64,000 nucleotides of DNA, taken from IMG/VR virus record IMGVR_UViG_3300033066_000360, positions 1 through 64,000 of that record; one strand, 5' to 3'. The translations under genes and the position numbers were made by a program. Every line of letters starts with the position of its first letter. Position 1 is the first letter of the stretch. The stretch comes from a virus. Taxonomy: Duplodnaviria > Caudoviricetes. The notes under the pieces were generated by a model. The model was not told the origin of the DNA. It made no database searches and worked only from the letters and a program-made list of their open reading frames with translations. Positions 1 through 64,000 of the stretch are shown here, piece after piece.

Positions 1-815
1 ATCTTCTTCTGAGTTGTGATAGGACCACAGTTCCAAAGAATGTTTGCTGGAGTATTGAAATGACGAGAGTTGTGGTACGAACCAATCTCATACCTGTTGA
101 AAGGCGTTTGGCTTGTGTACTTCTGGAGTTCAATCCACTTGCTTGAAGAAGGGGCCTCTGTCATGATATCGAAGCCTTGACCCGGTGTACCAATGCACAT
201 TAGGTTCTGTGCGCCACCTGATGGGTTACTCCAAACATACTGAGACTGTGCACGAAGAATTGCGTCATCTACCATCTCAAGTTTGAACTTATCTGATGTG
301 TCCAGATCTCCCGCCGACGACTTGTCATTAGGAAGAGAAATATAAGGTGTGCTTAGGAAGGCATTGCGAATCAAAAGATCCAATGTTTCCTGTAGAGCAC
401 GACCTACGCGTTCCTGAATTAGGCCGCGAACCGCCGAGCGAGAATCACCACCATTGGCTGACGCATTGCGCCAGAATGTGATGTACTCATCGTACTTGTC
501 GTAGGCTGTTGCGAACGCATAGCGAGTGCTGCGAACACGAACCTGCTTTGAGTCAAGTCCGCTTGGAGCAACTGTTGTCATGCGCGGCTCTGAGATTTCC
601 CCAATTTCAGGCTCGAAGTCGAACACCATTGGGAATACCATTTCCTGCGCGTTCATTGGCAGCAATGGCTGAGTTACATAAGGAACCAGACCATTTGAAT
701 ATACCGTGTTTCGGCGGTATAGCATCTGGAGAGTTGGATCGTACCAAGTTCTCTGGTTCTTATCAATATTTGACCATGGATCCTGTCCATAGTAGGTAAG
801 AAAGGCTGTAGACAT
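1..815 (-). CDS. major capsid protein (runs off the window start)
   Basis: Not in the ORF track. Manual translation from ATG at 815 gives MSTAFLTYYGQDPWSNIDKNQRTWYDPTLQ...LIQERVGRALQETLDLLIRNA, stop-free over the part translated (815 to about 361). It lies downstream of portal and scaffold. Confidence 0.8.
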   Translation of the reverse strand, partial: MSTAFLTYYGQDPWSNIDKNQRTWYDPTLQMLYRRNTVYSNGLVPYVTQPLLPMNAQEMVFPMVFDFEPEIGEISEPRMTTVAPSGLDSKQVRVRSTRYAFATAYDKYDEYITFWRNASANGGDSRSAVRGLIQERVGRALQETLDLLIRNAFLSTPYISLPNDKSSAGDLDTSDKFKLEMVDDAILRAQSQYVWSNPSGGAQNLMCIGTPGQGFDIMTEAPSSSKWIELQKYTSQTPFNRYEIGSYHNSRHFNTPANILWNCGPITTQKK

Positions 816-828
816 TTAGAAGTCCTCG

Positions 829-1437
829 CTAGCGACTTAGGCTAGCTATATATTTCTCATTCAGGGCTTCCCATTCCGCAAATTTACCCGCACTCAATAG
901 TTTGTCCATCTGGGCAAGCAGTGCATCGGGGTCATTACCTGCATCTTTAGCAGGCGGTGGAGTCGAAGCTCCTGCCAAGTACTGCTTGATATTTCCAGTT
1001 CCGGCATCTGAGAGTGTGTCAACAAAATCCTTTAGGTAAGTATCTAGTTGCTCACCCTCCAGATCCTGTCTCAAGAGTCCCTTTGCGTCCAAAGCAAGAA
1101 GTGTTGGATTTACCTGTGCAATCTTTTGGACTCTGCTAAGCTGGCTCTGGAATTTGGCGGTTTCAGCTTGTGCCTTTTGTAGCTCAGCAGTAGTTTGTTC
1201 GAATTGCGACTTGTAAGTAACAGCCTCTTTCTCCTTGGCTTGCAACGTCTGTTTGAAGCCCTCAATTTCAGACATTGCGTTAACTAGAAGATTGGCTTTT
1301 GAGTTCCAAGCTTCGCGGTCGGTTTGGTACTTCTTATCAAGTCCCTTATAACGAGACTCCCAATCTACCTGTGGCGCACTCGGCTGAGCGGCGGGTGCGG
1401 ACGGTTCTTGTGTACCAATATTCGTATCTTCTGGCAT
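829..1437 (-). CDS. capsid scaffolding protein
   Basis: Coiled-coil, Ala/Gln/Glu-rich 202-aa protein between portal and capsid genes. Confidence 0.7.
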   Translation of the reverse strand: MPEDTNIGTQEPSAPAAQPSAPQVDWESRYKGLDKKYQTDREAWNSKANLLVNAMSEIEGFKQTLQAKEKEAVTYKSQFEQTTAELQKAQAETAKFQSQLSRVQKIAQVNPTLLALDAKGLLRQDLEGEQLDTYLKDFVDTLSDAGTGNIKQYLAGASTPPPAKDAGNDPDALLAQMDKLLSAGKFAEWEALNEKYIASLSR

Positions 1438-1508
1438 GTTAATTTCCTCGCTGTGTATCGGGTGAAAGCGCCGATACAGGCAAGAGAAATATTAACATAA
1501 CAATTTTG

Positions 1509-3089
1509 CTAACCTTTCAAATCACGAGACATTGTTTCGTTCGCTTTTGGAGAAACGCCACTTGTGCCATTCTGTGGTTTACCTGCGGCTTCAAGCTGCA
1601 TCAAAATAACCATATCCTTGGCAATGTCATCCAAGTGCTCGTTAATATCCTCTCCGACAGAAAGGCTTCGAACCGCATGCTTAATAGAAGCGGTGTGGTT
1701 GGCAACACGAAGAATCATTTCGTTTACCTGCTCCATCCTGTCTCTTGGCATAATATCTGTCCAATCGACAACGGGCATCAGAGTAAGCATTTTCGCGGAA
1801 ACGCCCTTCCCCTTTCTGGCTCCAATAATCAAGATCATCTTTGCCATTGTCATGAGAGCGGCTGTCCACTGTGCTCTTTCTTTCTTAATGTGGGAAGTAA
1901 GCGCCCATGTCCTAAATGCAAGAGTAAGAGATGATCTTTGAGAGCCTTCATCGGCTCCCCAGATAACAGAAGGAACAGAACCCATCTTCTCGATAAGGTT
2001 CCACAATTCCTCTGTGTATCCACTCATCCCATCACTTAGCGTTCCGGTTTCAAATCTTTCTAGTTGTGGACCTTCCTTGCTAAGAGAGTTGGTTCCAAGA
2101 TCTACCACGGCGGGGAACTTCTCGGAAAGCTTTCTTGTTCTTACCTGAGCAGACACATTGGCCATCCAGTATTCATTACCACTGGCCTGCTTCACGTTGT
2201 CCCCCCTGTCTGCCATTGCAGAGTTGAGTTCCATTGTGATTCCTTCTAGTGAAGGAACATGCGACTGTCCATAAAAACCGCCAAGACGAATATAGTGAGG
2301 GATATAGATAAACGGAACAAATCCAAACGGGTTTGGACCTTCCATGTCTACAGACACTTTCTCCATTGTGGCTTGAAGAATTGTGCCACCCACTTCAATC
2401 TTGTATTTGTCTCTTGTCCAATGCTCATGAAACTGGACAAGGCGCTCATCCGTTTCGACTCCAAATCTTGCTAACGCATCTTCTTTTGATATATCGTAAA
2501 TCACATGCGCTTCTAGAAGATCTAGAGGGTTCGCAGGATCATAGATTGGGATAAAGAAGTCGGGCAGAATTGGTTGTATCCGAATTGGATTAGGAGATAG
2601 CGCACTCACTTGTGGAGAGAACGCCACCTTGAATACTGCGCCACCAAGAATCTGAGATGTAAATCCAGCTTGGTGAAATAGTGTTCCAGCATTCGAGTCT
2701 CTTAGAACATTCGCAACAAAATCAGCAGCAACATCACACTCTGGAGTATGTTTGTTGTTTGCATCAACAAAGTTAATTCCGACAATCGAATTTGTATTCT
2801 CGCCATCGGCCTCTCCGAATAGCGCATTTGCGTGCTTCTCTGCAACAGCCGCAGGAACGTTGATTTTTAGCGGGAATATCCAAGCTGGCTGAACCTGAGC
2901 AGTTGTGTCCGTCTGGTCTAGCTTCCTGCGATCAATCCATCCCCACCAGTCACGATAACGCTGGACTTGTGAAAGCCACTCGTTATATGCGGCAGTATTC
3001 GATAAGCCGGGTATTACTCTTTGGCTACCGAATCCGTATGGGGCATTAAGCAGTCCCCAAGGGGTTGATGGAATTGGAACGTCTGTCAT
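1509..3089 (-). CDS. portal protein (SPP1 gp6-like)
   Basis: 526 aa directly after TerL; GPNPFGFVPFIYIPH motif typical of SPP1-like portals. Confidence 0.85.
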   Translation of the reverse strand: MTDVPIPSTPWGLLNAPYGFGSQRVIPGLSNTAAYNEWLSQVQRYRDWWGWIDRRKLDQTDTTAQVQPAWIFPLKINVPAAVAEKHANALFGEADGENTNSIVGINFVDANNKHTPECDVAADFVANVLRDSNAGTLFHQAGFTSQILGGAVFKVAFSPQVSALSPNPIRIQPILPDFFIPIYDPANPLDLLEAHVIYDISKEDALARFGVETDERLVQFHEHWTRDKYKIEVGGTILQATMEKVSVDMEGPNPFGFVPFIYIPHYIRLGGFYGQSHVPSLEGITMELNSAMADRGDNVKQASGNEYWMANVSAQVRTRKLSEKFPAVVDLGTNSLSKEGPQLERFETGTLSDGMSGYTEELWNLIEKMGSVPSVIWGADEGSQRSSLTLAFRTWALTSHIKKERAQWTAALMTMAKMILIIGARKGKGVSAKMLTLMPVVDWTDIMPRDRMEQVNEMILRVANHTASIKHAVRSLSVGEDINEHLDDIAKDMVILMQLEAAGKPQNGTSGVSPKANETMSRDLKG

Positions 3090-3113
3090 CTTGGATTCCT
3101 TCTAGTATATCTA

Positions 3114-4829
3114 TTAATATCCACGCGCTCGTCCCTGATGACGGGCGTATTGTGGTCGAGAGTATCGGCCAAATGCCGCAGCCATCGAGCCAAAGCTATT
3201 CGCAGTCGTATCATCAATTCCCTCCGGGTACTCTGCAATGAATAATGGAAACATGATATATGCAACCATTGCTAGTGATGATACTATGTCCTGAGGGAGC
3301 TTCTTGTCTGGGAGTTGATACTTCCTGAGTTGGTCTCTGATACCGAAAATTTCACTTGGCACTCTGAACCTGCCCTTACCCATCAAAAGCTTTAAGGCAG
3401 AGATATAAGTCATCTTCTTAGATCCGGAGAAGTCCATTGGATGAACCGCTATATCTCCCTGAGTAAAGGCTAGTTCTGCCAAGGACTTTTGTGTTCCGGT
3501 AGAGTCATATCCCCTGTAGTCCGCTGGAATGGCATACTTGGAACAGAGATAAGCAAACTGGTCAATGAACGTGCCATATTTGCCGCCAGAGTATCCCCAC
3601 CAAAAGGCGGCGAGTCTAGCTGGCTGCTTGGGGAAGTCGGTAACATCCATTACAACAATTACCGGAGCGTTGCGTGATGGAGGCTCACCAGTACCGGGAT
3701 CTCCCGCAATGGCATACACGCCCATTGGACGTTTCGGCTCTTCGTAGGTAACAACACCGGCTTCTGTCTCTTCAATGAGAACTTGATCGTTTCCTCTTGC
3801 GCGGCTTACCTGATCCTTCTCAAAAGCAACCTCCAGAAGAGAATCAGCAAACTCCTTCCCCATGCGTGGAGGCGGTTCTCCCCTAAGCCACATTCCCTCA
3901 AGTCCGGGCGGAATGTTCTGCCGAAGCATTCTCAAATACTCCGGAGTCAGGTATGGATTTTCCGAGTGGAAAACCTTGCGACTCCAAACTCTCTTCTGCA
4001 AATCGGGATCCTGCCCATTGTCGTAATACTGCCAGAGGGTGTCATTGGCATAAGCCATGGAGATAAGGGAGAGAAGTCCCATGCGCGGCCTTCCGTCTGG
4101 CCTTTCGCCTCTCATACGAGAAGCAAGGCCAATCATGATCTTGGAAAGCTGTGTCTGGCCGTTCTCGTCAATTACATCCAATAGACCGGCTTCGTCCAAG
4201 TTAATCCAGTCTCCGGACCACGACTGAATGTTATCCGCGTTATCCGACACGTTCATGAACTCCAGAGTAGAGCCATTAGTAAACGTGTATTGGATATATG
4301 GGCGGTATTTGATTCCGGCCTTACCCGGCTTAATGAACTTGGCCCTGAATTGGCTTTCGTCAATACGCTGTCTGATCTCTCTCTCCATCAGACCAGATTG
4401 ATACTGATTTGGGGCTACGTTCAGGAATCTAAAGAATGGAGTAGTTGCCGCCACATAGCAAGCGAGCATTCCAATGCCAAGTGTCTTGCCCGTTCCAGAA
4501 AGACCAATAACTGTCTTCTGCTTTTGCGGCTTTCTCCAGAAGTCAAGATGCCAAGGAAGACAGATGTATCCACGCTCTTCGAAAAACAGCAAAATCCCGT
4601 TCTCCATCTTTGGGTAGACGTAGAACGAGACTTCGGCTGTTTCTGCTAAGAACTTGTCTGGTTTGCCGAGAGAAGTCCAATGCTTTAGATATTGATTGTG
4701 TCTTACACTGTCTGGGTATACAAGCTGCCCACCCGATTGACTCTTGATGAAATAGTTGGTAAAGACAGACGGATTATTCGCCTGTTGCGCCGCCTGTATT
4801 ATCTGGAGGTCTGTTTTCGTTAACTGCAT
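3114..4829 (-). CDS. terL: terminase large subunit
   Basis: Walker A GLSGTGKT, Walker B INLDEAG, nuclease AIAGDPG and C-terminal QDIVSSLAM. Confidence 0.9.
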   Translation of the reverse strand: MQLTKTDLQIIQAAQQANNPSVFTNYFIKSQSGGQLVYPDSVRHNQYLKHWTSLGKPDKFLAETAEVSFYVYPKMENGILLFFEERGYICLPWHLDFWRKPQKQKTVIGLSGTGKTLGIGMLACYVAATTPFFRFLNVAPNQYQSGLMEREIRQRIDESQFRAKFIKPGKAGIKYRPYIQYTFTNGSTLEFMNVSDNADNIQSWSGDWINLDEAGLLDVIDENGQTQLSKIMIGLASRMRGERPDGRPRMGLLSLISMAYANDTLWQYYDNGQDPDLQKRVWSRKVFHSENPYLTPEYLRMLRQNIPPGLEGMWLRGEPPPRMGKEFADSLLEVAFEKDQVSRARGNDQVLIEETEAGVVTYEEPKRPMGVYAIAGDPGTGEPPSRNAPVIVVMDVTDFPKQPARLAAFWWGYSGGKYGTFIDQFAYLCSKYAIPADYRGYDSTGTQKSLAELAFTQGDIAVHPMDFSGSKKMTYISALKLLMGKGRFRVPSEIFGIRDQLRKYQLPDKKLPQDIVSSLAMVAYIMFPLFIAEYPEGIDDTTANSFGSMAAAFGRYSRPQYARHQGRARGY

Positions 4830-5160
4830 TTACATCTACTCGCGCTTTCGATGCTTCCGATGAAAATCCATCCGGATAGCGTGTTCGAAGCTTGAGTATA
4901 TTGTATTCCATAACTTCTTCGAAAGTTATGTTCATCAAACGCAGTGCTCCCGCGACATAGAACAGAAGATCTCCCAATTCGTTCTTTAGATCTCTGGAAG
5001 TGATCTCATGGCCATGGTAAATGGCCTTCTTCATCATATCTGCAAACTCACCGCCCTCTCCCGCGATTCCGAGCGCCCAGAATGCGAAATCTCCGTCCAT
5101 ACCGGGCTTGACTGTACGTCTCGATAGCTGGCGGTATTCTTCTGCTGTCATTGTTGTCAT
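4774..5160 (-). CDS. MazG-like nucleotide pyrophosphohydrolase
   Basis: LGIAGEGGEFADMMKK...ELGDLLFY...NILKLRTRYPDGF motifs. Confidence 0.85.
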   Translation of the reverse strand: MTTMTAEEYRQLSRRTVKPGMDGDFAFWALGIAGEGGEFADMMKKAIYHGHEITSRDLKNELGDLLFYVAGALRLMNITFEEVMEYNILKLRTRYPDGFSSEASKARVDVNAVNENRPPDNTGGATGE

Positions 5161-5409
5161 TTGTTACCTTTTTCCTGAAATTGAGAGCAAACTGCCACTT
5201 GTCTCTCATGATTAGTGTGCGTCTGCCTATTCTTGTCATTCGAATAAGTGATGGAGTAGTCATCTTTGCTAGAAACACCGAGAATCCGTTTCGTCGGTAG
5301 TTAAACACAATCCCCGCCACTCTCCACTCTCCAGAAACGAGCATCCACATCTTAAATAGACCATTCGGTAGGTCTGCATACCACTTTCCGGGCTTGCACC
5401 AATGCTGCT

Positions 5410-5943
5410 TCATAGTTTTAATCCATATTTGTCTCGAATCCAATGAAATATGTCGCTGATAGCCAATCCCACCACAAAAGCTAGCGACGGAAGAGCTAAT
5501 AGGTGAATCCACTGACTGCTATTCGGAATATTACTTAGCAACAGATAGATTATGTAAACAATGGGGCTGATGTATAAGATCCGCGTTAGTGTCCCGATGA
5601 TCGGTGTGTGACTGATACCTCTATGCTTCATTAGTAAAGCATAGGGCAACCAGTAAGTTACCCAAGGAATTCCCCACGCATAGGATACAGGTGGAAGCAT
5701 CTTGATAATCTTCCACTTTCCCCAAATAAGCATTTCTTGGTCATAGTCTGGGGACCAGTAAGCCCCGGCAATACATCCGAATGCCAAACACACACCAAGA
5801 CCCGGAAGTTCTAATGCTGACCCAATCAAAGTCCCAATAATCAATAGGGGAACCGATACTATGTACGAGATACGGGCATGTAGATACCCATCTATTTGCT
5901 TCATTAATTCATTATACAAAGGAGATGACGAAATTACAACCAA
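5410..5943 (-). CDS. membrane metal-binding protein (DUF2227-like)
   Basis: WSPDYD, KHRGISHTPIIGT, HWIRD motifs with hydrophobic segments. Confidence 0.65.
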   Translation of the reverse strand: MVVISSSPLYNELMKQIDGYLHARISYIVSVPLLIIGTLIGSALELPGLGVCLAFGCIAGAYWSPDYDQEMLIWGKWKIIKMLPPVSYAWGIPWVTYWLPYALLMKHRGISHTPIIGTLTRILYISPIVYIIYLLLSNIPNSSQWIHLLALPSLAFVVGLAISDIFHWIRDKYGLKL

Positions 5944-6435
5944 CGATCCAACAATCCACTACTTCAACAGATACTACATAGAGAATGGAGAGAAGAAGAC
6001 CCTGCTTTTTTGGTCCCCAGAAAACACCAGACTGGCAGATGTAGAACCAGAGAAGATTAAGGAGATGCGCCCACATATTATTCTGGATGGACATCCACCC
6101 TACGAACGTCTTGCAGAAGTGGCAGAAGTCCAACACCGTTTGTTTGTTAAATGGCTGGAAACGGAAGCATTAAAGGAACTAGAACTGGAAGCAGCCAATA
6201 GAACAACTATTGGCTTTTTGCCCAAGGAGAAAGATGGTCCTATCGACAAGAGCGCGTGAAATATTGGAAACCCTAAGAGACGAGCGAGATACCGCTCACT
6301 TTGCAGATATTGACCCGCCGTATTGGTATCTCGGAAATACTCAGCAAAGAATAACCGCAACAATCAACAGGCTAGAGAAAGAGGGATACATTAAGATCTA
6401 CTATAAGGGAACACAACTTGCGGTTGAGGTGCTAA

Positions 6436-6729
6436 ATGCCAAAGAGAATCCAAAGAAAGAGAACTAAGGGCTGGAAGATGCCAGAAGGCGCTGTCTATGT
6501 AGGAAGACCCACAATCTGGGGGAATCCCTACCGGGTTAGTAAGTATGTAACTCACGAGAAGGCGGTTAATGCATACAAGGCGCTTCTTCGCTCCGAGTTT
6601 GGCATCGAGTCGCTTAATACGACTCTTCCAAAGCTGAAAGAGGCGCTTGCTGGCAAGGATTTGGCCTGTTGGTGTCCACTAGATCAGCCTTGCCACGCAG
6701 ATATTTTGTTAGAAATCGCAAATTCCTAA
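6436..6729 (+). CDS. DUF4326-domain protein
   Basis: VYVGRPTIWGNPY...LAGKDLACWCPLDQPCHADILLEIAN. Confidence 0.85.
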   Translation: MPKRIQRKRTKGWKMPEGAVYVGRPTIWGNPYRVSKYVTHEKAVNAYKALLRSEFGIESLNTTLPKLKEALAGKDLACWCPLDQPCHADILLEIANS

Positions 6730-6745
6730 AGGGAATCATTACTTC

Positions 6746-7811
6746 ATGAAGAAAATCGTTATTTTCCACTCGCAAAGCGTAACTTTTGAGTTCGATCCGG
6801 ACGGAAATACCACTTCCGTCCGAACAAGAGTTGAATTTTCCAATACAGAACGAAAAATCAGCTATGTTGACGTAAAACCATGGCCAAAAGACGTTGAAGA
6901 CACCGAACTTTGGACCTATTTTCTGGCGGAAAGGCGTAAATTCGACTCAGAAATGAAAAAATACGCTGTGGAGGACTAATGGACATGAAACTCATCGATG
7001 GACATATGACACGTTTTTGGAGATAAATATGCTAAAACCAACAAAAGTAATGGACATTCCCGCCCCCTTTGTTTCTTATCAATGGAGAGCAGCCCTGCTA
7101 AGCGTCCCAGAACGCTACCATCCCCATGTCGGGAACGTTCAGTTAAAGGAATTCAGGACAGAATACACCGTATTCTGGGAATACGAGATGACTGTCCACA
7201 ACAAAAAGAGGAAAAAGGTGGGTGAAATTCGCGTAAAGGACGATAAGCCACAATTCCGCCTCCGCTGGCAGGATGCAGATGGACTATACAGATTCCATAC
7301 AGTTTCCGAAAGGGAATTTAGGTCACATATCCTAGGATGGTTCGCAAAATGAGCAGAATCTTTCAACTTCCCGATAAATATCAACGCTTCCTTATGGAAA
7401 CTCGTATCATCATGCCTAAATATGGCCCAGGAAGAGCCGAATACTACCTTGCAAAGTCTCCTGACTCCTCGGTGTGCGCCTATATCTCCCTCTCGGAAGA
7501 CAAAGGGATAGAATTTAATCTCTGGACTAAATTTGCTGATTCTGCTGGCTATCTTACTGTCTCTTGGGGGGTCTTTGATGAATATTTCGGATTTTAGCAA
7601 GAAAGAAATAGAGATTCTTGCTACTGCATGGCTGGCAGAACAAGAATTCTGGCTTCACTCCCAAAGATCCCCTCTCCTAAGAGAGAATCCTCATGACGGA
7701 AAGAGTTGGGAAGCGGACAGAAAGAAGTATATAGAAGAAGGACAGGCACTAGAAGCCGCCTTTAGAAACACGAGACTAGCCGCCTTTGCTCTCCTACCGG
7801 CCTCGCGTTAA
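6746..7811 (+). other. run of small hypothetical genes (6746-6979, 7017-7352, 7337-7597, 7533-7811)
   Basis: Tightly packed or overlapping plus-strand ORFs; no recognisable motifs. Confidence 0.5.
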
Positions 7812-7813
7812 TC

Positions 7814-8317
7814 ATGAATACTGAATGGAAAGAAATCAATGAAGATTATGTCGTTTCCAGCAACGGAAAGGTCATAAGCCGGAAGTTTGGAAGAATCCGA
7901 TACCTAAAACCTGCAACCAATAGGTGGGGCTATCAATACGTTGCTTTGTGTATGAATGGAGTAAAAACCTATCGCAGCATACACAGACTTGTCGCACTCG
8001 CTTTTCTTGGATCTGTGGAGGGAAAAGAAATCAACCACAAAAACGGAATCAAAAGCGATAATAATGTTGACAATCTGGAATGGGTTACATCTAGCGAGAA
8101 TAAGTATCATAGCTATAAATCCCTTGGACATAAACCGGCAACTGGCGAAACAAACGGCGCTTCAAAACTAAAAGAAAGCCAAGTACTCGATATTCGCAAA
8201 AGACACTCTTCCGGAGAATCAATAAAATCCATTGCTTCCCTCTATAGAATACATCCAAATCACGTTAGTAAGATAGCTAATTTCCAACGATGGGGATGGC
8301 TCACGCGAAGCTCCTAG
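7814..8317 (+). CDS. HNH homing endonuclease (NUMOD4-HNH type with C-terminal HTH)
   Basis: WKEINEDYVVSSNGKV, HRLVALAF, INHKNGIKSDNNVDNLEW, GETNGASKLKESQV. Confidence 0.9.
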   Translation: MNTEWKEINEDYVVSSNGKVISRKFGRIRYLKPATNRWGYQYVALCMNGVKTYRSIHRLVALAFLGSVEGKEINHKNGIKSDNNVDNLEWVTSSENKYHSYKSLGHKPATGETNGASKLKESQVLDIRKRHSSGESIKSIASLYRIHPNHVSKIANFQRWGWLTRSS

Positions 8318-8693
8318 AAAGTTTGTGGGGTATTAGTAATGATCCCAAGTCACTAAAAGTGAACAGGGGGGTCATAACCACACATTCATACAGGAGATAC
8401 ATGGAAATCAGAACCAAGAGCGGAAAGCTTGTCGAGATGCGCGGGACGAAGGTAATGGCAGCATATCGTCTCGCAAGCGACCTGCGCGCAACGGGGAAAG
8501 AGCCGAGTGCAGAGCAGGTGGAAGTGCTCCGGTGGGTTGAGACAACCACGGAGATGGACAGACTGGCCATGGCCGATATCGTCGGCAACAGCATGTTCAT
8601 GACCTACAGCCAGCAACTGGTGGCGGCGGTGTGGATTTGGTGTGATCGGGCCATTGAAGCACATGTGAACCGGCAGATGTAGTTCTGTCGGAT

Positions 8694-8731
8694 AAAAGGG
8701 CAGGGGAAACTCTGCCCTTTTATTTTTTTAT
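8694..8731 (+). terminator. intrinsic terminator with TTTTATTTTTTTA tail
   Basis: AAAAGGGCAGGG-GAAA-CTCTGCCCTTTT then ATTTTTTTA, after a stop codon. Confidence 0.75.
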
Positions 8732-9014
8732 TCTCTTACATTGACTGAATAGCAATTCAGCTATTCGTCTATATCCGTAGGAGGATAAAATGTTGGATCT
8801 AATCGTTTCGTTGGTTGAGTTCTTTCGTGACAATGGCGTGGGCGACGTGACGCGAGCAGTAGACGTTGCCAAGGTCACAATCTGGTGGAACAACAAGTTT
8901 GAAGGGGAGAAAGTCTCCTTCTCATCGGCACGCATGGCCAACTGCTGGTTCTGGAACAAGCAGGACAGCATCCATTGGGAGGCTGCTATCGAAGCCGCCG
9001 TTCAGTAGTCTCTA

Positions 9015-9055
9015 TAAAAGGGGGGAGAATGCCGATCCCCCCTTTTATTTTTTTA
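9015..9055 (+). terminator. intrinsic terminator
   Basis: TAAAAGGGGGGA...TCCCCCCTTTTA then TTTTTTTAT. Confidence 0.75.
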
Positions 9056-9330
9056 TCTCCTGTGATAGCAGTATCCCCGTGTGGGGGAGTGCATTAATAC
9101 ACTAGGAGGTGTATTGTGGCAGACAACACGAATGTCTGGAGGGCTTATCAGCTCTTCGATGGGACGATCATCCTTCAAGAAAAGGGATCTCCCAAGACGG
9201 ACGATGAGAAGACCTTTATCTCAATCGTTTATGGTGATCGCCATACGGCAACTCTTGCCGCAGAGGAGATCGTTGACCGGGCCATTGATGCCCTTGAGGA
9301 TCGCTACTGCGATTAGCATGGGCAATGACT

Positions 9331-9365
9331 GAGGGAGGACTGCCACTCCCTCTTTTATTTTTTTA
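9331..9365 (+). terminator. intrinsic terminator
   Basis: GAGGGAG-GACTGCCA-CTCCCTC then TTTTATTTTTTTAT. Confidence 0.75.
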
Positions 9366-9680
9366 TCTCTTTGGATAGCTGTGTCATTCAACATGGCCAA
9401 AGGAGAAATATGTATAAGTCCGTGTCCGTTCCCAACCCCAATGGTTGGATCTTCAGTCGCTTTAGCGGTAGGAAGCGCCACATCAACGGGATTGAGCATC
9501 ACTTCAAGACCTTCCCTGAGATTGAAGTGGTTGGTTCCCACTATTGGGGAAAGAATGATGGGATGAAGGACTATCCCATTGGCAACCGGCAACGGTGGGT
9601 GAAGCGCCGCACGCAGGAGCGCTGGCAAGCAAGGGTCATCAAGGCTCAGATCCGCGTCAGCGTCTCCCTCTAGTTGTCCA

Positions 9681-9715
9681 GGAGAGTGTAGAAATACACT
9701 CTCCCTTTTTTATTT
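9681..9715 (+). terminator. intrinsic terminator
   Basis: GGAGAGTGTA-GAAA-TACACTCTCC then a T tract. Confidence 0.8.
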
Positions 9716-10204
9716 CTATTCGGAAAGTCTGTGTATTTTATTTTTTTACATAGGCCATCCGGCCAGCGTAGTCCATGCGCTTCATGGACACAACATGATT
9801 ACTCTAGGAGGTATATCATGAGCTTCATTGATACAGAGGTCATTCTGAGCCGCACCGCGAAGGCTGAGTTCAACAGCAGCCGGAAGCCCAAGGGCGACCA
9901 CCGAGAGGTGGCGCTACCGGCCAAGCGGCGGTTCAAGCAGACCCCGCCCCCGCCCATCGAGGTTGAAGAGGACCTGCCGAGGTTCCAAATCTGGCGCAAG
10001 AACGAGAGCGGGGCTACGACATGGGTTCTGGCTCCGCTAGGCGAGGTCAGCGACACACTGGCCATTCAGTTAGGCTGGTGGTCATTCGGTGAACCATTTC
10101 CCGCCTTGGACATGGAGGATGGGAAGATCATCGCTCGCAAGATGATGCTGAATGAGGAGGAGGCTGAGCAGTCGGCTTGGCTCCAGAAGCTCCATTAGCA
10201 TGTC

Positions 10205-10252
10205 GGGAGAACTAGGTAGAAATACTTAGTTCTCCCCTTTTATTTTTTTATT
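10205..10252 (+). terminator. intrinsic terminator
   Basis: GGGAGAACTAGGTA-GAAA-TACTTAGTTCTCCC then CTTTTATTTTTTTAT. Confidence 0.8.
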
Positions 10253-11493
10253 TCCTTCATTGGTCAGAGGGACCAGTTTCCCTTGCACTCACCGTCTTGG
10301 TGTTGCATTGGTATAAATCTGGTTCCCGACCAATAGGAGGCATTCCAAATGTCTATCAAGAGCTTCTTCCGCCCCGCCAACACGAACAAGACCATCGCTG
10401 AGGGTCAGTCGGTGGAGGCGACGGAGCGGGTGCGCCGGTACGCAATCGGCGTTGATGGCCGCATGGCGATCTTGAAGGGTCAGAATGGTTACAATGCGAA
10501 GCAACTTCGCACCTACCGGACTGACAAGGATGTCACGGGGAACAAGGTTCTCACGCCCCTGTCCCGACATCTGGGCGTCCCCAGGAACGCGATTCTGGCT
10601 CGCGTGACTGGCTATGTCACGAAGCCGAATCCGGAGTTCCCCATGCCTGCCGCCCCCGAGGGTTTCGTGGCCCTGCTCGTGGGGATCAACGCGGTTTCGT
10701 TCTACGATGATGGGGAATGCGTCCCCGTTCACGACTCGACCGGCAAGTTCAAGAGCATCTGGACCTGGATGCTGGTGGCCAAGAAGACCGTGGAGGACTT
10801 CAAGGCGAACGAGAACGGGGGGTTCGACTTCACGCAACCCGGTACCAAGGTGAAGTTCTACCATGTGGGCGATTCGTCGGTGGTGGGCGCGATTGAGTTC
10901 AAGGCCCCCATCGGTGATCGCGTCCCCGGTATGGCGGCAGAGGTTGCCAAGCTCAAGACTGAGGGCGAGGTGGCCAAGCCGGAGAAGATGACCGGGGCTG
11001 ACTGGAAGGCTTTGGGCGAGTATCTGTCCGCCGAAGCCAAGAGCGCCAGCGGCTACACTTGGAAGTAGCCTAATCGGGGGAGAGGGCTAATAACTCTCTC
11101 CCCCACTCCCTATGCAAATCGAAAGCTCCGATCTAAGGAACATGACAATCAAAAGCGTCATGTTCTTCCCGGTACTTGGGTCTATCATCATCGATGGATC
11201 TAAGCACATCGAAGGATTTGTTTCCCCTGCTTTCTGGCAGGAAATCCGAAGCAGGCTGTGGATGAAAATCCCTATTTGTATTCAAGAGACAGCGAAAACA
11301 GTCCACGGTCCTAACGCGAACAAGGTCTTTCGCGCAATGGGACAATGGGTCCAATATGGTCCGCTCTCTTGGGTGGATGGGATGGTCTTGGCCACGGTCA
11401 AGGAGGACGTTCCATTTATCGAGATGAGTGAGCCGCAGAAGATGGCAGAAGCCGCTCGGATGGCGGGAAGAGTACGCATCATGGCTGAGTAGT

Positions 11494-11530
11494 AAATAGG
11501 TGGGCCAACAACCCACCTATTTATTTTTTA
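11494..11530 (+). terminator. intrinsic terminator
   Basis: AAATAGGTGGG-CCAACAA-CCCACCTATTT then ATTTTTTAT. Confidence 0.7.
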
Positions 11531-13346
11531 TGGCCGGGTCTGATTCCGGCCATGTCTAGGCCAACCTATTTGGACTAGCACATGAACCAAGTCAGATCCC
11601 TACCGGGCTTGCAAGAGTCTGGTTTGGCCATAAATGTGCAGGCTTTCGGCCTTATGTGCCCATTGGGGCTAAGGAGTTGTTCACATGATCGGCATATACA
11701 TCGAAGAGCAAAACATCGGGACTGTTTATTGGTTCCACCCCCATCAGGAGTGGAGAGGGGCAGTGGAGATGGCTCTCCAGCACCAAATGGCAATCGTCAC
11801 AGTTGTCAATGCTCCCGCCCTTTCCTTCGTCGGCCTTCTTCTCATGGCCCAGAAACTCCAGCAGAATGGGGAGTTTCTGGCCGGAAAGCTCCAGATCGAC
11901 ACAGAAGAGGGGCAGTACACCTTCCAAGGACGCATCTGCTGCCCATGCGGAGATCCATTCTGTCCCAATCGTTTCCTGCACATGCAACAGGAGCTTGGTA
12001 TTGAATAGAGGCGCGTAGGGAGAATGTGAGAGAGGGTGATACCACAAACATCCTCTCTCATGTATATCCTATGTGAGTAGTGGATTGTTGGTAGTGTTGT
12101 ATTTCCAAGGGATATCACAGATGTTTCTTGGAAATATTATGTAAAGTAGCGTGGTAATACACGCCATTAGGAGGTCAATCATGTTGATTAAGGTTGAGAT
12201 TTCATCAGAAGAGCGTGTGTACATTCCCATTGAGTTTGAGCAAGTTCAAACGTTTGCGGTCGATAACAAGGTAGTTGTGGTTGGGTATATCCGCGAAGAG
12301 AAGGACTTGGCGGATTGGCTTTGCGCGGAGGAAGATGACTCTCGTTTCCGGGTGGAAATCCATCTGAACGTTCGGCAGGCAAAGAACTTGATGGGCTTTC
12401 TTGAAGGACGGAAACCCCGAAAGCACGAGTTGGACATTAACTTCGATTGGATTGGTAACAGCTAGGAGGTAAATCATGAGATATGTGGAAAAGAGACTGA
12501 CCTGTTTGCTTTCTGTTGCGCGAATGAACGCTCATAGGAATGGGCTGTTCTTTGGTGCGCGTTCGAATACTCCTTATGCGAAGGAGGCAAGGGAGTATTT
12601 GGAAAACGCGGAGAACATGATGGCGTTGGGGCTTTGGGGAACTGGTCTTATGTTTCTCAAGAGAGTTAGTCATCTGATCTATTGATTTTCCAGCGGGAAA
12701 TAGGAGGTGAATCATGAATGCTTTGATTGGGTTTCTGATACTGACAATGATTGTGTGGGCCGTAGCATGGCTTATCCGCATGTTTGGCTTGCCCAAGGAA
12801 TAGTATGTGGACTATTCTTATTGTTGGTGGGCTGCTCCTAATTACCGTGATTGTCATTCCTTGCGTTGTGGAGGAACGTAAGGAACACAAGCGCCGCAAG
12901 ATCTTTTGCGAGTGGGACTTGGAGAAAGGTGCTCGCTGGCAAATGCTCGGTTTGATAAAGGAGGACAGAGAACAAAGCGATGCAGAGTGGATCATTTTCC
13001 GGCGGGAAATGTTGAGGGAGAACTTGGCTACCTTAAGGAGGTTGCAACGTGAATACGAACAAGCTGGCGGAGAATTTCCGCCTGACAGCAAGTATTGAAG
13101 ATGGTTGGGTAGTAATTCGTGATAAGTATGATCAGATTATTACCCAAAAGCCCGGAACAAGCTCTGCTTCAATTGCAGAGGCGTTCATCGAAGCAGATCT
13201 CATCATGCGTGGGGAATACGTTCCTACAATGGAGGAATAAATGATTTATGTGATTCTCGGATTGATTCTCGGTGCATTGGCTGTCATAGCGGGATTGATT
13301 CTGTGGACAGCTTTGAGCAACAGGAATTTCTAGTAAAGGAGGATAC

Positions 13347-14045
13347 ATGAGAACGTTTCTTGTGGGAGGTGCAGTTCGTGATAAGTTGATGGGCATCAAA
13401 CCCAAAGACTTGGACTTCGCTGTTGAGGCGGAGTCTTATGAGAAGATGAGGCAAGGTCTTTTGGATCAGGGATTCAAGATCTGGCTTGAGAGTCCTGCGT
13501 TCTTTACACTACGATGCTCTATTCCCAATGGGCATTGGGGCAGAGAGTACGGGAAAGACGCAGACTTTGTTCTGTGTCGGCGCGATGGGATCTACACCGA
13601 TGGGCGTAGGCCCGATAGCGTGGGAGTTGGGACCATTCTTGAAGATCTTAAGAGGCGAGACTTCACGATGAATGCAATGGCTATTGCGGAGGATGGCACA
13701 TTGCTTGATCCCCATGGCGGCAAGGGAGACTTGGAACTCAAGCTCATTCGCTTTGTGGGTAATCCTACTGAGCGTATCTTTGAGGATGGTTTGCGGGTGT
13801 TGAGAGCGCTCAGATTCAGCGTAACCAAAGAAATGAAATTCGCAGGAGCAACAAGGAGTGCTCTTGAGTCAGATGATGCTGCGCGTTGTTTGGCGCGAGT
13901 CGCAGACGAACGCATTTATGAGGAGTTGAAGAAGATGTTTGTCAAAACTCGCACATCCTTGTCCTTGCTGAATGAGTTCCCAAGGATTAGGCGTGTGTGC
14001 TTTCAGGGCAAGGTTCGCCTAATGCCCACAATGGAGACTGTATGA
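13347..14045 (+). CDS. cca: class II tRNA nucleotidyltransferase (CCA-adding enzyme-like), compact
   Basis: LVGGAVRD, DLDFAV, DLKRRDFTMNAMA, EDGLRVLRALRF, VADERIYEELKKM motifs. Confidence 0.9.
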   Translation: MRTFLVGGAVRDKLMGIKPKDLDFAVEAESYEKMRQGLLDQGFKIWLESPAFFTLRCSIPNGHWGREYGKDADFVLCRRDGIYTDGRRPDSVGVGTILEDLKRRDFTMNAMAIAEDGTLLDPHGGKGDLELKLIRFVGNPTERIFEDGLRVLRALRFSVTKEMKFAGATRSALESDDAARCLARVADERIYEELKKMFVKTRTSLSLLNEFPRIRRVCFQGKVRLMPTMETV

Positions 14046-14298
14046 GTCGGAATATCATCGTTGTTACTGAGCAGAATCGCAAGGATATTGAGCAGATCAT
14101 TCCCGTTCAAGTTGGTATTGGGCATGTGATTGCTTTTGGAAATGATCGCGCCCTTGGCTATTGGGCAGATGTGACAGACCCAATAGCGAAGATGATTGGG
14201 CCTATTGGGAAACCGATGAGGTCTTCAACAAACGGTTGCCCAAGTCAATCGAGACTGTCTTCAACCTTATGAAACTGCCACATCGTGTAATTGCATAG

Positions 14299-14554
14299 GG
14301 GCCTACCGGCCTTAAAGAGGAGGTAGTGTGACAACTGCTTTGAACAAAAGTATGGATACTGTCAAGCGAAAGCTTGACGAGTCTGTCGAAATGCGCTCTG
14401 CGTACAAAAAGAGCGTAACTGAAAGTAGGCCTACCGGCCTTAAAGAGGGAGTGAAAGCTCCATTGAAGCAGACAGAAACGCTTATTACGGATGATGCGGG
14501 GATCGACTTGGTTCCCGACTTGTCCGAATATGAATAGTGGCCTACCGGCCATTA
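14299..14554 (+). repeat. three copies of GGCC-TACC-GGCC hairpin followed by (C/A)TTAAAG
   Basis: Copies at 14299-14312, 14427-14440 and 14538-14551. Confidence 0.85.
14328..14537 (+). CDS. hypothetical protein
   Basis: GTG start after GAGGAGG RBS. Confidence 0.5.
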   Translation: MTTALNKSMDTVKRKLDESVEMRSAYKKSVTESRPTGLKEGVKAPLKQTETLITDDAGIDLVPDLSEYE

Positions 14555-14619
14555 AAGGGGATATTCCCCACAATTTGCCCGTAAGGGCGCAAAATCCCGT
14601 AATGGGAAAGGAGATACTA

Positions 14620-15396
14620 ATGGATATCAAGACTTTTACTGTGCCCGTTCTGGTTGACCTGCATGCTGAGCGCCAGCCCGGTTTGCCGCCCCTGTACACC
14701 AAGGGTGGCCCTGCCGGTGATGGCGTGAAGCCGCTCGGTCAGCGTGGCAACCTCTTCGCTGAGTTCTGGTGCTCAAGCACCAACAAGGGCGAAGATGGCA
14801 AGCCGATTCCTTCCCCGATGCAGACGGTGCTCGGCGTGAAGCATCTGGCATACGCCAAGGGTCTGGTTGTGGACAGCGGACGCTTGAAGATCGAGAATGT
14901 TCAGGCGATTGATGAGGACGGTGTGATTCGTCCCGCAGTGTCGATCCCGGTCAGCGTTACCACCATTCAGGTGGAGCTTGATCCGACTCCCAAGCAGATC
15001 GAAATGGGCGCGATTGCCGTTACGGGTTCCAGCGAGAGCGCCAAGATCCTGCGCCGGACCAATGGCCGCGCTGTCGGTTCGCTCAAGCCTGCTGATGCTA
15101 ATGGGAAGCGGTATGCCCACAGCTTTGTGGTGCATGTCGTTGTTCCGGCTGAACAGGCTCGGAAGTTCGATGTTGCGGCTCGTCGCCAGATCGAAGTTAC
15201 GGACATGCATGACATTGAGGGCGCTCCCGGCTATGTGCGCGGCACTTGGGTTCAGATCACGAACATTGATGCGACTCTCGATAAGAACAAGGGTGAAGTT
15301 GCTTCGCCTGAGAAGGGCATGAAGATCGGCAGCGAAGTGGACAACAGCGGCATCAAGGCGTTTACGGAGCCGGAGTTCGTTCCGGCACAGCAGTAG
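14620..15396 (+). CDS. hypothetical protein co-transcribed upstream of the RNA polymerase gene
   Basis: AAGGAG RBS before ATG 14620; strong GC3 codon bias; acidic C-terminal tail. Confidence 0.7.
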   Translation: MDIKTFTVPVLVDLHAERQPGLPPLYTKGGPAGDGVKPLGQRGNLFAEFWCSSTNKGEDGKPIPSPMQTVLGVKHLAYAKGLVVDSGRLKIENVQAIDEDGVIRPAVSIPVSVTTIQVELDPTPKQIEMGAIAVTGSSESAKILRRTNGRAVGSLKPADANGKRYAHSFVVHVVVPAEQARKFDVAARRQIEVTDMHDIEGAPGYVRGTWVQITNIDATLDKNKGEVASPEKGMKIGSEVDNSGIKAFTEPEFVPAQQ

Positions 15397-15403
15397 TGTA
15401 GTT

Positions 15404-15443
15404 GGCCGGTGGGTAGAAATATCCACCGGCCTTTTCCTCTTTT
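15404..15443 (+). terminator. intrinsic terminator
   Basis: GGCCGGTGGGTA-GAAA-TATCCACCGGCC then TTTTCCTCTTTT. Confidence 0.75.
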
Positions 15444-15487
15444 CCGGTCAGAAATGATCTATGTAGAGCGGTAGCTCAAGGAGAAAA

Positions 15488-17980
15488 GTGGCAAAGTTCC
15501 CCGATACGATGACGATTATCGTCAAAGATACGGAGCACGATGGCTTGGCCTTCTGGAAGTGGCCAAGGAAGAACTACTGCACGAATCTCTTCTTCCAACA
15601 CGGGATAGACCACATCTATCTCGATTTCGGAGCAATCAAGAATCGTGACGTGTGGGTTCCCAAGCATTGGGATCGGATTCTCAAGTGGTTGGGAGAGAAT
15701 GGATATGGGCGGTACGAGTTGCGTGGGCATGGTCAGAACGCAAAGACCGGACTCATGCTCATGATTAACAAGAAGCAGCGTCATATGTTCGAAGCGCATG
15801 AGGATGCAATCCGATTGGGCGGACTGTTCGGTGCGCCTCTTTGGTATGGAGTGCAGAAGCGGAAGGATGTGATCGTGCTTCTCGTTCCCGACAACTGGCC
15901 GGGATGCGGAGATGGATACGGTGGAGCGAAGTGGCTCAAGTCCCCATTCCAGTTCCGCGCAAGTGCCTTCATTGGCACGAAGTTCGAAGAGGGATTTGGT
16001 ATCAAGGGGCAAATCGGGAACACCGTATACATCCCTGATGGAATCGACATGGTTCTGCCAATTTCCACTGTGAAAGGCCCAACCTTGGCCCTACTCAAGA
16101 AGATGGTCAAGGAAGAGTCGAAGTACGGTGATATGGCGGAATATCCGGCGTTCAAATTGAACAATCTGCGGATTGGTTACATGGCGCAGGCGAACAAGGG
16201 CAACATGCGAATGGGCTACATGGTTGCTCAACACTGGCCCGATTACATCTATGATGCAATGCACGATGATGTAGCTGCCGCCGCAGAGCGTGTCCGCAAG
16301 TTCAAGGAGGATCCTCTGTCCTACCTTGAGAAGGAGCGTGTCAGGGACGAAAATGGGGAGTTGGTGGACTCCTATCTGCTAGAGGATGATGACGGTGAGG
16401 AGACACAGGGCATTGAAGCCATTCTGCCGCAATACGCAAAGTATGTGTTCCGGACTGGCGATAAGAGCCTGTTGTATACCAAGACAATTGCTCGCATCAT
16501 CCAGAATCAGATCGCGCAAATGTCGCAGGATGCGATTCTGACTGGTGGCAAGAAGCTGCTCAGTGCAGTTGCCATGCCCATTCCAGCCCAGATGTATGGC
16601 AAGGCGAAGCTTGGCGTGATCTATCTCCATCCGAAGATGATGGGACCGTTCCGCGCAACAGGTGTGGCTGGTGTTATCCGACACCCGTATCCGTCTGAAA
16701 ACGCTGGTGTAAGCGTGCGAGTTGAGGCGGATCCTAGCGTCCCACTCCTGAATGATGCGGGACAGGAAGTGCGGAATGTGTGCTTTATTCAGGAAACCTT
16801 GCGAGTTACCGGCGTGGACTTCGACATGGATTCGCTTGGTCTACTGTCTGTTCCTCACAAAGACTCGTGGGAGATGATGGTTCTGGATCGGTGGGCCATG
16901 TTGCCACCGATTGCTACTGGTGGTGAACGAGTAGCATCCAGCGTTCCGCCGAAAGACTACATGGAGGCGTGGTGCAACGCCGCTGCCGGAGACATTGGGC
17001 TTATCACGAACTTGAAGAGTCGGCTTGCTGCCGCTCGTCATTGGGTAGATAAGTCGTGGTGGCCTCTGATTCAGGAGACGGATGACAAGCTCTCTGTAGA
17101 ACTGCAAGCCGCCGTGGATCAGGCTAAGCATAACCAGAAACCCGACAAGCAGGTTATCAAGGATGCTCAGGAACTGTTGGTGAAATTGAACTCCATTCCC
17201 GAAGATAGCTCATACATCCGTCTGCTTGGCAACAAGCCGGAGCGATGGTGGGCGTTCAACAAGGCAGGGAAGTTCAATGCGCCAGATCCTGAGGCGTTGT
17301 CTCTGCGGACTCCACTCGGACGACATGTGCGGAAGCATCTTCCGCTCATTCCAAGCAAGGGGATGGAAGTATGGGCGAATAGCTTCTTCGTGAACAAGAT
17401 CAAGGAGCGCCCCGGTCCCGGCTATAACGCTGGAGTGGCGTTGTGGAAAGAGATGGGAACCCATCTGGAAGTTATTGCGAAAGCTGGCTTCTACTGGGAA
17501 GAGGCGAAGGAACGTCGCGCAGACGTTGGGAAGTGGTGGACTTCTGTATGGGCGGAGCTTGCAGAGGGAGATCAGACATTCCTTGAGCAAGCAACCAGTG
17601 CGATCTGGCGCTTGGCGTTCATGACAGACGAAAGCAATCAGAACCGGCTGTGGGGAGCGCATCTGCCCACGATCTTTCGGTTGCTTGAGCAGGATCTTCC
17701 GCGTCCGACAACTGGCGATCTTCCACCACCGGAGCCGATTGATGTTAAGGGCCGCTTGATTGGAATTGGTCTGAACAAGATCAAGTCTGATGCGATTCTT
17801 GAGGTTCGCGGACTTCGAAATGGCGTGAACGCGAGAGGAGAAGTCCATCAATATGTGCTGACTGACGACAATCCAGAAATGGGTTGGATGGTTGTTGACG
17901 CTACCTTGCCGGATGGATTCAAGGGGCGATTGCGTGTCAAGCCGCAATGGAATGCCTCTAGCTCGTTTCAAACTTGGTAG
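15488..17980 (+). CDS. single-subunit double-psi beta-barrel RNA polymerase (YonO / eukaryotic RdRP-like)
   Basis: Family motifs in correct order: GDGYG, PFQFR...GIKG, PISTVK, IRHP, DFDMD (codons 16817-16831), DIGLITN, AVDQAK. Confidence 0.8.
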   Translation: MAKFPDTMTIIVKDTEHDGLAFWKWPRKNYCTNLFFQHGIDHIYLDFGAIKNRDVWVPKHWDRILKWLGENGYGRYELRGHGQNAKTGLMLMINKKQRHMFEAHEDAIRLGGLFGAPLWYGVQKRKDVIVLLVPDNWPGCGDGYGGAKWLKSPFQFRASAFIGTKFEEGFGIKGQIGNTVYIPDGIDMVLPISTVKGPTLALLKKMVKEESKYGDMAEYPAFKLNNLRIGYMAQANKGNMRMGYMVAQHWPDYIYDAMHDDVAAAAERVRKFKEDPLSYLEKERVRDENGELVDSYLLEDDDGEETQGIEAILPQYAKYVFRTGDKSLLYTKTIARIIQNQIAQMSQDAILTGGKKLLSAVAMPIPAQMYGKAKLGVIYLHPKMMGPFRATGVAGVIRHPYPSENAGVSVRVEADPSVPLLNDAGQEVRNVCFIQETLRVTGVDFDMDSLGLLSVPHKDSWEMMVLDRWAMLPPIATGGERVASSVPPKDYMEAWCNAAAGDIGLITNLKSRLAAARHWVDKSWWPLIQETDDKLSVELQAAVDQAKHNQKPDKQVIKDAQELLVKLNSIPEDSSYIRLLGNKPERWWAFNKAGKFNAPDPEALSLRTPLGRHVRKHLPLIPSKGMEVWANSFFVNKIKERPGPGYNAGVALWKEMGTHLEVIAKAGFYWEEAKERRADVGKWWTSVWAELAEGDQTFLEQATSAIWRLAFMTDESNQNRLWGAHLPTIFRLLEQDLPRPTTGDLPPPEPIDVKGRLIGIGLNKIKSDAILEVRGLRNGVNARGEVHQYVLTDDNPEMGWMVVDATLPDGFKGRLRVKPQWNASSSFQTW

Positions 17981-17988
17981 GAGGATTT

Positions 17989-18363
17989 ATGTGGACACTG
18001 ATTTTCTGCAAGAAGGATGCTTGGGATAATCAAGAGGAGCGTGAGATAGCAAAAAGCAATCCTCATGTGCACAATGAATTTGAAGATATCCTGGAAATGG
18101 GAATAATCTGTAAAATTCAGTTGCATGTTTACCGGGCTGGTCGCGCAAGACTTGACCAGCCCAGTCATGCTCCAATGGAATGGAGTCATCCATATGTCCA
18201 GCGAACGGTCAGGGATCTCAAGAAAGATTACAAGGAGTCCATGAAGGATTTTATGTGGGCAGATTCTCAGGGATTTGCATCCGGGGATTTGGACTGTGAC
18301 AATGCATGGTATGAAATTAGAGATTCTAATGGAATACCTATTGACAGGTTCGTGCAGTTCTGA
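17989..18363 (+). CDS. hypothetical protein
   Basis: AGGAGG RBS then ATG 17989. Confidence 0.6.
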   Translation: MWTLIFCKKDAWDNQEEREIAKSNPHVHNEFEDILEMGIICKIQLHVYRAGRARLDQPSHAPMEWSHPYVQRTVRDLKKDYKESMKDFMWADSQGFASGDLDCDNAWYEIRDSNGIPIDRFVQF

Positions 18364-18369
18364 TACGAT
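18341..18369 (+). promoter_or_regulatory. sigma70-type promoter for the Y RNA array
   Basis: TTGACA-17 bp-TACGAT with extended -10 TGn; predicted +1 at 18376 coincides with the first Y RNA 5' end. Confidence 0.75.
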
Positions 18370-18375
18370 ACTAAA

Positions 18376-18461
18376 GGCGTGGTGTTAGGGATACCGCTAC
18401 TTCAAAAACTATCTTACAGGTTCTGCCGAAAGGCAAGCTGCGGTCCCGTAAATTTCCCGCC
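18376..18461 (+). ncRNA. Y RNA-like 1 (short type)
   Basis: GGCG-T-GG...CC-CGCC terminal helix, GGGATACCGC/GCGGTCCC second helix, TACTTC, TGCC-GAAA-GGCA hairpin. Confidence 0.7.
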
Positions 18462-18474
18462 GGAAAAGTAAAGT

Positions 18475-18607
18475 AGGGTGGTGTCAGTGGACGGTTACTT
18501 CACTTGTAATGACGAGTCCCAAGTTCGAATCTTGGCATCGCGGTGGAAACGCCCCGGTGTAGCTTAGTGGCAAAGCGCGAAAAATACTGTCTGCGTCCTT
18601 TCCCCCT
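18475..18607 (+). ncRNA. yrlA: Y RNA-like 2 (YrlA-like, tRNA mimic)
   Basis: AGGG-T-GG/CC-CCCT helix, TACTTC, T arm CCAAG-TTCGAAT-CTTGG, loop-closed acceptor stem, D arm TAGCTTAGTGGCAAAGC. Confidence 0.8.
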
Positions 18608-18620
18608 CAAAATGAATACA

Positions 18621-18759
18621 AGAAGTGGTGTTAGTGATCGGATACTTCATCCAAATCTTTTGGTCATTGGTTCAAATCCAATTTTCCCCGCTCTTGGGGA
18701 AATAGCTCAGCTTGGTAGAGCAAAGGACAAACAAGCCCGATTGCGATCATTTCCCTTCT
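18621..18759 (+). ncRNA. yrlA: Y RNA-like 3 (YrlA-like, tRNA mimic)
   Basis: AGAAG-T-GG/CC-CTTCT helix, TACTTC, T arm ATTGG-TTCAAAT-CCAAT, closed acceptor TTTCCCC/GGGGAAA, D arm TAGCTCAGCTTGGTAGAGC. Confidence 0.8.
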
Positions 18760-18772
18760 GAACAACAGAATA

Positions 18773-18859
18773 TGAGTGGTGCTAGTTCACTGTTACTTCA
18801 AAAGAATTAGGCTCTTTGCCGAAAGGCACGAAAAACAACAGTGGGCGCTCTTTCCCTCA
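18773..18859 (+). ncRNA. Y RNA-like 4 (short type)
   Basis: TGAG-T-GG/CC-CTCA helix, TTCACTGTT/AACAGTGGG helix, TACTTC, TGCC-GAAA-GGCA. Confidence 0.7.
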
Positions 18860-18871
18860 GAATGTAAATAC

Positions 18872-18948
18872 GCGGTGGTGTAGAGGACGGTTACTTCTAA
18901 CTTGAAAATGGATTGCCGAAAGGCTACCCGTTCTCGCTCTTTCCCCGC
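18872..18948 (+). ncRNA. Y RNA-like 5 (short type)
   Basis: GCGG-T-GG/CC-CCGC helix, GAGGACGG/CCGTTCTC helix, TACTTC, GCC-GAAA-GGC. Confidence 0.7.
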
Positions 18949-18956
18949 TAAATCTG

Positions 18957-18983
18957 AGGCTCTGCGAAAGCAGAGCCTTTTCT
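18957..18983 (+). terminator. terminator-like hairpin between Y RNAs and Ro60
   Basis: AGGCTCTGC-GAAA-GCAGAGCCT then TTTCT. Confidence 0.65.
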
Positions 18984-18996
18984 ATGGAGGTTACTC

Positions 18997-20397
18997 ATGG
19001 CTTCAATCAACAAGCGTGTAGTGTCAAAGGCTCCTGTTACCCATAATGGTGGACAGGCAGATCGAATCAGCAATTATGAAGCGCTTAAGCGCTCTGTTAT
19101 GACTGCAATGCTCGGAGAGAATAGTTTCTACGAGAGTGGCGAATCTTTGAAGGTTCGCATCATGGAACTGTCCAAGAAAGTGGATGCCATGAAGGTTGCG
19201 GAATTGGCGGTAGATGCTCGTGAGAACGGGAAGCTTCGCCACGTACCGCTCTGGTTGGCAGTATGTCTTGCTCGTAGGAGCAAGGAAATCAAGATCGCGC
19301 CACTCTTGGCGCGGATTATTCGTCGCCCAGATGAGATGGGTGAGTTTCTTGCTCTTCTCAAGGAAGCAAATGGCAGGGAAGTTCGTAAGCCATCTGGCGG
19401 CATCAAGCTTCCCTCACAGGTCCGCAAGGGTTTGGCGCTTTCTTTTGCTGGATTCAATGAATACCAGCTTGCAAAGTGGAAGGGTAACAGGGATCAGATT
19501 CGTCTGATTGATGTTCTCCGCATGGTTCGCCCAGTTCCCGACAATGAAGACATGGCGGCTCTCTGGAAGCGTCTCAAGGATGGCAAGCTAGCCCCACCAG
19601 ACACTTGGGAGCGTCGTCTCTCTGCGGGAGAGAAGAAGGAAAAGGTATGGACTGATCTCCTAAACGCTCCAAAGGACAAGGGACTTGGATACATGGCTCT
19701 CCTCATGAATCTACGAAACATGAAGAATGCCGGTGTTCCGAAGGATCTTGTTGCGGGGCAGTTGATTCCACGCGCTCGGAAGTCGTGGGCACTTCCATTC
19801 AGGTTCATTTCTGCAAGGGATGCTGTTCCTGAATGGAAGGACATTATTGACCTTGCAATGCAGGAGTCGGTAAAGGGATTGCCGCGTTTGATGGGTAAGA
19901 CCATTCTTCTTGTGGATCTTTCAGGAAGCATGGTTGGTCCAATCGTTGGTAAGAGCAAGCTGGATCGCCGTGATGCGGCTTGTGCTCTTGGCATTCTGGT
20001 TGATGGTGTTTGCGAAAATGCTGCGATCTACGGATTCAGCACAAATATCGCTCTCGCCAAGGGGCCAAAGAAGAATGCCAATCTTGCAGGTTTCGAGCTG
20101 TTTGACGCTATCCAGCGCTCAAATAGTGGTGGAACCAACGTTGGCTACTGCGTTGAAGCGGCGATTCGTGAGAATCCAGACGCAGATCGAATCATTGTCA
20201 TCACGGATGAACAGTCCAGTGATCGTGTGTCTTCTCCAAAGATGCGTGGTTACATGGTGAATGTTGCCAGCTACCAGAACGGTGTTGGTTACGGCGGCAA
20301 TTGGACTCATATCAATGGGTTCAGCGAAAACGTTTTGAGCTTCATTTCTGCTCTTGAGAATGGAGTTATCACAGGCACAGAGGATGAGGAGGAATAA
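18997..20397 (+). CDS. rsr: Ro60 / TROVE-domain RNA-binding protein with vWA domain
   Basis: THNGG, LRHVPLWL, FNEYQLAKW, TWE, YMALLMNLRN, LPFRF, VDLSGSM, GGTN, RIIVITDEQ. Confidence 0.92.
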   Translation: MASINKRVVSKAPVTHNGGQADRISNYEALKRSVMTAMLGENSFYESGESLKVRIMELSKKVDAMKVAELAVDARENGKLRHVPLWLAVCLARRSKEIKIAPLLARIIRRPDEMGEFLALLKEANGREVRKPSGGIKLPSQVRKGLALSFAGFNEYQLAKWKGNRDQIRLIDVLRMVRPVPDNEDMAALWKRLKDGKLAPPDTWERRLSAGEKKEKVWTDLLNAPKDKGLGYMALLMNLRNMKNAGVPKDLVAGQLIPRARKSWALPFRFISARDAVPEWKDIIDLAMQESVKGLPRLMGKTILLVDLSGSMVGPIVGKSKLDRRDAACALGILVDGVCENAAIYGFSTNIALAKGPKKNANLAGFELFDAIQRSNSGGTNVGYCVEAAIRENPDADRIIVITDEQSSDRVSSPKMRGYMVNVASYQNGVGYGGNWTHINGFSENVLSFISALENGVITGTEDEEE

Positions 20398-21129
20398 TGA
20401 CAACTTTTGCAAGGATCGACTTTTCGAAATTCAAAACTCAGTATGCCACGACCGAGAAACAGGTCAAGCGTACCGATGATCTCAAACAGAAGAAGGCGCG
20501 TATCGCTCTGGCGGCTATTAAAGCCGCACGAGCCAAGGAGCATAACAAGGCTCGTTTCCGGCATCTGCTTCCGCGCTACAAGGCGTACGTTAAGTGGTGC
20601 GAGAACGATCAGGAGCGAGTCTACACCGCAAGGTGGGTGATGCGTCTCTTTGATTACGTGGTTGAACTCGGTTACCAGCCGGAGAAGTGGGATCAGCCAA
20701 ACGACAGCCTTTGGGCGTGGAAAGAGTGCCTGCTTGCGTATTCTCGGCACCGCATCAAGGAACTGAGCTAGGTAAATTGGGGAAGAGGGGAAACTCTCTT
20801 CCCCTTTCCACAGGAGGAACATCATGAGTTACTATTCCAATACTTTCCGAACGGAAATTGAAGATGCTCGCAAAAGTGCGCGAAAGGCCATTCTGAAGGG
20901 AATCATTGACTGGTTCAATAAAAAGAGCGTGGTTTCGTTTTATTATCCCACCACCCGAGACATGGAAGAACTTCGCGCAAAGATGAAGCTCGCTGACTAC
21001 ATACATACACGTGATGGCGGAGAATGGTACACAAAGGCGCAACTCCGACAGGGTTCCCCTGAAATTATCTGCACATACCATGGACTCCAAGAGTTTGTGA
21101 CCAACGAGTATTGGAAGCTTAGCGCATAG
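20397..21129 (+). other. two hypothetical genes (20397-20771, 20824-21129) separated by a GAAA-loop hairpin at 20779-20807
   Basis: ORFs with GGAGG RBS. Confidence 0.55.
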
Positions 21130-21155
21130 CCCTACCGGACTTAAAGGAGGTTCCG

Positions 21156-21734
21156 ATGAGTAGACTTTGGTTTCTAGGTGACGTACATGCAAAGTTTGAC
21201 AAAATGGAGCCTCTTGTCCGGAAAATAAAGGCTCCGATTATCCAAGTCGGAGATTTTGGTTTTGGCTTTGCGCCACTGCCAGAGCAGCCCAATAATCTTC
21301 GAGTTGTCTGTGGCAATCATGACAATAGAGGAGATACCTATGGGTGGGATAATGTGTATCGGCATTGGGATTATGACTTTGTTGCCGGAAAGCCCGTGTT
21401 CGTGATTTCGGGTGGCTATTCTGTTGATCGAGACAGGAGAACAATAGGCATAGATCTTTGGGAAGATGAAGAAATGAATCTCCCGATGATGCAGAGATGC
21501 CTTGACTACTATCGAAAAGTCAAGCCCAAGTTGTTGGTGAGTCATGAACCGCCAACATGGGTCAAAGAGAGTCTTGGATTTAAAGGATCTAGAACATCGG
21601 ACCTAATTCAAGCGTGTCTTGAGATCAGCAGTCCAGAACTTCATGTTTTTGGACATCTACACAAGTCTTTCCAGTGGGAAAGGAATGGGTGTCAATTTAA
21701 GTCTCTTGGAGAGCTTGAGTTGTGGCATCCCTAG
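21156..21734 (+). CDS. calcineurin-like metallophosphoesterase
   Basis: GDVH, VGDFG, GNHD, SHEPP, FGHLH. Confidence 0.85.
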   Translation: MSRLWFLGDVHAKFDKMEPLVRKIKAPIIQVGDFGFGFAPLPEQPNNLRVVCGNHDNRGDTYGWDNVYRHWDYDFVAGKPVFVISGGYSVDRDRRTIGIDLWEDEEMNLPMMQRCLDYYRKVKPKLLVSHEPPTWVKESLGFKGSRTSDLIQACLEISSPELHVFGHLHKSFQWERNGCQFKSLGELELWHP

Positions 21735-21743
21735 GAGGATTTT

Positions 21744-23661
21744 ATGAACTACAGGGAGATCAGAAAGGACAAGGTAGCCGCTGCCCATTATGATCAGTGG
21801 ATTAAGGACAACCCCGACAAAGCTGATGCCATGGGAGAGTTGTCGGCTGATCTTGAGGCAACAATCGCGACAATCGCAGTCTTTCATGGAATGGGATTGG
21901 TTGCATTCATTAAGGATGAAGCCGAAAGAAACATTAACCAAATTCTGGAGAAGATGGAAGCTTTGGGATACAAGTTTCTGCTCAAGGAGGAGTGATGGGA
22001 ATGATGAATCAAAGGGAGGAGCAGATTGTTCATCTGCATCACTCACAGGTGCAGGACTTTTTTGCTATCGCAGAAGCGATTCGCAAAGATTATCGTGACT
22101 ACGCAACGGGTATTAAGTGTCCCGTTTTGACTCGCGGAGACATTGCGGATCGGTTTCGCGGGTTTTGGGATGTTCACAAGAATCAGTACTCGTTTCCTGG
22201 GTACACAAAAGTAACGGTAAAGAAGATCGCCCTAGAGGTGGTTCGCTATTACCATGGGGAGGTGGCAAATGTTTGATCTTGCACAAGCAAAGACGCTTAT
22301 TGAGACTATTGTGTTATTGATTATATCGTTGTGGACATTCAAAACACGATCCGATTGGAATCAAGATGGTCCAATCTGGCGGGTTCTCAATATCTTCATC
22401 ATCATATTCCTTATCTGGCAGTACGTCACTCTTCGCGGAATGAAGGTGACAGTAGGAGGTTAGTGTGGGCAATCTAAAGATGCTCGTCTGTGCCTTGATT
22501 GACGCAGGGCGTGAAGTCAAGGTTGTTCCAGATCATCGAAGATGGTTCGTTTCCTTTACTCTTGGTGGTGTTGCGGAGGAGAATCCCCGCTGGACTACTT
22601 ATGAGAAGTTTGTAGTTGAGTTTGCCGCCGACTGGATCTTCCTCTCCACCGAGCACTTCGGAGACGCAGATGGAGAGAGGCATCAGAGATGGCAGGAAAA
22701 AGATGATGAGGTATTCTCGGAAACAGAAGCTTGGAAGAAACTTTTGAGGAGGATCCAAAGTGGCCTCTAAAATCCCTGAGAATTATTTCCCGCTGGAAAA
22801 GGATGAGCGCGTTCAATGGTTTTCTTCTCCTCATGAAGATACGGTTCTCGTGAAAACAAGATATCCGGCAATCTTTGTGGAGGAAATATCGCTTTGGCAC
22901 ATCATTCTTGTCCCAATTCTTACGGAAAACGAATGGACTTGGTTCAAGATTACTCAGCGCGAAAATCCAGAATGGGTCGTGTTTCGATGGGAACTGGATC
23001 GGATGCTCATTGCAATCTGTAATGCACATCCTGATAAGGAGGTTGAATGAACAGGTGGGTCTTAATCCGCTTTGCTTGTTACTATACGGGATACCTTCTT
23101 TTTAAGATAGTGTTGGGATTTCAGTGGGAATGGATTATTGAGATCCCAGTTTGTCTGTTCTATCTAGTGTTGAGTGCAATTCTTTCTTGGGAAAAACAGG
23201 AGGCAAAATGATTCTCAAAAAGCTTTTCTGGGCGCTATTCTTTTTCTCTGGAGCACTTCTTGCCCACTGGATTATGAATCAGCTAATTGGAGTTCCACTG
23301 ATATTCATACCAATCTTTCACATTCCAATGTTTATCTTCTCTTTGGTGCTCTCAATAGTCAGTAAGGATGATTAAACAACCGCCCTACCCTATCGTGTTG
23401 CCCTACCGGGCTAGCAGAGTGGGTGTTTTTACTAGGAAATAATGTATGACAAATCGAAATGAACGGCTCAAACTTGTTGCGGCAGAGAAGCGTGCTCTTG
23501 GCTTTCCACCTGTTTCACCAAGCAAATATGCTTACTATGACCAGACTGAAGTAGCTCTAAAGTCAATGGAGCGTATCAAAGAGATTGCTAAGGACTTGAT
23601 GGCAGAGAAGAAGCGTCTTCGAAGCGCAGTTCGACAACTCGTAAAAATGAAGGTAGAATAA
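21744..23661 (+). other. run of small hypothetical genes (21744-21995, 21992-22276, 22254-22463, 22465-22770, 22760-23050, about 23208-23375, 23446-23661)
   Basis: Overlapping start/stop junctions and RBS; two are hydrophobic. Confidence 0.55.
23631..23659 (+). promoter_or_regulatory. sigma70-like promoter before the first tRNA
   Basis: TCGACA-17 bp-TAGAAT; +1 about 3 nt before tRNA-Arg at 23669. Confidence 0.5.
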
Positions 23662-23668
23662 TCTTCAT

Positions 23669-23742
23669 GCCCTTGTAGCTCATCGGACCAGAGCAGGAAG
23701 TTTCTACCTTCAAGGCAGGGGGTTCAATTCCCTCCAAGGGTA
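23669..23742 (+). tRNA. tRNA-Arg(TCT)
   Basis: Cloverleaf; loop TT-TCT-AC; no CCA. Confidence 0.85.
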
Positions 23743-23757
23743 TCCATAGGAGGATAT

Positions 23758-24187
23758 ATGAATTTGTATTGCGGAACAATTGTTGGTCGGATTAATGGCG
23801 ATGTAAAGAAAGTTGTTTCTTGCTATCGACTGGCAAAAACAGAAGAGAAAGCAAAGGCAAGCATAGCCAAAGATTACAAGGATCTTGATGAATTGTCTAT
23901 TTGCATAGATCTCATTGATCCTGAAGTAATTCGCGCTTGGTACGAGAAGGTTGTTATCGAGCCTATCGGGGAGGGTCTAGATGTTTCCTGATCCAGATGT
24001 ATGGCGGTGGGGTAGAGATGACTCCGAACCACCGGACAATCCGTATAAACATTTAGAAGAAGAAGACGATGAAGATGGTGATCCTGATCTTTGGGAGGAT
24101 GAAGAGGAGTTGATTGTGGAAGGTGAGCCAGTAAACGAAATGGATTGGCTTATTTCTTATGTCTCTCTAGTGCATCATCGTCTATAA
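23758..24187 (+). other. two small hypothetical genes (23758-23991, 23981-24187 acidic)
   Basis: AGGAGG RBS; overlapping junction. Confidence 0.5.
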
Positions 24188-24207
24188 TGTTTCCAATCGG
24201 AAACAGT

Positions 24208-24290
24208 GCAACCATGGTGAAATGGCAGTCACAGCAGGCTTAGAACCTGCCGCCCTAAAAAGCGTGGGGGTTCAAGTCCCTCTGGTTGTA
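24208..24290 (+). tRNA. tRNA-Leu(TAG)
   Basis: GCAGG-CTTAGAA-CCTGC; long variable arm. Confidence 0.9.
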
Positions 24291-24401
24291 TATGCAGAGC
24301 AGGCACTCCTGTAGACACGGCGCTATGCAGAAGGTGGCTATACCGGTAGGATCCTACTGGGACGAGCGGAAGCGAGAGATACCTCCCATTCTCTCTTAAA
24401 T

Positions 24402-24483
24402 GCAAGTATGGCGGAATGGCATACGCGGGAGCCTGAGAAGCTCTGCTCGAAAGGGCGTGAAGGTTCGAGTCCTTCTATTTGCA
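24402..24483 (+). tRNA. tRNA-Leu(GAG)
   Basis: GGAGC-CTGAGAA-GCTCT; long variable arm. Confidence 0.9.
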
Positions 24484-24582
24484 CTGCATTCGATGGTGTC
24501 TGCGCGGAGTCCGGAATCATCTGGCAGAACTAGAGAACCGGCCCACAACATGGCCAAGTTAGTGGGGAATCCGTAAATTCAT

Positions 24583-24655
24583 GGAGAAGTAGCCCAACGG
24601 CAGAGGCAACAGTCTCAAGAACTGTTTAGTGAGAGTTCGAATCTCTCTTTCTCTA
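24583..24655 (+). tRNA. tRNA-Leu(CAA), short variable loop
   Basis: ACAGT-CTCAAGA-ACTGT. Confidence 0.85.
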
Positions 24656-24722
24656 CTGACCGCTCCTTGTGGTTTCTTTTTGTTTTGTAGCTTTTTGTTT
24701 TCCACAAGGGGATGGTCTCCAT

Positions 24723-24797
24723 GCAAGTGTGAGGCAACCGGCAGACCTGATACACTTAAAATGTGTCGTTCTATGGGTTCAAATCCCATCACTTGTA
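24723..24797 (+). tRNA. tRNA-Leu(TAA), short variable loop
   Basis: ATACA-CTTAAAA-TGTGT. Confidence 0.85.
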
Positions 24798-24814
24798 TCT
24801 AATATGAATATAAT

Positions 24815-24888
24815 GGGGAAATGCGCTAATGGTTAACGCGAACAATCTTATAAATTGTTGATTGAACGTTCAAGTCGTTCTTTCCCTA
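24815..24888 (+). tRNA. tRNA-Ile(TAT)
   Basis: ACAAT-CTTATAA-ATTGT. Confidence 0.85.
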
Positions 24889-25083
24889 CTACCACAAAAG
24901 AAGAACTTTTTTGTGTATATACGGTCAAGGTGGCTAATGTGTTGGTTGATAGCTGCGAGAGTCTGGCGAGCACTTTCAATTGGCATCCACTACGTGGCGT
25001 ATGTCGGACGGTGAGCATGGTCATGTGTTGACCCAGAAGTACAGCATGAATCAGCCGTGGGAAGCCGATAGATTCCCAAATAC

Positions 25084-25156
25084 ACACTGTTAACTCATCG
25101 GTCAGAGTGCCTTTCTTACAAATAGGAAGCAGGGGGTTCAATTCCCTCACAGTGTA
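25084..25156 (+). tRNA. tRNA-Val(TAC)
   Basis: Acceptor ACACTGT/ACAGTGT; loop CTTACAA. Confidence 0.88.
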
Positions 25157-25207
25157 TAGATGGTTAGTAGATATATCGCGCGTTAGGTATCGAAAGCCAT
25201 CTTTCAT

Positions 25208-25280
25208 GCTCTATTGGGCAAGCGGCCAAGCCACCTCTCCTTCAAAGAGGCAATCGTGGGTTCGAATCCCACATAGAGTA
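25208..25280 (+). tRNA. tRNA-Glu(TTC)
   Basis: CCTCT-CCTTCAA-AGAGG. Confidence 0.88.
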
Positions 25281-25378
25281 CTGTTCCTAGTGAGTCCAAG
25301 GTTCGGTAAGGAACACATTCACTTTCGGTTGAAAGTGGTGTAAAGCAGGAATCCGACTTCTCACGTTTCCTGCGCTAT

Positions 25379-25450
25379 GCTTCGGAAGCCGAAGGGATAG
25401 GCGCTACTCTGTCTAAGTAGTTGAAGTGGGTTCAAATCCCATCCGGGGCG
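25379..25450 (+). tRNA. tRNA-Asp(GTC)
   Basis: CTACT-CTGTCTA-AGTAG. Confidence 0.88.
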
Positions 25451-25557
25451 CTAAATAGTAGGAGGATCAAAATAACGCTTGTTCTCGGTCTAAAATGACC
25501 AACCACTACTATGATGAAGATGTATTACTTGTAAGAGTGTCAACAATACGTCTTTAT

Positions 25558-25631
25558 GCTTCTTTCGGCAAGCGGCTTAAGCCACTTGGTTCTCAACCAA
25601 GAGATCGCCGGTTCGAATCCGGCAAGAAGCA
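25558..25631 (+). tRNA. tRNA-Glu(CTC)
   Basis: CTTGG-TTCTCAA-CCAAG. Confidence 0.9.
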
Positions 25632-25731
25632 CTTGGAGTGATGGATATAACTCCAGCGTAACAGCCATGGATGAAGCGTGTCCACGCATAGATTCTAGGT
25701 ATCATGTAGAATACGTGAAGTTCTACAAAGT

Positions 25732-25802
25732 AGCAGGGTAGAGTAGCGGCCACTCACCGGCCTCATAAGCCGTTTACACGGGTTCGATTCCCGTTCCTGC
25801 CA
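25732..25802 (+). tRNA. tRNA-Met(CAT), possibly initiator-like
   Basis: CGGC-CTCATAA-GCCG; 1:72 mismatch (A:C) as in initiator tRNAs. Confidence 0.82.
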
Positions 25803-25871
25803 TCACTATCTCTATGGCGCACATGAGATAGCGTCCCGTAAACGGGGGACCGTACGTGAACTGGTCATTAT

Positions 25872-25945
25872 CTGGGTATAGCTCAATCTGGAAGAGCACT
25901 TGCTTTGGGAGCAAGACGTTAGGGGTTCAAATCCCTTTACCTAGA
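25872..25945 (+). tRNA. tRNA-Pro(TGG) copy 1
   Basis: CTTGC-TTTGGGA-GCAAG. Confidence 0.9.
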
Positions 25946-26098
25946 CTCAGTTCATGTTTGGATTGGCTCGCCCGATTAAGCTACTAGTGGCTGTAATCGT
26001 ACCCCTCAACAGGGTAAAAGCGTCCCCTTCTGAATCCCCTGAACTGCCGTAAGAAAACTTGTTGAGAGTTTTCGTGGAGTACGTTAAAAGCTCCATAT

Positions 26099-26173
26099 AT
26101 AGGTGTATATCAGTCTGGTCAGATTGCTCCCCTTGGAAGGGAGTGGGCACAGGTTCAAATCCTGTCACCTATA
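26099..26173 (+). tRNA. tRNA-Pro(TGG) copy 2
   Basis: CTCCC-CTTGGAA-GGGAG. Confidence 0.87.
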
Positions 26174-26275
26174 CTCTGATGAATTTCGCTGAATCGTCTA
26201 AGGACGAAGGAGCGGGAAATCGAAGACGTAATCAATGTGTCATAGCATCGAGAGGCATACGATAAGTGCCAAAAC

Positions 26276-26358
26276 GGAAGGACGGCAATAGGCGTAGTAC
26301 ACTGTCTTGAAAACAGAAAGCCGTAAAAGGCTTGTGGGTTCGACTCCCACTCCTTCCT
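26276..26358 (+). tRNA. tRNA-Ser(TGA)
   Basis: CTGT-CTTGAAA-ACAG; long variable arm AAGCC/GGCTT. Confidence 0.85.
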
Positions 26359-26461
26359 CTGGATCCCTTGCTTTGGGCATGTAGCTACTAGGCGGCGGCA
26401 AGAAGTGGTCTGGATACATCTAGCTAATATAAGCTCTATGGCCCAATATGGTGTATCTTAT

Positions 26462-26547
26462 GGAAAGGTGACGGAATCTGGTAATCGTTCCTCTTTGCTA
26501 AAGAGTGAGTCCGTAAGGACACGCAGGTTCAAATCCTGTCCTTTCCT
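26462..26547 (+). tRNA. tRNA-Ser(GCT)
   Basis: CTCT-TTGCTAA-AGAG; long variable arm. Confidence 0.88.
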
Positions 26548-26551
26548 CTGT

Positions 26552-26624
26552 GCCGCTCTAGCTCAAATGGTAGAGCACTAGTCTGAAGAACTGGGGGCAA
26601 TGGGATCGTTACCCATGGGCGGCT
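26552..26624 (+). tRNA. tRNA-Phe(GAA)
   Basis: CTAGT-CTGAAGA-ACTGG; atypical T loop ATCGTTA. Confidence 0.8.
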
Positions 26625-26629
26625 TGTAT

Positions 26630-26713
26630 GAGCAGAAGTCAGATACGGTTTGCTTGTGACTGTCTGTAAAACAGTTCCCTTCGGGGGTGGGGGTTCGAAT
26701 CCCTCTCTGCTCA
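26630..26713 (+). tRNA. tRNA-Tyr(GTA)
   Basis: ACTGT-CTGTAAA-ACAGT; variable arm CCC-TTCG-GGG. Confidence 0.87.
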
Positions 26714-26714
26714 C

Positions 26715-26743
26715 TTGACAAATCTCCAAATGGAGAGTATTGT
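26715..26743 (+). promoter_or_regulatory. sigma70 promoter inside the tRNA array
   Basis: TTGACA-17 bp-TATTGT, just upstream of tRNA-Asn. Confidence 0.65.
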
Positions 26744-26753
26744 GTTTGTATGT

Positions 26754-26826
26754 TCCCGTGTAGCTCAGGGGTAGTAGCAGCGCACTGTTAATGCGCCAGT
26801 CGTTGGTTCAAATCCAGCCATGGGAG
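26754..26826 (+). tRNA. tRNA-Asn(GTT)
   Basis: CGCA-CTGTTAA-TGCG. Confidence 0.9.
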
Positions 26827-26860
26827 CCTATTTCCGACTGGAAATAAATAGGAGGAATAA

Positions 26861-27292
26861 ATGAAGAGGTTACTTGTGTTATGGGTCGCGCTCGGCTTGA
26901 TGTTTGCTGCATGTGGTGCGCCTACTGGCGATAGAAGCTATGGTGTTGCCAAGAGGCTTGGAGAGGGGCGGCATATCGTGTCGAATGTCGAGAAGCTCAA
27001 CAATGGCATGAATGTGATCTGGTTCTTTGGAGAGAACGATTACGTTTACTGTACGTTTGATGACAAATTGGCTGCAATGGCTCGTGCAATCAAGAACGAT
27101 CCGGGTCCAAATGACGGAATTGCTCTGTATGAATACAGAGATTTCATCACTGGAGATCCTGAGTTTGGGCTAGATCCATCTGGTTATTACTGGTGGTCTA
27201 CTTGTGGGGTTGGAATTACTGCCACATACAAGTCCAAGCTAATGTCCATCAAGCCATTGCGTCCACTAGTGAATGAAGTGGTTTTGAGATAA
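26861..27292 (+). CDS. putative lipoprotein
   Basis: MKRLLVLWVALGLMFAAC-G signal peptide and lipobox; AGGAGG RBS. Confidence 0.65.
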   Translation: MKRLLVLWVALGLMFAACGAPTGDRSYGVAKRLGEGRHIVSNVEKLNNGMNVIWFFGENDYVYCTFDDKLAAMARAIKNDPGPNDGIALYEYRDFITGDPEFGLDPSGYYWWSTCGVGITATYKSKLMSIKPLRPLVNEVVLR

Positions 27293-27325
27293 CTAAATAG
27301 TCGGGATGTTACAATCCCGGCATAC

Positions 27326-27399
27326 GCTAATGTAGCTCAATCCGGCAGAGCAACTCCTTTGTAACGAGAAGGTTGGAGGTTCAATTCCTCTCATTAGCT
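27326..27399 (+). tRNA. tRNA-Thr(TGT)
   Basis: Acceptor GCTAATG/CATTAGC; loop TTTGTAA; imperfect anticodon stem. Confidence 0.85.
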
Positions 27400-27403
27400 T
27401 TGT

Positions 27404-27458
27404 GGGTCTGGATGTAAAGGCTGTCCTAGGCGTGTCGGTTCAACTCCGATCAGATCCA
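27404..27458 (+). ncRNA. 55-nt tRNA-like RNA without an anticodon arm, G3-U70/A73
   Basis: Acceptor GGGTCTG/CAGATCC-A and T arm GTCGG-TTCAACT-CCGAT with only 23 nt between them. Confidence 0.6.
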
Positions 27459-27464
27459 CTAAAT

Positions 27465-27537
27465 GGGGACACATGTACCAAGGGGGCGACTGATACTTGC
27501 AATATCGGTGTGAGGAGTTCGATTCTCCTTGTTTCCA
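27465..27537 (+). tRNA. tRNA-Ala(TGC)
   Basis: CTGATA-CTTGCAA-TATCGG; G3-U70 pair. Confidence 0.85.
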
Positions 27538-27541
27538 CTAT

Positions 27542-27614
27542 GTATGCAGACTCAAACGGTGATGAGAACACTCTGATAAGGTGTCCGTGTGAGGTTCAAT
27601 TCCTCTTGCATACA
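27542..27614 (+). tRNA. tRNA-Ile(GAT)
   Basis: ACACT-CTGATAA-GGTGT. Confidence 0.82.
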
Positions 27615-27637
27615 CTACAGCCCTACCGGGCTAATAA

Positions 27638-27709
27638 GCACATATAGCTCAGTGGAAGAGTTAGCGCCTTCGAAGCGCGGGGTCGGGAGTTCGAATCTCT
27701 CTATGTGCT
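27638..27709 (+). tRNA. tRNA-Arg(TCG)
   Basis: GCGC-CTTCGAA-GCGC. Confidence 0.88.
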
Positions 27710-27797
27710 CTGGGAGAGGGACAAGCGGTGTTTGACTGTTCCTCCTAGCGGTAAGAGATCGTGTTCGGCGTAAGTTGTTCGGTCCCTCTCCCTTTAT

Positions 27798-27870
27798 GCG
27801 CGTGAAGCTCAACGGAAGAGCATTTCCCTGCGAAGGAAAAGGTTTAAGGGTTCAATTCCCTTGACGCGCT
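27798..27870 (+). tRNA. tRNA-Arg(GCG)
   Basis: TTTCC-CTGCGAA-GGAAA. Confidence 0.85.
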
Positions 27871-28015
27871 TAGCGTAAGGATGCATACCTGCGCTAACCT
27901 TGGGTAGTGAAGGGTTGTGCACTACTGCTATCTGGTGACGCTACAATACCAGCGCCTCTTGCCGACGAAAGACGCAAGGAGTTCTTGCTGGTTCTCTCCA
28001 AAAGAATCAGGTGAT

Positions 28016-28088
28016 GCGGATATGGCTCAGTTGGTAGAGCAGGATCTTGCCAAGATTCAGGTCGCGGGTTCAAGTCCCGCTATTCGCT
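28016..28088 (+). tRNA. tRNA-Gly(GCC)
   Basis: GGATC-TTGCCAA-GATTC. Confidence 0.92.
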
Positions 28089-28161
28089 TGAGCGGTTCGA
28101 CTTTTAGTTTTCCAAAGGTAAATCTAGGTCGTCCGCTCTTTTATGTTAAAAGGAGGTCGGA

Positions 28162-28680
28162 ATGAAGAATATCTTTGTCATCAGCGATACGCACTTCGGT
28201 CACGAGCTTATGACCACCGTACTGACAGATCAAGGCAAGCGTCTCCGGCCTTGGAATACGACTGAGGAGATGGATGAAGTTCTCATTGCCAATTGGAATT
28301 CTGTTGTTACTCCAAGTGACAAGGTTTACCATCTGGGAGACGTATTCTTCCCCCGTAAAGGGAGAATGCTCTTGTCTCGACTCAATGGAGATAAGGTTTT
28401 GATTCGTGGGAACCATGATGGTCATCCAATCAAGGATTACCTAATGGGATTCAGGGACATCCGGGCCTTACATGTGTTGGACGGAGTAATCATGACTCAT
28501 GTTCCAATCCATGAACAGAGTCTTTCCCGCTGGAAAGGCAACATTCATGGACATTTGCACGAGCATCGAATTCTTGATCGGCGTGGATTGCCTGATCCGC
28601 GTTATACTACTGTCTGTGTGGAACACATCAACTACACTCCTAAAGAGTGGTCGGTGGTTCGTAGTGAACTGGTAGCTTAG
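28162..28680 (+). CDS. calcineurin-like metallophosphoesterase
   Basis: SDTHFGH, YHLGDV, RGNHD, THVP, NIHGHLH. Confidence 0.9.
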   Translation: MKNIFVISDTHFGHELMTTVLTDQGKRLRPWNTTEEMDEVLIANWNSVVTPSDKVYHLGDVFFPRKGRMLLSRLNGDKVLIRGNHDGHPIKDYLMGFRDIRALHVLDGVIMTHVPIHEQSLSRWKGNIHGHLHEHRILDRRGLPDPRYTTVCVEHINYTPKEWSVVRSELVA

Positions 28681-28738
28681 TGGCTAAAGCAGCATGCTCT
28701 TAACATGCCTATCGTGGGTTCAAATCCCACCCGGTTCT
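28666..28738 (+). tRNA. tRNA-Lys(CTT)
   Basis: GCATG-CTCTTAA-CATGC; 5' end overlaps the phosphoesterase stop codon. Confidence 0.88.
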
Positions 28739-28739
28739 T

Positions 28740-28811
28740 GTACTCGTGGTGTAATGGTTAGCACGATAGGCTGTGGCCCTGTTAGAGCCGGTTCAAATCC
28801 GGTCGAGCACT
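28740..28811 (+). tRNA. tRNA-His(GTG)
   Basis: ATAGG-CTGTGGC-CCTGT. Confidence 0.85.
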
Positions 28812-28827
28812 TAAATAGGAGGATTAA

Positions 28828-29615
28828 ATGGAAACAATGTGGGTTATTAAGCGGGATCGAGCCATTGAAGGTTCATCCGATATTATCTTTATTTGCAAGA
28901 CGGAACATACAGCAAGGTATCTTGTTGAAATACTGAAAGGAGCCGAGCAAAAAGCTCGCAAGTTCAATAAGACTCAATCTGTTACCATTGATAAGACTTC
29001 ATGGACAGTTAGTAGAGGAGATTCGTTTGAATACGACAGTTATCCAGTTTATTAGAGATATAGTTCTTGTGTTTGTTATCACTCTCCCGTTCTTTGCTAT
29101 CGGGCTTCTAATACAAATGGTTCATAAATTCAGGAGGAAATAATGGAAATTACAAATACAACCTACATCATTACATTCATCACAAAGGGTGGGTCTTATA
29201 ACACCACAATGTTTGATCCTGTTGATGGTGGTTATCAAGCAATTGATAAGTTTATCGCTGCCTACATGAAGGCAAACCCAAGTATTGTTGAACATACAAA
29301 GAGAATGGTCATTGGAACACCGGTTTTTAGAGAGCGTGCCATTGGAAAGGACTTCAATGATGTTTATGAGGTGGTCAAGTGAAAACAGCGGTGCAGTATC
29401 TCAATGCCGCAGATCGAGTATTCAAAATACAACAGGACTACAGGTTTGTCGGAGTTGACTATGAGCGAAGAGTTGGTCTAATCACAGAGGCAAAGAATCT
29501 TGCCGCCGAGTTTGGACTAGATCAGTCCATATACTTGGCGAATTGTACTCCAGAAGAGTATTTCCTTGGATTGGAAAGACTTCTTGGGAGAGCGGCAGTA
29601 GACGCTGTAGAATAA
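28828..29615 (+). other. small hypothetical genes (28828-29055, 29143-29382, 29379-29615)
   Basis: AGGAGG RBS before the first two; overlapping junction for the third. Confidence 0.55.
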
Positions 29616-29624
29616 AAGAATAGT

Positions 29625-29696
29625 GGGTTTGTAGCTCAATGGCAGAGCGGGAGACTTTTAACCTCCGCGTCGTAGGTTCGATTCCTACCAGACTCA
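29625..29696 (+). tRNA. tRNA-Lys(TTT)
   Basis: GGAG-A-CTTTTAA-C-CTCC. Confidence 0.88.
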
Positions 29697-29712
29697 TATA
29701 AAATTGAATAAA

Positions 29713-29784
29713 GGGTGTGAAGCGTCATGGCGATGCACTGAACTCCAAATCCAGCAACAGCAGGTTCGATTCCTGCCACGCCCG
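29713..29784 (+). tRNA. tRNA-Trp(CCA)
   Basis: CTGAA-CTCCAAA-TCCAG; acceptor GGGTGTG/CACGCCC. Confidence 0.87.
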
Positions 29785-29887
29785 TAGAGACTAGTGGAGG
29801 TTTCCAACCATCACGAATGCTCGAAGAGAAGCTTGGCTCTTAATAATTCAAGCAGTTCCGTGGGGTCAGCTTCAAGACTCCACAAAT

Positions 29888-29960
29888 GGCTACTTGGCCA
29901 AGTGGAAAGGCGTCTCCCTGCAAAAGAGATACCGCGCTGGTTCGATTCCAGCAGTAGCCT
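29888..29960 (+). tRNA. tRNA-Cys(GCA)
   Basis: TCTC-C-CTGCAAA-A-GAGA; U73. Confidence 0.88.
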
Positions 29961-30121
29961 CTTGGGGTGGATGAGAGCGAAAGCTTAAGGATCCTCAACT
30001 GTATATCCAGAACAGTGATTATGGACGTTTCCGAAGCCCGATAGCTCGGACGAGAGCCGTTGCTCGTAATAATGTCGGGAGTTGTTATGGGACCATTCTC
30101 TCTAAAATGAACGGCCCATAC

Positions 30122-30192
30122 GCGAATATGGCCGATAGGCTAGGCTCCACGCCTCCAACGTGGCTAGACGGGTTCGATTCCTGTTATTCGCT
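30122..30192 (+). tRNA. tRNA-Gly(TCC)
   Basis: CCACG-CCTCCAA-CGTGG. Confidence 0.85.
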
Positions 30193-30411
30193 TTTGCCGC
30201 ACATGTTCAGAGTCAATTCCACACCTAGGCAATATGGATGCGATATGACATGCTTACGCAATCCTTCTCTCTCTTCGGATCAGTAAGTAGGGACGGACAC
30301 CAGCACCGGCAAGGCTAACGCTGGATTTTGCTAGTTACTACAAATTAGCTCTTATCCTTTCACTGTTGTAAAGGACGCTTTGGCCATTGTGCAACGTTAA
30401 CAATGGCACAT

Positions 30412-30483
30412 GATCTAGAAGCTCAATGGACGAGCAAGATTTTCCTAAAATCTGGGCTGTGGGTTCGAGTCCCATCTAGATCT
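30412..30483 (+). tRNA. tRNA-Arg(CCT)
   Basis: AGATT-TTCCTAA-AATCT. Confidence 0.9.
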
Positions 30484-30555
30484 TAGCCAACCGCGTGGTT
30501 GGTGAAGAGGGTAGAGGTTTTTATTCAGGGTTATCTTTCCAGCTGCCCGTGGTGA

Positions 30556-30849
30556 TTGAGCCTTTACCCTCTTAGTCTTTTTCAGGAGGAACTTATGAAT
30601 GACAGAACATGGGCATTTCTAGAAGCAATCAAGAACATGGCGCTTAGCATTATGCCGCTATATGTCGCGTTTGAGAATGATAAATTCCGCTTAGATCTTG
30701 TCGTAGAGATGAGACAAATGGAACAAACCCTCAAAAAGCTACATGCCAGTATCAAGAAGTCGGGGACTTGGGGGGCATCCGAGAGGGAACAGTACATTAC
30801 TATCGACAAGAGAATGGATGAGATACTGTATATCGGTGAAAGGGGCTAG
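30556..30849 (+). CDS. hypothetical protein
   Basis: Likely start at MNDRTW after GGAGG; its stop codon overlaps the 5' strand of mini-tmRNA A. Confidence 0.5.
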   Translation: MSLYPLSLFQEELMNDRTWAFLEAIKNMALSIMPLYVAFENDKFRLDLVVEMRQMEQTLKKLHASIKKSGTWGASEREQYITIDKRMDEILYIGERG

Positions 30850-30911
30850 AAAGGCATTCGACAGCGAGAGTGGGTTCAAACGGCCCAGTCTTATACCCGA
30901 TACTTTCGTTG

Positions 30912-31008
30912 GGGGAAGAAGGGTTTCGACGGTAAGTGATGGCATAAATGGACTTGTCTAAAACCCAGATGATCTTATCGGACGCAGGTTCAACTCCTGC
31001 CTTCTCCA
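30912..31008 (+). ncRNA. ssrA: mini-tmRNA B (97 nt, tRNA-like domain only)
   Basis: GGGGAAG-AAGGGTTTCGAC 5' end; P2 GGTAAG/CTTATC; 3' end GGACGCAGGTTCAACTCCTGCCTTCTCCA closely matches the tmRNA 3' consensus; G3-U70. Confidence 0.72.
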
Positions 31009-31412
31009 TATAAAGAGGAATATGTTGCAATTATTTTAAGCGCAAATTCATACGCATCTTTAGCGCGTATTCCTGATTTTGGGGGCTTTGTCCAAAGCTC
31101 AAGATTATCTGGAGAATTGTCATCACGAATGCCATTCTTATGATGAACCGTTTCTTCCGGAAGCAGATATCTTCCAATCATGGATTCCATGACCAAGATG
31201 TGTTCAAAAATATAATGTCCCTTTCGGGGATGTCCGGGTGGACGAAGAATGAGCTTGTAGCCCTTTTTATGCAAAGATCCTTTGCTTTTCTTTCTCTGAA
31301 AACTGGCTCTTTCTAGGTTAAAGCATCTAATACACGACTTGGCTCTAATTCCGCATTCCTGTCCACAAATCGGACAAGTCTTTTTGCGATTCCAACTCTT
31401 TTGTTTATTCAT
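30990..31412 (-). CDS. HNH homing endonuclease with N-terminal zinc finger, antisense to the RNA array
   Basis: CPICG...CIRC, EHILVMESMIGR, VHHKNGIRDDNSPDNLELW. Confidence 0.9.
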   Translation of the reverse strand: MNKQKSWNRKKTCPICGQECGIRAKSCIRCFNLERASFQRKKSKGSLHKKGYKLILRPPGHPRKGHYIFEHILVMESMIGRYLLPEETVHHKNGIRDDNSPDNLELWTKPPKSGIRAKDAYEFALKIIATYSSLYGEGRS

Positions 31413-31473
31413 ATAGGGAATTATACACGGATTAATGGGTTTGATTCCCCGCTAGTCCACTAATAGGAGGAAC

Positions 31474-31995
31474 ATGATCTTTGAGGTGGAGATCCGCAAG
31501 AAGGTCTTTGAATTCGGATATGTCCGAGTAGAAGCCAAGAATGAAGAGGAGGCTCTTCAAGTTGCCCAAGACATTGCAGATGGTGATGAAGATGGGATTG
31601 AATGGGATTCCATGACGGAAGCAATCGAAGACTCTCTAGAAGCAAGAAATCCTGCCGAGTGGACTAACAACGTCATGATTGGCGACAGAATGGCTGTCCC
31701 GGTCCTGCAAGAAAACGGCTCCTATATATTGGAGTAAGGAGGAGTGATGATCGAGTTTCTTAAACGCAAGGGCTTTGCTCTTGTTCCTGAGTGTGGCCCA
31801 GATTATTGGCACAAGACATTTCCAATCGGAAATATTGTCTGGAGAATCAGCGTCTCTTTTGACGATTGGGGAGTGCAATTCATCTCTATTGGCGGGACCG
31901 ATAGGGGATGTGTCACTCTTTTCAGGGAAGACATGAAGCTTCTTCTACCCATTCTTCGAACAATGACCCTTCTCATGGGAAAGAATGAAGTGTAG
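31474..31995 (+). other. two hypothetical genes (31474-31737, 31744-31995)
   Basis: AGGAGG RBS. Confidence 0.55.
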
Positions 31996-32004
31996 AATGG
32001 CCGT

Positions 32005-32077
32005 AGTCCTATGGTCAAATGGTATGACGGAATGCTCTGAACATTCAAGTCGTTGGGTTCAATTCCCCGTGGGACTG
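32005..32077 (+). tRNA. tRNA-Gln(CTG)
   Basis: GAATG-CTCTGAA-CATTC. Confidence 0.85.
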
Positions 32078-32228
32078 CTATAGGAGATAAATATGTTTCA
32101 ATGTATCGGAAGTGATGCGTATTGCTTGGCTGCAATCAAGCTTACGGAAAACATCTTTTGGGGCGTGGTTCTTGTAGTGGTTCTCTTCGGAGTTGGCTAC
32201 TGGTTCTACAGACTCATAAAGGATTTGT

Positions 32229-32301
32229 AGTCTCTTAGCTCAATTGGCAGAGCGGAACACTTTGAATGTTTAGGTTAGTGGTTCAAGTCCACTAGGGACT
32301 G
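32229..32301 (+). tRNA. tRNA-Gln(TTG)
   Basis: GAACA-CTTTGAA-TGTTT; acceptor AGTCTCT/AGGGACT. Confidence 0.88.
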
Positions 32302-32329
32302 TAAATAGGAGGAAATATGTATAAGATCT

Positions 32330-32707
32330 ATGGAGAAATGCACAGAGCCTTCCCTTATTAATTATGATGATCGCTTTAAGCTTTACCATCTGAGTGATGA
32401 CTTTGCATGGTTTACGACCGGAGATCCATACGAGTATTGTTCTACGGAGGACGTTGGTCGGGGAAGGGATCCAATAATTCCCAAGGATTCTCAAGATGAG
32501 TTCTTGAGAATTGCCTTTGATGTTCCATATGGAATATTCTTTTCAGAACGCAATACAATGGATTGTGTCAATGGAACTGCCAATTGGCTTGAAACGGAGG
32601 ATGAAACAGAAGTGCTTAGGGGGAAGGATATCCCAGTAAGCAAGTTTTGCGGGGCCATTCTTGCCAGCGGTGGTGAGCTTTGGTTCCCATTGGGGAAGCA
32701 ACTTTAG
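32330..32707 (+). CDS. hypothetical protein
   Basis: Similar in-window to 49269-49670 (AWFTTGD..Y vs AYFTTQ..W; ASGGELWFP vs KSGGMVYLP). Confidence 0.55.
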   Translation: MEKCTEPSLINYDDRFKLYHLSDDFAWFTTGDPYEYCSTEDVGRGRDPIIPKDSQDEFLRIAFDVPYGIFFSERNTMDCVNGTANWLETEDETEVLRGKDIPVSKFCGAILASGGELWFPLGKQL

Positions 32708-32715
32708 GGAGGACT

Positions 32716-33699
32716 ATGGGATTAGCATATATTGGAAAAGTGATTCAAGTTCGCCCAATTGAGGGTGCAGACAGGATCCATTCCGTTCAAGTTGTGTGTG
32801 GTAAGGGTGGGATTTGGAATGGTGTTGCAAGTAAAGAAATAGTAGAAGGCAATCTTGTAGAAGTTTATCTTCAAGACGCAATTCTTCCAGATGGAGAAAG
32901 ATTCGACTTCATGGATAAATATCACCGTAGAGTATCTATGAAGAGATTCAAGGGCGCTCCTAGCGATTGTTTGATTATGTCTTTGGCAGATAGTACTGCT
33001 GATTTACTTGCTAAAAGCGCGCCTCTTTGGGTGGGATTCGACTTGACCGATCTTCTTGGCGTTAAGAAGTACGAGAAAGAGGTTATCTATGGACAGGGAG
33101 AGATTATGGGCGGATTCACTACTCTCCTTCCCAAGACAGATGAACCCAACTTCCAGTCTGTTCCAGATATCGTAAGGGAAACTTTTGCGTATCCATGGAG
33201 TGCAACTCTTAAGTACGATGGAACTTCTTGTACTATTCTAAAGACCGATGAGGGTGAATTGCAGGTCTTTTCTCGAAATATGCGCATTCGAGAGGGATCC
33301 AATAATTACTGGCGTATCGTAGATAAATATGATTTACGAAATGCCATTCTCCCCGGAGAAGCTTTCCAGATGGAAATTGTCGGACCTGGAATTCAGAAGA
33401 ATCCCCTTGGTCTCAAGGAGATTGATGCTTTTGTCTTCAATGCCTTTTGGGAATGGAAACCGGTCCATTATGTTAGGAATTTCCAGAGAATATTGATTCC
33501 GGCAGCAGAGGAAGTGTGTCGATATGGCCCAAGAGATGTTCCAAGCAACGAAGAGCTATGGAAACTTGCAGAAAGAACATATAAGAATGGGACTATTGCC
33601 GAAGGGGTTGTCATTCGGCCACAGCATGCAGACTTTCCAAGAAGCACAATGGGAGAACGGCTGTCTTTTAAGGTAATCAATCTTCTTTACGGGAAATAA
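32716..33699 (+). CDS. RNA ligase (Rnl2 / DRB0094 family)
   Basis: N-terminal IRPIEGADRI-type OB module, PKTDE, motif I KYDGTS, VFSRN, MEIVGPGIQKNP, motif IV EGVV, motif V FKVIN. Confidence 0.9.
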   Translation: MGLAYIGKVIQVRPIEGADRIHSVQVVCGKGGIWNGVASKEIVEGNLVEVYLQDAILPDGERFDFMDKYHRRVSMKRFKGAPSDCLIMSLADSTADLLAKSAPLWVGFDLTDLLGVKKYEKEVIYGQGEIMGGFTTLLPKTDEPNFQSVPDIVRETFAYPWSATLKYDGTSCTILKTDEGELQVFSRNMRIREGSNNYWRIVDKYDLRNAILPGEAFQMEIVGPGIQKNPLGLKEIDAFVFNAFWEWKPVHYVRNFQRILIPAAEEVCRYGPRDVPSNEELWKLAERTYKNGTIAEGVVIRPQHADFPRSTMGERLSFKVINLLYGK

Positions 33700-33700
33700 T

Positions 33701-34021
33701 ATGGGCTGGATTGGTGTTGACTTAGATGGAACACTTGCGGAATATGGGGGCTGGAAGGGGCCAAACAACATCGGCCTGCCGGTTCCTAAGATGTTAAAGC
33801 GTGTCCAGAAATGGCTGAAGGAGGGCGCAGACGTAAGAATCTTCACGGCCAGAGCCTATATTCCTGAGCAGATTCCGCCGGTTCAGGCGTGGTGCGAGAA
33901 GCATCTTGGTGTGATTCTTCCCGTCACGAATGTAAAGGATTTCGGTATGTCCGAACTTTGGGATGACCGCGCCATACAGGTTATTCCGAATACCGGCGAA
34001 AGAGTGGACGGAAAGATATGA
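33701..34021 (+). CDS. HAD-superfamily phosphatase (PNK 3'-phosphatase-like)
   Basis: IGVDLDGTL, IFTAR, LWDDRA. Confidence 0.8.
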   Translation: MGWIGVDLDGTLAEYGGWKGPNNIGLPVPKMLKRVQKWLKEGADVRIFTARAYIPEQIPPVQAWCEKHLGVILPVTNVKDFGMSELWDDRAIQVIPNTGERVDGKI

Positions 34022-34242
34022 AAGAGTATAAAGATACCGGATATTTCGTAACAAGAGCGGGCGTCGTTGTCGGAAAGCGGGGAAAGATACTGAGCCAGTT
34101 TTTTGACTCGCGAAAGAAACTTTGCGTGGAAATCTTCTACGGCAACGGAATGAGCCGACAGACACGGGTGCAGGATATGGTCTATGAACTTTATGGGACA
34201 GGAAAGAAACCTAAGACCAGGAAGCGCAGAATAACACTATGA
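34018..34242 (+). CDS. small protein resembling an HNH-endonuclease N-terminal fragment
   Basis: YFVTRAGVVVGKRGKIL...RVQDMVYELY resembles NUMOD4-HNH N-termini but has no HNH motif. Confidence 0.35.
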   Translation: MKEYKDTGYFVTRAGVVVGKRGKILSQFFDSRKKLCVEIFYGNGMSRQTRVQDMVYELYGTGKKPKTRKRRITL

Positions 34243-34658
34243 AAGAAAAGTGGAAACTTGCGATGGAGAAAAGAGACACAAGAAACCGGCACAAGATATT
34301 CGTGTATGGGAGTAATCTGGCGGGAAGAAACGGAGCCGGAAGCGCCTTGCACGCCAAGAAGTATTTCGAGGCTAAAAATGGCGTCGGATTTGGTAGGACG
34401 GGAAACGCATACTCGATTCCGACGAAGGATAGTTCCCTTAACCCGCTTTCCCTAAAAACTATCCGGGAATACGTTACCGAGTTTCTACGCTACGCTTCCG
34501 AACACCCCGAACTGGAATTCTTTGTGGTCGCCATCGGAACGGGTCTGGCGGGTTATTCCCACGAACAAATCGCGCCGATGTTTAAGTACGCTCCGCCAAA
34601 CTGCGAGTTACTGCCGGAATGGATAAGGATCAATAACAATGGAAAAGTGGGAAATTGA
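34239..34658 (+). CDS. A1S_2505-like phage protein (macrodomain-like)
   Basis: IFVYGSNLAGRNGAGSA, GRTGNAYSIPTK, IGTGLAGY, IAPMF. Confidence 0.8.
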   Translation: MKEKWKLAMEKRDTRNRHKIFVYGSNLAGRNGAGSALHAKKYFEAKNGVGFGRTGNAYSIPTKDSSLNPLSLKTIREYVTEFLRYASEHPELEFFVVAIGTGLAGYSHEQIAPMFKYAPPNCELLPEWIRINNNGKVGN

Positions 34659-34697
34659 GGAGCGAAGGAACAAAGAGCGAACGGACAGAAAGCATAG

Positions 34698-34868
34698 ACA
34701 GCGTGCATTCCAGAGCAAATCCCCGCTGTTGAAGCATGGTGCTTTAATTGGCTTGGAGTTCGACTTCCGGTAACAAATGTCAAGGATATTGCAATGATTG
34801 AATTGTTGGATGACAGAGCAATACAGATTATTGCGAATACCGGACTAAGAGCAGATGGAAAAGAATAG
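34698..34868 (+). pseudogene. start-less C-terminal copy of the HAD phosphatase
   Basis: Translates TACIPEQIPAVEAWCFNWLGVRLPVTNVKDIAMIELLDDRAIQIIANTGLRADGKE*, homologous to the end of 33701-34021; preceded by an in-frame TAG. Confidence 0.8.
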
Positions 34869-34939
34869 CCCTACCGGGCAGAGTGAGGCTAGGATTCGTA
34901 TTCGACTAGCCTTATTCTTATTAATGGCGAATACAATAG

Positions 34940-35578
34940 GTGATTATGACATTAACTCGACTTGAGCGGCTTTCCCTTGTTTATAGTCTCTTGACAAAGA
35001 CATTTGGACCTACTGCTCATAGATTTGTTGGGCCTGTCTGCTGGTATACGAATCCACAAAGCAGCTTGCCTCAGATTATCAAAGTATGCCCTGATCCACT
35101 CGACAGAGAGACAATTTCTCTCGTGGCCCATATTCTTGGAGTGTCTCCTACAAGACAAATGGTAAACGAGCCTCGCGTCTGGGCCTCAGAAAAAATTGTC
35201 GAAAGAGGATTGCTAGAACCAGACGTTCTGGCATTTGGGATCGGTGAGGGATTGGGGATGGCGCGTTCAGTGGGATACGAACTTACCGATGTAGATGCTC
35301 TTGTTTTACATGATAAAGTCCGCCCACTTTACAGCAAGAACACAGAGACAGATGTTATTAGAGAGGCTTGGCTTTCTGCTGTACCCGGCATGGCTGGATA
35401 TGCTTCTTGGCATTTACTTTCTTTTCTTTATTCCCCCTATCTTGGTGCAGATAAGACCATGACAATGATTGATTGCAGGGAGATTACAAAGGGAAGTTTT
35501 GAAAGACTTGAAAGGGTGGATCCCTTTGCCAAGGGATTGACTGTCCAAAAAACTGTTGATATACTTGTGGGCAGGTAG
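34940..35578 (+). CDS. hypothetical protein
   Basis: 212-aa ORF with RBS. Confidence 0.55.
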   Translation: MIMTLTRLERLSLVYSLLTKTFGPTAHRFVGPVCWYTNPQSSLPQIIKVCPDPLDRETISLVAHILGVSPTRQMVNEPRVWASEKIVERGLLEPDVLAFGIGEGLGMARSVGYELTDVDALVLHDKVRPLYSKNTETDVIREAWLSAVPGMAGYASWHLLSFLYSPYLGADKTMTMIDCREITKGSFERLERVDPFAKGLTVQKTVDILVGR

Positions 35579-35920
35579 AGGGAAACCTTGGCCTATTTAT
35601 TTCGGAGCGGGAGACAAGGTTCACTCCTTACTTGTCTCCCGTTTCCATTAGGAGAGATATGAACAAAGAGGCAAAAAGAATACTGATCGAGATACTACAG
35701 GACTACTATGATGGTGGAGACTCTAGCATATTCAATTTCTACGTCCCCTGGACTCCAGAGAGAGAGGAGTTTTTGAGGAGTATTAAGTCGGATACTGAAT
35801 GCGACTTTGAGTTGGTGATAGAAAGAGAGCAATCTCATATGAATCCTGAATCAATAATTATTCAGGGCATTGATACGGTAGTTCGATACTTTATTAAAGT
35901 GTTGAAAAAGGAGATTAAAG

Positions 35921-36670
35921 ATGAAATCAATAGTAAGGATGGGACTGGTGTTCTTCGCGTTGATATGCCTGTCGGGGATCCAAACCGCATCGGCACAGAG
36001 CGATTGTGATGGAATTCCATCGCAGCAATGTGCTCCACCATGCCCTGATGGATATGTATGTATAGACAATTGGATTCTGGAGAGGACGTATTATCGGCAT
36101 ACGGCAACACCAACTTCAACCCCGACCGATACCCCTACGCCAACCCCGACCGAGACCCCTACTCCAACCGACACGCCAACGGCATCACCGACCGCGACAT
36201 CTACGAACACACCTACAAACACGCCTTCGGCTACACCGACAAATACAAATACCCCCACGGCGACATGGACCGCTACCCCAAGCTCAACCCCAAGCCCAAC
36301 GCCTACATCCACCCATACGCCGACAAATACATCTACTTCGACCCCGACTCAGACGCCAACCGCTACCCCGACCAAGACCCCTACAGTGACTTCTACTCCA
36401 ACGAACACTGCAACGGCCACTCAGACACCTACTAATACTCCTTGGCCAACACCAACACCAACAGCGACATGTCTACCCAATCCATGGCCTGCTACGCCAG
36501 TCCCCGGACTGTTCTATTGCACTACTGGGATCTACGATGTAACCCCGTTGCCACCGTTGAATACTCCAACATCTACACCGGCTATGCTTGTGCCAAACTG
36601 CATGAACATTTACTGCGAGACGATTATTCCGCCCAAGGAAAAGGTATATCTACCTAAGGAGACAAAATAA
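35921..36670 (+). CDS. exported Cys-containing Thr/Pro-rich surface protein
   Basis: Signal peptide, Cys-rich N-terminus, about 100-aa TP/TPT repeat, C-terminal KVYLPK. Confidence 0.75.
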
Positions 36671-37711
36671 TGGCACAGAAATTCGAAAAGTTGTACGTGA
36701 TCGCATACTATAAAAAGCGTTCTGGCATTTGGAGCACAGCGATACTGCATGATGCTAGCATTGATGATGCCCATGCATGGAACCAATACCAAACTCAAGA
36801 AGCCGAAGAGGAAACCACTCTCTGCCTTCCCTCCTTCAAGTCGTGGAAGAGAAAGGATCCGAGTGATTTCAAGGCTAATTTCTATCAAGCATCTGGAGAA
36901 TAATGGGCAAAACAATTGTTGCAGCGTATTTCCCAACGGAAATATACAATAAAGACAATCCTATCTACGCGATGGAGATTATTGATTCCGATATCCCTTC
37001 GCACGAATGGTTGACGTACATGAGAGAGAAGTCGGGGATTCCTGACCTAAAACTCTGTCATACCGGATGGATCGAGTCGTGGGTTCCCAGAAAGCCAAAG
37101 GCTCCAAAGTGGGAAGACAAGTATCAGCGAGAATCAACAGATGAGTAACTGGATTGAAGTGCAGGATGTAATCAACAATACCATTGGACGAACATACCAA
37201 GAGGGGCTAAACGTTGGTTCCGCTGTCCTAGCAAAAAGACGAGAGGGGATAGTGGATCTATCGTTCCTCAATGTGAAGTGGATTACTGTTGATTTCATGG
37301 CAGGGTTCCAGAATTCTTTGAATGGATCGTTCGAGAATATCCAGTTCCATTACATGGTTGAAGCAGTAAGAACCATTCTAGGAGCTAAGTATGTTCACAG
37401 TAACGCGAACGCCAGAAGGGTTGTATCGAGCCAAGGGCGCGACTCACGAAGTAGTGGATCGAACTTGGGTAGAAGCTCTCGGAAAGTTGACATTTCTGGA
37501 GGGTAGTGCTAGACTAGATATCGAAGGAATAGTTCTTGACCCATCCGAAATGGATAGTGGGCAGCAGGAACTACGAGACTCCATCTTGCAGGCAGAAGCA
37601 GAACTGTCCGCAGAAGAAGATGACTATATTCTGTTTCAAAAACTGGGGAAGTTGGACTACTTAATGTTTGAGTGGGTGCAACGGTATCCAGATGTTCAAT
37701 TCAAGAGGTAA
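36670..37711 (+). other. small hypothetical genes (36670-36903, 36903-37148, 37141-37506, 37391-37711)
   Basis: Coupled TAATG/ATGA-type junctions. Confidence 0.5.
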
Positions 37712-37712
37712 C

Positions 37713-38132
37713 ATGTTAACAATTGTTGTAAACTCCCCGAAAGCTTTCAAAGGCGTTGAACAGGTGTTTCTTCCAAGCGGGGATCCAGTGTTCACTTTCC
37801 GTGGGTTCCGGCCCGGAACAGGTGTACGTATTAAGAAGCCAGACGGAACCTACGAGAACGGCAAGGATATGGTTGTCACCGTCAAGGCTTTCGGAGAAAG
37901 ATTTGAGAAGCTGTTAACCAGCTTTGGTGAGGGCTTTATCGCTCAGGTGGACGGAGAGTTTGAGATTGATTCCGAGACTGGTGGTCCTAGGCTCTGGACA
38001 AACAAAGAGGGCAAGACTGGATGCAATTTCGTCTTCAGGGCGGAAAGGATTACTCCGGTTGTCTGGGGTGCAAAGAACAAAGAAGAGGCCAAGGAGGACA
38101 AGGGTGGGTCTACAGATGAAGTCCCCTTCTAG
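37713..38132 (+). CDS. ssb: single-stranded DNA-binding protein
   Basis: OB-like beta pattern and acidic tail GGSTDEVPF. Confidence 0.7.
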   Translation: MLTIVVNSPKAFKGVEQVFLPSGDPVFTFRGFRPGTGVRIKKPDGTYENGKDMVVTVKAFGERFEKLLTSFGEGFIAQVDGEFEIDSETGGPRLWTNKEGKTGCNFVFRAERITPVVWGAKNKEEAKEDKGGSTDEVPF

Positions 38133-38528
38133 GGACATGACTTTGCAAGAGGCCAGTACGTATCTAATGAAGGAGGAGAGCGAAGCGGAGACATTGCTTC
38201 GCTCTCGCCCTTTTACCTACGGATCTATTAGGCAAATAGATATCGGAGTAACAGTAAATGGAGTTAGCATGACTCTCATGGAGGCAGCTAACAAATTTTC
38301 CGACCAGAAAATGCGCCCATTTATTGTCTGGAGTGACTGATGAAAGAGATAAAAGACTTTTTCTTTATGCTAACTAATACCCTTGGATATATTGGCATTG
38401 TGGTACTCGTTCTTCTTGCAATACAGTTTGCGGTGTTGGCAGCAAAAGCAATAGGAGGGTGGTAATGGGATTTCTTGACAAGTATCTTATGCTTCCAAGT
38501 GGTGAACCGAACATGGTTCTTTGGATCA

Positions 38529-39218
38529 TTATTCTTGGGATGGTTGTGGTTGTGTCGGTATTGATTCGAGTGGGGATGAATAAGAAATAATTTCTCCTTC
38601 AAGAGGGCTGTCAAGACGGAGTGGCTTAGCTTCCCCAAGGATCTTAGCTGTATTCTCAAGGACTTCATCAGATGAATCAGAATCTAATCGACCGGCAAAA
38701 ACCAACTGAAGGTACGCGGTGGCAACTGGGGATTGCATTAGGACGTTTCCTGCTTGAACTGCATCCCGGTCCAATACAGGACGACCTGTCCCATCAGGCA
38801 CTGATGCTCCTATACGCATTAGATTTTCTAATAGTGGAGGGAAGCCAGCTTGGAGGATACTCATTATTTGATGTCGTACGTCTAGGACAGATTCATCGGC
38901 AAGAATTCTGGCTAGTACAATCTGACTTGCGACACCAATATAGCCCTTCTGCCTCCAATCGACAAGAGCTTCTACAGATACTCCAACAAGCTCTGCAAGC
39001 TCTTTCTCCGTCCGACGTTTTCCCGGCTCATACTTAAGGGTGCAATACTTAATTGCGCCTAGTAGCTGGCGAACATGAGAGGAGTTGGACACATCAATCC
39101 CAAGCTCTTTGGCCTTAGCAATATAGGCCCAAGACTTGTTAACCGATTGCCACTCCTCTTTGGTAATACCATAGGGAGCACCGCGCTCTACTTCTTCTTT
39201 ACTAAGTGGGTCTGACAT
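38529..39218 (-). CDS. HTH protein, candidate terminase small subunit
   Basis: TEKELAELVGVSVEALVDWRQKG helix-turn-helix followed by helical region; antisense to its neighbours. Confidence 0.45.
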   Translation of the reverse strand: MSDPLSKEEVERGAPYGITKEEWQSVNKSWAYIAKAKELGIDVSNSSHVRQLLGAIKYCTLKYEPGKRRTEKELAELVGVSVEALVDWRQKGYIGVASQIVLARILADESVLDVRHQIMSILQAGFPPLLENLMRIGASVPDGTGRPVLDRDAVQAGNVLMQSPVATAYLQLVFAGRLDSDSSDEVLENTAKILGEAKPLRLDSPLEGEIISYSSPLESIPTQPQPSQE

Positions 39219-40207
39219 ACCCTTATTATGTCACAAGGAGACACATGCAAAAACTATTTTGCGCTTACATCAAGTCAATTAACTACACAAAAGACCCTGT
39301 TACCGGCATGGTGGGCAGCAAAGAAAGTCGCGGAATCCTTACGACATGTACTGCCAAGACTCAGGCGGAGGCTAATCGCAAGTTCACCCAAATGGCCAAG
39401 ACAATCTGGCCGCAGACTGGCGATAATGCCAAGTGGTCACGAGTCGATGTGCAAACACATGAGGTTCCACTCATTGATGTGTTTGTTGTTTCTGCGAGCT
39501 TGAGGTGAGAAGCCTGTATGCTATTGAATGGGGGGCGCAACGAGTGGAGGATGACGCGCGAGTTAGCAGTCTAGGCATTCTCTTGGCAGGATCCATCGAA
39601 GATGCCCGAAATAAATCTTTTGATAAGGCTCATAGAGACTTTCCACAGAGAGACGGATACTGCAAACACTTTGTTAGGACGGATGTAGGACATGAACTTC
39701 AAGAGATTGTTAGGTTTATGGACACTGAAATGAAATGAAAACATTCATTTGCCATGCTTCATGTCAGGGGGATCTTACGGGTGAATCGCGGACAACCCTT
39801 GTACCATTCCCCGCTTATGAAGCAAAGACTAAAGAGGAAGCGGAATTTTGGGGATTAAAAACGGTCAAGTATTGGTTCCCAGAAGATCATTACTCTGATT
39901 ACAAGGTAGAAGTGGAGGTAATAAATGAAATATTGGGCAGTGCAAATACTGGGGCGTAAGGGAGGGGATGATTCGGAATGCTACGAACTGCATCTAACAG
40001 CTACAAGCGCCCCAACAAGAGAGCTTGCAATCGAAAGGATGACCCTTGAACTAAAAAAAACCAAAAGGGATCTCATGGCGCAAGGGAATGGCAGTTGGAA
40101 TTTCATTTTTGAGGTCAGGGAGGTTACCATAAAGGCTCACAATCTAATCATAAAGTTGAACGAAGCTCTTGGTCATGCAGGCTTTTCTTTTGAGAGAAAG
40201 GAGGATT

Positions 40208-40816
40208 GTGGGGACGCATGAATCCCTTTTCAGGGAGAACTTTGCCAAGTTAATTAACTCGCAGGGATGTATGGAGTGGGTTCCAAATCCAAACATTGTC
40301 TGGAGGGTGGCCAAGAAAGAAGGCGCAGACAGAAGTGCGACAGCCAACGGCAAGCCGGATGGCTATATCCTTACCATGGGCAGACACTATGACGTAGAGC
40401 TAAAGGCATCAGGAGCCAACGGGCTATACGACATGGGCAATCCCACGCTTCCTGAGGACAACAGTGATGGGCCGGGATGGAGGCAGAACCAGCGCGGTTA
40501 TTGGATTAAGCACAATCTGAATACTGGGACTCCATACTGGATTGGTATCGCCTTGTGGGGAGGCGGGAAGCCTTACTCTCCATGGGGGAGGTATATTCTG
40601 ATGAAGGCTGAGACATACATTGATCTTGAGTCATGGATCTATACCAATACTGGTCTAAGGGTACTAGCCTATAGTCCAGAAACCGGGATTGGATCCCGCA
40701 AGAACTTCTCATGGACCTCGTATCTGCGTGAATTCCCCCACCAAAAGAATCGCTCCGTTGAACTCGTATGGGAGAAAGGCGGATTGCGATTCGTTGATTA
40801 CATACCTTTCACATGA
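40208..40816 (+). CDS. PD-(D/E)XK nuclease, Holliday junction resolvase-like
   Basis: KPDGYILTMGRHYDVELKAS; GTG start after AAGGAGG. Confidence 0.6.
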   Translation: MGTHESLFRENFAKLINSQGCMEWVPNPNIVWRVAKKEGADRSATANGKPDGYILTMGRHYDVELKASGANGLYDMGNPTLPEDNSDGPGWRQNQRGYWIKHNLNTGTPYWIGIALWGGGKPYSPWGRYILMKAETYIDLESWIYTNTGLRVLAYSPETGIGSRKNFSWTSYLREFPHQKNRSVELVWEKGGLRFVDYIPFT

Positions 40817-42037
40817 TAGACCCAGCATACTTCAATTTCCTATTAGAAACCAACCCGAAGTCTGCCGCGAGCTTAGTGGCAGAACTTATATCAGAAGGGG
40901 TAATTCCCCACATTCCGCCAGATCAATTGCCGGGAGAATCGGATGAAGAATACAGCAAGCGATGGCAGGCCGATATCCAAGAAGTTACTGCGATTGCGCT
41001 ATCTAAGGGCGCAAGCTCGTTCCGTGAGGCTACTGCGGTCACTCTCTTGGCTGTCATCAAACAGGGATCTCACCTTGAGACAACGGAAGCGCGACAAATT
41101 GAGGCAGAGGGAGAAGATCCTCTTGAACTATTTCTTGGCAAGGTGTCGAGAGCGTTCAGTGCGCCCACTGTCAGCCGAATTCGAACGTTTCTACGCCTTA
41201 CTCTTCCAGCCCTACAAGCTGCGGGTGTTGAAGTTACCACCGCACATATCATGGCTGTTGTTAGAGGAGATGGCGATTTCACGGTGGCAGGACCCATCAG
41301 GGCAATCAATGATGCAGTTCGGCGTGATGGGAAACTATCGGAAGAGGATGCCAAGTATGCTTCCGGAGTTATAACCGGAGACATTAAAGACAATGAGGAG
41401 CAAGTGCGCGAGCACTTTTCCGACGGGAAATCCGAGAAGCGTAAGCCCATTGAAGCGGTCTATAATATAGCCACAGATGACAGAGTAGATGTTCTATTCA
41501 TCGGCATCACAGAAGACGAATGGAGAGTTCTCCAAAACCGTACAGAGGGTTATGTCAACTACAGACTCAAGTAAAGTAACAATAGAGTTCGACAACTACA
41601 AGGAAGAGACAACGAGCGCCATTGAATTGCGTCAGTGCAAAGTCTTTGGACCGTGGTATCAGGAGACAGATTGGGATGAAGCTGTTCGTATCCCACACAG
41701 CGGGTTCTCGCATCGTGGGATAACCTTTACACTCTCCGGCTTTGGCAAGCTGGACAAGAAGCCATCCATGCAGCCCTCCGCCAAAGTAAAGGACAAGTTC
41801 AACCTTATCTTTGGCAAGGGGTATATGCTTATCAAGTCCCACCATTGGGAAGCCATTTACTATCTGGAAAAGAAGGGACTTGTAGACGATCTACTCAAGC
41901 GAATGAAACGGCAGATGGACGCAGGCTCTAACAGACTAGACGCCCTGTCCACAGCCTTATCAGAGATGGGAGCTACCGCTCTAGAAGAACCAACAGTTAC
42001 GAAGCACATTGATACAGATACGCGACCAGAATTTTAA
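40813..42037 (+). other. two hypothetical genes preceding the helicase (40813-41574, about 41551-42037)
   Basis: Long uninterrupted coupled ORFs. Confidence 0.55.
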
Positions 42038-42039
42038 TC

Positions 42040-42225
42040 ATGGACAAGAGCAAATCAAGACCCGGCGAAATGAACGGCAATGCAGTACTAACCAAAGATA
42101 TGGTGAGAGCCATTAGGCGTCTTTGGAAGTCCGAAAAACTCACCCAATCCGAGATTGCATACGCATTTAGCGTCTCACGATCTGCCGTTAAGCATGTCGT
42201 GAACAAAACAACATGGGATAACTAA
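42040..42225 (+). CDS. small HTH protein (homing-endonuclease-type DNA-binding domain)
   Basis: GEMNGNAVLTKDMVRAIR...TQSEIAYAFSVSRSAV. Confidence 0.6.
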   Translation: MDKSKSRPGEMNGNAVLTKDMVRAIRRLWKSEKLTQSEIAYAFSVSRSAVKHVVNKTTWDN

Positions 42226-43631
42226 TGGCGTTCGTGCAAATGGAGAGATACCTTACGGGGTATCTCTCCGATCATCCGGACCAACTCAAAACTTATCCGG
42301 AATTGGGCAAGCTTCTTAATGATAGGCTTGCCCAAGCCATTTTAGGGGCTACGAACAGCGGGATAAGTGGAGATATTCAGGTCTTACTTACTGAGGTTAA
42401 CAAGAGGCTTAAGGAGCCTGTCGATGAGGCAACCCTAGCCCAAGTCCTAAACATGACTCGTCATACCAATGAGTATGACAAGCCGGATCCAGAGGGCGCA
42501 TATGTAATCATACGCACTTCATGGATTAAGGAGCATGGGGAGCGGGAATACAAGCGCATCACCCGCGATTACGATTCTCAGAAGCTTACATTTGAAGAGA
42601 TGAGTTCCCAGATGAAAGCCGTAGCTGAACAGCTAATGGCCCTCAAGGAAACTCAGTCTATGGCTACTGAGAACTGGGATGTTATTGGCCAGCAGATGGC
42701 GGAAGAAAGCAAGAAGAAGTTCGCATCGAAGGACTTCTTGACATTCGGGCCATTGTTCCCAATGATTTCAGAGGCTATTCCTCAGATCTCAGATGGTATT
42801 TTGGTCTCTCTATTGATGAGGACTGGAACAGGAAAGACTTCCGTTGCCATGTATCTTGCCCACTGGTGGGGCAGGTCTAGCGGGAAGCGTATTACTTATT
42901 TCAATACAGAACTAACCGAAGCGCAGATATTGCGCCGATGGATTACCCGCAGGCATAGTAGCGCAACATTCTCCATGTTGGAGGAGGGATTCTGGGACGA
43001 AGAATGCCAGAGGATTACCACAGAAGCCAAGAGGGATAACGTGGTGTATGTTTCTGCTGGAAACTGGACTACGGATCAGATCATTGACTTTGCATCTAAA
43101 ACTGGTGGCCCAATCATCATTGACTACCATGCCATGTTAAATCTTGCCCCAGAGATGAAACTCTTTGGGACGGAGACAAATGCAATTGGTGAGTCATTAA
43201 GAAAGCTAAAGGCTTATGCACAGACAAACAAATCTGTAGTTCTTATTCTTTGGCAGACAACTAAGGCAGGTGAGGACAAGCAAGTTCTTTCCGGCGCTGA
43301 TGCCGCTGGTTCGAAGCAAATCGAGAACAAGTCAAACGTCATTCTGAGCGTGGATTTCCGAAGGGTTGAAGCTAATACCTCTATTCAACATCCTTTTAAG
43401 AATGCTACGATCATGATTGACGAAGGAAACTATCTACCCGTCGGCAGGATGAGGATTGCCAAGGGTAACTTCTATCCGCCTAAGACGGAGTGGGTGTTCT
43501 TGGACGACAAGTTTACGGTTCGCGCTGTTCCAGCAACGTATCGTGAGTATGCCTTTAATACCTTCAAGTCCGCCGCTCCAAAACCAAAGGAGGCATGGAA
43601 GGACTGGAAGACTAAGAGCAAGGAGGAATAA
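42225..43631 (+). CDS. dnaB: DnaB-like replicative helicase
   Basis: MRTGTGKTS Walker A, YFNTEL, IIIDY Walker B, ILWQ, GSKQIENKSNVIL. Confidence 0.8.
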   Translation: MAFVQMERYLTGYLSDHPDQLKTYPELGKLLNDRLAQAILGATNSGISGDIQVLLTEVNKRLKEPVDEATLAQVLNMTRHTNEYDKPDPEGAYVIIRTSWIKEHGEREYKRITRDYDSQKLTFEEMSSQMKAVAEQLMALKETQSMATENWDVIGQQMAEESKKKFASKDFLTFGPLFPMISEAIPQISDGILVSLLMRTGTGKTSVAMYLAHWWGRSSGKRITYFNTELTEAQILRRWITRRHSSATFSMLEEGFWDEECQRITTEAKRDNVVYVSAGNWTTDQIIDFASKTGGPIIIDYHAMLNLAPEMKLFGTETNAIGESLRKLKAYAQTNKSVVLILWQTTKAGEDKQVLSGADAAGSKQIENKSNVILSVDFRRVEANTSIQHPFKNATIMIDEGNYLPVGRMRIAKGNFYPPKTEWVFLDDKFTVRAVPATYREYAFNTFKSAAPKPKEAWKDWKTKSKEE

Positions 43632-43662
43632 ATGCTTGAACTGATTCTGATTCTGATATACC

Positions 43663-44256
43663 TTGGTCCGGGGATCTTGCTTTTACTGGCTGCATTGTCT
43701 TTGGCGAATGTGGCAGACGGTGACGAGTAGAATGCTCAGGATGTTTCCTACACCACTGATTGGGCTTGCGCTACTCGTCGCATGTTCATCTCCTCTCCCA
43801 CCGTCCAAGCCAGATCTAGCAAAGGAGTTAACCACAACAAAGGTTAACTCTTCTGTCATCGTTAAACACTATCCCAAGTGCGTTCCCTACTTGGAGAGAA
43901 TAAGACAAGAGGCCAATCGTGTTGGTGTAAGGCCCAACATGTTCCTTGGACTAATCATCTACGAAAGTGGATGTAATACCAATGCCGTGTCCAGTGCTGG
44001 CGCTGTTGGTCTTGGACAGGTAATGCCAGACACAGCCATCAGAGGAAGGCCCAGTGCTACCGCACTAAGAGAGCCTAACTTCAATCTCAAGTGGTCCGCT
44101 GACATTCTAAGGGGAGCACTAAATCTCTACAAGGGTAATGAGGCCATGGGATTAGCTAGGTATAACGGATCAGCCGGAAGTGCGGCAGGTCAAAGGTATG
44201 CCAACATGGTATACACAATGGAGGCGAAAGTAAAGGAATGGAAAGTCTTCCCGTAA
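43663..44256 (+). CDS. lytic transglycosylase (SLT domain), putative lipoprotein
   Basis: IYESGCNTNAVSSAGAVGLGQVMP, ARYNG; LLVAC lipobox after the probable start at 43741. Confidence 0.85.
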   Translation: MVRGSCFYWLHCLWRMWQTVTSRMLRMFPTPLIGLALLVACSSPLPPSKPDLAKELTTTKVNSSVIVKHYPKCVPYLERIRQEANRVGVRPNMFLGLIIYESGCNTNAVSSAGAVGLGQVMPDTAIRGRPSATALREPNFNLKWSADILRGALNLYKGNEAMGLARYNGSAGSAAGQRYANMVYTMEAKVKEWKVFP

Positions 44257-44439
44257 AGAAGGTGTGTGGCACTTGCTACCATCTAGATAGAACTCGAAGA
44301 AGCTGGTCAAGAGTGGCCATTGGGAAACCAGACATGTTCCAATGCTGTGCCCCTACTCCAATGTGGGTATATGGACATGGAGAAGACAACTTTGTGGAAG
44401 AGAACGAGAATGCAGAAACGTGTTTGTTCCACATAGGGA

Positions 44440-45324
44440 GTGATGATGAGCAGCAGCCCAAGGTGCAGGGGGACAGGACCGGAGATACCTGACATAATCC
44501 CCAACGCGAAGAAGAAGGGCAACCATTGGGTTGCTCCTTGTCCTTTTCAGGGCGGGGAAGATCGAATGCAGATCTACGATGACCATACGTGGTGTAGAGC
44601 CTGCGGCGCATACAAGAGAACACGGGTAATACCCGGACGACAGATAAAGCGCAAGGGTGTTTATGTGATACCAGATAAGCCTCCAGTTGGCCAGTCTCTT
44701 GCGGCGGAATATCATGACAATCTTCGACCCGGAGACTATGATTACTTCGCTGGCAGAGGAATAAGCCGAATCTGGGCAGATCTGGGAATGTTAGGGTGGA
44801 AGAAGAAGTGGGAACGATACTCAATCCCATGCTTTTATCAGGGGCAATTGTGGGCCTTGCAGTACCGCGCAAGCAAGTACGGGCAAACTCCACGATATCT
44901 TAGCGAAAGCGGATCCTTTTCCGATCTCCTCTATGGCTATGACTTTTATGTAAAGATCAAGCCGCAAGCAGTGGTAATCGTAGAGGGTCCGCTTGACGCT
45001 TTGGCATTGTGGAGCCATGGGTATCCCGCTGTCTCAAGATTCTGCGGCAATAACACAGGTGTTCCTTGGCACGTAGAATTCTCGCATCTGCTTTCTTGTT
45101 CTAATGAGAAAGTAATAGTTGCGGACAATGATGAACCAGAGAAGGGTTTAACATTTGCAAAACTAAAAGCGGGTTTTATGCCCGGATCCAGAGTGGTTGT
45201 TCCACAGAGAGCCAAGGATGTTGGCGAGATGTTACAACAGGGCAGAGCAAAGGAACTGCCTCAGCTATTGGGACTGTTTCCCAACAAGTTAATCCAAAAT
45301 GGATTCAAGGAGAAGAATGCTTAA
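44440..45324 (+). CDS. DNA primase (zinc finger plus TOPRIM)
   Basis: CPF...CRACG, VEGPLDAL, ADND, KDVGE. Confidence 0.85.
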   Translation: MMMSSSPRCRGTGPEIPDIIPNAKKKGNHWVAPCPFQGGEDRMQIYDDHTWCRACGAYKRTRVIPGRQIKRKGVYVIPDKPPVGQSLAAEYHDNLRPGDYDYFAGRGISRIWADLGMLGWKKKWERYSIPCFYQGQLWALQYRASKYGQTPRYLSESGSFSDLLYGYDFYVKIKPQAVVIVEGPLDALALWSHGYPAVSRFCGNNTGVPWHVEFSHLLSCSNEKVIVADNDEPEKGLTFAKLKAGFMPGSRVVVPQRAKDVGEMLQQGRAKELPQLLGLFPNKLIQNGFKEKNA

Positions 45325-46480
45325 TAAGTTTGAGGATGTGGATTTCGAGACGGTTAAGACCATGATTGAGGCTGCCACCGCTCCCAATCAAGGGATGGAT
45401 CTCGATGTAAAGGCGAGTGATTTTCAGGCGATTGACTCCGAGACACGGACTGTTAGGTTCGGAAATAGTCTGTTTCGCCTTGAGGATCTGGCCGCGAAGG
45501 ATCTCTACAAGAAGGCTGGCGCTCCATACTTCGCAGAGAAGTCTTCCAAGGTTCTGGATCCCCTGCTGATGGAGTCTGAACTGTTTGCTCCCTATTGGGG
45601 GCCGGTTCTGACCACTGGCATGCAGGCGCTAAACAACAGGGTTGGCTCCATCTTTGTTCGTGGAACAAGGGGAATGGATGGAAATGTCTACGCTCGGAAG
45701 CTGTTCTCTTCAAGGGTCTACAAGCCATTCGATGGCATGGACATTCTTGAGGTCGCTGACAACTACAAGGACAAGCTCCCCGGCTTGGTCTTTAAGCATG
45801 TAAGTGCCGGACGAGACTACACCGGAATTGACATGTATTTCACAGGGCTGGATGAGACAATCCTTCCGCCTGAACTACAGGGACATTATCGTGTTGGCAT
45901 TCGTATCGCAACAGGAGAGATTGGAAACGCTGCTACGTCTCTTCGCCCATGTGTCTGGAGAACTCAGTGCCAGAATAGCTTTGCTCTTCGCGCTGGTGGT
46001 GTTAATGTTCGCGCTCTCTACAGCAAGCATACGGTTCATCGTCTGTTTGCGGAGACTGTGAACAACACCTTTCAGTTTGGCGTAGCGCTTGTCAATGAGA
46101 TTGAGGCTTCCAAGGAATTCCCAATCCCCGATCTGGACGATGTTCTCTGGGGATTCTGCGCTGTCAAGGGCTTTGGGAAGAATGTCTACGAAGCTGCTAG
46201 GGCTGGAACAGAAGGTAGCCGAACGCTCTTTGGGATCATCAATGGCATCACCCATGCCGCGAAGACTCAGGAGCCGGTTCTTGCGGATCAGATGCAGACA
46301 AAGGCCGTTGATGCCCTGTTCACCCGCATGAAGCAGAACAGGGATGAAGAGGGCGGTGTTTACACTTGGGACATGACTTCTCTTACCAGAGAGGAAATGG
46401 TGGAACGTGTGGATCATTGGCGCTCATTTTCCGATAGGAAACTAAAGGAAGAGACGGTTGCCGAAGAGCTTGGAGACTAG
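45299..46480 (+). CDS. DUF932-like protein
   Basis: YRVGIRIATGEIGNAA...VWRTQCQNSF...H pattern. Confidence 0.5.
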   Translation: MDSRRRMLNKFEDVDFETVKTMIEAATAPNQGMDLDVKASDFQAIDSETRTVRFGNSLFRLEDLAAKDLYKKAGAPYFAEKSSKVLDPLLMESELFAPYWGPVLTTGMQALNNRVGSIFVRGTRGMDGNVYARKLFSSRVYKPFDGMDILEVADNYKDKLPGLVFKHVSAGRDYTGIDMYFTGLDETILPPELQGHYRVGIRIATGEIGNAATSLRPCVWRTQCQNSFALRAGGVNVRALYSKHTVHRLFAETVNNTFQFGVALVNEIEASKEFPIPDLDDVLWGFCAVKGFGKNVYEAARAGTEGSRTLFGIINGITHAAKTQEPVLADQMQTKAVDALFTRMKQNRDEEGGVYTWDMTSLTREEMVERVDHWRSFSDRKLKEETVAEELGD

Positions 46481-46489
46481 GAGGTAATA

Positions 46490-48237
46490 ATGGAAAAAGA
46501 AATCAGCGTGCTAATTGGACGCTTTAAGGCGGTAATCTCTGATTTGAATGTGGCGTCGTCTGCGCCTAATATGGCTCCGTGGCAGACAAAGGGGATTCTA
46601 GAAATGCTTGGCAACGTTCAGCAGGGAGTGTCTCGTCTGATACTTCTTTCTGCAATTGCCGGTAGTCTTTCTGGGCAAAATGCCAATTTGGTTAAGGAGG
46701 CGCTTCCCAAGTACGCGAGTTACATCACGGGGGCAGAGTTGGACACGCAGATGGTTAAGCTTCTTGTGGACATGGCAAAAGAAGTGGACATGAGCAACAT
46801 GCCGGAGCCGCCACAGGATGATAACTTCGCTAAGTTCAAGAAGGCTCTAGAAGCGTAGTTCTGTAATGGGAGAGGGGAATGCCAACCCTCTCCCTATAAG
46901 GAGTGATATGGATGATGATAACGATGTGCTCAAGGTTGGGTGTGGATGCCTTATCTACATTCTGGCTTATGCATTCGCAATTGGTTGGGCTGTTCTTTGG
47001 TGGAATATTGGCACAATGGCAACGGATGGAATGGGGACCGGAGCATTGATTTGCTTGTATCCCATACTAGTTATCTGGTGCGCCAGTCCATTCATTAGTG
47101 TTACAGGATCATTACTCAAATGAAATATGTAGGTGGATTTGTTGTTGCGCTTCTCGCGCTATCGTTTCTGATTGGGTGGACTTGGATTGTCATAAGCACT
47201 GCTTTCAATCTTCTAAATGGTCTTCCAATTCAATGGATCATGGTTGGAGTCCCGGCAGCATTCTTTGTTGCTTTACTGCCATGGCTATGGATTGGGAAGC
47301 AAATGAAGGATGATTAATGAAATACACAATCATTGCTACGCCCGGACCTGAAAGATATGAAGTAGCCAAGTTCTTTTGGCTTGAGGATGCTTTTGAGTAT
47401 CACGTCGCCCATGGCGATACAGAGCTTTTCTACAGCGGCGAACGCATGTGTCGTATAACACAAGACGATAGGGTTGGCTTTGTTAGAGACCCATCCGAGA
47501 AGATTGAATTCCTCAATCGTTTGTCGGAGCAATGCATTGGAGTGGACGAGAGAGAATGGAAGAGAACACATCCCCAACCATGGGAGGGACCGAACTGGCA
47601 AGCCCCACCGATGCGGAGCTTTGGGGATCCGAATTGGTATCCGCAAGGGACAACAGCGCCAAAGGAATACTATCGGTATGTGACGGTTGGCGATTCCGTT
47701 ATGAAAAAAGAGGACAGTACTGGTGGACCCAGTTCTATTGCCAACACGTAACAACTCCATGGAGAGAGAGTCATAATGGTGCAAAGATTGAATGGGAAAG
47801 ACTACACCGAAAGGATGGAGATCCTACGGAAAGATCTAAACTCCCTGAGGAAAGTGACTTCGCCACAGCCCCGGAATGTGACCCATTTAGCGATAAGTAT
47901 GTCCCAGAACGGAATTTCCAATCGGAAAGCACGACTCCTCTGGCTCTCGGACTTGCTCCAAAGGGAACTCTTGACGACAAAAGACCTGAGCGAAAGCGAG
48001 CTAGAGAGTCTTTACACGCTCTGGGACGGAGAGACAAGGGAACTTATACTCCTATGCTATTCGGAAGCTCTCTTGAAATGGATAGAACAGGGGACAATCA
48101 AAGTGAGGAAGAAAGTTGACACCCAAACAGATGAGAGTGAAAGAGAAAGTGGCGAAGAGGGACAAGTTCCGATGTGTGGTGACGGATTGGGATTCAGTCT
48201 CGGAGACATGGAAGAATACTTTTACACAGGGGACTGA
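46490..48237 (+). other. hypothetical genes, two small membrane proteins (46490-46858, 46866-47123, 47120-47317, 47317-47751, 47776-about 48140)
   Basis: Coupled ORFs; hydrophobic segments in two. Confidence 0.5.
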
Positions 48238-48484
48238 TGGTGGACATGTCTTTGTTCCCCGCGCTCTCTTGCCCGGACGAGATGATACATACCACGAGTA
48301 CAACATTGTGCTTATGTCAAACACCGCGAACTTGAACTTTCACCGGTCAAAACGCTTGACAGCGGCCAAGTATTTGGTTAAGATGTATGGTGTAGAAGCG
48401 ATCCAAAATTGGATCAACAGCCTTGGGATGAAATATCCCGTTCAAGTTCTACGCTGGATGTCCAGCTTAGAGGAGTCAAAATGA
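48116..48484 (+). CDS. HNH-like nuclease
   Basis: RDKFRCVV...GGHVF...YNIVLMS...FH. Confidence 0.45.
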   Translation: MTPKQMRVKEKVAKRDKFRCVVTDWDSVSETWKNTFTQGTDGGHVFVPRALLPGRDDTYHEYNIVLMSNTANLNFHRSKRLTAAKYLVKMYGVEAIQNWINSLGMKYPVQVLRWMSSLEESK

Positions 48485-49272
48485 CAGAAGATGAGATGAA
48501 GGAAGCCTTCAACAAGAAGAAGGCAGAAGTGCATGCCTTGGCCCGAAAGGAAGTCAAATATAAGGTCCAAACCTTTAAGGCAACTACAGGCAAAGCACTA
48601 TTGGCCCCATACATTGATGCTCGTGACGTATTCCGCTTTTTGGATATGCTCTTTGGTATGGGGAACTGGCAGACAGAACTGGAGCCAGTAATGTTTGGCA
48701 AGGACGCTACGTCCCTTGCATTCGTTGGAACCATTAAGATCCGTTATCCGTGGATGACCGAATGGGTTTCCTACACGGATGTTGGCATGCTTGAAGGAGC
48801 CGATGATGACGTAGAAATGTCGGTAAAGGGAACTGCTTCTGGCGCTTTTAAGAGAGCCGCAGTTCAGATTACGGATGTTCTTGGCAGATTTCTTTATGAT
48901 CTTCCGATGGTTTGGATGGATGCTGTATCGCGTGATCCAAAAGACCCAAGCAAGTGGAAGGCCCCAATGCCTTGGGAAGTGGATGCCTTCATCAAAGGTG
49001 GCATGAAGCCTGCTCCAAAGATCAAGGATAACTCACCATCGGTTCAGTCCAAGACTGCTGCTCCCAATGTAACAGCCGAAAAGGTTTCAGAGAATGTAGT
49101 TGTTTCACCGCCCACTGAAAGCGAAGAAAAGCCTGAAAAGGCTATGGACTGGACGGAGTTCTGGGGACGATTTAAGAACGATGCTGATGGACGCAAGACA
49201 GCAAAGGACTTGAAGGACAAGAATCCGAAGCTTACTCCACGTGAGCTATTGGATCTTCTGAATAAGAAATGA
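48481..49272 (+). CDS. Rad52/Rad22-family (Sak-like) ssDNA annealing protein
   Basis: LAPYIDARDVFRFLDMLFGMGNWQ, KGTASGAFKRAAVQ, GRFLYDLP. Confidence 0.85.
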   Translation: MTEDEMKEAFNKKKAEVHALARKEVKYKVQTFKATTGKALLAPYIDARDVFRFLDMLFGMGNWQTELEPVMFGKDATSLAFVGTIKIRYPWMTEWVSYTDVGMLEGADDDVEMSVKGTASGAFKRAAVQITDVLGRFLYDLPMVWMDAVSRDPKDPSKWKAPMPWEVDAFIKGGMKPAPKIKDNSPSVQSKTAAPNVTAEKVSENVVVSPPTESEEKPEKAMDWTEFWGRFKNDADGRKTAKDLKDKNPKLTPRELLDLLNKK

Positions 49273-49670
49273 CATATAGACTTTGTTACATAGATGAACC
49301 TTGGGCTTATTTCACAACACAAGAGCTTGTAGATCAAACCGGCGATGACTGGGACGATGCTCCCTATAAATCCAATGCGGGAGAGCCTTACGAATACAAC
49401 GATCATGACCGCAAGGCGCTCAAGAAGCCTTGGAGTATCTACAAGCTTGCGTGGGATTCGCCTGAGTTGGAAACACCAGACGAGCAATGGTCCGTCGATA
49501 GGATCAATAGCGGAGCGGTCGCTTGGCTTTCTACTTCCAGATGGGTGAAGAAGGACAAAATTATCAATATTCATGCTGGTATTACCTTGCAGAAGTTCAA
49601 GGAAGCCATCTTGAAATCGGGCGGTATGGTTTACCTGCCCACAAAGGAGAAGAATGAACATCAAGATTGA
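49269..49670 (+). CDS. hypothetical phage protein
   Basis: GDDWDDAPY..NAGEPY, INSGAVAWL. Confidence 0.6.
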   Translation: MTYRLCYIDEPWAYFTTQELVDQTGDDWDDAPYKSNAGEPYEYNDHDRKALKKPWSIYKLAWDSPELETPDEQWSVDRINSGAVAWLSTSRWVKKDKIINIHAGITLQKFKEAILKSGGMVYLPTKEKNEHQD

Positions 49671-51765
49671 CAACAATCTGTACGTGACAGTTGACCAGAT
49701 CCCAATGGATGCTCGTGAGACTGTCGTTGAAGTTCCTACACACAGGATCCTTATCTATGATCGGTCTGGGAGTATGTACAGTGTTCTCGGACAGGTTGCC
49801 GAAGACATGTGCGCCTTGGTAGATGCCTTTAGTCCAAAAGATATTCTGTCCATTGGGTGGTTCTCTGGCGAAGGACAGTTCCGCTTCATGTGCAAGGGAA
49901 TGTCCTGCGACAAGAAGGGTGATATCAAGCGAGCGATCCGCGAGAATGCTTCTACCGTTGGAATGACATGCTTCTCCGAGATTTCGGCTGATGCCGCTAC
50001 TGTCGCAGAGGAAATGAGGGCGTTTAAGCCAATGCCAACTGCTCTCACTTTCCTGACCGATGGAAACCCGGTTGTGAGCAACTACCAGAGGGAAATGACG
50101 AATCTCAAGTCTGCTCTCAATCGCCTTGGTGGAGTGGTTGAAACCGCAGTGTTTGTGGGATACGGCTCTTGGTACAACCGCGAGACGCTTTCTAGCATGG
50201 CGTGGTGGACAGGCGGCACGTTTGTTCACGCCTCTTCCATTAACGATGTAAGGAAGATCTACTCTAAGTATCATGTCGATACTCAGGCAGAGAAGAGGTT
50301 TCCATACCGTGTTCCAAAGGTGAAGAATCCGATTGCGATTTACACTCTTCATCGTGGCAGCGTCTCACTCTTTGATCCTAATGAGACACAAATTCTTGCT
50401 CCACAGGGAGCGATTGTTGGCATTATTCAAGAGGCTAACGATGTTGCTGCGACTCGTGGTGTTCTTCCGAAGGAAACAATCGAGAATGCCATGTATGCTG
50501 GCGCTCTTGCAGCCTCTCAGAATGCTCGTGCAGATGTGGCTATGGCTATTCTTGGGACTCTTGGTGATGTTGGACTTGCTCAGCTTGTCTCAAACTGCAT
50601 TACTCAAGATGAGGTAGGACATGCAGAGAAATGGCTTATCAGTGCCGTAGAGGGCAAGGAGCGATACGCTCAGGGCAAGAAGGTTGGTTGTGTTCCAACG
50701 GAAGATGCAACAAGCGTCTTCGATATCCTAGAGGTGCTTGTCAACGGCGATGCCAAGTTCTATCCCTATCATGAGGAATTTGAATACAAGCGCACTGGAG
50801 TCAAAACAACTGTCGCCGAAGGCTATTCTAAGTTCACCGCCGATAAGGAGGTTGCTTGCCCAATCTCTGCTTTGGTGTTCCACTCCAAGAGGCTAAATGC
50901 TTCTTTGCAGGTCACTATTCCTGGCACGATTGAGCTTGGGAAGGGAGCGAAGAAGATTGGTCTGCCAGAGACGTATCCGACTAAGCAGATCAGGACATAT
51001 ACCATCATCAAGGATGGGCGGCTGAATGTCACTCGTATTCCCGTTACTCTCAACAAAGAGACATGGAACAAGCTTTACAAGCTCGGCGTCTTCGATAGGA
51101 CTTGGACTCGAATGGACGAGAACACTATCGTCACGATACCTCTTTCTGATTACCCTGTGATGAACAGAGCGATGGGAAAGCGGTATCTCAGCACGAAGAT
51201 TCTTGGTGGTCTAGTGCTGAATGAGCTTGGTCTTGAGGCGGAGCTAAAGGCTATCAAGGCTCGTCTTGCCGAGTATGACACGACTCCTGAGCCAACTCCG
51301 TTCCAGACCGCAGAGCAGATTCAGTTCTTGCTTGAGGCTGGTATTAGCGAGAAGGGCATCTACTCTCCTCCGTCAGAAGCGGGAGAGACAAATGATGTAT
51401 ATGAGGCTCGCGGAGTAGAAGTTGTAATCAAGGGATTGTCTTCTCTTCCGTCAGTCAATGATGTAAAGAAGAAAATTTCCAGCGGGAAACCTTTCACTCG
51501 CGGAGAGAAGATTGTTAGTAGCGCCATGGAACAGATTGACTCTGTTATCAGGGGAGAGCCGGACAAGCTTGCTCGGTTGCAGGAGCTTGAGAGGAGTGTC
51601 AAAGACGAGCTTCGTCAGGTTCGCTACGAGATGGCGAAGACTCGTGCAGCGGTCATTCTTGGTGGGCGCTGGTTCACTGAGCTTGGATCTCGCAACAACA
51701 CTATGTTCACGCATGGAGATTACGAAATCGAACTAAAGGATAGGCTAGAGCGGGTAGCCTATTAG
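49654..51765 (+). CDS. large vWA-domain protein
   Basis: MIDAS DRSGS, FLTDG, FVGYG; long uncharacterised C-terminal region. Confidence 0.75.
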   Translation: MNIKIDNNLYVTVDQIPMDARETVVEVPTHRILIYDRSGSMYSVLGQVAEDMCALVDAFSPKDILSIGWFSGEGQFRFMCKGMSCDKKGDIKRAIRENASTVGMTCFSEISADAATVAEEMRAFKPMPTALTFLTDGNPVVSNYQREMTNLKSALNRLGGVVETAVFVGYGSWYNRETLSSMAWWTGGTFVHASSINDVRKIYSKYHVDTQAEKRFPYRVPKVKNPIAIYTLHRGSVSLFDPNETQILAPQGAIVGIIQEANDVAATRGVLPKETIENAMYAGALAASQNARADVAMAILGTLGDVGLAQLVSNCITQDEVGHAEKWLISAVEGKERYAQGKKVGCVPTEDATSVFDILEVLVNGDAKFYPYHEEFEYKRTGVKTTVAEGYSKFTADKEVACPISALVFHSKRLNASLQVTIPGTIELGKGAKKIGLPETYPTKQIRTYTIIKDGRLNVTRIPVTLNKETWNKLYKLGVFDRTWTRMDENTIVTIPLSDYPVMNRAMGKRYLSTKILGGLVLNELGLEAELKAIKARLAEYDTTPEPTPFQTAEQIQFLLEAGISEKGIYSPPSEAGETNDVYEARGVEVVIKGLSSLPSVNDVKKKISSGKPFTRGEKIVSSAMEQIDSVIRGEPDKLARLQELERSVKDELRQVRYEMAKTRAAVILGGRWFTELGSRNNTMFTHGDYEIELKDRLERVAY

Positions 51766-51766
51766 C

Positions 51767-53515
51767 ATGTGCTTTCAGGGTGGGGGACTACATTACGTGG
51801 TCCCCCACGGGAGGAAGATGTCAAGGGAAAAAGGAAAAGCTCCAGTAAGCGACATTGTTACTATGCTTTTTATGGGCGGGATTACCGTTGGTCTAGTCTG
51901 GTGTGTCGCGTGGTCCCTTAAGCAAACTATTGACTTCACTGTTTATGCCCTAAAAACAAATGAAGTTGGTGTTCCTGTTGGAGTGATCGTTCAGTTCTGG
52001 CAACAGCTAGCCCTGTTCGCAAGAAAGAGAGTCACCACAAAACAGGAATGGTATATCTGGAATGGATCCTTCATTGGATCCTACTTTCTAGACGCTGGAA
52101 CCAATGTGGGCCAATGGCTTCGCACACACCCAATCGAAGGGAATCCATTGCAGGATCTTAACGACTGGTCTATTGGCGCAATTGGGTGGCTATTTGGTCT
52201 TGCTATCGTTTTGATTATGCCGTGGTTCGAAGAGGCTCTTACTGTATCTCTTGCCGCTACTCTTCATCACCTCAACATTGTTCTTGTTTATATGGACAAG
52301 GATACAGAGTTTCTGCACTGGGCAGAAGAGAATGTCAAAGGACTTTCTCCGTTCGATAGGGCAGTAAAGCCGCGTGATATCGGACAGCGACCGCCACAAC
52401 AGCAGCAGAAACAGCAGCAACCATTCGCAAAAAAACCGCCGTTCCCGGTGAAGGAAGATGACTAATGACAATTGTAGTAACACTTAAAAAGAATATTATT
52501 GGGCCACTCCTCTTGATTGATGGGGTGCGTAGGATTGAAACCATGCTTGAAACCAAAGACACAATGGATGTAATGTTTCAGGTAGAGGAGTCAAAGGAGA
52601 GAGCATTCTATCGCCTGCTCCAGAGGTCAGAACAGGTAGAGACTTGGAGTCTGGTTCCGGAGAAGAACAAGTGAATCCTTGGTATACAGACCTAATCCTT
52701 TCGGACGACAATCCCAACCCTACCCTACAGGTAAGATGGACATGCACTGCGGATCAAGCAAAGAGTTGCGCTAGACATATTGAATATATTGCCAAGAGAG
52801 AAGGGGTTGAGCTTATCTACCATGGTACAAACGAGAAGCCAGTTTATAGCAACTGGTTCATTGCTGTTCCACCCAACCCCTCTCTCGGAGAGGTAATGAA
52901 GTTTGTTGATAGTGGCATATATGCCTATCAAGAGTCAACCAAGACTGATGATGAATCAGACTGGGTAGCGGATCTGTAATGGGACTAAATCTGATACAAA
53001 GACACCTCAGGGAGATTAAAGCTCACGAGTTTGTCTATGAGTTCGCCGGACTTGGATTGAAGATCTCCCCAAAGTTTTCCTTTCGGAAAATGAGGAAAGA
53101 GAAAATCATGGGCGTAAGAATCAACCAAAGGCTGTGGACTCTTTGTACGGATTTCCTACAGGAGATTGGCGGAATAGACAAGAGAGAGAAGGAGGAAACT
53201 CTTTCTCTCTCTTTAAAGGAGATCAGGGAACTAATCTCTTGGTATGGATTTGCAATTGAGCGTCTGGATCTTGTCCAGACTTTCTATGACAACACTGAGG
53301 GCGCTGAATTCAGAGAAGCCATCAGGTGGACTCTAGAAGAGGCAACCATAGGCCAGATGCAAAAGGCGATTAACCACCCTTCTTGTCGCCGTAGAGGTTT
53401 ACACTCGCAAACACTGCCGCCTCAATTGCAGCGTCAATACGGTTTACGTCAATCCCTTGAAGCCCCTTCTCATTCAAGAAGTTCTGAACAAGCTTCAACG
53501 CAAAGTCCTTCTTAG
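51767..53515 (+). other. hypothetical genes (51767-52465 membrane protein, 52465-52674, 52644-52979, 52979-53515)
   Basis: Coupled ORFs. Confidence 0.5.
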
Positions 53516-53732
53516 CCTTTCCTTCATTCAGGATGGCTCCAGATAGACCGGATTGCTCTGCCGCAAGAACCGCAAGATCAATGAACTGAGTAATCATTCT
53601 CCAGTTCTGGTCCCCAATCTGAATCTGGATCTTGGCTGTCTGGGCATTGATCCAGCGCACAAGGAATCCTACAAGAGCAGTAGCTAGGATCGGAAGAAGA
53701 GTAACAAGTAGGGTATTAAGTAGTTCGTTCAT
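53370..53732 (-). CDS. holin (LL-H family-like)
   Basis: N-terminal TM, AVLAAEQ, GKAKKDFA, IDAAIEAAVFA. Confidence 0.75.
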   Translation of the reverse strand: MNELLNTLLVTLLPILATALVGFLVRWINAQTAKIQIQIGDQNWRMITQFIDLAVLAAEQSGLSGAILNEGKAKKDFALKLVQNFLNEKGLQGIDVNRIDAAIEAAVFASVNLYGDKKGG

Positions 53733-53757
53733 ATCTACATTTTACCCCCGGAGGAAT

Positions 53758-55349
53758 ATGACACTAGAAGAGCGAAGAGCTTTCGCTAAGGAATTGATTA
53801 GCTCGGTAAGCGATGAAGTAAATATCATGCTTAAGAATGTTCCAGATCACTGGACTGGGCATATGCTTAGGGCGTTCATCTCTGACTGGTTTGCTTCCCA
53901 GGCATTTTTTGGCATGATGGATCCCAAAAGACAAGAAGAATACAGGGAGTCTGCATTGGTTGAGTGGTGGATGCCACCCTCAAGGAGATAGATGGTTCAA
54001 TACACAAAAGGAATCGTAAACTTCATTCGACACCCATGGGACGACCGAAGACTAAACGAGATATGGGTGGAGGGAAGTGGATTGTTTGTTTTCCGAAAGC
54101 CGCAAGGGTATGTAAACCCAGAGGACGCACGATTTGAGGCGGGCAGCAGGGTTCTCACCAAGGACGACATTCCATTTATGGTATTCCCATATCCGAATCT
54201 CACCGAAAGGAGACTCGATCTTATGGGGCAGGTCAAGAATCTAGATTGGATCTTGGCAAGGATTAAGAATAGACGATATGACCATCCCAAGATTTAAGCG
54301 ATGGGATGGATTCAAAGTGGTTAATGGAGTAGTTAAAACCATTACTTCTCCATGGACTGGCGGCTTTGTATCCAGAGTCTTCGTAACAGGCAAGGACTGG
54401 TATTTCTTTAATACTGTCTATCGGACCTATAACTCCGTCAAGGGCAATGAACTTTTAATGGATAGAGACATTCCGAACATCTGGTATCCAGAACCGGAGT
54501 ATGCGGAAGAGCGTCTTTGGGCTATGAGCAAGACCATCAACCTTGATAGTGTTCTTAAGCGTATTAAGGAAGGAACCAATGGACTCTTGCCGGAAGTGGA
54601 ACAAGAAGATCCGTTTCTTGAGGAGGATAAAAATTCAGATGACGAATGAAAAATATGAGGATGATGGATTTAGCTACTTGCCCGACTACATGCAAGAAGC
54701 AATTCAACATGATCCGCAACTCCGAGAAGAGGTAATCAGAGTGGGCAAGATCATAAGGCATTGGGAGCCAAATGAAGAGGGTTATCCCCGCTTCTGCACA
54801 TGCGCCGTAGCGTTGGCCATCGAGATCTATGACCTTAAGAAGGAGAACCGGTCTTTCCGAAGATCACTTTTTAATCAGGAGCCAAATGTCTACCTTTAGG
54901 ATGTTCTTCACCAAGACCGTAGAACTACGTGCCTACGCAGAAGTGGAATGCATAGGTCTGGATGACGCTAGGTCCACGGCAATAGCTATTGCCAAGGAAC
55001 AGGGTGGAGAGGCGGCATATGATCTGGACTGGCACATTCAAAAACCTAGCCCAGTTCGTGTAGTTAAAGTGGAGGAGGTTAAGAAAGAGTAATGATTTTT
55101 TATCTAACAACCCCAAAAGATCGGAATCTAACAATGCCACAATATATCCAAGACTATATTGTGGACTTTTACTTTATCGACAACACAAACACCCAAGAAA
55201 CCTACGCCTATTGGATTAACGCCAGTGATGCTATGGACTTTGAAGCCTGGGTTCTTTGCGACGATGCAATAATTAAGTGGAGAACTAAAGATGTTGTTCC
55301 ACTCCAGATTGTTAGCTCTTCCACCCGCCCATCCAGCCAAACTTCCTAG
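53758..55349 (+). other. small hypothetical genes (53758-53991, 53992-54297, 54278-54649, about 54639-54899, about 54886-55092, 55092-55349)
   Basis: Coupled ORFs. Confidence 0.5.
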
Positions 55350-56250
55350 TATGCCAATACGGATGGTATACACCCTTATGAAACATCGAGAAACCAGTGC
55401 ACCACTCAGGGAAACCATTGGTTACGAGAGCTTTGTAGGGGGTCTTACTAGCGTCACACAAACACCCATTGTCAGCAATCATGTATTTACCGTTGAGGGA
55501 TATACCTACTGCTTGGTGGTGTTGGTGATGGGTGAGAACGCTACATTCATATTTCTGGGAAAGCTGTTGGCCTACATTGAGCTTGGACTTGGAGTACATA
55601 ATCTGATGAGCCAAGAGCCACTTAGGGTTCTTTAGCCACATCCGGTCAAGCATGGTCACGCGGATCCTTTCCGGGGCCATGTTTGCCGGTCGGAAAAGAT
55701 CTACAAGGTTGTCTGGTCCAAGCTCTCCCTGAACCTTCCCCATTAGTCTAAGGTCATGGTTCCCCATGCACATGTAGAACTGATTGAACTGTGCTCCCCA
55801 AAACTCTAGGATGGCACGAGCCGCCTTTAGCTCTTCTGAAACAGTTGGCTCTCTTACGACTGTAGGCCACTTGGACAGGGAGGAGAACGAGAACATATCT
55901 CCAACAATTGCTAGCTGTTTGATATTGTGAGTCTCTGCAATCTCATTAACAAGAGCAACCAGCTTCCAGTCCGTATAGGGAACATGGACATCACCCACAA
56001 CCATGACATCGCCAGAGATCTTGATCTCAGCCGTGTTATTCATTACTGGGGGCTTGATGTTTGGTGCTCTAACGTAGAGTCCGCGTGCCTGATCTTTTGT
56101 GATTCCAAGCTTCGTCCCAATCTGGGAGAACGACATTGAAGGATTACCCTTCTTAAGTTTTACCACTTCGGTTTTCAAGTCCATATATCTTTTCCTCAAG
56201 TTCTTTGATTCGCTTATTAGCATTGGATAGTGCTTCTTGCAAGTCTGCAA
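55312..56250 (-). CDS. metallophosphoesterase with N-terminal HTH
   Basis: VVGDVH, IVGD, MGNHD, HHQH, DNGCLC. Confidence 0.8.
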   Translation of the reverse strand: MQTCKKHYPMLISESKNLRKRYMDLKTEVVKLKKGNPSMSFSQIGTKLGITKDQARGLYVRAPNIKPPVMNNTAEIKISGDVMVVGDVHVPYTDWKLVALVNEIAETHNIKQLAIVGDMFSFSSLSKWPTVVREPTVSEELKAARAILEFWGAQFNQFYMCMGNHDLRLMGKVQGELGPDNLVDLFRPANMAPERIRVTMLDRMWLKNPKWLLAHQIMYSKSKLNVGQQLSQKYECSVLTHHQHHQAVGISLNGKYMIADNGCLCDASKTPYKALVTNGFPEWCTGFSMFHKGVYHPYWHTRKFGWMGGWKS

Positions 56251-56892
56251 TCTTGCCGTCGCGCTGAACCCTCTCGATTATAAGCGCATTACGCTCATTT
56301 ACAAGGTTCTCTACCTTAATTTCTAGTGCTTGTATCTTCACTTGAAGTTCATGCCGAAATGCTTTAAACTCTTCGTCTGCACCTATAGCGAACTTGCCAC
56401 TTAGGGTAAGGCGAAAGAGCAGCCACCTGCCGATATAGCCGACAATTACTGTCCCAAGTGATGAAATTAAAGCTAGAAGAACCTGATCTGACATTATTTA
56501 TCCCCCAATCTGAGTATGACGTACATTGCTCCAATTGCAGGGACAAACATGATATTGCCAAAGCCTCCGTAGAAAATACTAATAGAGGCATACCCCATAA
56601 AGAAGTAAATGATTGCAGCGAGTGTGGCTGATATTGTTCTTATTCTCCTGCTATTCTGAAAAAGCATTCCCGCCGTTTGAAGCACGAGAAGAATTATAAG
56701 CACCCCTATAGGGACTATATCTGGGATTCCTGCTAGGCCATAGTAGCCCGATGTATCGAGTGGAGCCAGAAAGATAAAGATCAACCAGAATGTGGTTGTC
56801 GCAAGTCCTGCTTCAACCGCAATTGGATCTGCTCTTAGCAGCCGGGCCAACCATTTACCTAGGATTTGCATATTGACACCCCGGTAAACCAT
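56153..56892 (-). other. two lysis-module membrane proteins (56153-56494 TM plus coiled coil; 56494-56892 multi-TM)
   Basis: Hydrophobic segments; adjacent to cell-wall hydrolase genes. Confidence 0.55.
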
Positions 56893-57536
56893 GTGTTAAA
56901 GTCATTTATATGGGCATCTTTATTCGCACCCTTGAACGTATCGTTACCCCAAAAGTCTGGATCGTGGTAGATAACCCTGTCGCCGGAAAGCCGCGTAACC
57001 AGAACCCAGTGCAGCCCCATGAACCCAGTATCCTGTTTCATGTAGGCGGGAACTTTCCCATAATTGATGAGGCAGATACTCTGGTCCTTGATGACATTGG
57101 ACTCGATAAGTGGAAGTCCAAGAAGCTTCCCAAGGACTACAAGATCTGCTGAACTTGTCCAGCCCTCACTGTTATTTAAGAGGGTCACACAATCATCTAC
57201 TGTCTTGTCTTTAGCCAGTCCACTTCCCTGAGCCAGCATGAGGACGCATGCTTCTCCACAATCTGCTGTAGTGATGTTGGCGGTCATGGACCACTGAGAG
57301 ATATATGGTATCTCCGAGTCTGGGACCACCATTGTCTTGTGGATCCAAACTGTAAGTGGGAGGAAGTCATTCTCCGGTGGGCCATCTATTCGTAGAACAT
57401 CTCCCGGCTTAGCATAGAACAAGATGTTGCTGGCGAACTCTGGAGTAGAACGTATGTTCGCTCCGCCCGGATTTGACACCCTGCTCTTTGTAGAAGGATT
57501 GGCTTCTTCCCACTTAGCGTCCATTATGCCCACCAA
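56859..57536 (-). CDS. SH3 plus C39-like cysteine peptidase
   Basis: GANIRSTP SH3b-like, DCGEAC, HWVLV, YHDP. Confidence 0.75.
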   Translation of the reverse strand: MVGIMDAKWEEANPSTKSRVSNPGGANIRSTPEFASNILFYAKPGDVLRIDGPPENDFLPLTVWIHKTMVVPDSEIPYISQWSMTANITTADCGEACVLMLAQGSGLAKDKTVDDCVTLLNNSEGWTSSADLVVLGKLLGLPLIESNVIKDQSICLINYGKVPAYMKQDTGFMGLHWVLVTRLSGDRVIYHDPDFWGNDTFKGANKDAHINDFNTWFTGVSICKS

Positions 57537-58678
57537 GCCTTTAGAGTATCTTTGTATCCCCTAACATCGTATCCAGCCCACGAATTGTCCTTTCCATACT
57601 GGAAGATTGTGCTTCCTACGAATGGAGAAGGCCATACTCCGGGGAATGGGGAGGGTGGAACCTGTCCCGAAACGATTAGAGGATGCTTGTTGTCGATAAC
57701 AATTGGCCTACTCTGCTCCTTTTCGTTATAAACAAGCCAGTCCCTAAAGGTTGCCTGATCTACTCCATGGGCTGGAAAGCCGCCCACTCCGCCCTCATCT
57801 AAGCCGGTTTCCGTAGCCCACACATTACGTACTCGTGGATCAAATCCACAAAGGGTAAACAGGAAGTGCCAACGGGTTAGCCACCACGGAGACTTTCCAT
57901 CGGTGTTCCACCCAAGAGTGGGACTGTAGTTGTGATTGTCCCATCCCATGATGCCGTTGTTGTAAGGTTCGCTATAGTAGTTTCTAATGGCATTGCAAAC
58001 GCTTGGGTCTGTGTAATCTGGTGTTCCCATTGAGTAAGATCCCGCCAAGTAGAAGGCGCTAGGGTGGAACCTTCTGATTCCCTTAGCCACCTCAGTATCA
58101 AACCAAGCCCGTCTCTTAATCCCATCAGGATCGCATCCAATACCATCGTCATTCTCATTTCTCCCTACATACCCAATCCTTGGATCGTTTCTTGAACCTT
58201 CGCTTACTTCCAGTCTCTGGAGCATTTGATTCGGATCTGGATTCAGCCCATTCAACCACGCTCTGTAGATAATCACCGTGTTTGGAGCTTGCTGCGCCAG
58301 TTGAATGGAAAGAAGCTTGTTGTGCATAATCGTGACAATTGGAGCTTTCAACTGCGTTACTGCTTCAATTGCTGCGTCCCCATCCCCAATTGCATGCACT
58401 CCAATAAGGGGCTTTGTGGAAGCTGGTGGTGGAGGAGGCGGTGGAGTTTCCACTGTAATCAGCGAAGACATTACCCATCCCTCTGTCGGTGGAGTCCCCG
58501 ATGTAATAAACACATCGTCTGGGCTTACCAATATCCTAGACCAACCGTCCAATCTCTCCTCTAGAACACTAATCTTTGCGCCATTTCGAATAGCGCCCAT
58601 TACATTGTCTGGTGTTCGTTGAGGAGTTCTTCTGAGTCTCAAAAACCATAGGTCTGATGTTACCGTTGCACTTGTCAT
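57524..58678 (-). CDS. SH3b plus glycoside-hydrolase-like protein, candidate endolysin
   Basis: LRLRRTP...WSRI SH3b, Pro linker, TIM-barrel-like RNEND and WATETG motifs. Confidence 0.6.
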   Translation of the reverse strand: MTSATVTSDLWFLRLRRTPQRTPDNVMGAIRNGAKISVLEERLDGWSRILVSPDDVFITSGTPPTEGWVMSSLITVETPPPPPPPASTKPLIGVHAIGDGDAAIEAVTQLKAPIVTIMHNKLLSIQLAQQAPNTVIIYRAWLNGLNPDPNQMLQRLEVSEGSRNDPRIGYVGRNENDDGIGCDPDGIKRRAWFDTEVAKGIRRFHPSAFYLAGSYSMGTPDYTDPSVCNAIRNYYSEPYNNGIMGWDNHNYSPTLGWNTDGKSPWWLTRWHFLFTLCGFDPRVRNVWATETGLDEGGVGGFPAHGVDQATFRDWLVYNEKEQSRPIVIDNKHPLIVSGQVPPSPFPGVWPSPFVGSTIFQYGKDNSWAGYDVRGYKDTLKAWWA

Positions 58679-58693
58679 AACACAGATTATAAT

Positions 58694-58924
58694 ATGGACA
58701 TGAAAGCCAGAATCAAATACTCCCTCAATAACGAGACAAAGTTCGTTGAACTAAAGGTTCAAGCCATGCTTTATGATGCCGTTCAATCCGCACTTCATAC
58801 CGCGCTTCCGGGCTCAAAGATGATTGGATACAGTAGGGTTGTAGAACCCGTTGCGAAGCAAACCGCCGAGACTCCTGCGGAAGCTCCTGCCGAGAAACCA
58901 AAGAAAGAAACAAAAGCTCTCTAA
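58694..58924 (+). CDS. hypothetical protein
   Basis: Lone plus-strand ORF ending at a bidirectional terminator. Confidence 0.5.
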   Translation: MDMKARIKYSLNNETKFVELKVQAMLYDAVQSALHTALPGSKMIGYSRVVEPVAKQTAETPAEAPAEKPKKETKAL

Positions 58925-58927
58925 ATT

Positions 58928-58954
58928 AAAAGCCCCCCAAATCGGGGGGCTTTT
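58928..58954. terminator. bidirectional intrinsic terminator
   Basis: AAAAGCCCCCC-AAATC-GGGGGGCTTTT between convergent genes. Confidence 0.85.
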
Positions 58955-58955
58955 G

Positions 58956-60416
58956 TTATTCTAGCTTCTCTGCTAACTCAGCTATTTGAATTGCCGCTCC
59001 GAACGGCCAGTTCTCGAATTCGCTGACTTTGGATTTGAGCCACTTCCAGTCCTCCGGTTCAAAGAAGAGGCTTGTTGAAATATCCTTGTCCCACGACGCT
59101 CCTGTATCGGTTACACGGAAACCGAATGCTTCCTTCTCTGGTTCTGAGATTGCAAGCTCCTTTAGGATTCTTGCGGCTGTAACAATCTCAGACATTTTCC
59201 CACCGGGAAGACCGCCGATAAGAGAGATGAGCGTGGTTCTGTCCCACACTCCTAGAGATACTTCGTGTTTCATATTACCTAGTTACGTTTCTAACTGTGC
59301 AAACAACTGAACCTGTGATTGGGTTAAATGAGTTTCCTACTACCTGAACTAAGCGAATATACTGACCATAAAGTGTTGTGTGTGTGAATGCTACGCCAGT
59401 AGTTACCTGTCCAGTAGCTCCAAACGATGTCAGGTCAGACCAAATCACGGCGTTAGGAGAGTGCTGAATCTTATTTGTAACAGTTGTTGCTCCTGTTGTT
59501 GTGATTGGAGACATTGCAGTTACTGAACTGTAGCAGTCCGCCTCACCATAGCTTGCTGAGAAGAAGCTCGGAGAAGTTGTTGTTGCCGCAGTTGTTCCAG
59601 CAAAGTTAAAGAGAGTAACATTGCGTGTTCCAATAACCACTTCTGCGCCTACTGGCTGTGGGGCGGTTAGGAATGCGGAGCTTACTGTCATAACAGCTAG
59701 TGCCGCAATAGAAAGGATTGTGATAACGAGACGGGATTTAGTTAGTCTGTTCATGTCTTTTATTATACCTATACCATTGGCGTAATCTCACGCCATTCAA
59801 CCATTACGGACAATTGCCACGTACCGGCAGCATCAAAAGCTTGACCGGCCCTAATGCCAAGAACTTCTCCAGCCCTTAGTGTAAGTGGGTGGTCTTGGAA
59901 ATCCATCACTTGCTCATAGTATGCGCCAGCAGCGCCTACATGTGCGAGAGGCATGATCTTTAGTGGAACAGCTTCGTATGTAACGTTTGTTGTCGTGAGA
60001 GCGGCAGTAGTGGCGATTCTTGTGTCTCCACCACCAGCAGAATCAAAGACAGACGCCCCCATAACAAGATGCTTTGGTGGGTTTGGATCAATCGCGCTAC
60101 CACCAGAAGTAACGGGAGAGGAGCTTACTCCACGGAAAATTGCAAGCCTTCTTCCTACGGTTAGAGGAGTCGTGTATACAACAAGTGTCGTATATTGGAG
60201 ACGAATCCTATCAATTTGCGCTATTCGAGAACCAGCAGTTGTCGATGACCTCATTAGAAATACTGTAGCGAGAGACGCTAGAGCAGCGGCCATTGTTCCT
60301 GTGATACCAGAGGTTGCATATGCCTCTCCAATCGGATACACGGATGTTCTAGATACTCCACCGGAGTCGATACGCTGGATATTTGCGGGGTTAACTGGAT
60401 CTTGTTGTATTGCCAT
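58956..60416 (-). other. tail-region hypothetical genes (58956-59273, 59275-59754, 59769-60416)
   Basis: Coupled minus-strand ORFs; beta-rich Thr/Ser/Gly composition. Confidence 0.6.
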
Positions 60417-61316
60417 TTAGAGTCCTACTGAATAAGCTATTTTAACATTTCCAATCATCAATCCATAGGATGACCAGTAGAAGGTTATTTCTGTGGAAGA
60501 TGTGACGACTCCACTTATTTGGATTTGTCCATACTCGATCTCATCTGCCAGAGTTCCCTTGTCCGTGTAGGCATCTGGAACCATGAATGCGTGAACGAAT
60601 TTCCCGGTGGAAAGTCCAGCAAGGCCAGAAAGAACCACAACGCCATCATATCTAGCTCTGTCGCACAAGTTAATCATGGCTGTTGACCAAGTGGTTCCAG
60701 AGGATCCTGTTGGACCTTGAGGCCCAGTATCTCCAGTCGGACCCTGAATCCCCTGTATGCCTTGTGGCCCCTGTATTCCCTGAGGCCCAGTGCTGCCAGC
60801 AGGACCAGTGTTTCCAGTGGCTCCTTGCGGACCAGTCGCTCCTTGTGGACCAGTAGAACCGGTGGCCCCCTGTGGACCCTCAACACCCTGAGGGCCTTGC
60901 GGACCTGTTGCGCCTTGTGGACCCTGAGATCCGGTATCTCCTTTGGGCCCAATTGGACCCTGAGGGCCGGTTAATCCCTGTGGACCAGTTGATCCAGTCG
61001 GACCTTGTGGACCTGTAGCTCCTTGCGCTCCTGCCGCACCAGCGGCTCCAGCAGCACCCGGAGATCCAGCCACCCCATCGGCGCCAGCAGGACCAGTAGC
61101 TCCTGTGGCTCCAGTTGCGCCTGTAAGTCCTCTTGGGCCAGTAAGTCCAATTGGCCCTTGTGGACCCTGAGGACCAGCGGGGCCAGCAAGTGTTCCTTCC
61201 GTGGGGACTGTTACAGAAACAATAGCTGATGGATTGACAGCAACGGCAATATCATTCTCTGAGACGAGAGTAACAGTCACACTCGGGAGCACTACTGGTT
61301 CAATTGTGATGTCCAT
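60417..61316 (-). CDS. collagen-like tail/fibre protein
   Basis: Long G-X-Y repeat ([10 protein letters not shown]). Confidence 0.85.
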
Positions 61317-61980
61317 TAGATCCCCTTATCTACAATTGCAAATGATCCCGCAAGGATTGTCCTTGTCAATCCACCGCTTGTCATGTCAAGGTTCCAATCA
61401 TATTTCCCAACACCCATTGCAGTGCTGTTTGCCGAAGTAAAGGTTAGCTTTATTGATCCAGTGGGAGCATCCACAACCGTTGGGGTTATTGACAATGCTC
61501 CATACTTTGCCGTGAATGTAACATTGGTAATATCCTGATTGATAGATATATTGAGAACGTAATCATCGCCCAGAAATACAGTGTGATTAAAAATGGCGGG
61601 AAGTTGGTATAGATTTGTAGTCATTATCCTAAGTCTCCAATAGTATCTGACCCCAGTAGAAGAGTTGCGGCAGGGAGAGTCTTGACGGTATGAACTCTAT
61701 GCCCACCGGACATGACAAGGAACTTTTCCCTGAGCTTGCTTTTTACCAGCGCACGTATGGCAGCTTTCTTCTCGGCGGCAGTTCCAGAGGAGTTGATCTG
61801 GTCATACTCGTATGGAGTCACATAGACCTCTATAAGTCGGCAGTTGTTATTCCCATCTCCTGCCTCAAAAGGATTGATAACACTGTCCCACACCTTGAAT
61901 TCAACACTCAGGGCAACAATGTCGCCGCCTTCGTTTTTGTGCTCAAATACATTCGAGCGGATTGCTTTTTGAAATGCCAT
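61316..61980 (-). other. tail-associated genes (61316-61624 BppU-like baseplate domain; 61624-61980 hypothetical)
   Basis: GDDY...GKYDWNLDM...RTILAGSF pattern in 61316-61624. Confidence 0.5.
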
Positions 61981-64000
61981 TACGCTATCCTCACCCAGTT
62001 TGTACCATCACTCTTAATTATTACTCTAGACCATTGGGCTGTGCCAACATTAAGAGTCGTAGCTCCGTTAATTGTATCTGAGCCAGCCCTTGTAATCACA
62101 ATATCCTTTGTTCCGGAGTCTACCTTCACAAAGATATACTCTCTGCCATTGCATGTTGAAGCCGCCACGAGTGTTGCTGTAATGTCCGCAGCACTACCAG
62201 TTGTCACATAGTAGGCACTAGCATTGGCATCCACAGTGAAGTTTGCACTCTTGGCTGTCCCTGTTGTTGCAAAAGAACCATCTACATGGAGCCTGCTTGT
62301 CGGAGTTAGGTTGGATCCAAATCCGGCATATCCGCCACCGGCATTGTCCAGAATGTTCATGTGATACGTTCCCGATCCACCGAACCACTTAAGCTTCCCG
62401 GTTCCACCAGCGTTGTTATTAAGCTCCATGTCGTAGTTTCCGCCACCAGCGGCAGTAGAAATACGACCAGTTGCATAAAACGACAAGGAGTAGAGATTGG
62501 TTATCCCTTGGTTACCCATAGAGAAACCAGCGCCGAAGTTAATACCAGAAGCACCTACCCCAAGAACGTTCACATATCCATCCCCGGTAGAGTTCATACT
62601 CTGTATGTTCTGGCTGTATGGGAATGTAAAGTATCCGCCAGGAAGGGATCCGGCTCCAATTGTCAACCCTGACACAACAACGCCTGCCTGATGGAGCCAC
62701 ATTACATCAGTAGTGCCAGATGGACCAGTTGAGAACTTGCCACCAGTTGTGTTGAACGCGCCAATTGCCCCACCCAGAGATGCATCAGCCGTATTGTCCT
62801 GATAGGTTGTTGTCGTATTGTCGTTGATTGTGGCAACAAATTTGTAAACACCAAGACCATTTGCGTTCCTGTAAATAGATCTAGAGGTCACCACCCCTGT
62901 AGTCCCTGTCGGGATTCCAGTCAAGTTGATCTTCTTGGAGGTGACTGTTATGCTGTTTGATAGGTTTGCATACCATCCGGTGTTACCCTGAGCAGTATTA
63001 AGAGTTACCTTGTATCTATATGTTCCATTCGGATTTCCCGCTACGCCACTATCAGCAGCCGTTGGGCCTGCTGGAGTCGTCTCCTGCTTAAACTTGAAGT
63101 TGGTATATCCCCAGTCCCAAGATGGAGTAGATGTGCTATACGCAAAAGATGGAAGACCGCTAGAGCCGATTGTTAAAGCAACCCAGTTAGAGGTATCGTA
63201 CCGCCATCTCATTTGCTCGGTTGTAAGCGTCAGCATGGCGCTACCGCCGATTGTAAGTGCGCTTCCAGACTCAGAGAGGATTGAGTCTCCCTGAGATAAT
63301 GCTCCGGTCCACTTGACAATCTTCCCGTTAGTTCCGGTCCCCGTATGGCTTGTTGGAATATCACTCAATAGAGCAATTGTTCCACTGGCATAGGGGAGAT
63401 AGATGATGTTATTCCCCGCAACATCTGGTGGCCATAGATTGATTTGACCAGATGTTAGACCTGCCAAAAGCAGGGGACCGCGATGCTGTAGTGAGTAGTT
63501 ACCCGCAATAATATCCATGTACGCGGCTGATGGAGTAACCGGTATCTCTGGCATGTTATATGTAAGAGGTTCGCCATCCCACTCCACATTCCCAATATCG
63601 TAAACAAAGGTTCCTGTCGATGTTGAATACCAGTAAAAGCCAGTTAGCCCAGACCCATAATTCCACGTTTCATCTATTAGCCTAATGTAATAGCCATCTG
63701 CTCCGGTTACCGGATTCAGCGTCACATCCATGTGATACCAACTGCCGCCAACGCCATTGTCGGTTCCAGATAATTCCAGATATCCAGCACTAAATATCTG
63801 CCTTCCACCGACAACCTTATATGCCCAGATCCTGACTTTCTGATCGTAACTGCCGTTATCTGGACCGCCCCACGAATAGTTAAACGCCCAACTCCCCGTG
63901 GGTGTCGCAAGGGCGAGATCGGCTGTTTTTATGTCTAGACTGTATGCCGTATTCCTATTTGACCCGGACCCCGCATTAAGTGTTGTTGTGGCCTTTAGAC
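61980..64000 (-). CDS. tail fibre / receptor-binding protein (5' end beyond the window)
   Basis: Frame of 61980-63731 stays open to 64000 (checked manually); Gly/Thr/Ser-rich; C-terminal LVAASTCNGREYIFVKVD domain. Confidence 0.75.
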   Translation of the reverse strand, partial: LKATTTLNAGSGSNRNTAYSLDIKTADLALATPTGSWAFNYSWGGPDNGSYDQKVRIWAYKVVGGRQIFSAGYLELSGTDNGVGGSWYHMDVTLNPVTGADGYYIRLIDETWNYGSGLTGFYWYSTSTGTFVYDIGNVEWDGEPLTYNMPEIPVTPSAAYMDIIAGNYSLQHRGPLLLAGLTSGQINLWPPDVAGNNIIYLPYASGTIALLSDIPTSHTGTGTNGKIVKWTGALSQGDSILSESGSALTIGGSAMLTLTTEQMRWRYDTSNWVALTIGSSGLPSFAYSTSTPSWDWGYTNFKFKQETTPAGPTAADSGVAGNPNGTYRYKVTLNTAQGNTGWYANLSNSITVTSKKINLTGIPTGTTGVVTSRSIYRNANGLGVYKFVATINDNTTTTYQDNTADASLGGAIGAFNTTGGKFSTGPSGTTDVMWLHQAGVVVSGLTIGAGSLPGGYFTFPYSQNIQSMNSTGDGYVNVLGVGASGINFGAGFSMGNQGITNLYSLSFYATGRISTAAGGGNYDMELNNNAGGTGKLKWFGGSGTYHMNILDNAGGGYAGFGSNLTPTSRLHVDGSFATTGTAKSANFTVDANASAYYVTTGSAADITATLVAASTCNGREYIFVKVDSGTKDIVITRAGSDTINGATTLNVGTAQWSRVIIKSDGTNWVRIA

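Follow-up and report, generated by a model that had tools for sequence, protein, structure and literature searches.

What a phage could gain from an RNA gene that carries the two ends of a tmRNA and hardly anything between them is the question raised by positions 30912–31008 (+) of the window, the 64,000-nucleotide stretch of DNA that was analysed here. Trans-translation is the main bacterial pathway of ribosome rescue and protein tagging and serves as a drug target. A natural RNA by which a phage disturbs or short-circuits this pathway would offer a compact tool, and would hint at how phages protect their proteome. The IMG/VR virus record, of which the window makes up the first 64 kb, has 84,153 bases and is put at 65% completeness; its source is a lytic-looking phage of ca. 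130 kb. The 97-base gene, referred to below as allele B of a mini-tmRNA, holds only the tRNA-like domain of tmRNA (TLD).

Compared with the Rfam tmRNA family RF00023, allele B scores 57.7 bits (gathering cut-off 47, E ~1e-21). It spans model positions 1–374, with ca. 33 nt standing in place of 306 model positions, and the 5′ and 3′ halves of the TLD both align with high posterior probability. The acceptor stem forms 7 of 7 pairs, G3:U70 included, and is followed by A73. The stretch is thereby confirmed as a real gene for the alanine-accepting, tRNA-like end of tmRNA, and is built from the following parts:

30912–31008 (+): mini-tmRNA allele B, with RF00023 match, 7-bp acceptor, G3:U70, A73 and covariation in 6 alleles
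30912–30918 (+): 5′ acceptor strand GGGGAAG, pairing with CUUCUCC at 31001–31007; discriminator A at 31008
30919–30930 (+): D-loop analogue AAGGGUUUCGAC with the tmRNA-type GGnUUCGAC motif, whose alignment to the Rfam consensus has high posterior probability
30930–30980 (+): P2 arm, consisting of a 7-bp P2, stem 2 and an apical loop
30930–30936 with 30974–30980 (+): P2, CGGUAAG/CUUAUCG, 7 bp
30937–30973 (+): interior enclosed by P2, 37 nt
30940–30942 with 30965–30967 (+): stem 2, UGG/CCA
30943–30964 (+): A/U-rich apical loop, 22 nt
30980–31000 (+): GGAC junction and T-arm GCAGG-UUCAACU-CCUGC, 3 of 5 T-stem pairs being compensatory among alleles

A preliminary description had read the same positions as a 97-nt tmRNA devoid of an mRNA-like domain, and this reading stands, with RF00023 over its cut-off, no pseudoknots and no conserved tag frame. 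The tmRNA-type 5′ end, the P2 helix with 37 nt inside it and the G3-U70/A73 alanine identity were likewise described correctly. The 3′ CCA end was not, for the “CCA” that had been read is C71-C72-A73; the next bases are TAT and a CCA tail is not encoded. Of the covariance searches that the description had proposed, the one with the Rfam tmRNA model gave the match above, while ARAGORN called 33 tRNAs in the window, made no call for allele B and found no tag. Nor does allele B look like one half of a two-piece tmRNA. Its TLD halves are contiguous, in standard 5′-to-3′ order and closed by P2; the permuted tmRNA model RF04321 (one of the two-piece families, with RF01849–51) reaches only 15.7–20.7 bits against a cut-off of 47, whereas phages Moby and Rb1, as positive controls, give 118.6 and 103.4 bits. 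The search for a separate coding piece was likewise negative, since the standard tmRNA model run on the phage’s own record matches only the tRNA array.

Other identities can be set aside. A tRNA-Ala gene is rejected, as ARAGORN does not call one and the best family of the Rfam clan is tmRNA, not tRNA. A full tmRNA is rejected as well, the mRNA-like domain (resume codon, tag ORF, in-frame stop) being absent and the interior too small at 37 nt, with no conserved frame. Pseudoknots PK1–PK4 are missing along with the 306 model positions, and the comparative structure is a plain stem-loop arm. An alternative full-length MFE pairing of GGGUUU with AAACCC (−29.7 vs −25.4 kcal/mol for the canonical fold) does not exist in the other alleles. 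The thermodynamic z-score of allele B is unremarkable by itself (−1.66), and what supports a structured RNA is the fit to the covariance model together with covariation among homologues, not that score. Within the window, the closest thing to an antisense target for the 37-nt interior is a 10-mer, no more than chance would give. Allele B has no conspicuous promoter or terminator of its own, and no family could be assigned to the ORFs that overlap it (30743–30961 +, 30800–31030 −, 30739–30945 −).

The gene is not confined to the window. Uninterrupted mini-tmRNAs of 97–99 nt occupy the same syntenic site in related uncultured phages, where the allele directly follows the orthologue of an 84-aa ORF and the syntenic loci contain no HNH gene. 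The alleles are given here with their Rfam tmRNA scores, which were obtained for L069 and L066 only:

L069:8249–8345: uninterrupted allele, 97 nt, 56.2 bits
L072:252–348: uninterrupted allele, 97 nt
L074:1131–1227: uninterrupted allele, 97 nt
L066:8249–8347: uninterrupted allele, 99 nt, 54.0 bits
L076:666–763: uninterrupted allele, 98 nt, with identical copies in L077 and L078

The flanking ORFs in the window, one of 84/97 aa at 30556–30849 and one of 87 aa at 31474–31737, have orthologues in Logan and JGI contigs, and the proteins of the syntenic relatives are 60–95% identical to those of the window. In most relatives an extra ORF of 91–94 aa separates the mini-tmRNA from the 87-aa ORF (L069:8361–8645, L066:8370–8645, L076:779–1057); the window and L074 are without it, and there the same RBS is fused directly to the 87-aa ORF. 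Against isolate phages, blastn with the locus and tblastn with the portal gave no match, and for the RNA ligase and the vWA protein all matches were distant. Relatives in IMG/VR, sought through the RNA ligase and a 703-aa protein, were not found, nor did pattern scans of IMG/VR return close copies of allele B or of A-type alleles.

Six distinct alleles, folded together with RNAalifold, yield a 7-bp acceptor, a P2 of 7–9 bp, a second stem of 3–4 bp and a 5-bp T-arm. Paired cells make up 95.3% of this structure (83.7 ± 1.6 in shuffles), and 10 of 25 pairs are changed on both sides, as compared with 3.8 ± 1.4 in shuffled alignments, none of 500 shuffles reaching the observed number; controls in which partners were slid showed double-sided changes in at most 2 pairs. 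Compensatory changes occur in each of the four helices (acceptor, P2, stem 2 and T-arm), with double-sided changes at 3 P2 pairs, 2 stem-2 pairs and 3/5 T-stem pairs, and acceptor positions 4 and 5 of allele B are compensatory relative to those of allele A, the resident allele described below. What does not vary across the lineage is the G3:U70 pair, A73, the 7-bp length of the acceptor, the GG.nUUCGAC motif and GGAC. The apical loop is A-rich and 19–22 nt long in the lineage alleles, its AAA and GU being invariant. The allele series is a conserved, structured RNA gene and neither a chance match nor a decayed remnant.

In the window itself this site has a more complicated history, with a second allele on both sides of allele B:

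30843–30910 (+): 5′ part of allele A, 68 nt, with acceptor strand GGGCUAG, AAAGGCAUUCGAC and the complete arm; 68/68 nt identical to the start of L069:8249–8345
30990–31412 (−): HNH endonuclease gene, 140 aa (Pfam HNH_3, E 1.6e-9; phrog_20891, E 8.5e-27)
31429–31459 (+): 3′ part of allele A, with mutated T-arm GGAUUAAUGGGUUUGAUUCCCCG, acceptor CUAGUCC and discriminator A; intact relatives read GGACCGGGGUUCGAUUCCCCGCUAGUCCA

Allele B and the antisense HNH gene together form an insert of ca. 517 nt (30912 to ~31428) between the halves of allele A. The last 19 nt of the HNH gene overlap the T-arm and acceptor of allele B, and its stop codon lies inside the T-loop of B. The resident allele A was thus split at the junction of P2 and T-arm by an insert that brought its own intact allele. 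A group I intron between the halves was considered and rejected, no intron family matching in 30500–31700 at E up to 5. Beside the insertion, the T-arm of allele A shows clustered substitutions and a 2-nt insertion, altering GGACCGGGGUUCGAUU to GGAUUAAUGGGUUUGAUU, which leaves a T-stem of 3 bp and a T-loop of UUUGAUU. Allele A agrees with L069 at every one of its first 68 nt, while the adjacent ORF shares only ~59% protein identity.

The arm of allele B is identical to that of L076 at ca. 45/49 nt (counted by eye), and the L076 allele joins this arm to an A-type 5′ TLD and to a third kind of T-arm. Allele B is thus not foreign to the lineage, and the locus is a mosaic of recombining modules. 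The HNH enzyme could target the A-type T-arm, with allele B as the resistant allele (A-type DNA reads GGACCGGGGTTCGATT, B-type DNA GGACGCAGGTTCAACT). Homologues of the HNH protein are at most 52% identical among near-full-length matches, lie in unrelated contexts and have no link to mini-tmRNAs. The disruption and replacement of allele A argues that the mini-tmRNA is needed, and if the homing reading is true, the cassette event would have proved this need in nature, in the manner of a complementation experiment.

Two features of the surroundings are of immediate relevance:

13317–14042 (+): tRNA nucleotidyltransferase of the CCA-adding type (PF01743, 85–86 bits, above cut-off)
23668–32302 (+): array of 33 tRNA genes, all on the same strand, containing the mini-tmRNA (ARAGORN and Rfam)

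None of the 33 array tRNA genes encodes CCA, and the nucleotidyltransferase is likely the maturase for these CCA-less tRNAs and for the mini-tmRNA. Contig L026 has a homologue of the enzyme at a distance of 1.6 kb from a mini-tmRNA of its own. No SmpB gene is present in the 84-kb record, itself ~65% complete. The array is flanked by genes for an Rnl-type RNA ligase (32680–33699), a PNK/HAD-like protein (33701–34021) and a metallophosphoesterase (28162–28680), all on the + strand, which together resemble a tRNA-repair kit. A Ro60/TROVE protein with a vWA domain is encoded at 18997–20397 (+; Pfam TROVE, E 1.8e-14), and a homologue of it adjoins a full-length tmRNA in a 375-kb phage contig, L014. 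Just upstream of tRNA-Ala, at 27404–27458 (+), is a 55-nt RNA with a T-arm and no anticodon arm, whose Ala-type acceptor (GGGUCUG/CAGAUCC) has G3:U70 and A73 and which matches the Rfam tmRNA model weakly, at 18 bits. It is kept at 52/55 nt in L069:3941–3995, where one T-stem pair has changed from G-C to A-U by compensation; possibly this is another TLD-like RNA, smaller still.

TLD-only RNAs also occur well outside this lineage. Pattern scans of IMG/VR, JGI metagenomes and GTDB genomes, constrained solely by the 5′ motifs of the TLD and by the T-arm and leaving the 3′ acceptor strand unspecified, gave 29 unique TLD-only sequences of 63–108 nt (mode 77–82 nt). Every one of the 29 has G3:U70 and A73, and the full 7-bp acceptor is formed in 28, with 13 different combinations at acceptor positions 5–7; the T-stem pair that the patterns left free is complementary in 29/29. 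Several of these RNAs sit in phage tRNA arrays. ARAGORN misses or miscalls them, and standard annotation with this program overlooks mini-tmRNA genes. The examples of ~100 nt are all above the Rfam cut-off, and those checked beyond the lineage score 65–70 bits on the tmRNA model. The RNAs from uncultured phages and metagenomes (L018, 107 nt and in a tRNA array; L024, 103 nt; L039, 99 nt; the 77–82-nt class) have the TLD frame in common with allele B, whereas their interiors cannot be aligned with its lineage (MAFFT, L024 and L039). Folded separately, the arms of L024 and L039 look similar to that of allele B, which is a resemblance only. In the commonest class the arm is shorter than in allele B and consists of P2, an A-rich internal loop and a 3–4-bp hairpin. 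A further mini-tmRNA of ~97 nt, at L062:5842–5939 (−) on a 115-kb IMG/VR contig of an AT-rich phage, scores 68.9 bits on the Rfam tmRNA model and has a single AU helix of ~14 bp as its arm.

Matches of the TLD query in the cultured phages Moby and Rb1 were rejected as mini-tmRNAs, being full permuted tmRNAs. These are unannotated two-piece genes, in Stenotrophomonas phage Moby (L063; MN095772.1, ~68,012–68,400) and Xanthomonas phage Rb1 (L064; PQ569993.1, ~16,300–16,605); the Moby annotation places a “hypothetical protein” CDS, CPT_Moby_106, over the permuted tmRNA.

The unit that enters the ribosomal A site in trans-translation is the alanyl-TLD bound to SmpB, an established mechanism (PMC3985003). 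Judged by its motifs, the mini-tmRNA appears to keep all that is needed for this entry step and nothing that is needed for the next one. The function proposed here, to which we give about an even chance, is that allele B acts as an alanine-charged competitor of the host tmRNA for SmpB and stalled ribosomes and so suppresses ssrA tagging. The RNA would be transcribed together with the tRNA array, trimmed in the manner of a tRNA and completed with CCA, probably by the phage nucleotidyltransferase. Such maturation is plausible, given that a CCA-adding enzyme is encoded and that the array tRNAs are without CCA. Host AlaRS would then charge the RNA with alanine by way of G3:U70 and A73, and SmpB of the host would bind it, a host partner being assumed because the phage record has no SmpB gene. 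The complex of Ala-RNA, SmpB and EF-Tu would compete with host tmRNA for SmpB and stalled ribosomes, and nascent proteins, those of the phage among them, might be spared the ssrA degradation tag.

Charging probably matters, for the alanine identity is strictly kept while acceptor stems change by compensation. Pure titration of SmpB does not explain this conservation, since the published inhibition by a similar molecule is, according to Hudson et al., independent of charging. The conserved identity argues for charging-dependent models over a passive sponge, although it would not separate a competitor from a tag-free rescuer and fits productive ribosome entry as well. Two considerations tell against competition with the host tmRNA: the conserved A-rich arm plays no part in the proposed mechanism, and a block of rescue could cost the phage ribosomes.

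Productive rescue is the alternative closest to the proposed competitor, and one that we regard as possible but clearly less probable. Here the alanyl-mini-tmRNA with SmpB would receive the nascent chain of a stalled ribosome, and the resulting peptidyl-Ala-RNA would be set free by drop-off and Pth, by ArfB or by ArfA/RF2; ribosomes would be recycled, and the protein would gain one alanine and no degron. The alanine identity set and the perfect acceptor, kept through compensatory changes, argue for aminoacylation as this requires, the persistence of CDS-less tmRNAs in jakobid mitochondria and some plastids, with an assumed rescue role (PMC11915505), offers a parallel, and a phage with 33 tRNAs, a CCA enzyme and an RNA ligase is evidently invested in translation. 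However, neither an RF-1/ArfB-type GGQ domain nor Pth was found in the 84-kb record (~65% complete), where host factors could serve instead, and the sole experimental precedent is one of inhibition and not of rescue (PMC4131195; PMC11915505). Joined with the homing reading, rescue leads to a composite that we consider only tentatively: the mini-tmRNA would be an alanine-charged, catalytic, tag-free rescuer in place of a stoichiometric SmpB sponge, and its gene both target and cargo of HNH homing, the cassette carrying a cleavage-resistant replacement allele. A role outside trans-translation is unlikely. An Ala-type tRNA-like RNA might be a decoy for defence nucleases or sensors of the host that target tRNAs, or might act as donor or competitor towards enzymes recognising Ala acceptor arms, in keeping with neighbours such as the RNA ligase, the PNK/HAD-like gene, phosphoesterases and the Ro60/TROVE protein, and with the 55-nt RNA with its Ala-type acceptor that is conserved in the same array; but the elbow motifs that bind SmpB (GGnUUCGAC, the GGAC junction and P2) are kept in all alleles and would be needless for a generic alanine decoy.

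That the DNA has no function, being what is left of a phage's decayed full-length tmRNA or having merely travelled with the HNH cassette, is very improbable. Allele B does adjoin a homing-type HNH gene inside a broken paralogue, and no promoter or terminator of its own stands out, yet its four helices covary across 6 alleles, uninterrupted alleles occupy the same site in relatives free of the HNH gene, and the truly broken allele A, with its 3-bp T-stem and UUUGAUU T-loop, provides the contrast. We give least credence of all to a minimal coding tmRNA or a two-piece half. The 37-nt interior does contain both GCA UAA, which would make a one-codon frame 5 nt after P2, and GUC UAA, which would place a stop at the resume codon, and tags of 2 aa occur in some bacteria (PMC11915505). 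Against such frames, the allele with the closest arm, L076, reads GGA UAA and GUUCAAAA, A-type alleles have nothing of the kind, and a distance of 5 nt from the closed P2 would be too short to reach the decoding centre, as far as can be told from published tmRNA–ribosome structures; a two-piece half is opposed by the contiguous TLD halves, the lack of a coding piece and at most 20.7 bits on RF04321 (cut-off 47).

RNAs of this kind have been published before. The list of Hudson, Lau and Williams has an entry “Mycobacterium phage DS6A (TLD only)” (PMC4131195). It was missed by the preliminary description, which had proposed an SmpB sponge or a tag-free rescue RNA and had named the MLD-less tmRNAs of jakobid mitochondria as a precedent; for the sponge, the DS6A case is a precedent in print. 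The DS6A RNA is tmID 11587 of the tmRNA Website. According to both papers, which cite Mao et al., 2009, a similar molecule is a strong inhibitor of tmRNA in E. coli and may work by titrating SmpB (PMC4131195; PMC11915505), and the inhibition is stated by Hudson et al. to hold with or without a chargeable RNA (PMC4131195). The DS6A case is taken up again by Nawrocki et al. (2025), together with that of the jakobids and with CDS-less forms from plastids (PMC11915505). In the full-text literature, no further paper treating phage TLD-only tmRNAs was found. Allele B therefore adds a member from a new lineage to a kind already known. New here are the syntenic allele series, the structure backed by covariation, the split and replaced allele, and a CCA enzyme in the absence of SmpB. 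Beyond the single published case, syntenic and covarying alleles fix the structure and show selection on alanine identity.

Like the DS6A RNA, allele B is phage-encoded, keeps the TLD with little beyond it, is closed by a short P2 arm, and has no coding part, tag frame or pseudoknots; both are proposed to act on host SmpB and trans-translation. Compared with the published accounts of the DS6A RNA, allele B differs in its 97 nt, its covariation-supported two-tier arm (P2, stem 2 and A-rich loop) and the lack of an encoded CCA, and it belongs to an unrelated phage, within a 33-tRNA array and with mosaic alleles, one of which is carried on an HNH cassette. With the bacterial one-piece tmRNA (RF00023) it shares the G3:U70/A73 acceptor, GGnUUCGAC, GGAC, the T-arm and P2a, while PK1–PK4, the resume codon, the tag ORF and the stop are absent, as are 306/374 model positions. 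The MLD-less tmRNAs of jakobid mitochondria and the CDS-less ones, of ~65 bp, in Mallomonadaceae plastids are also reduced to the tRNA-like part (PMC11915505). Those, however, are the organelle’s own and only tmRNA, working with a cognate SmpB, whereas allele B is viral, in a cell that has a full tmRNA.
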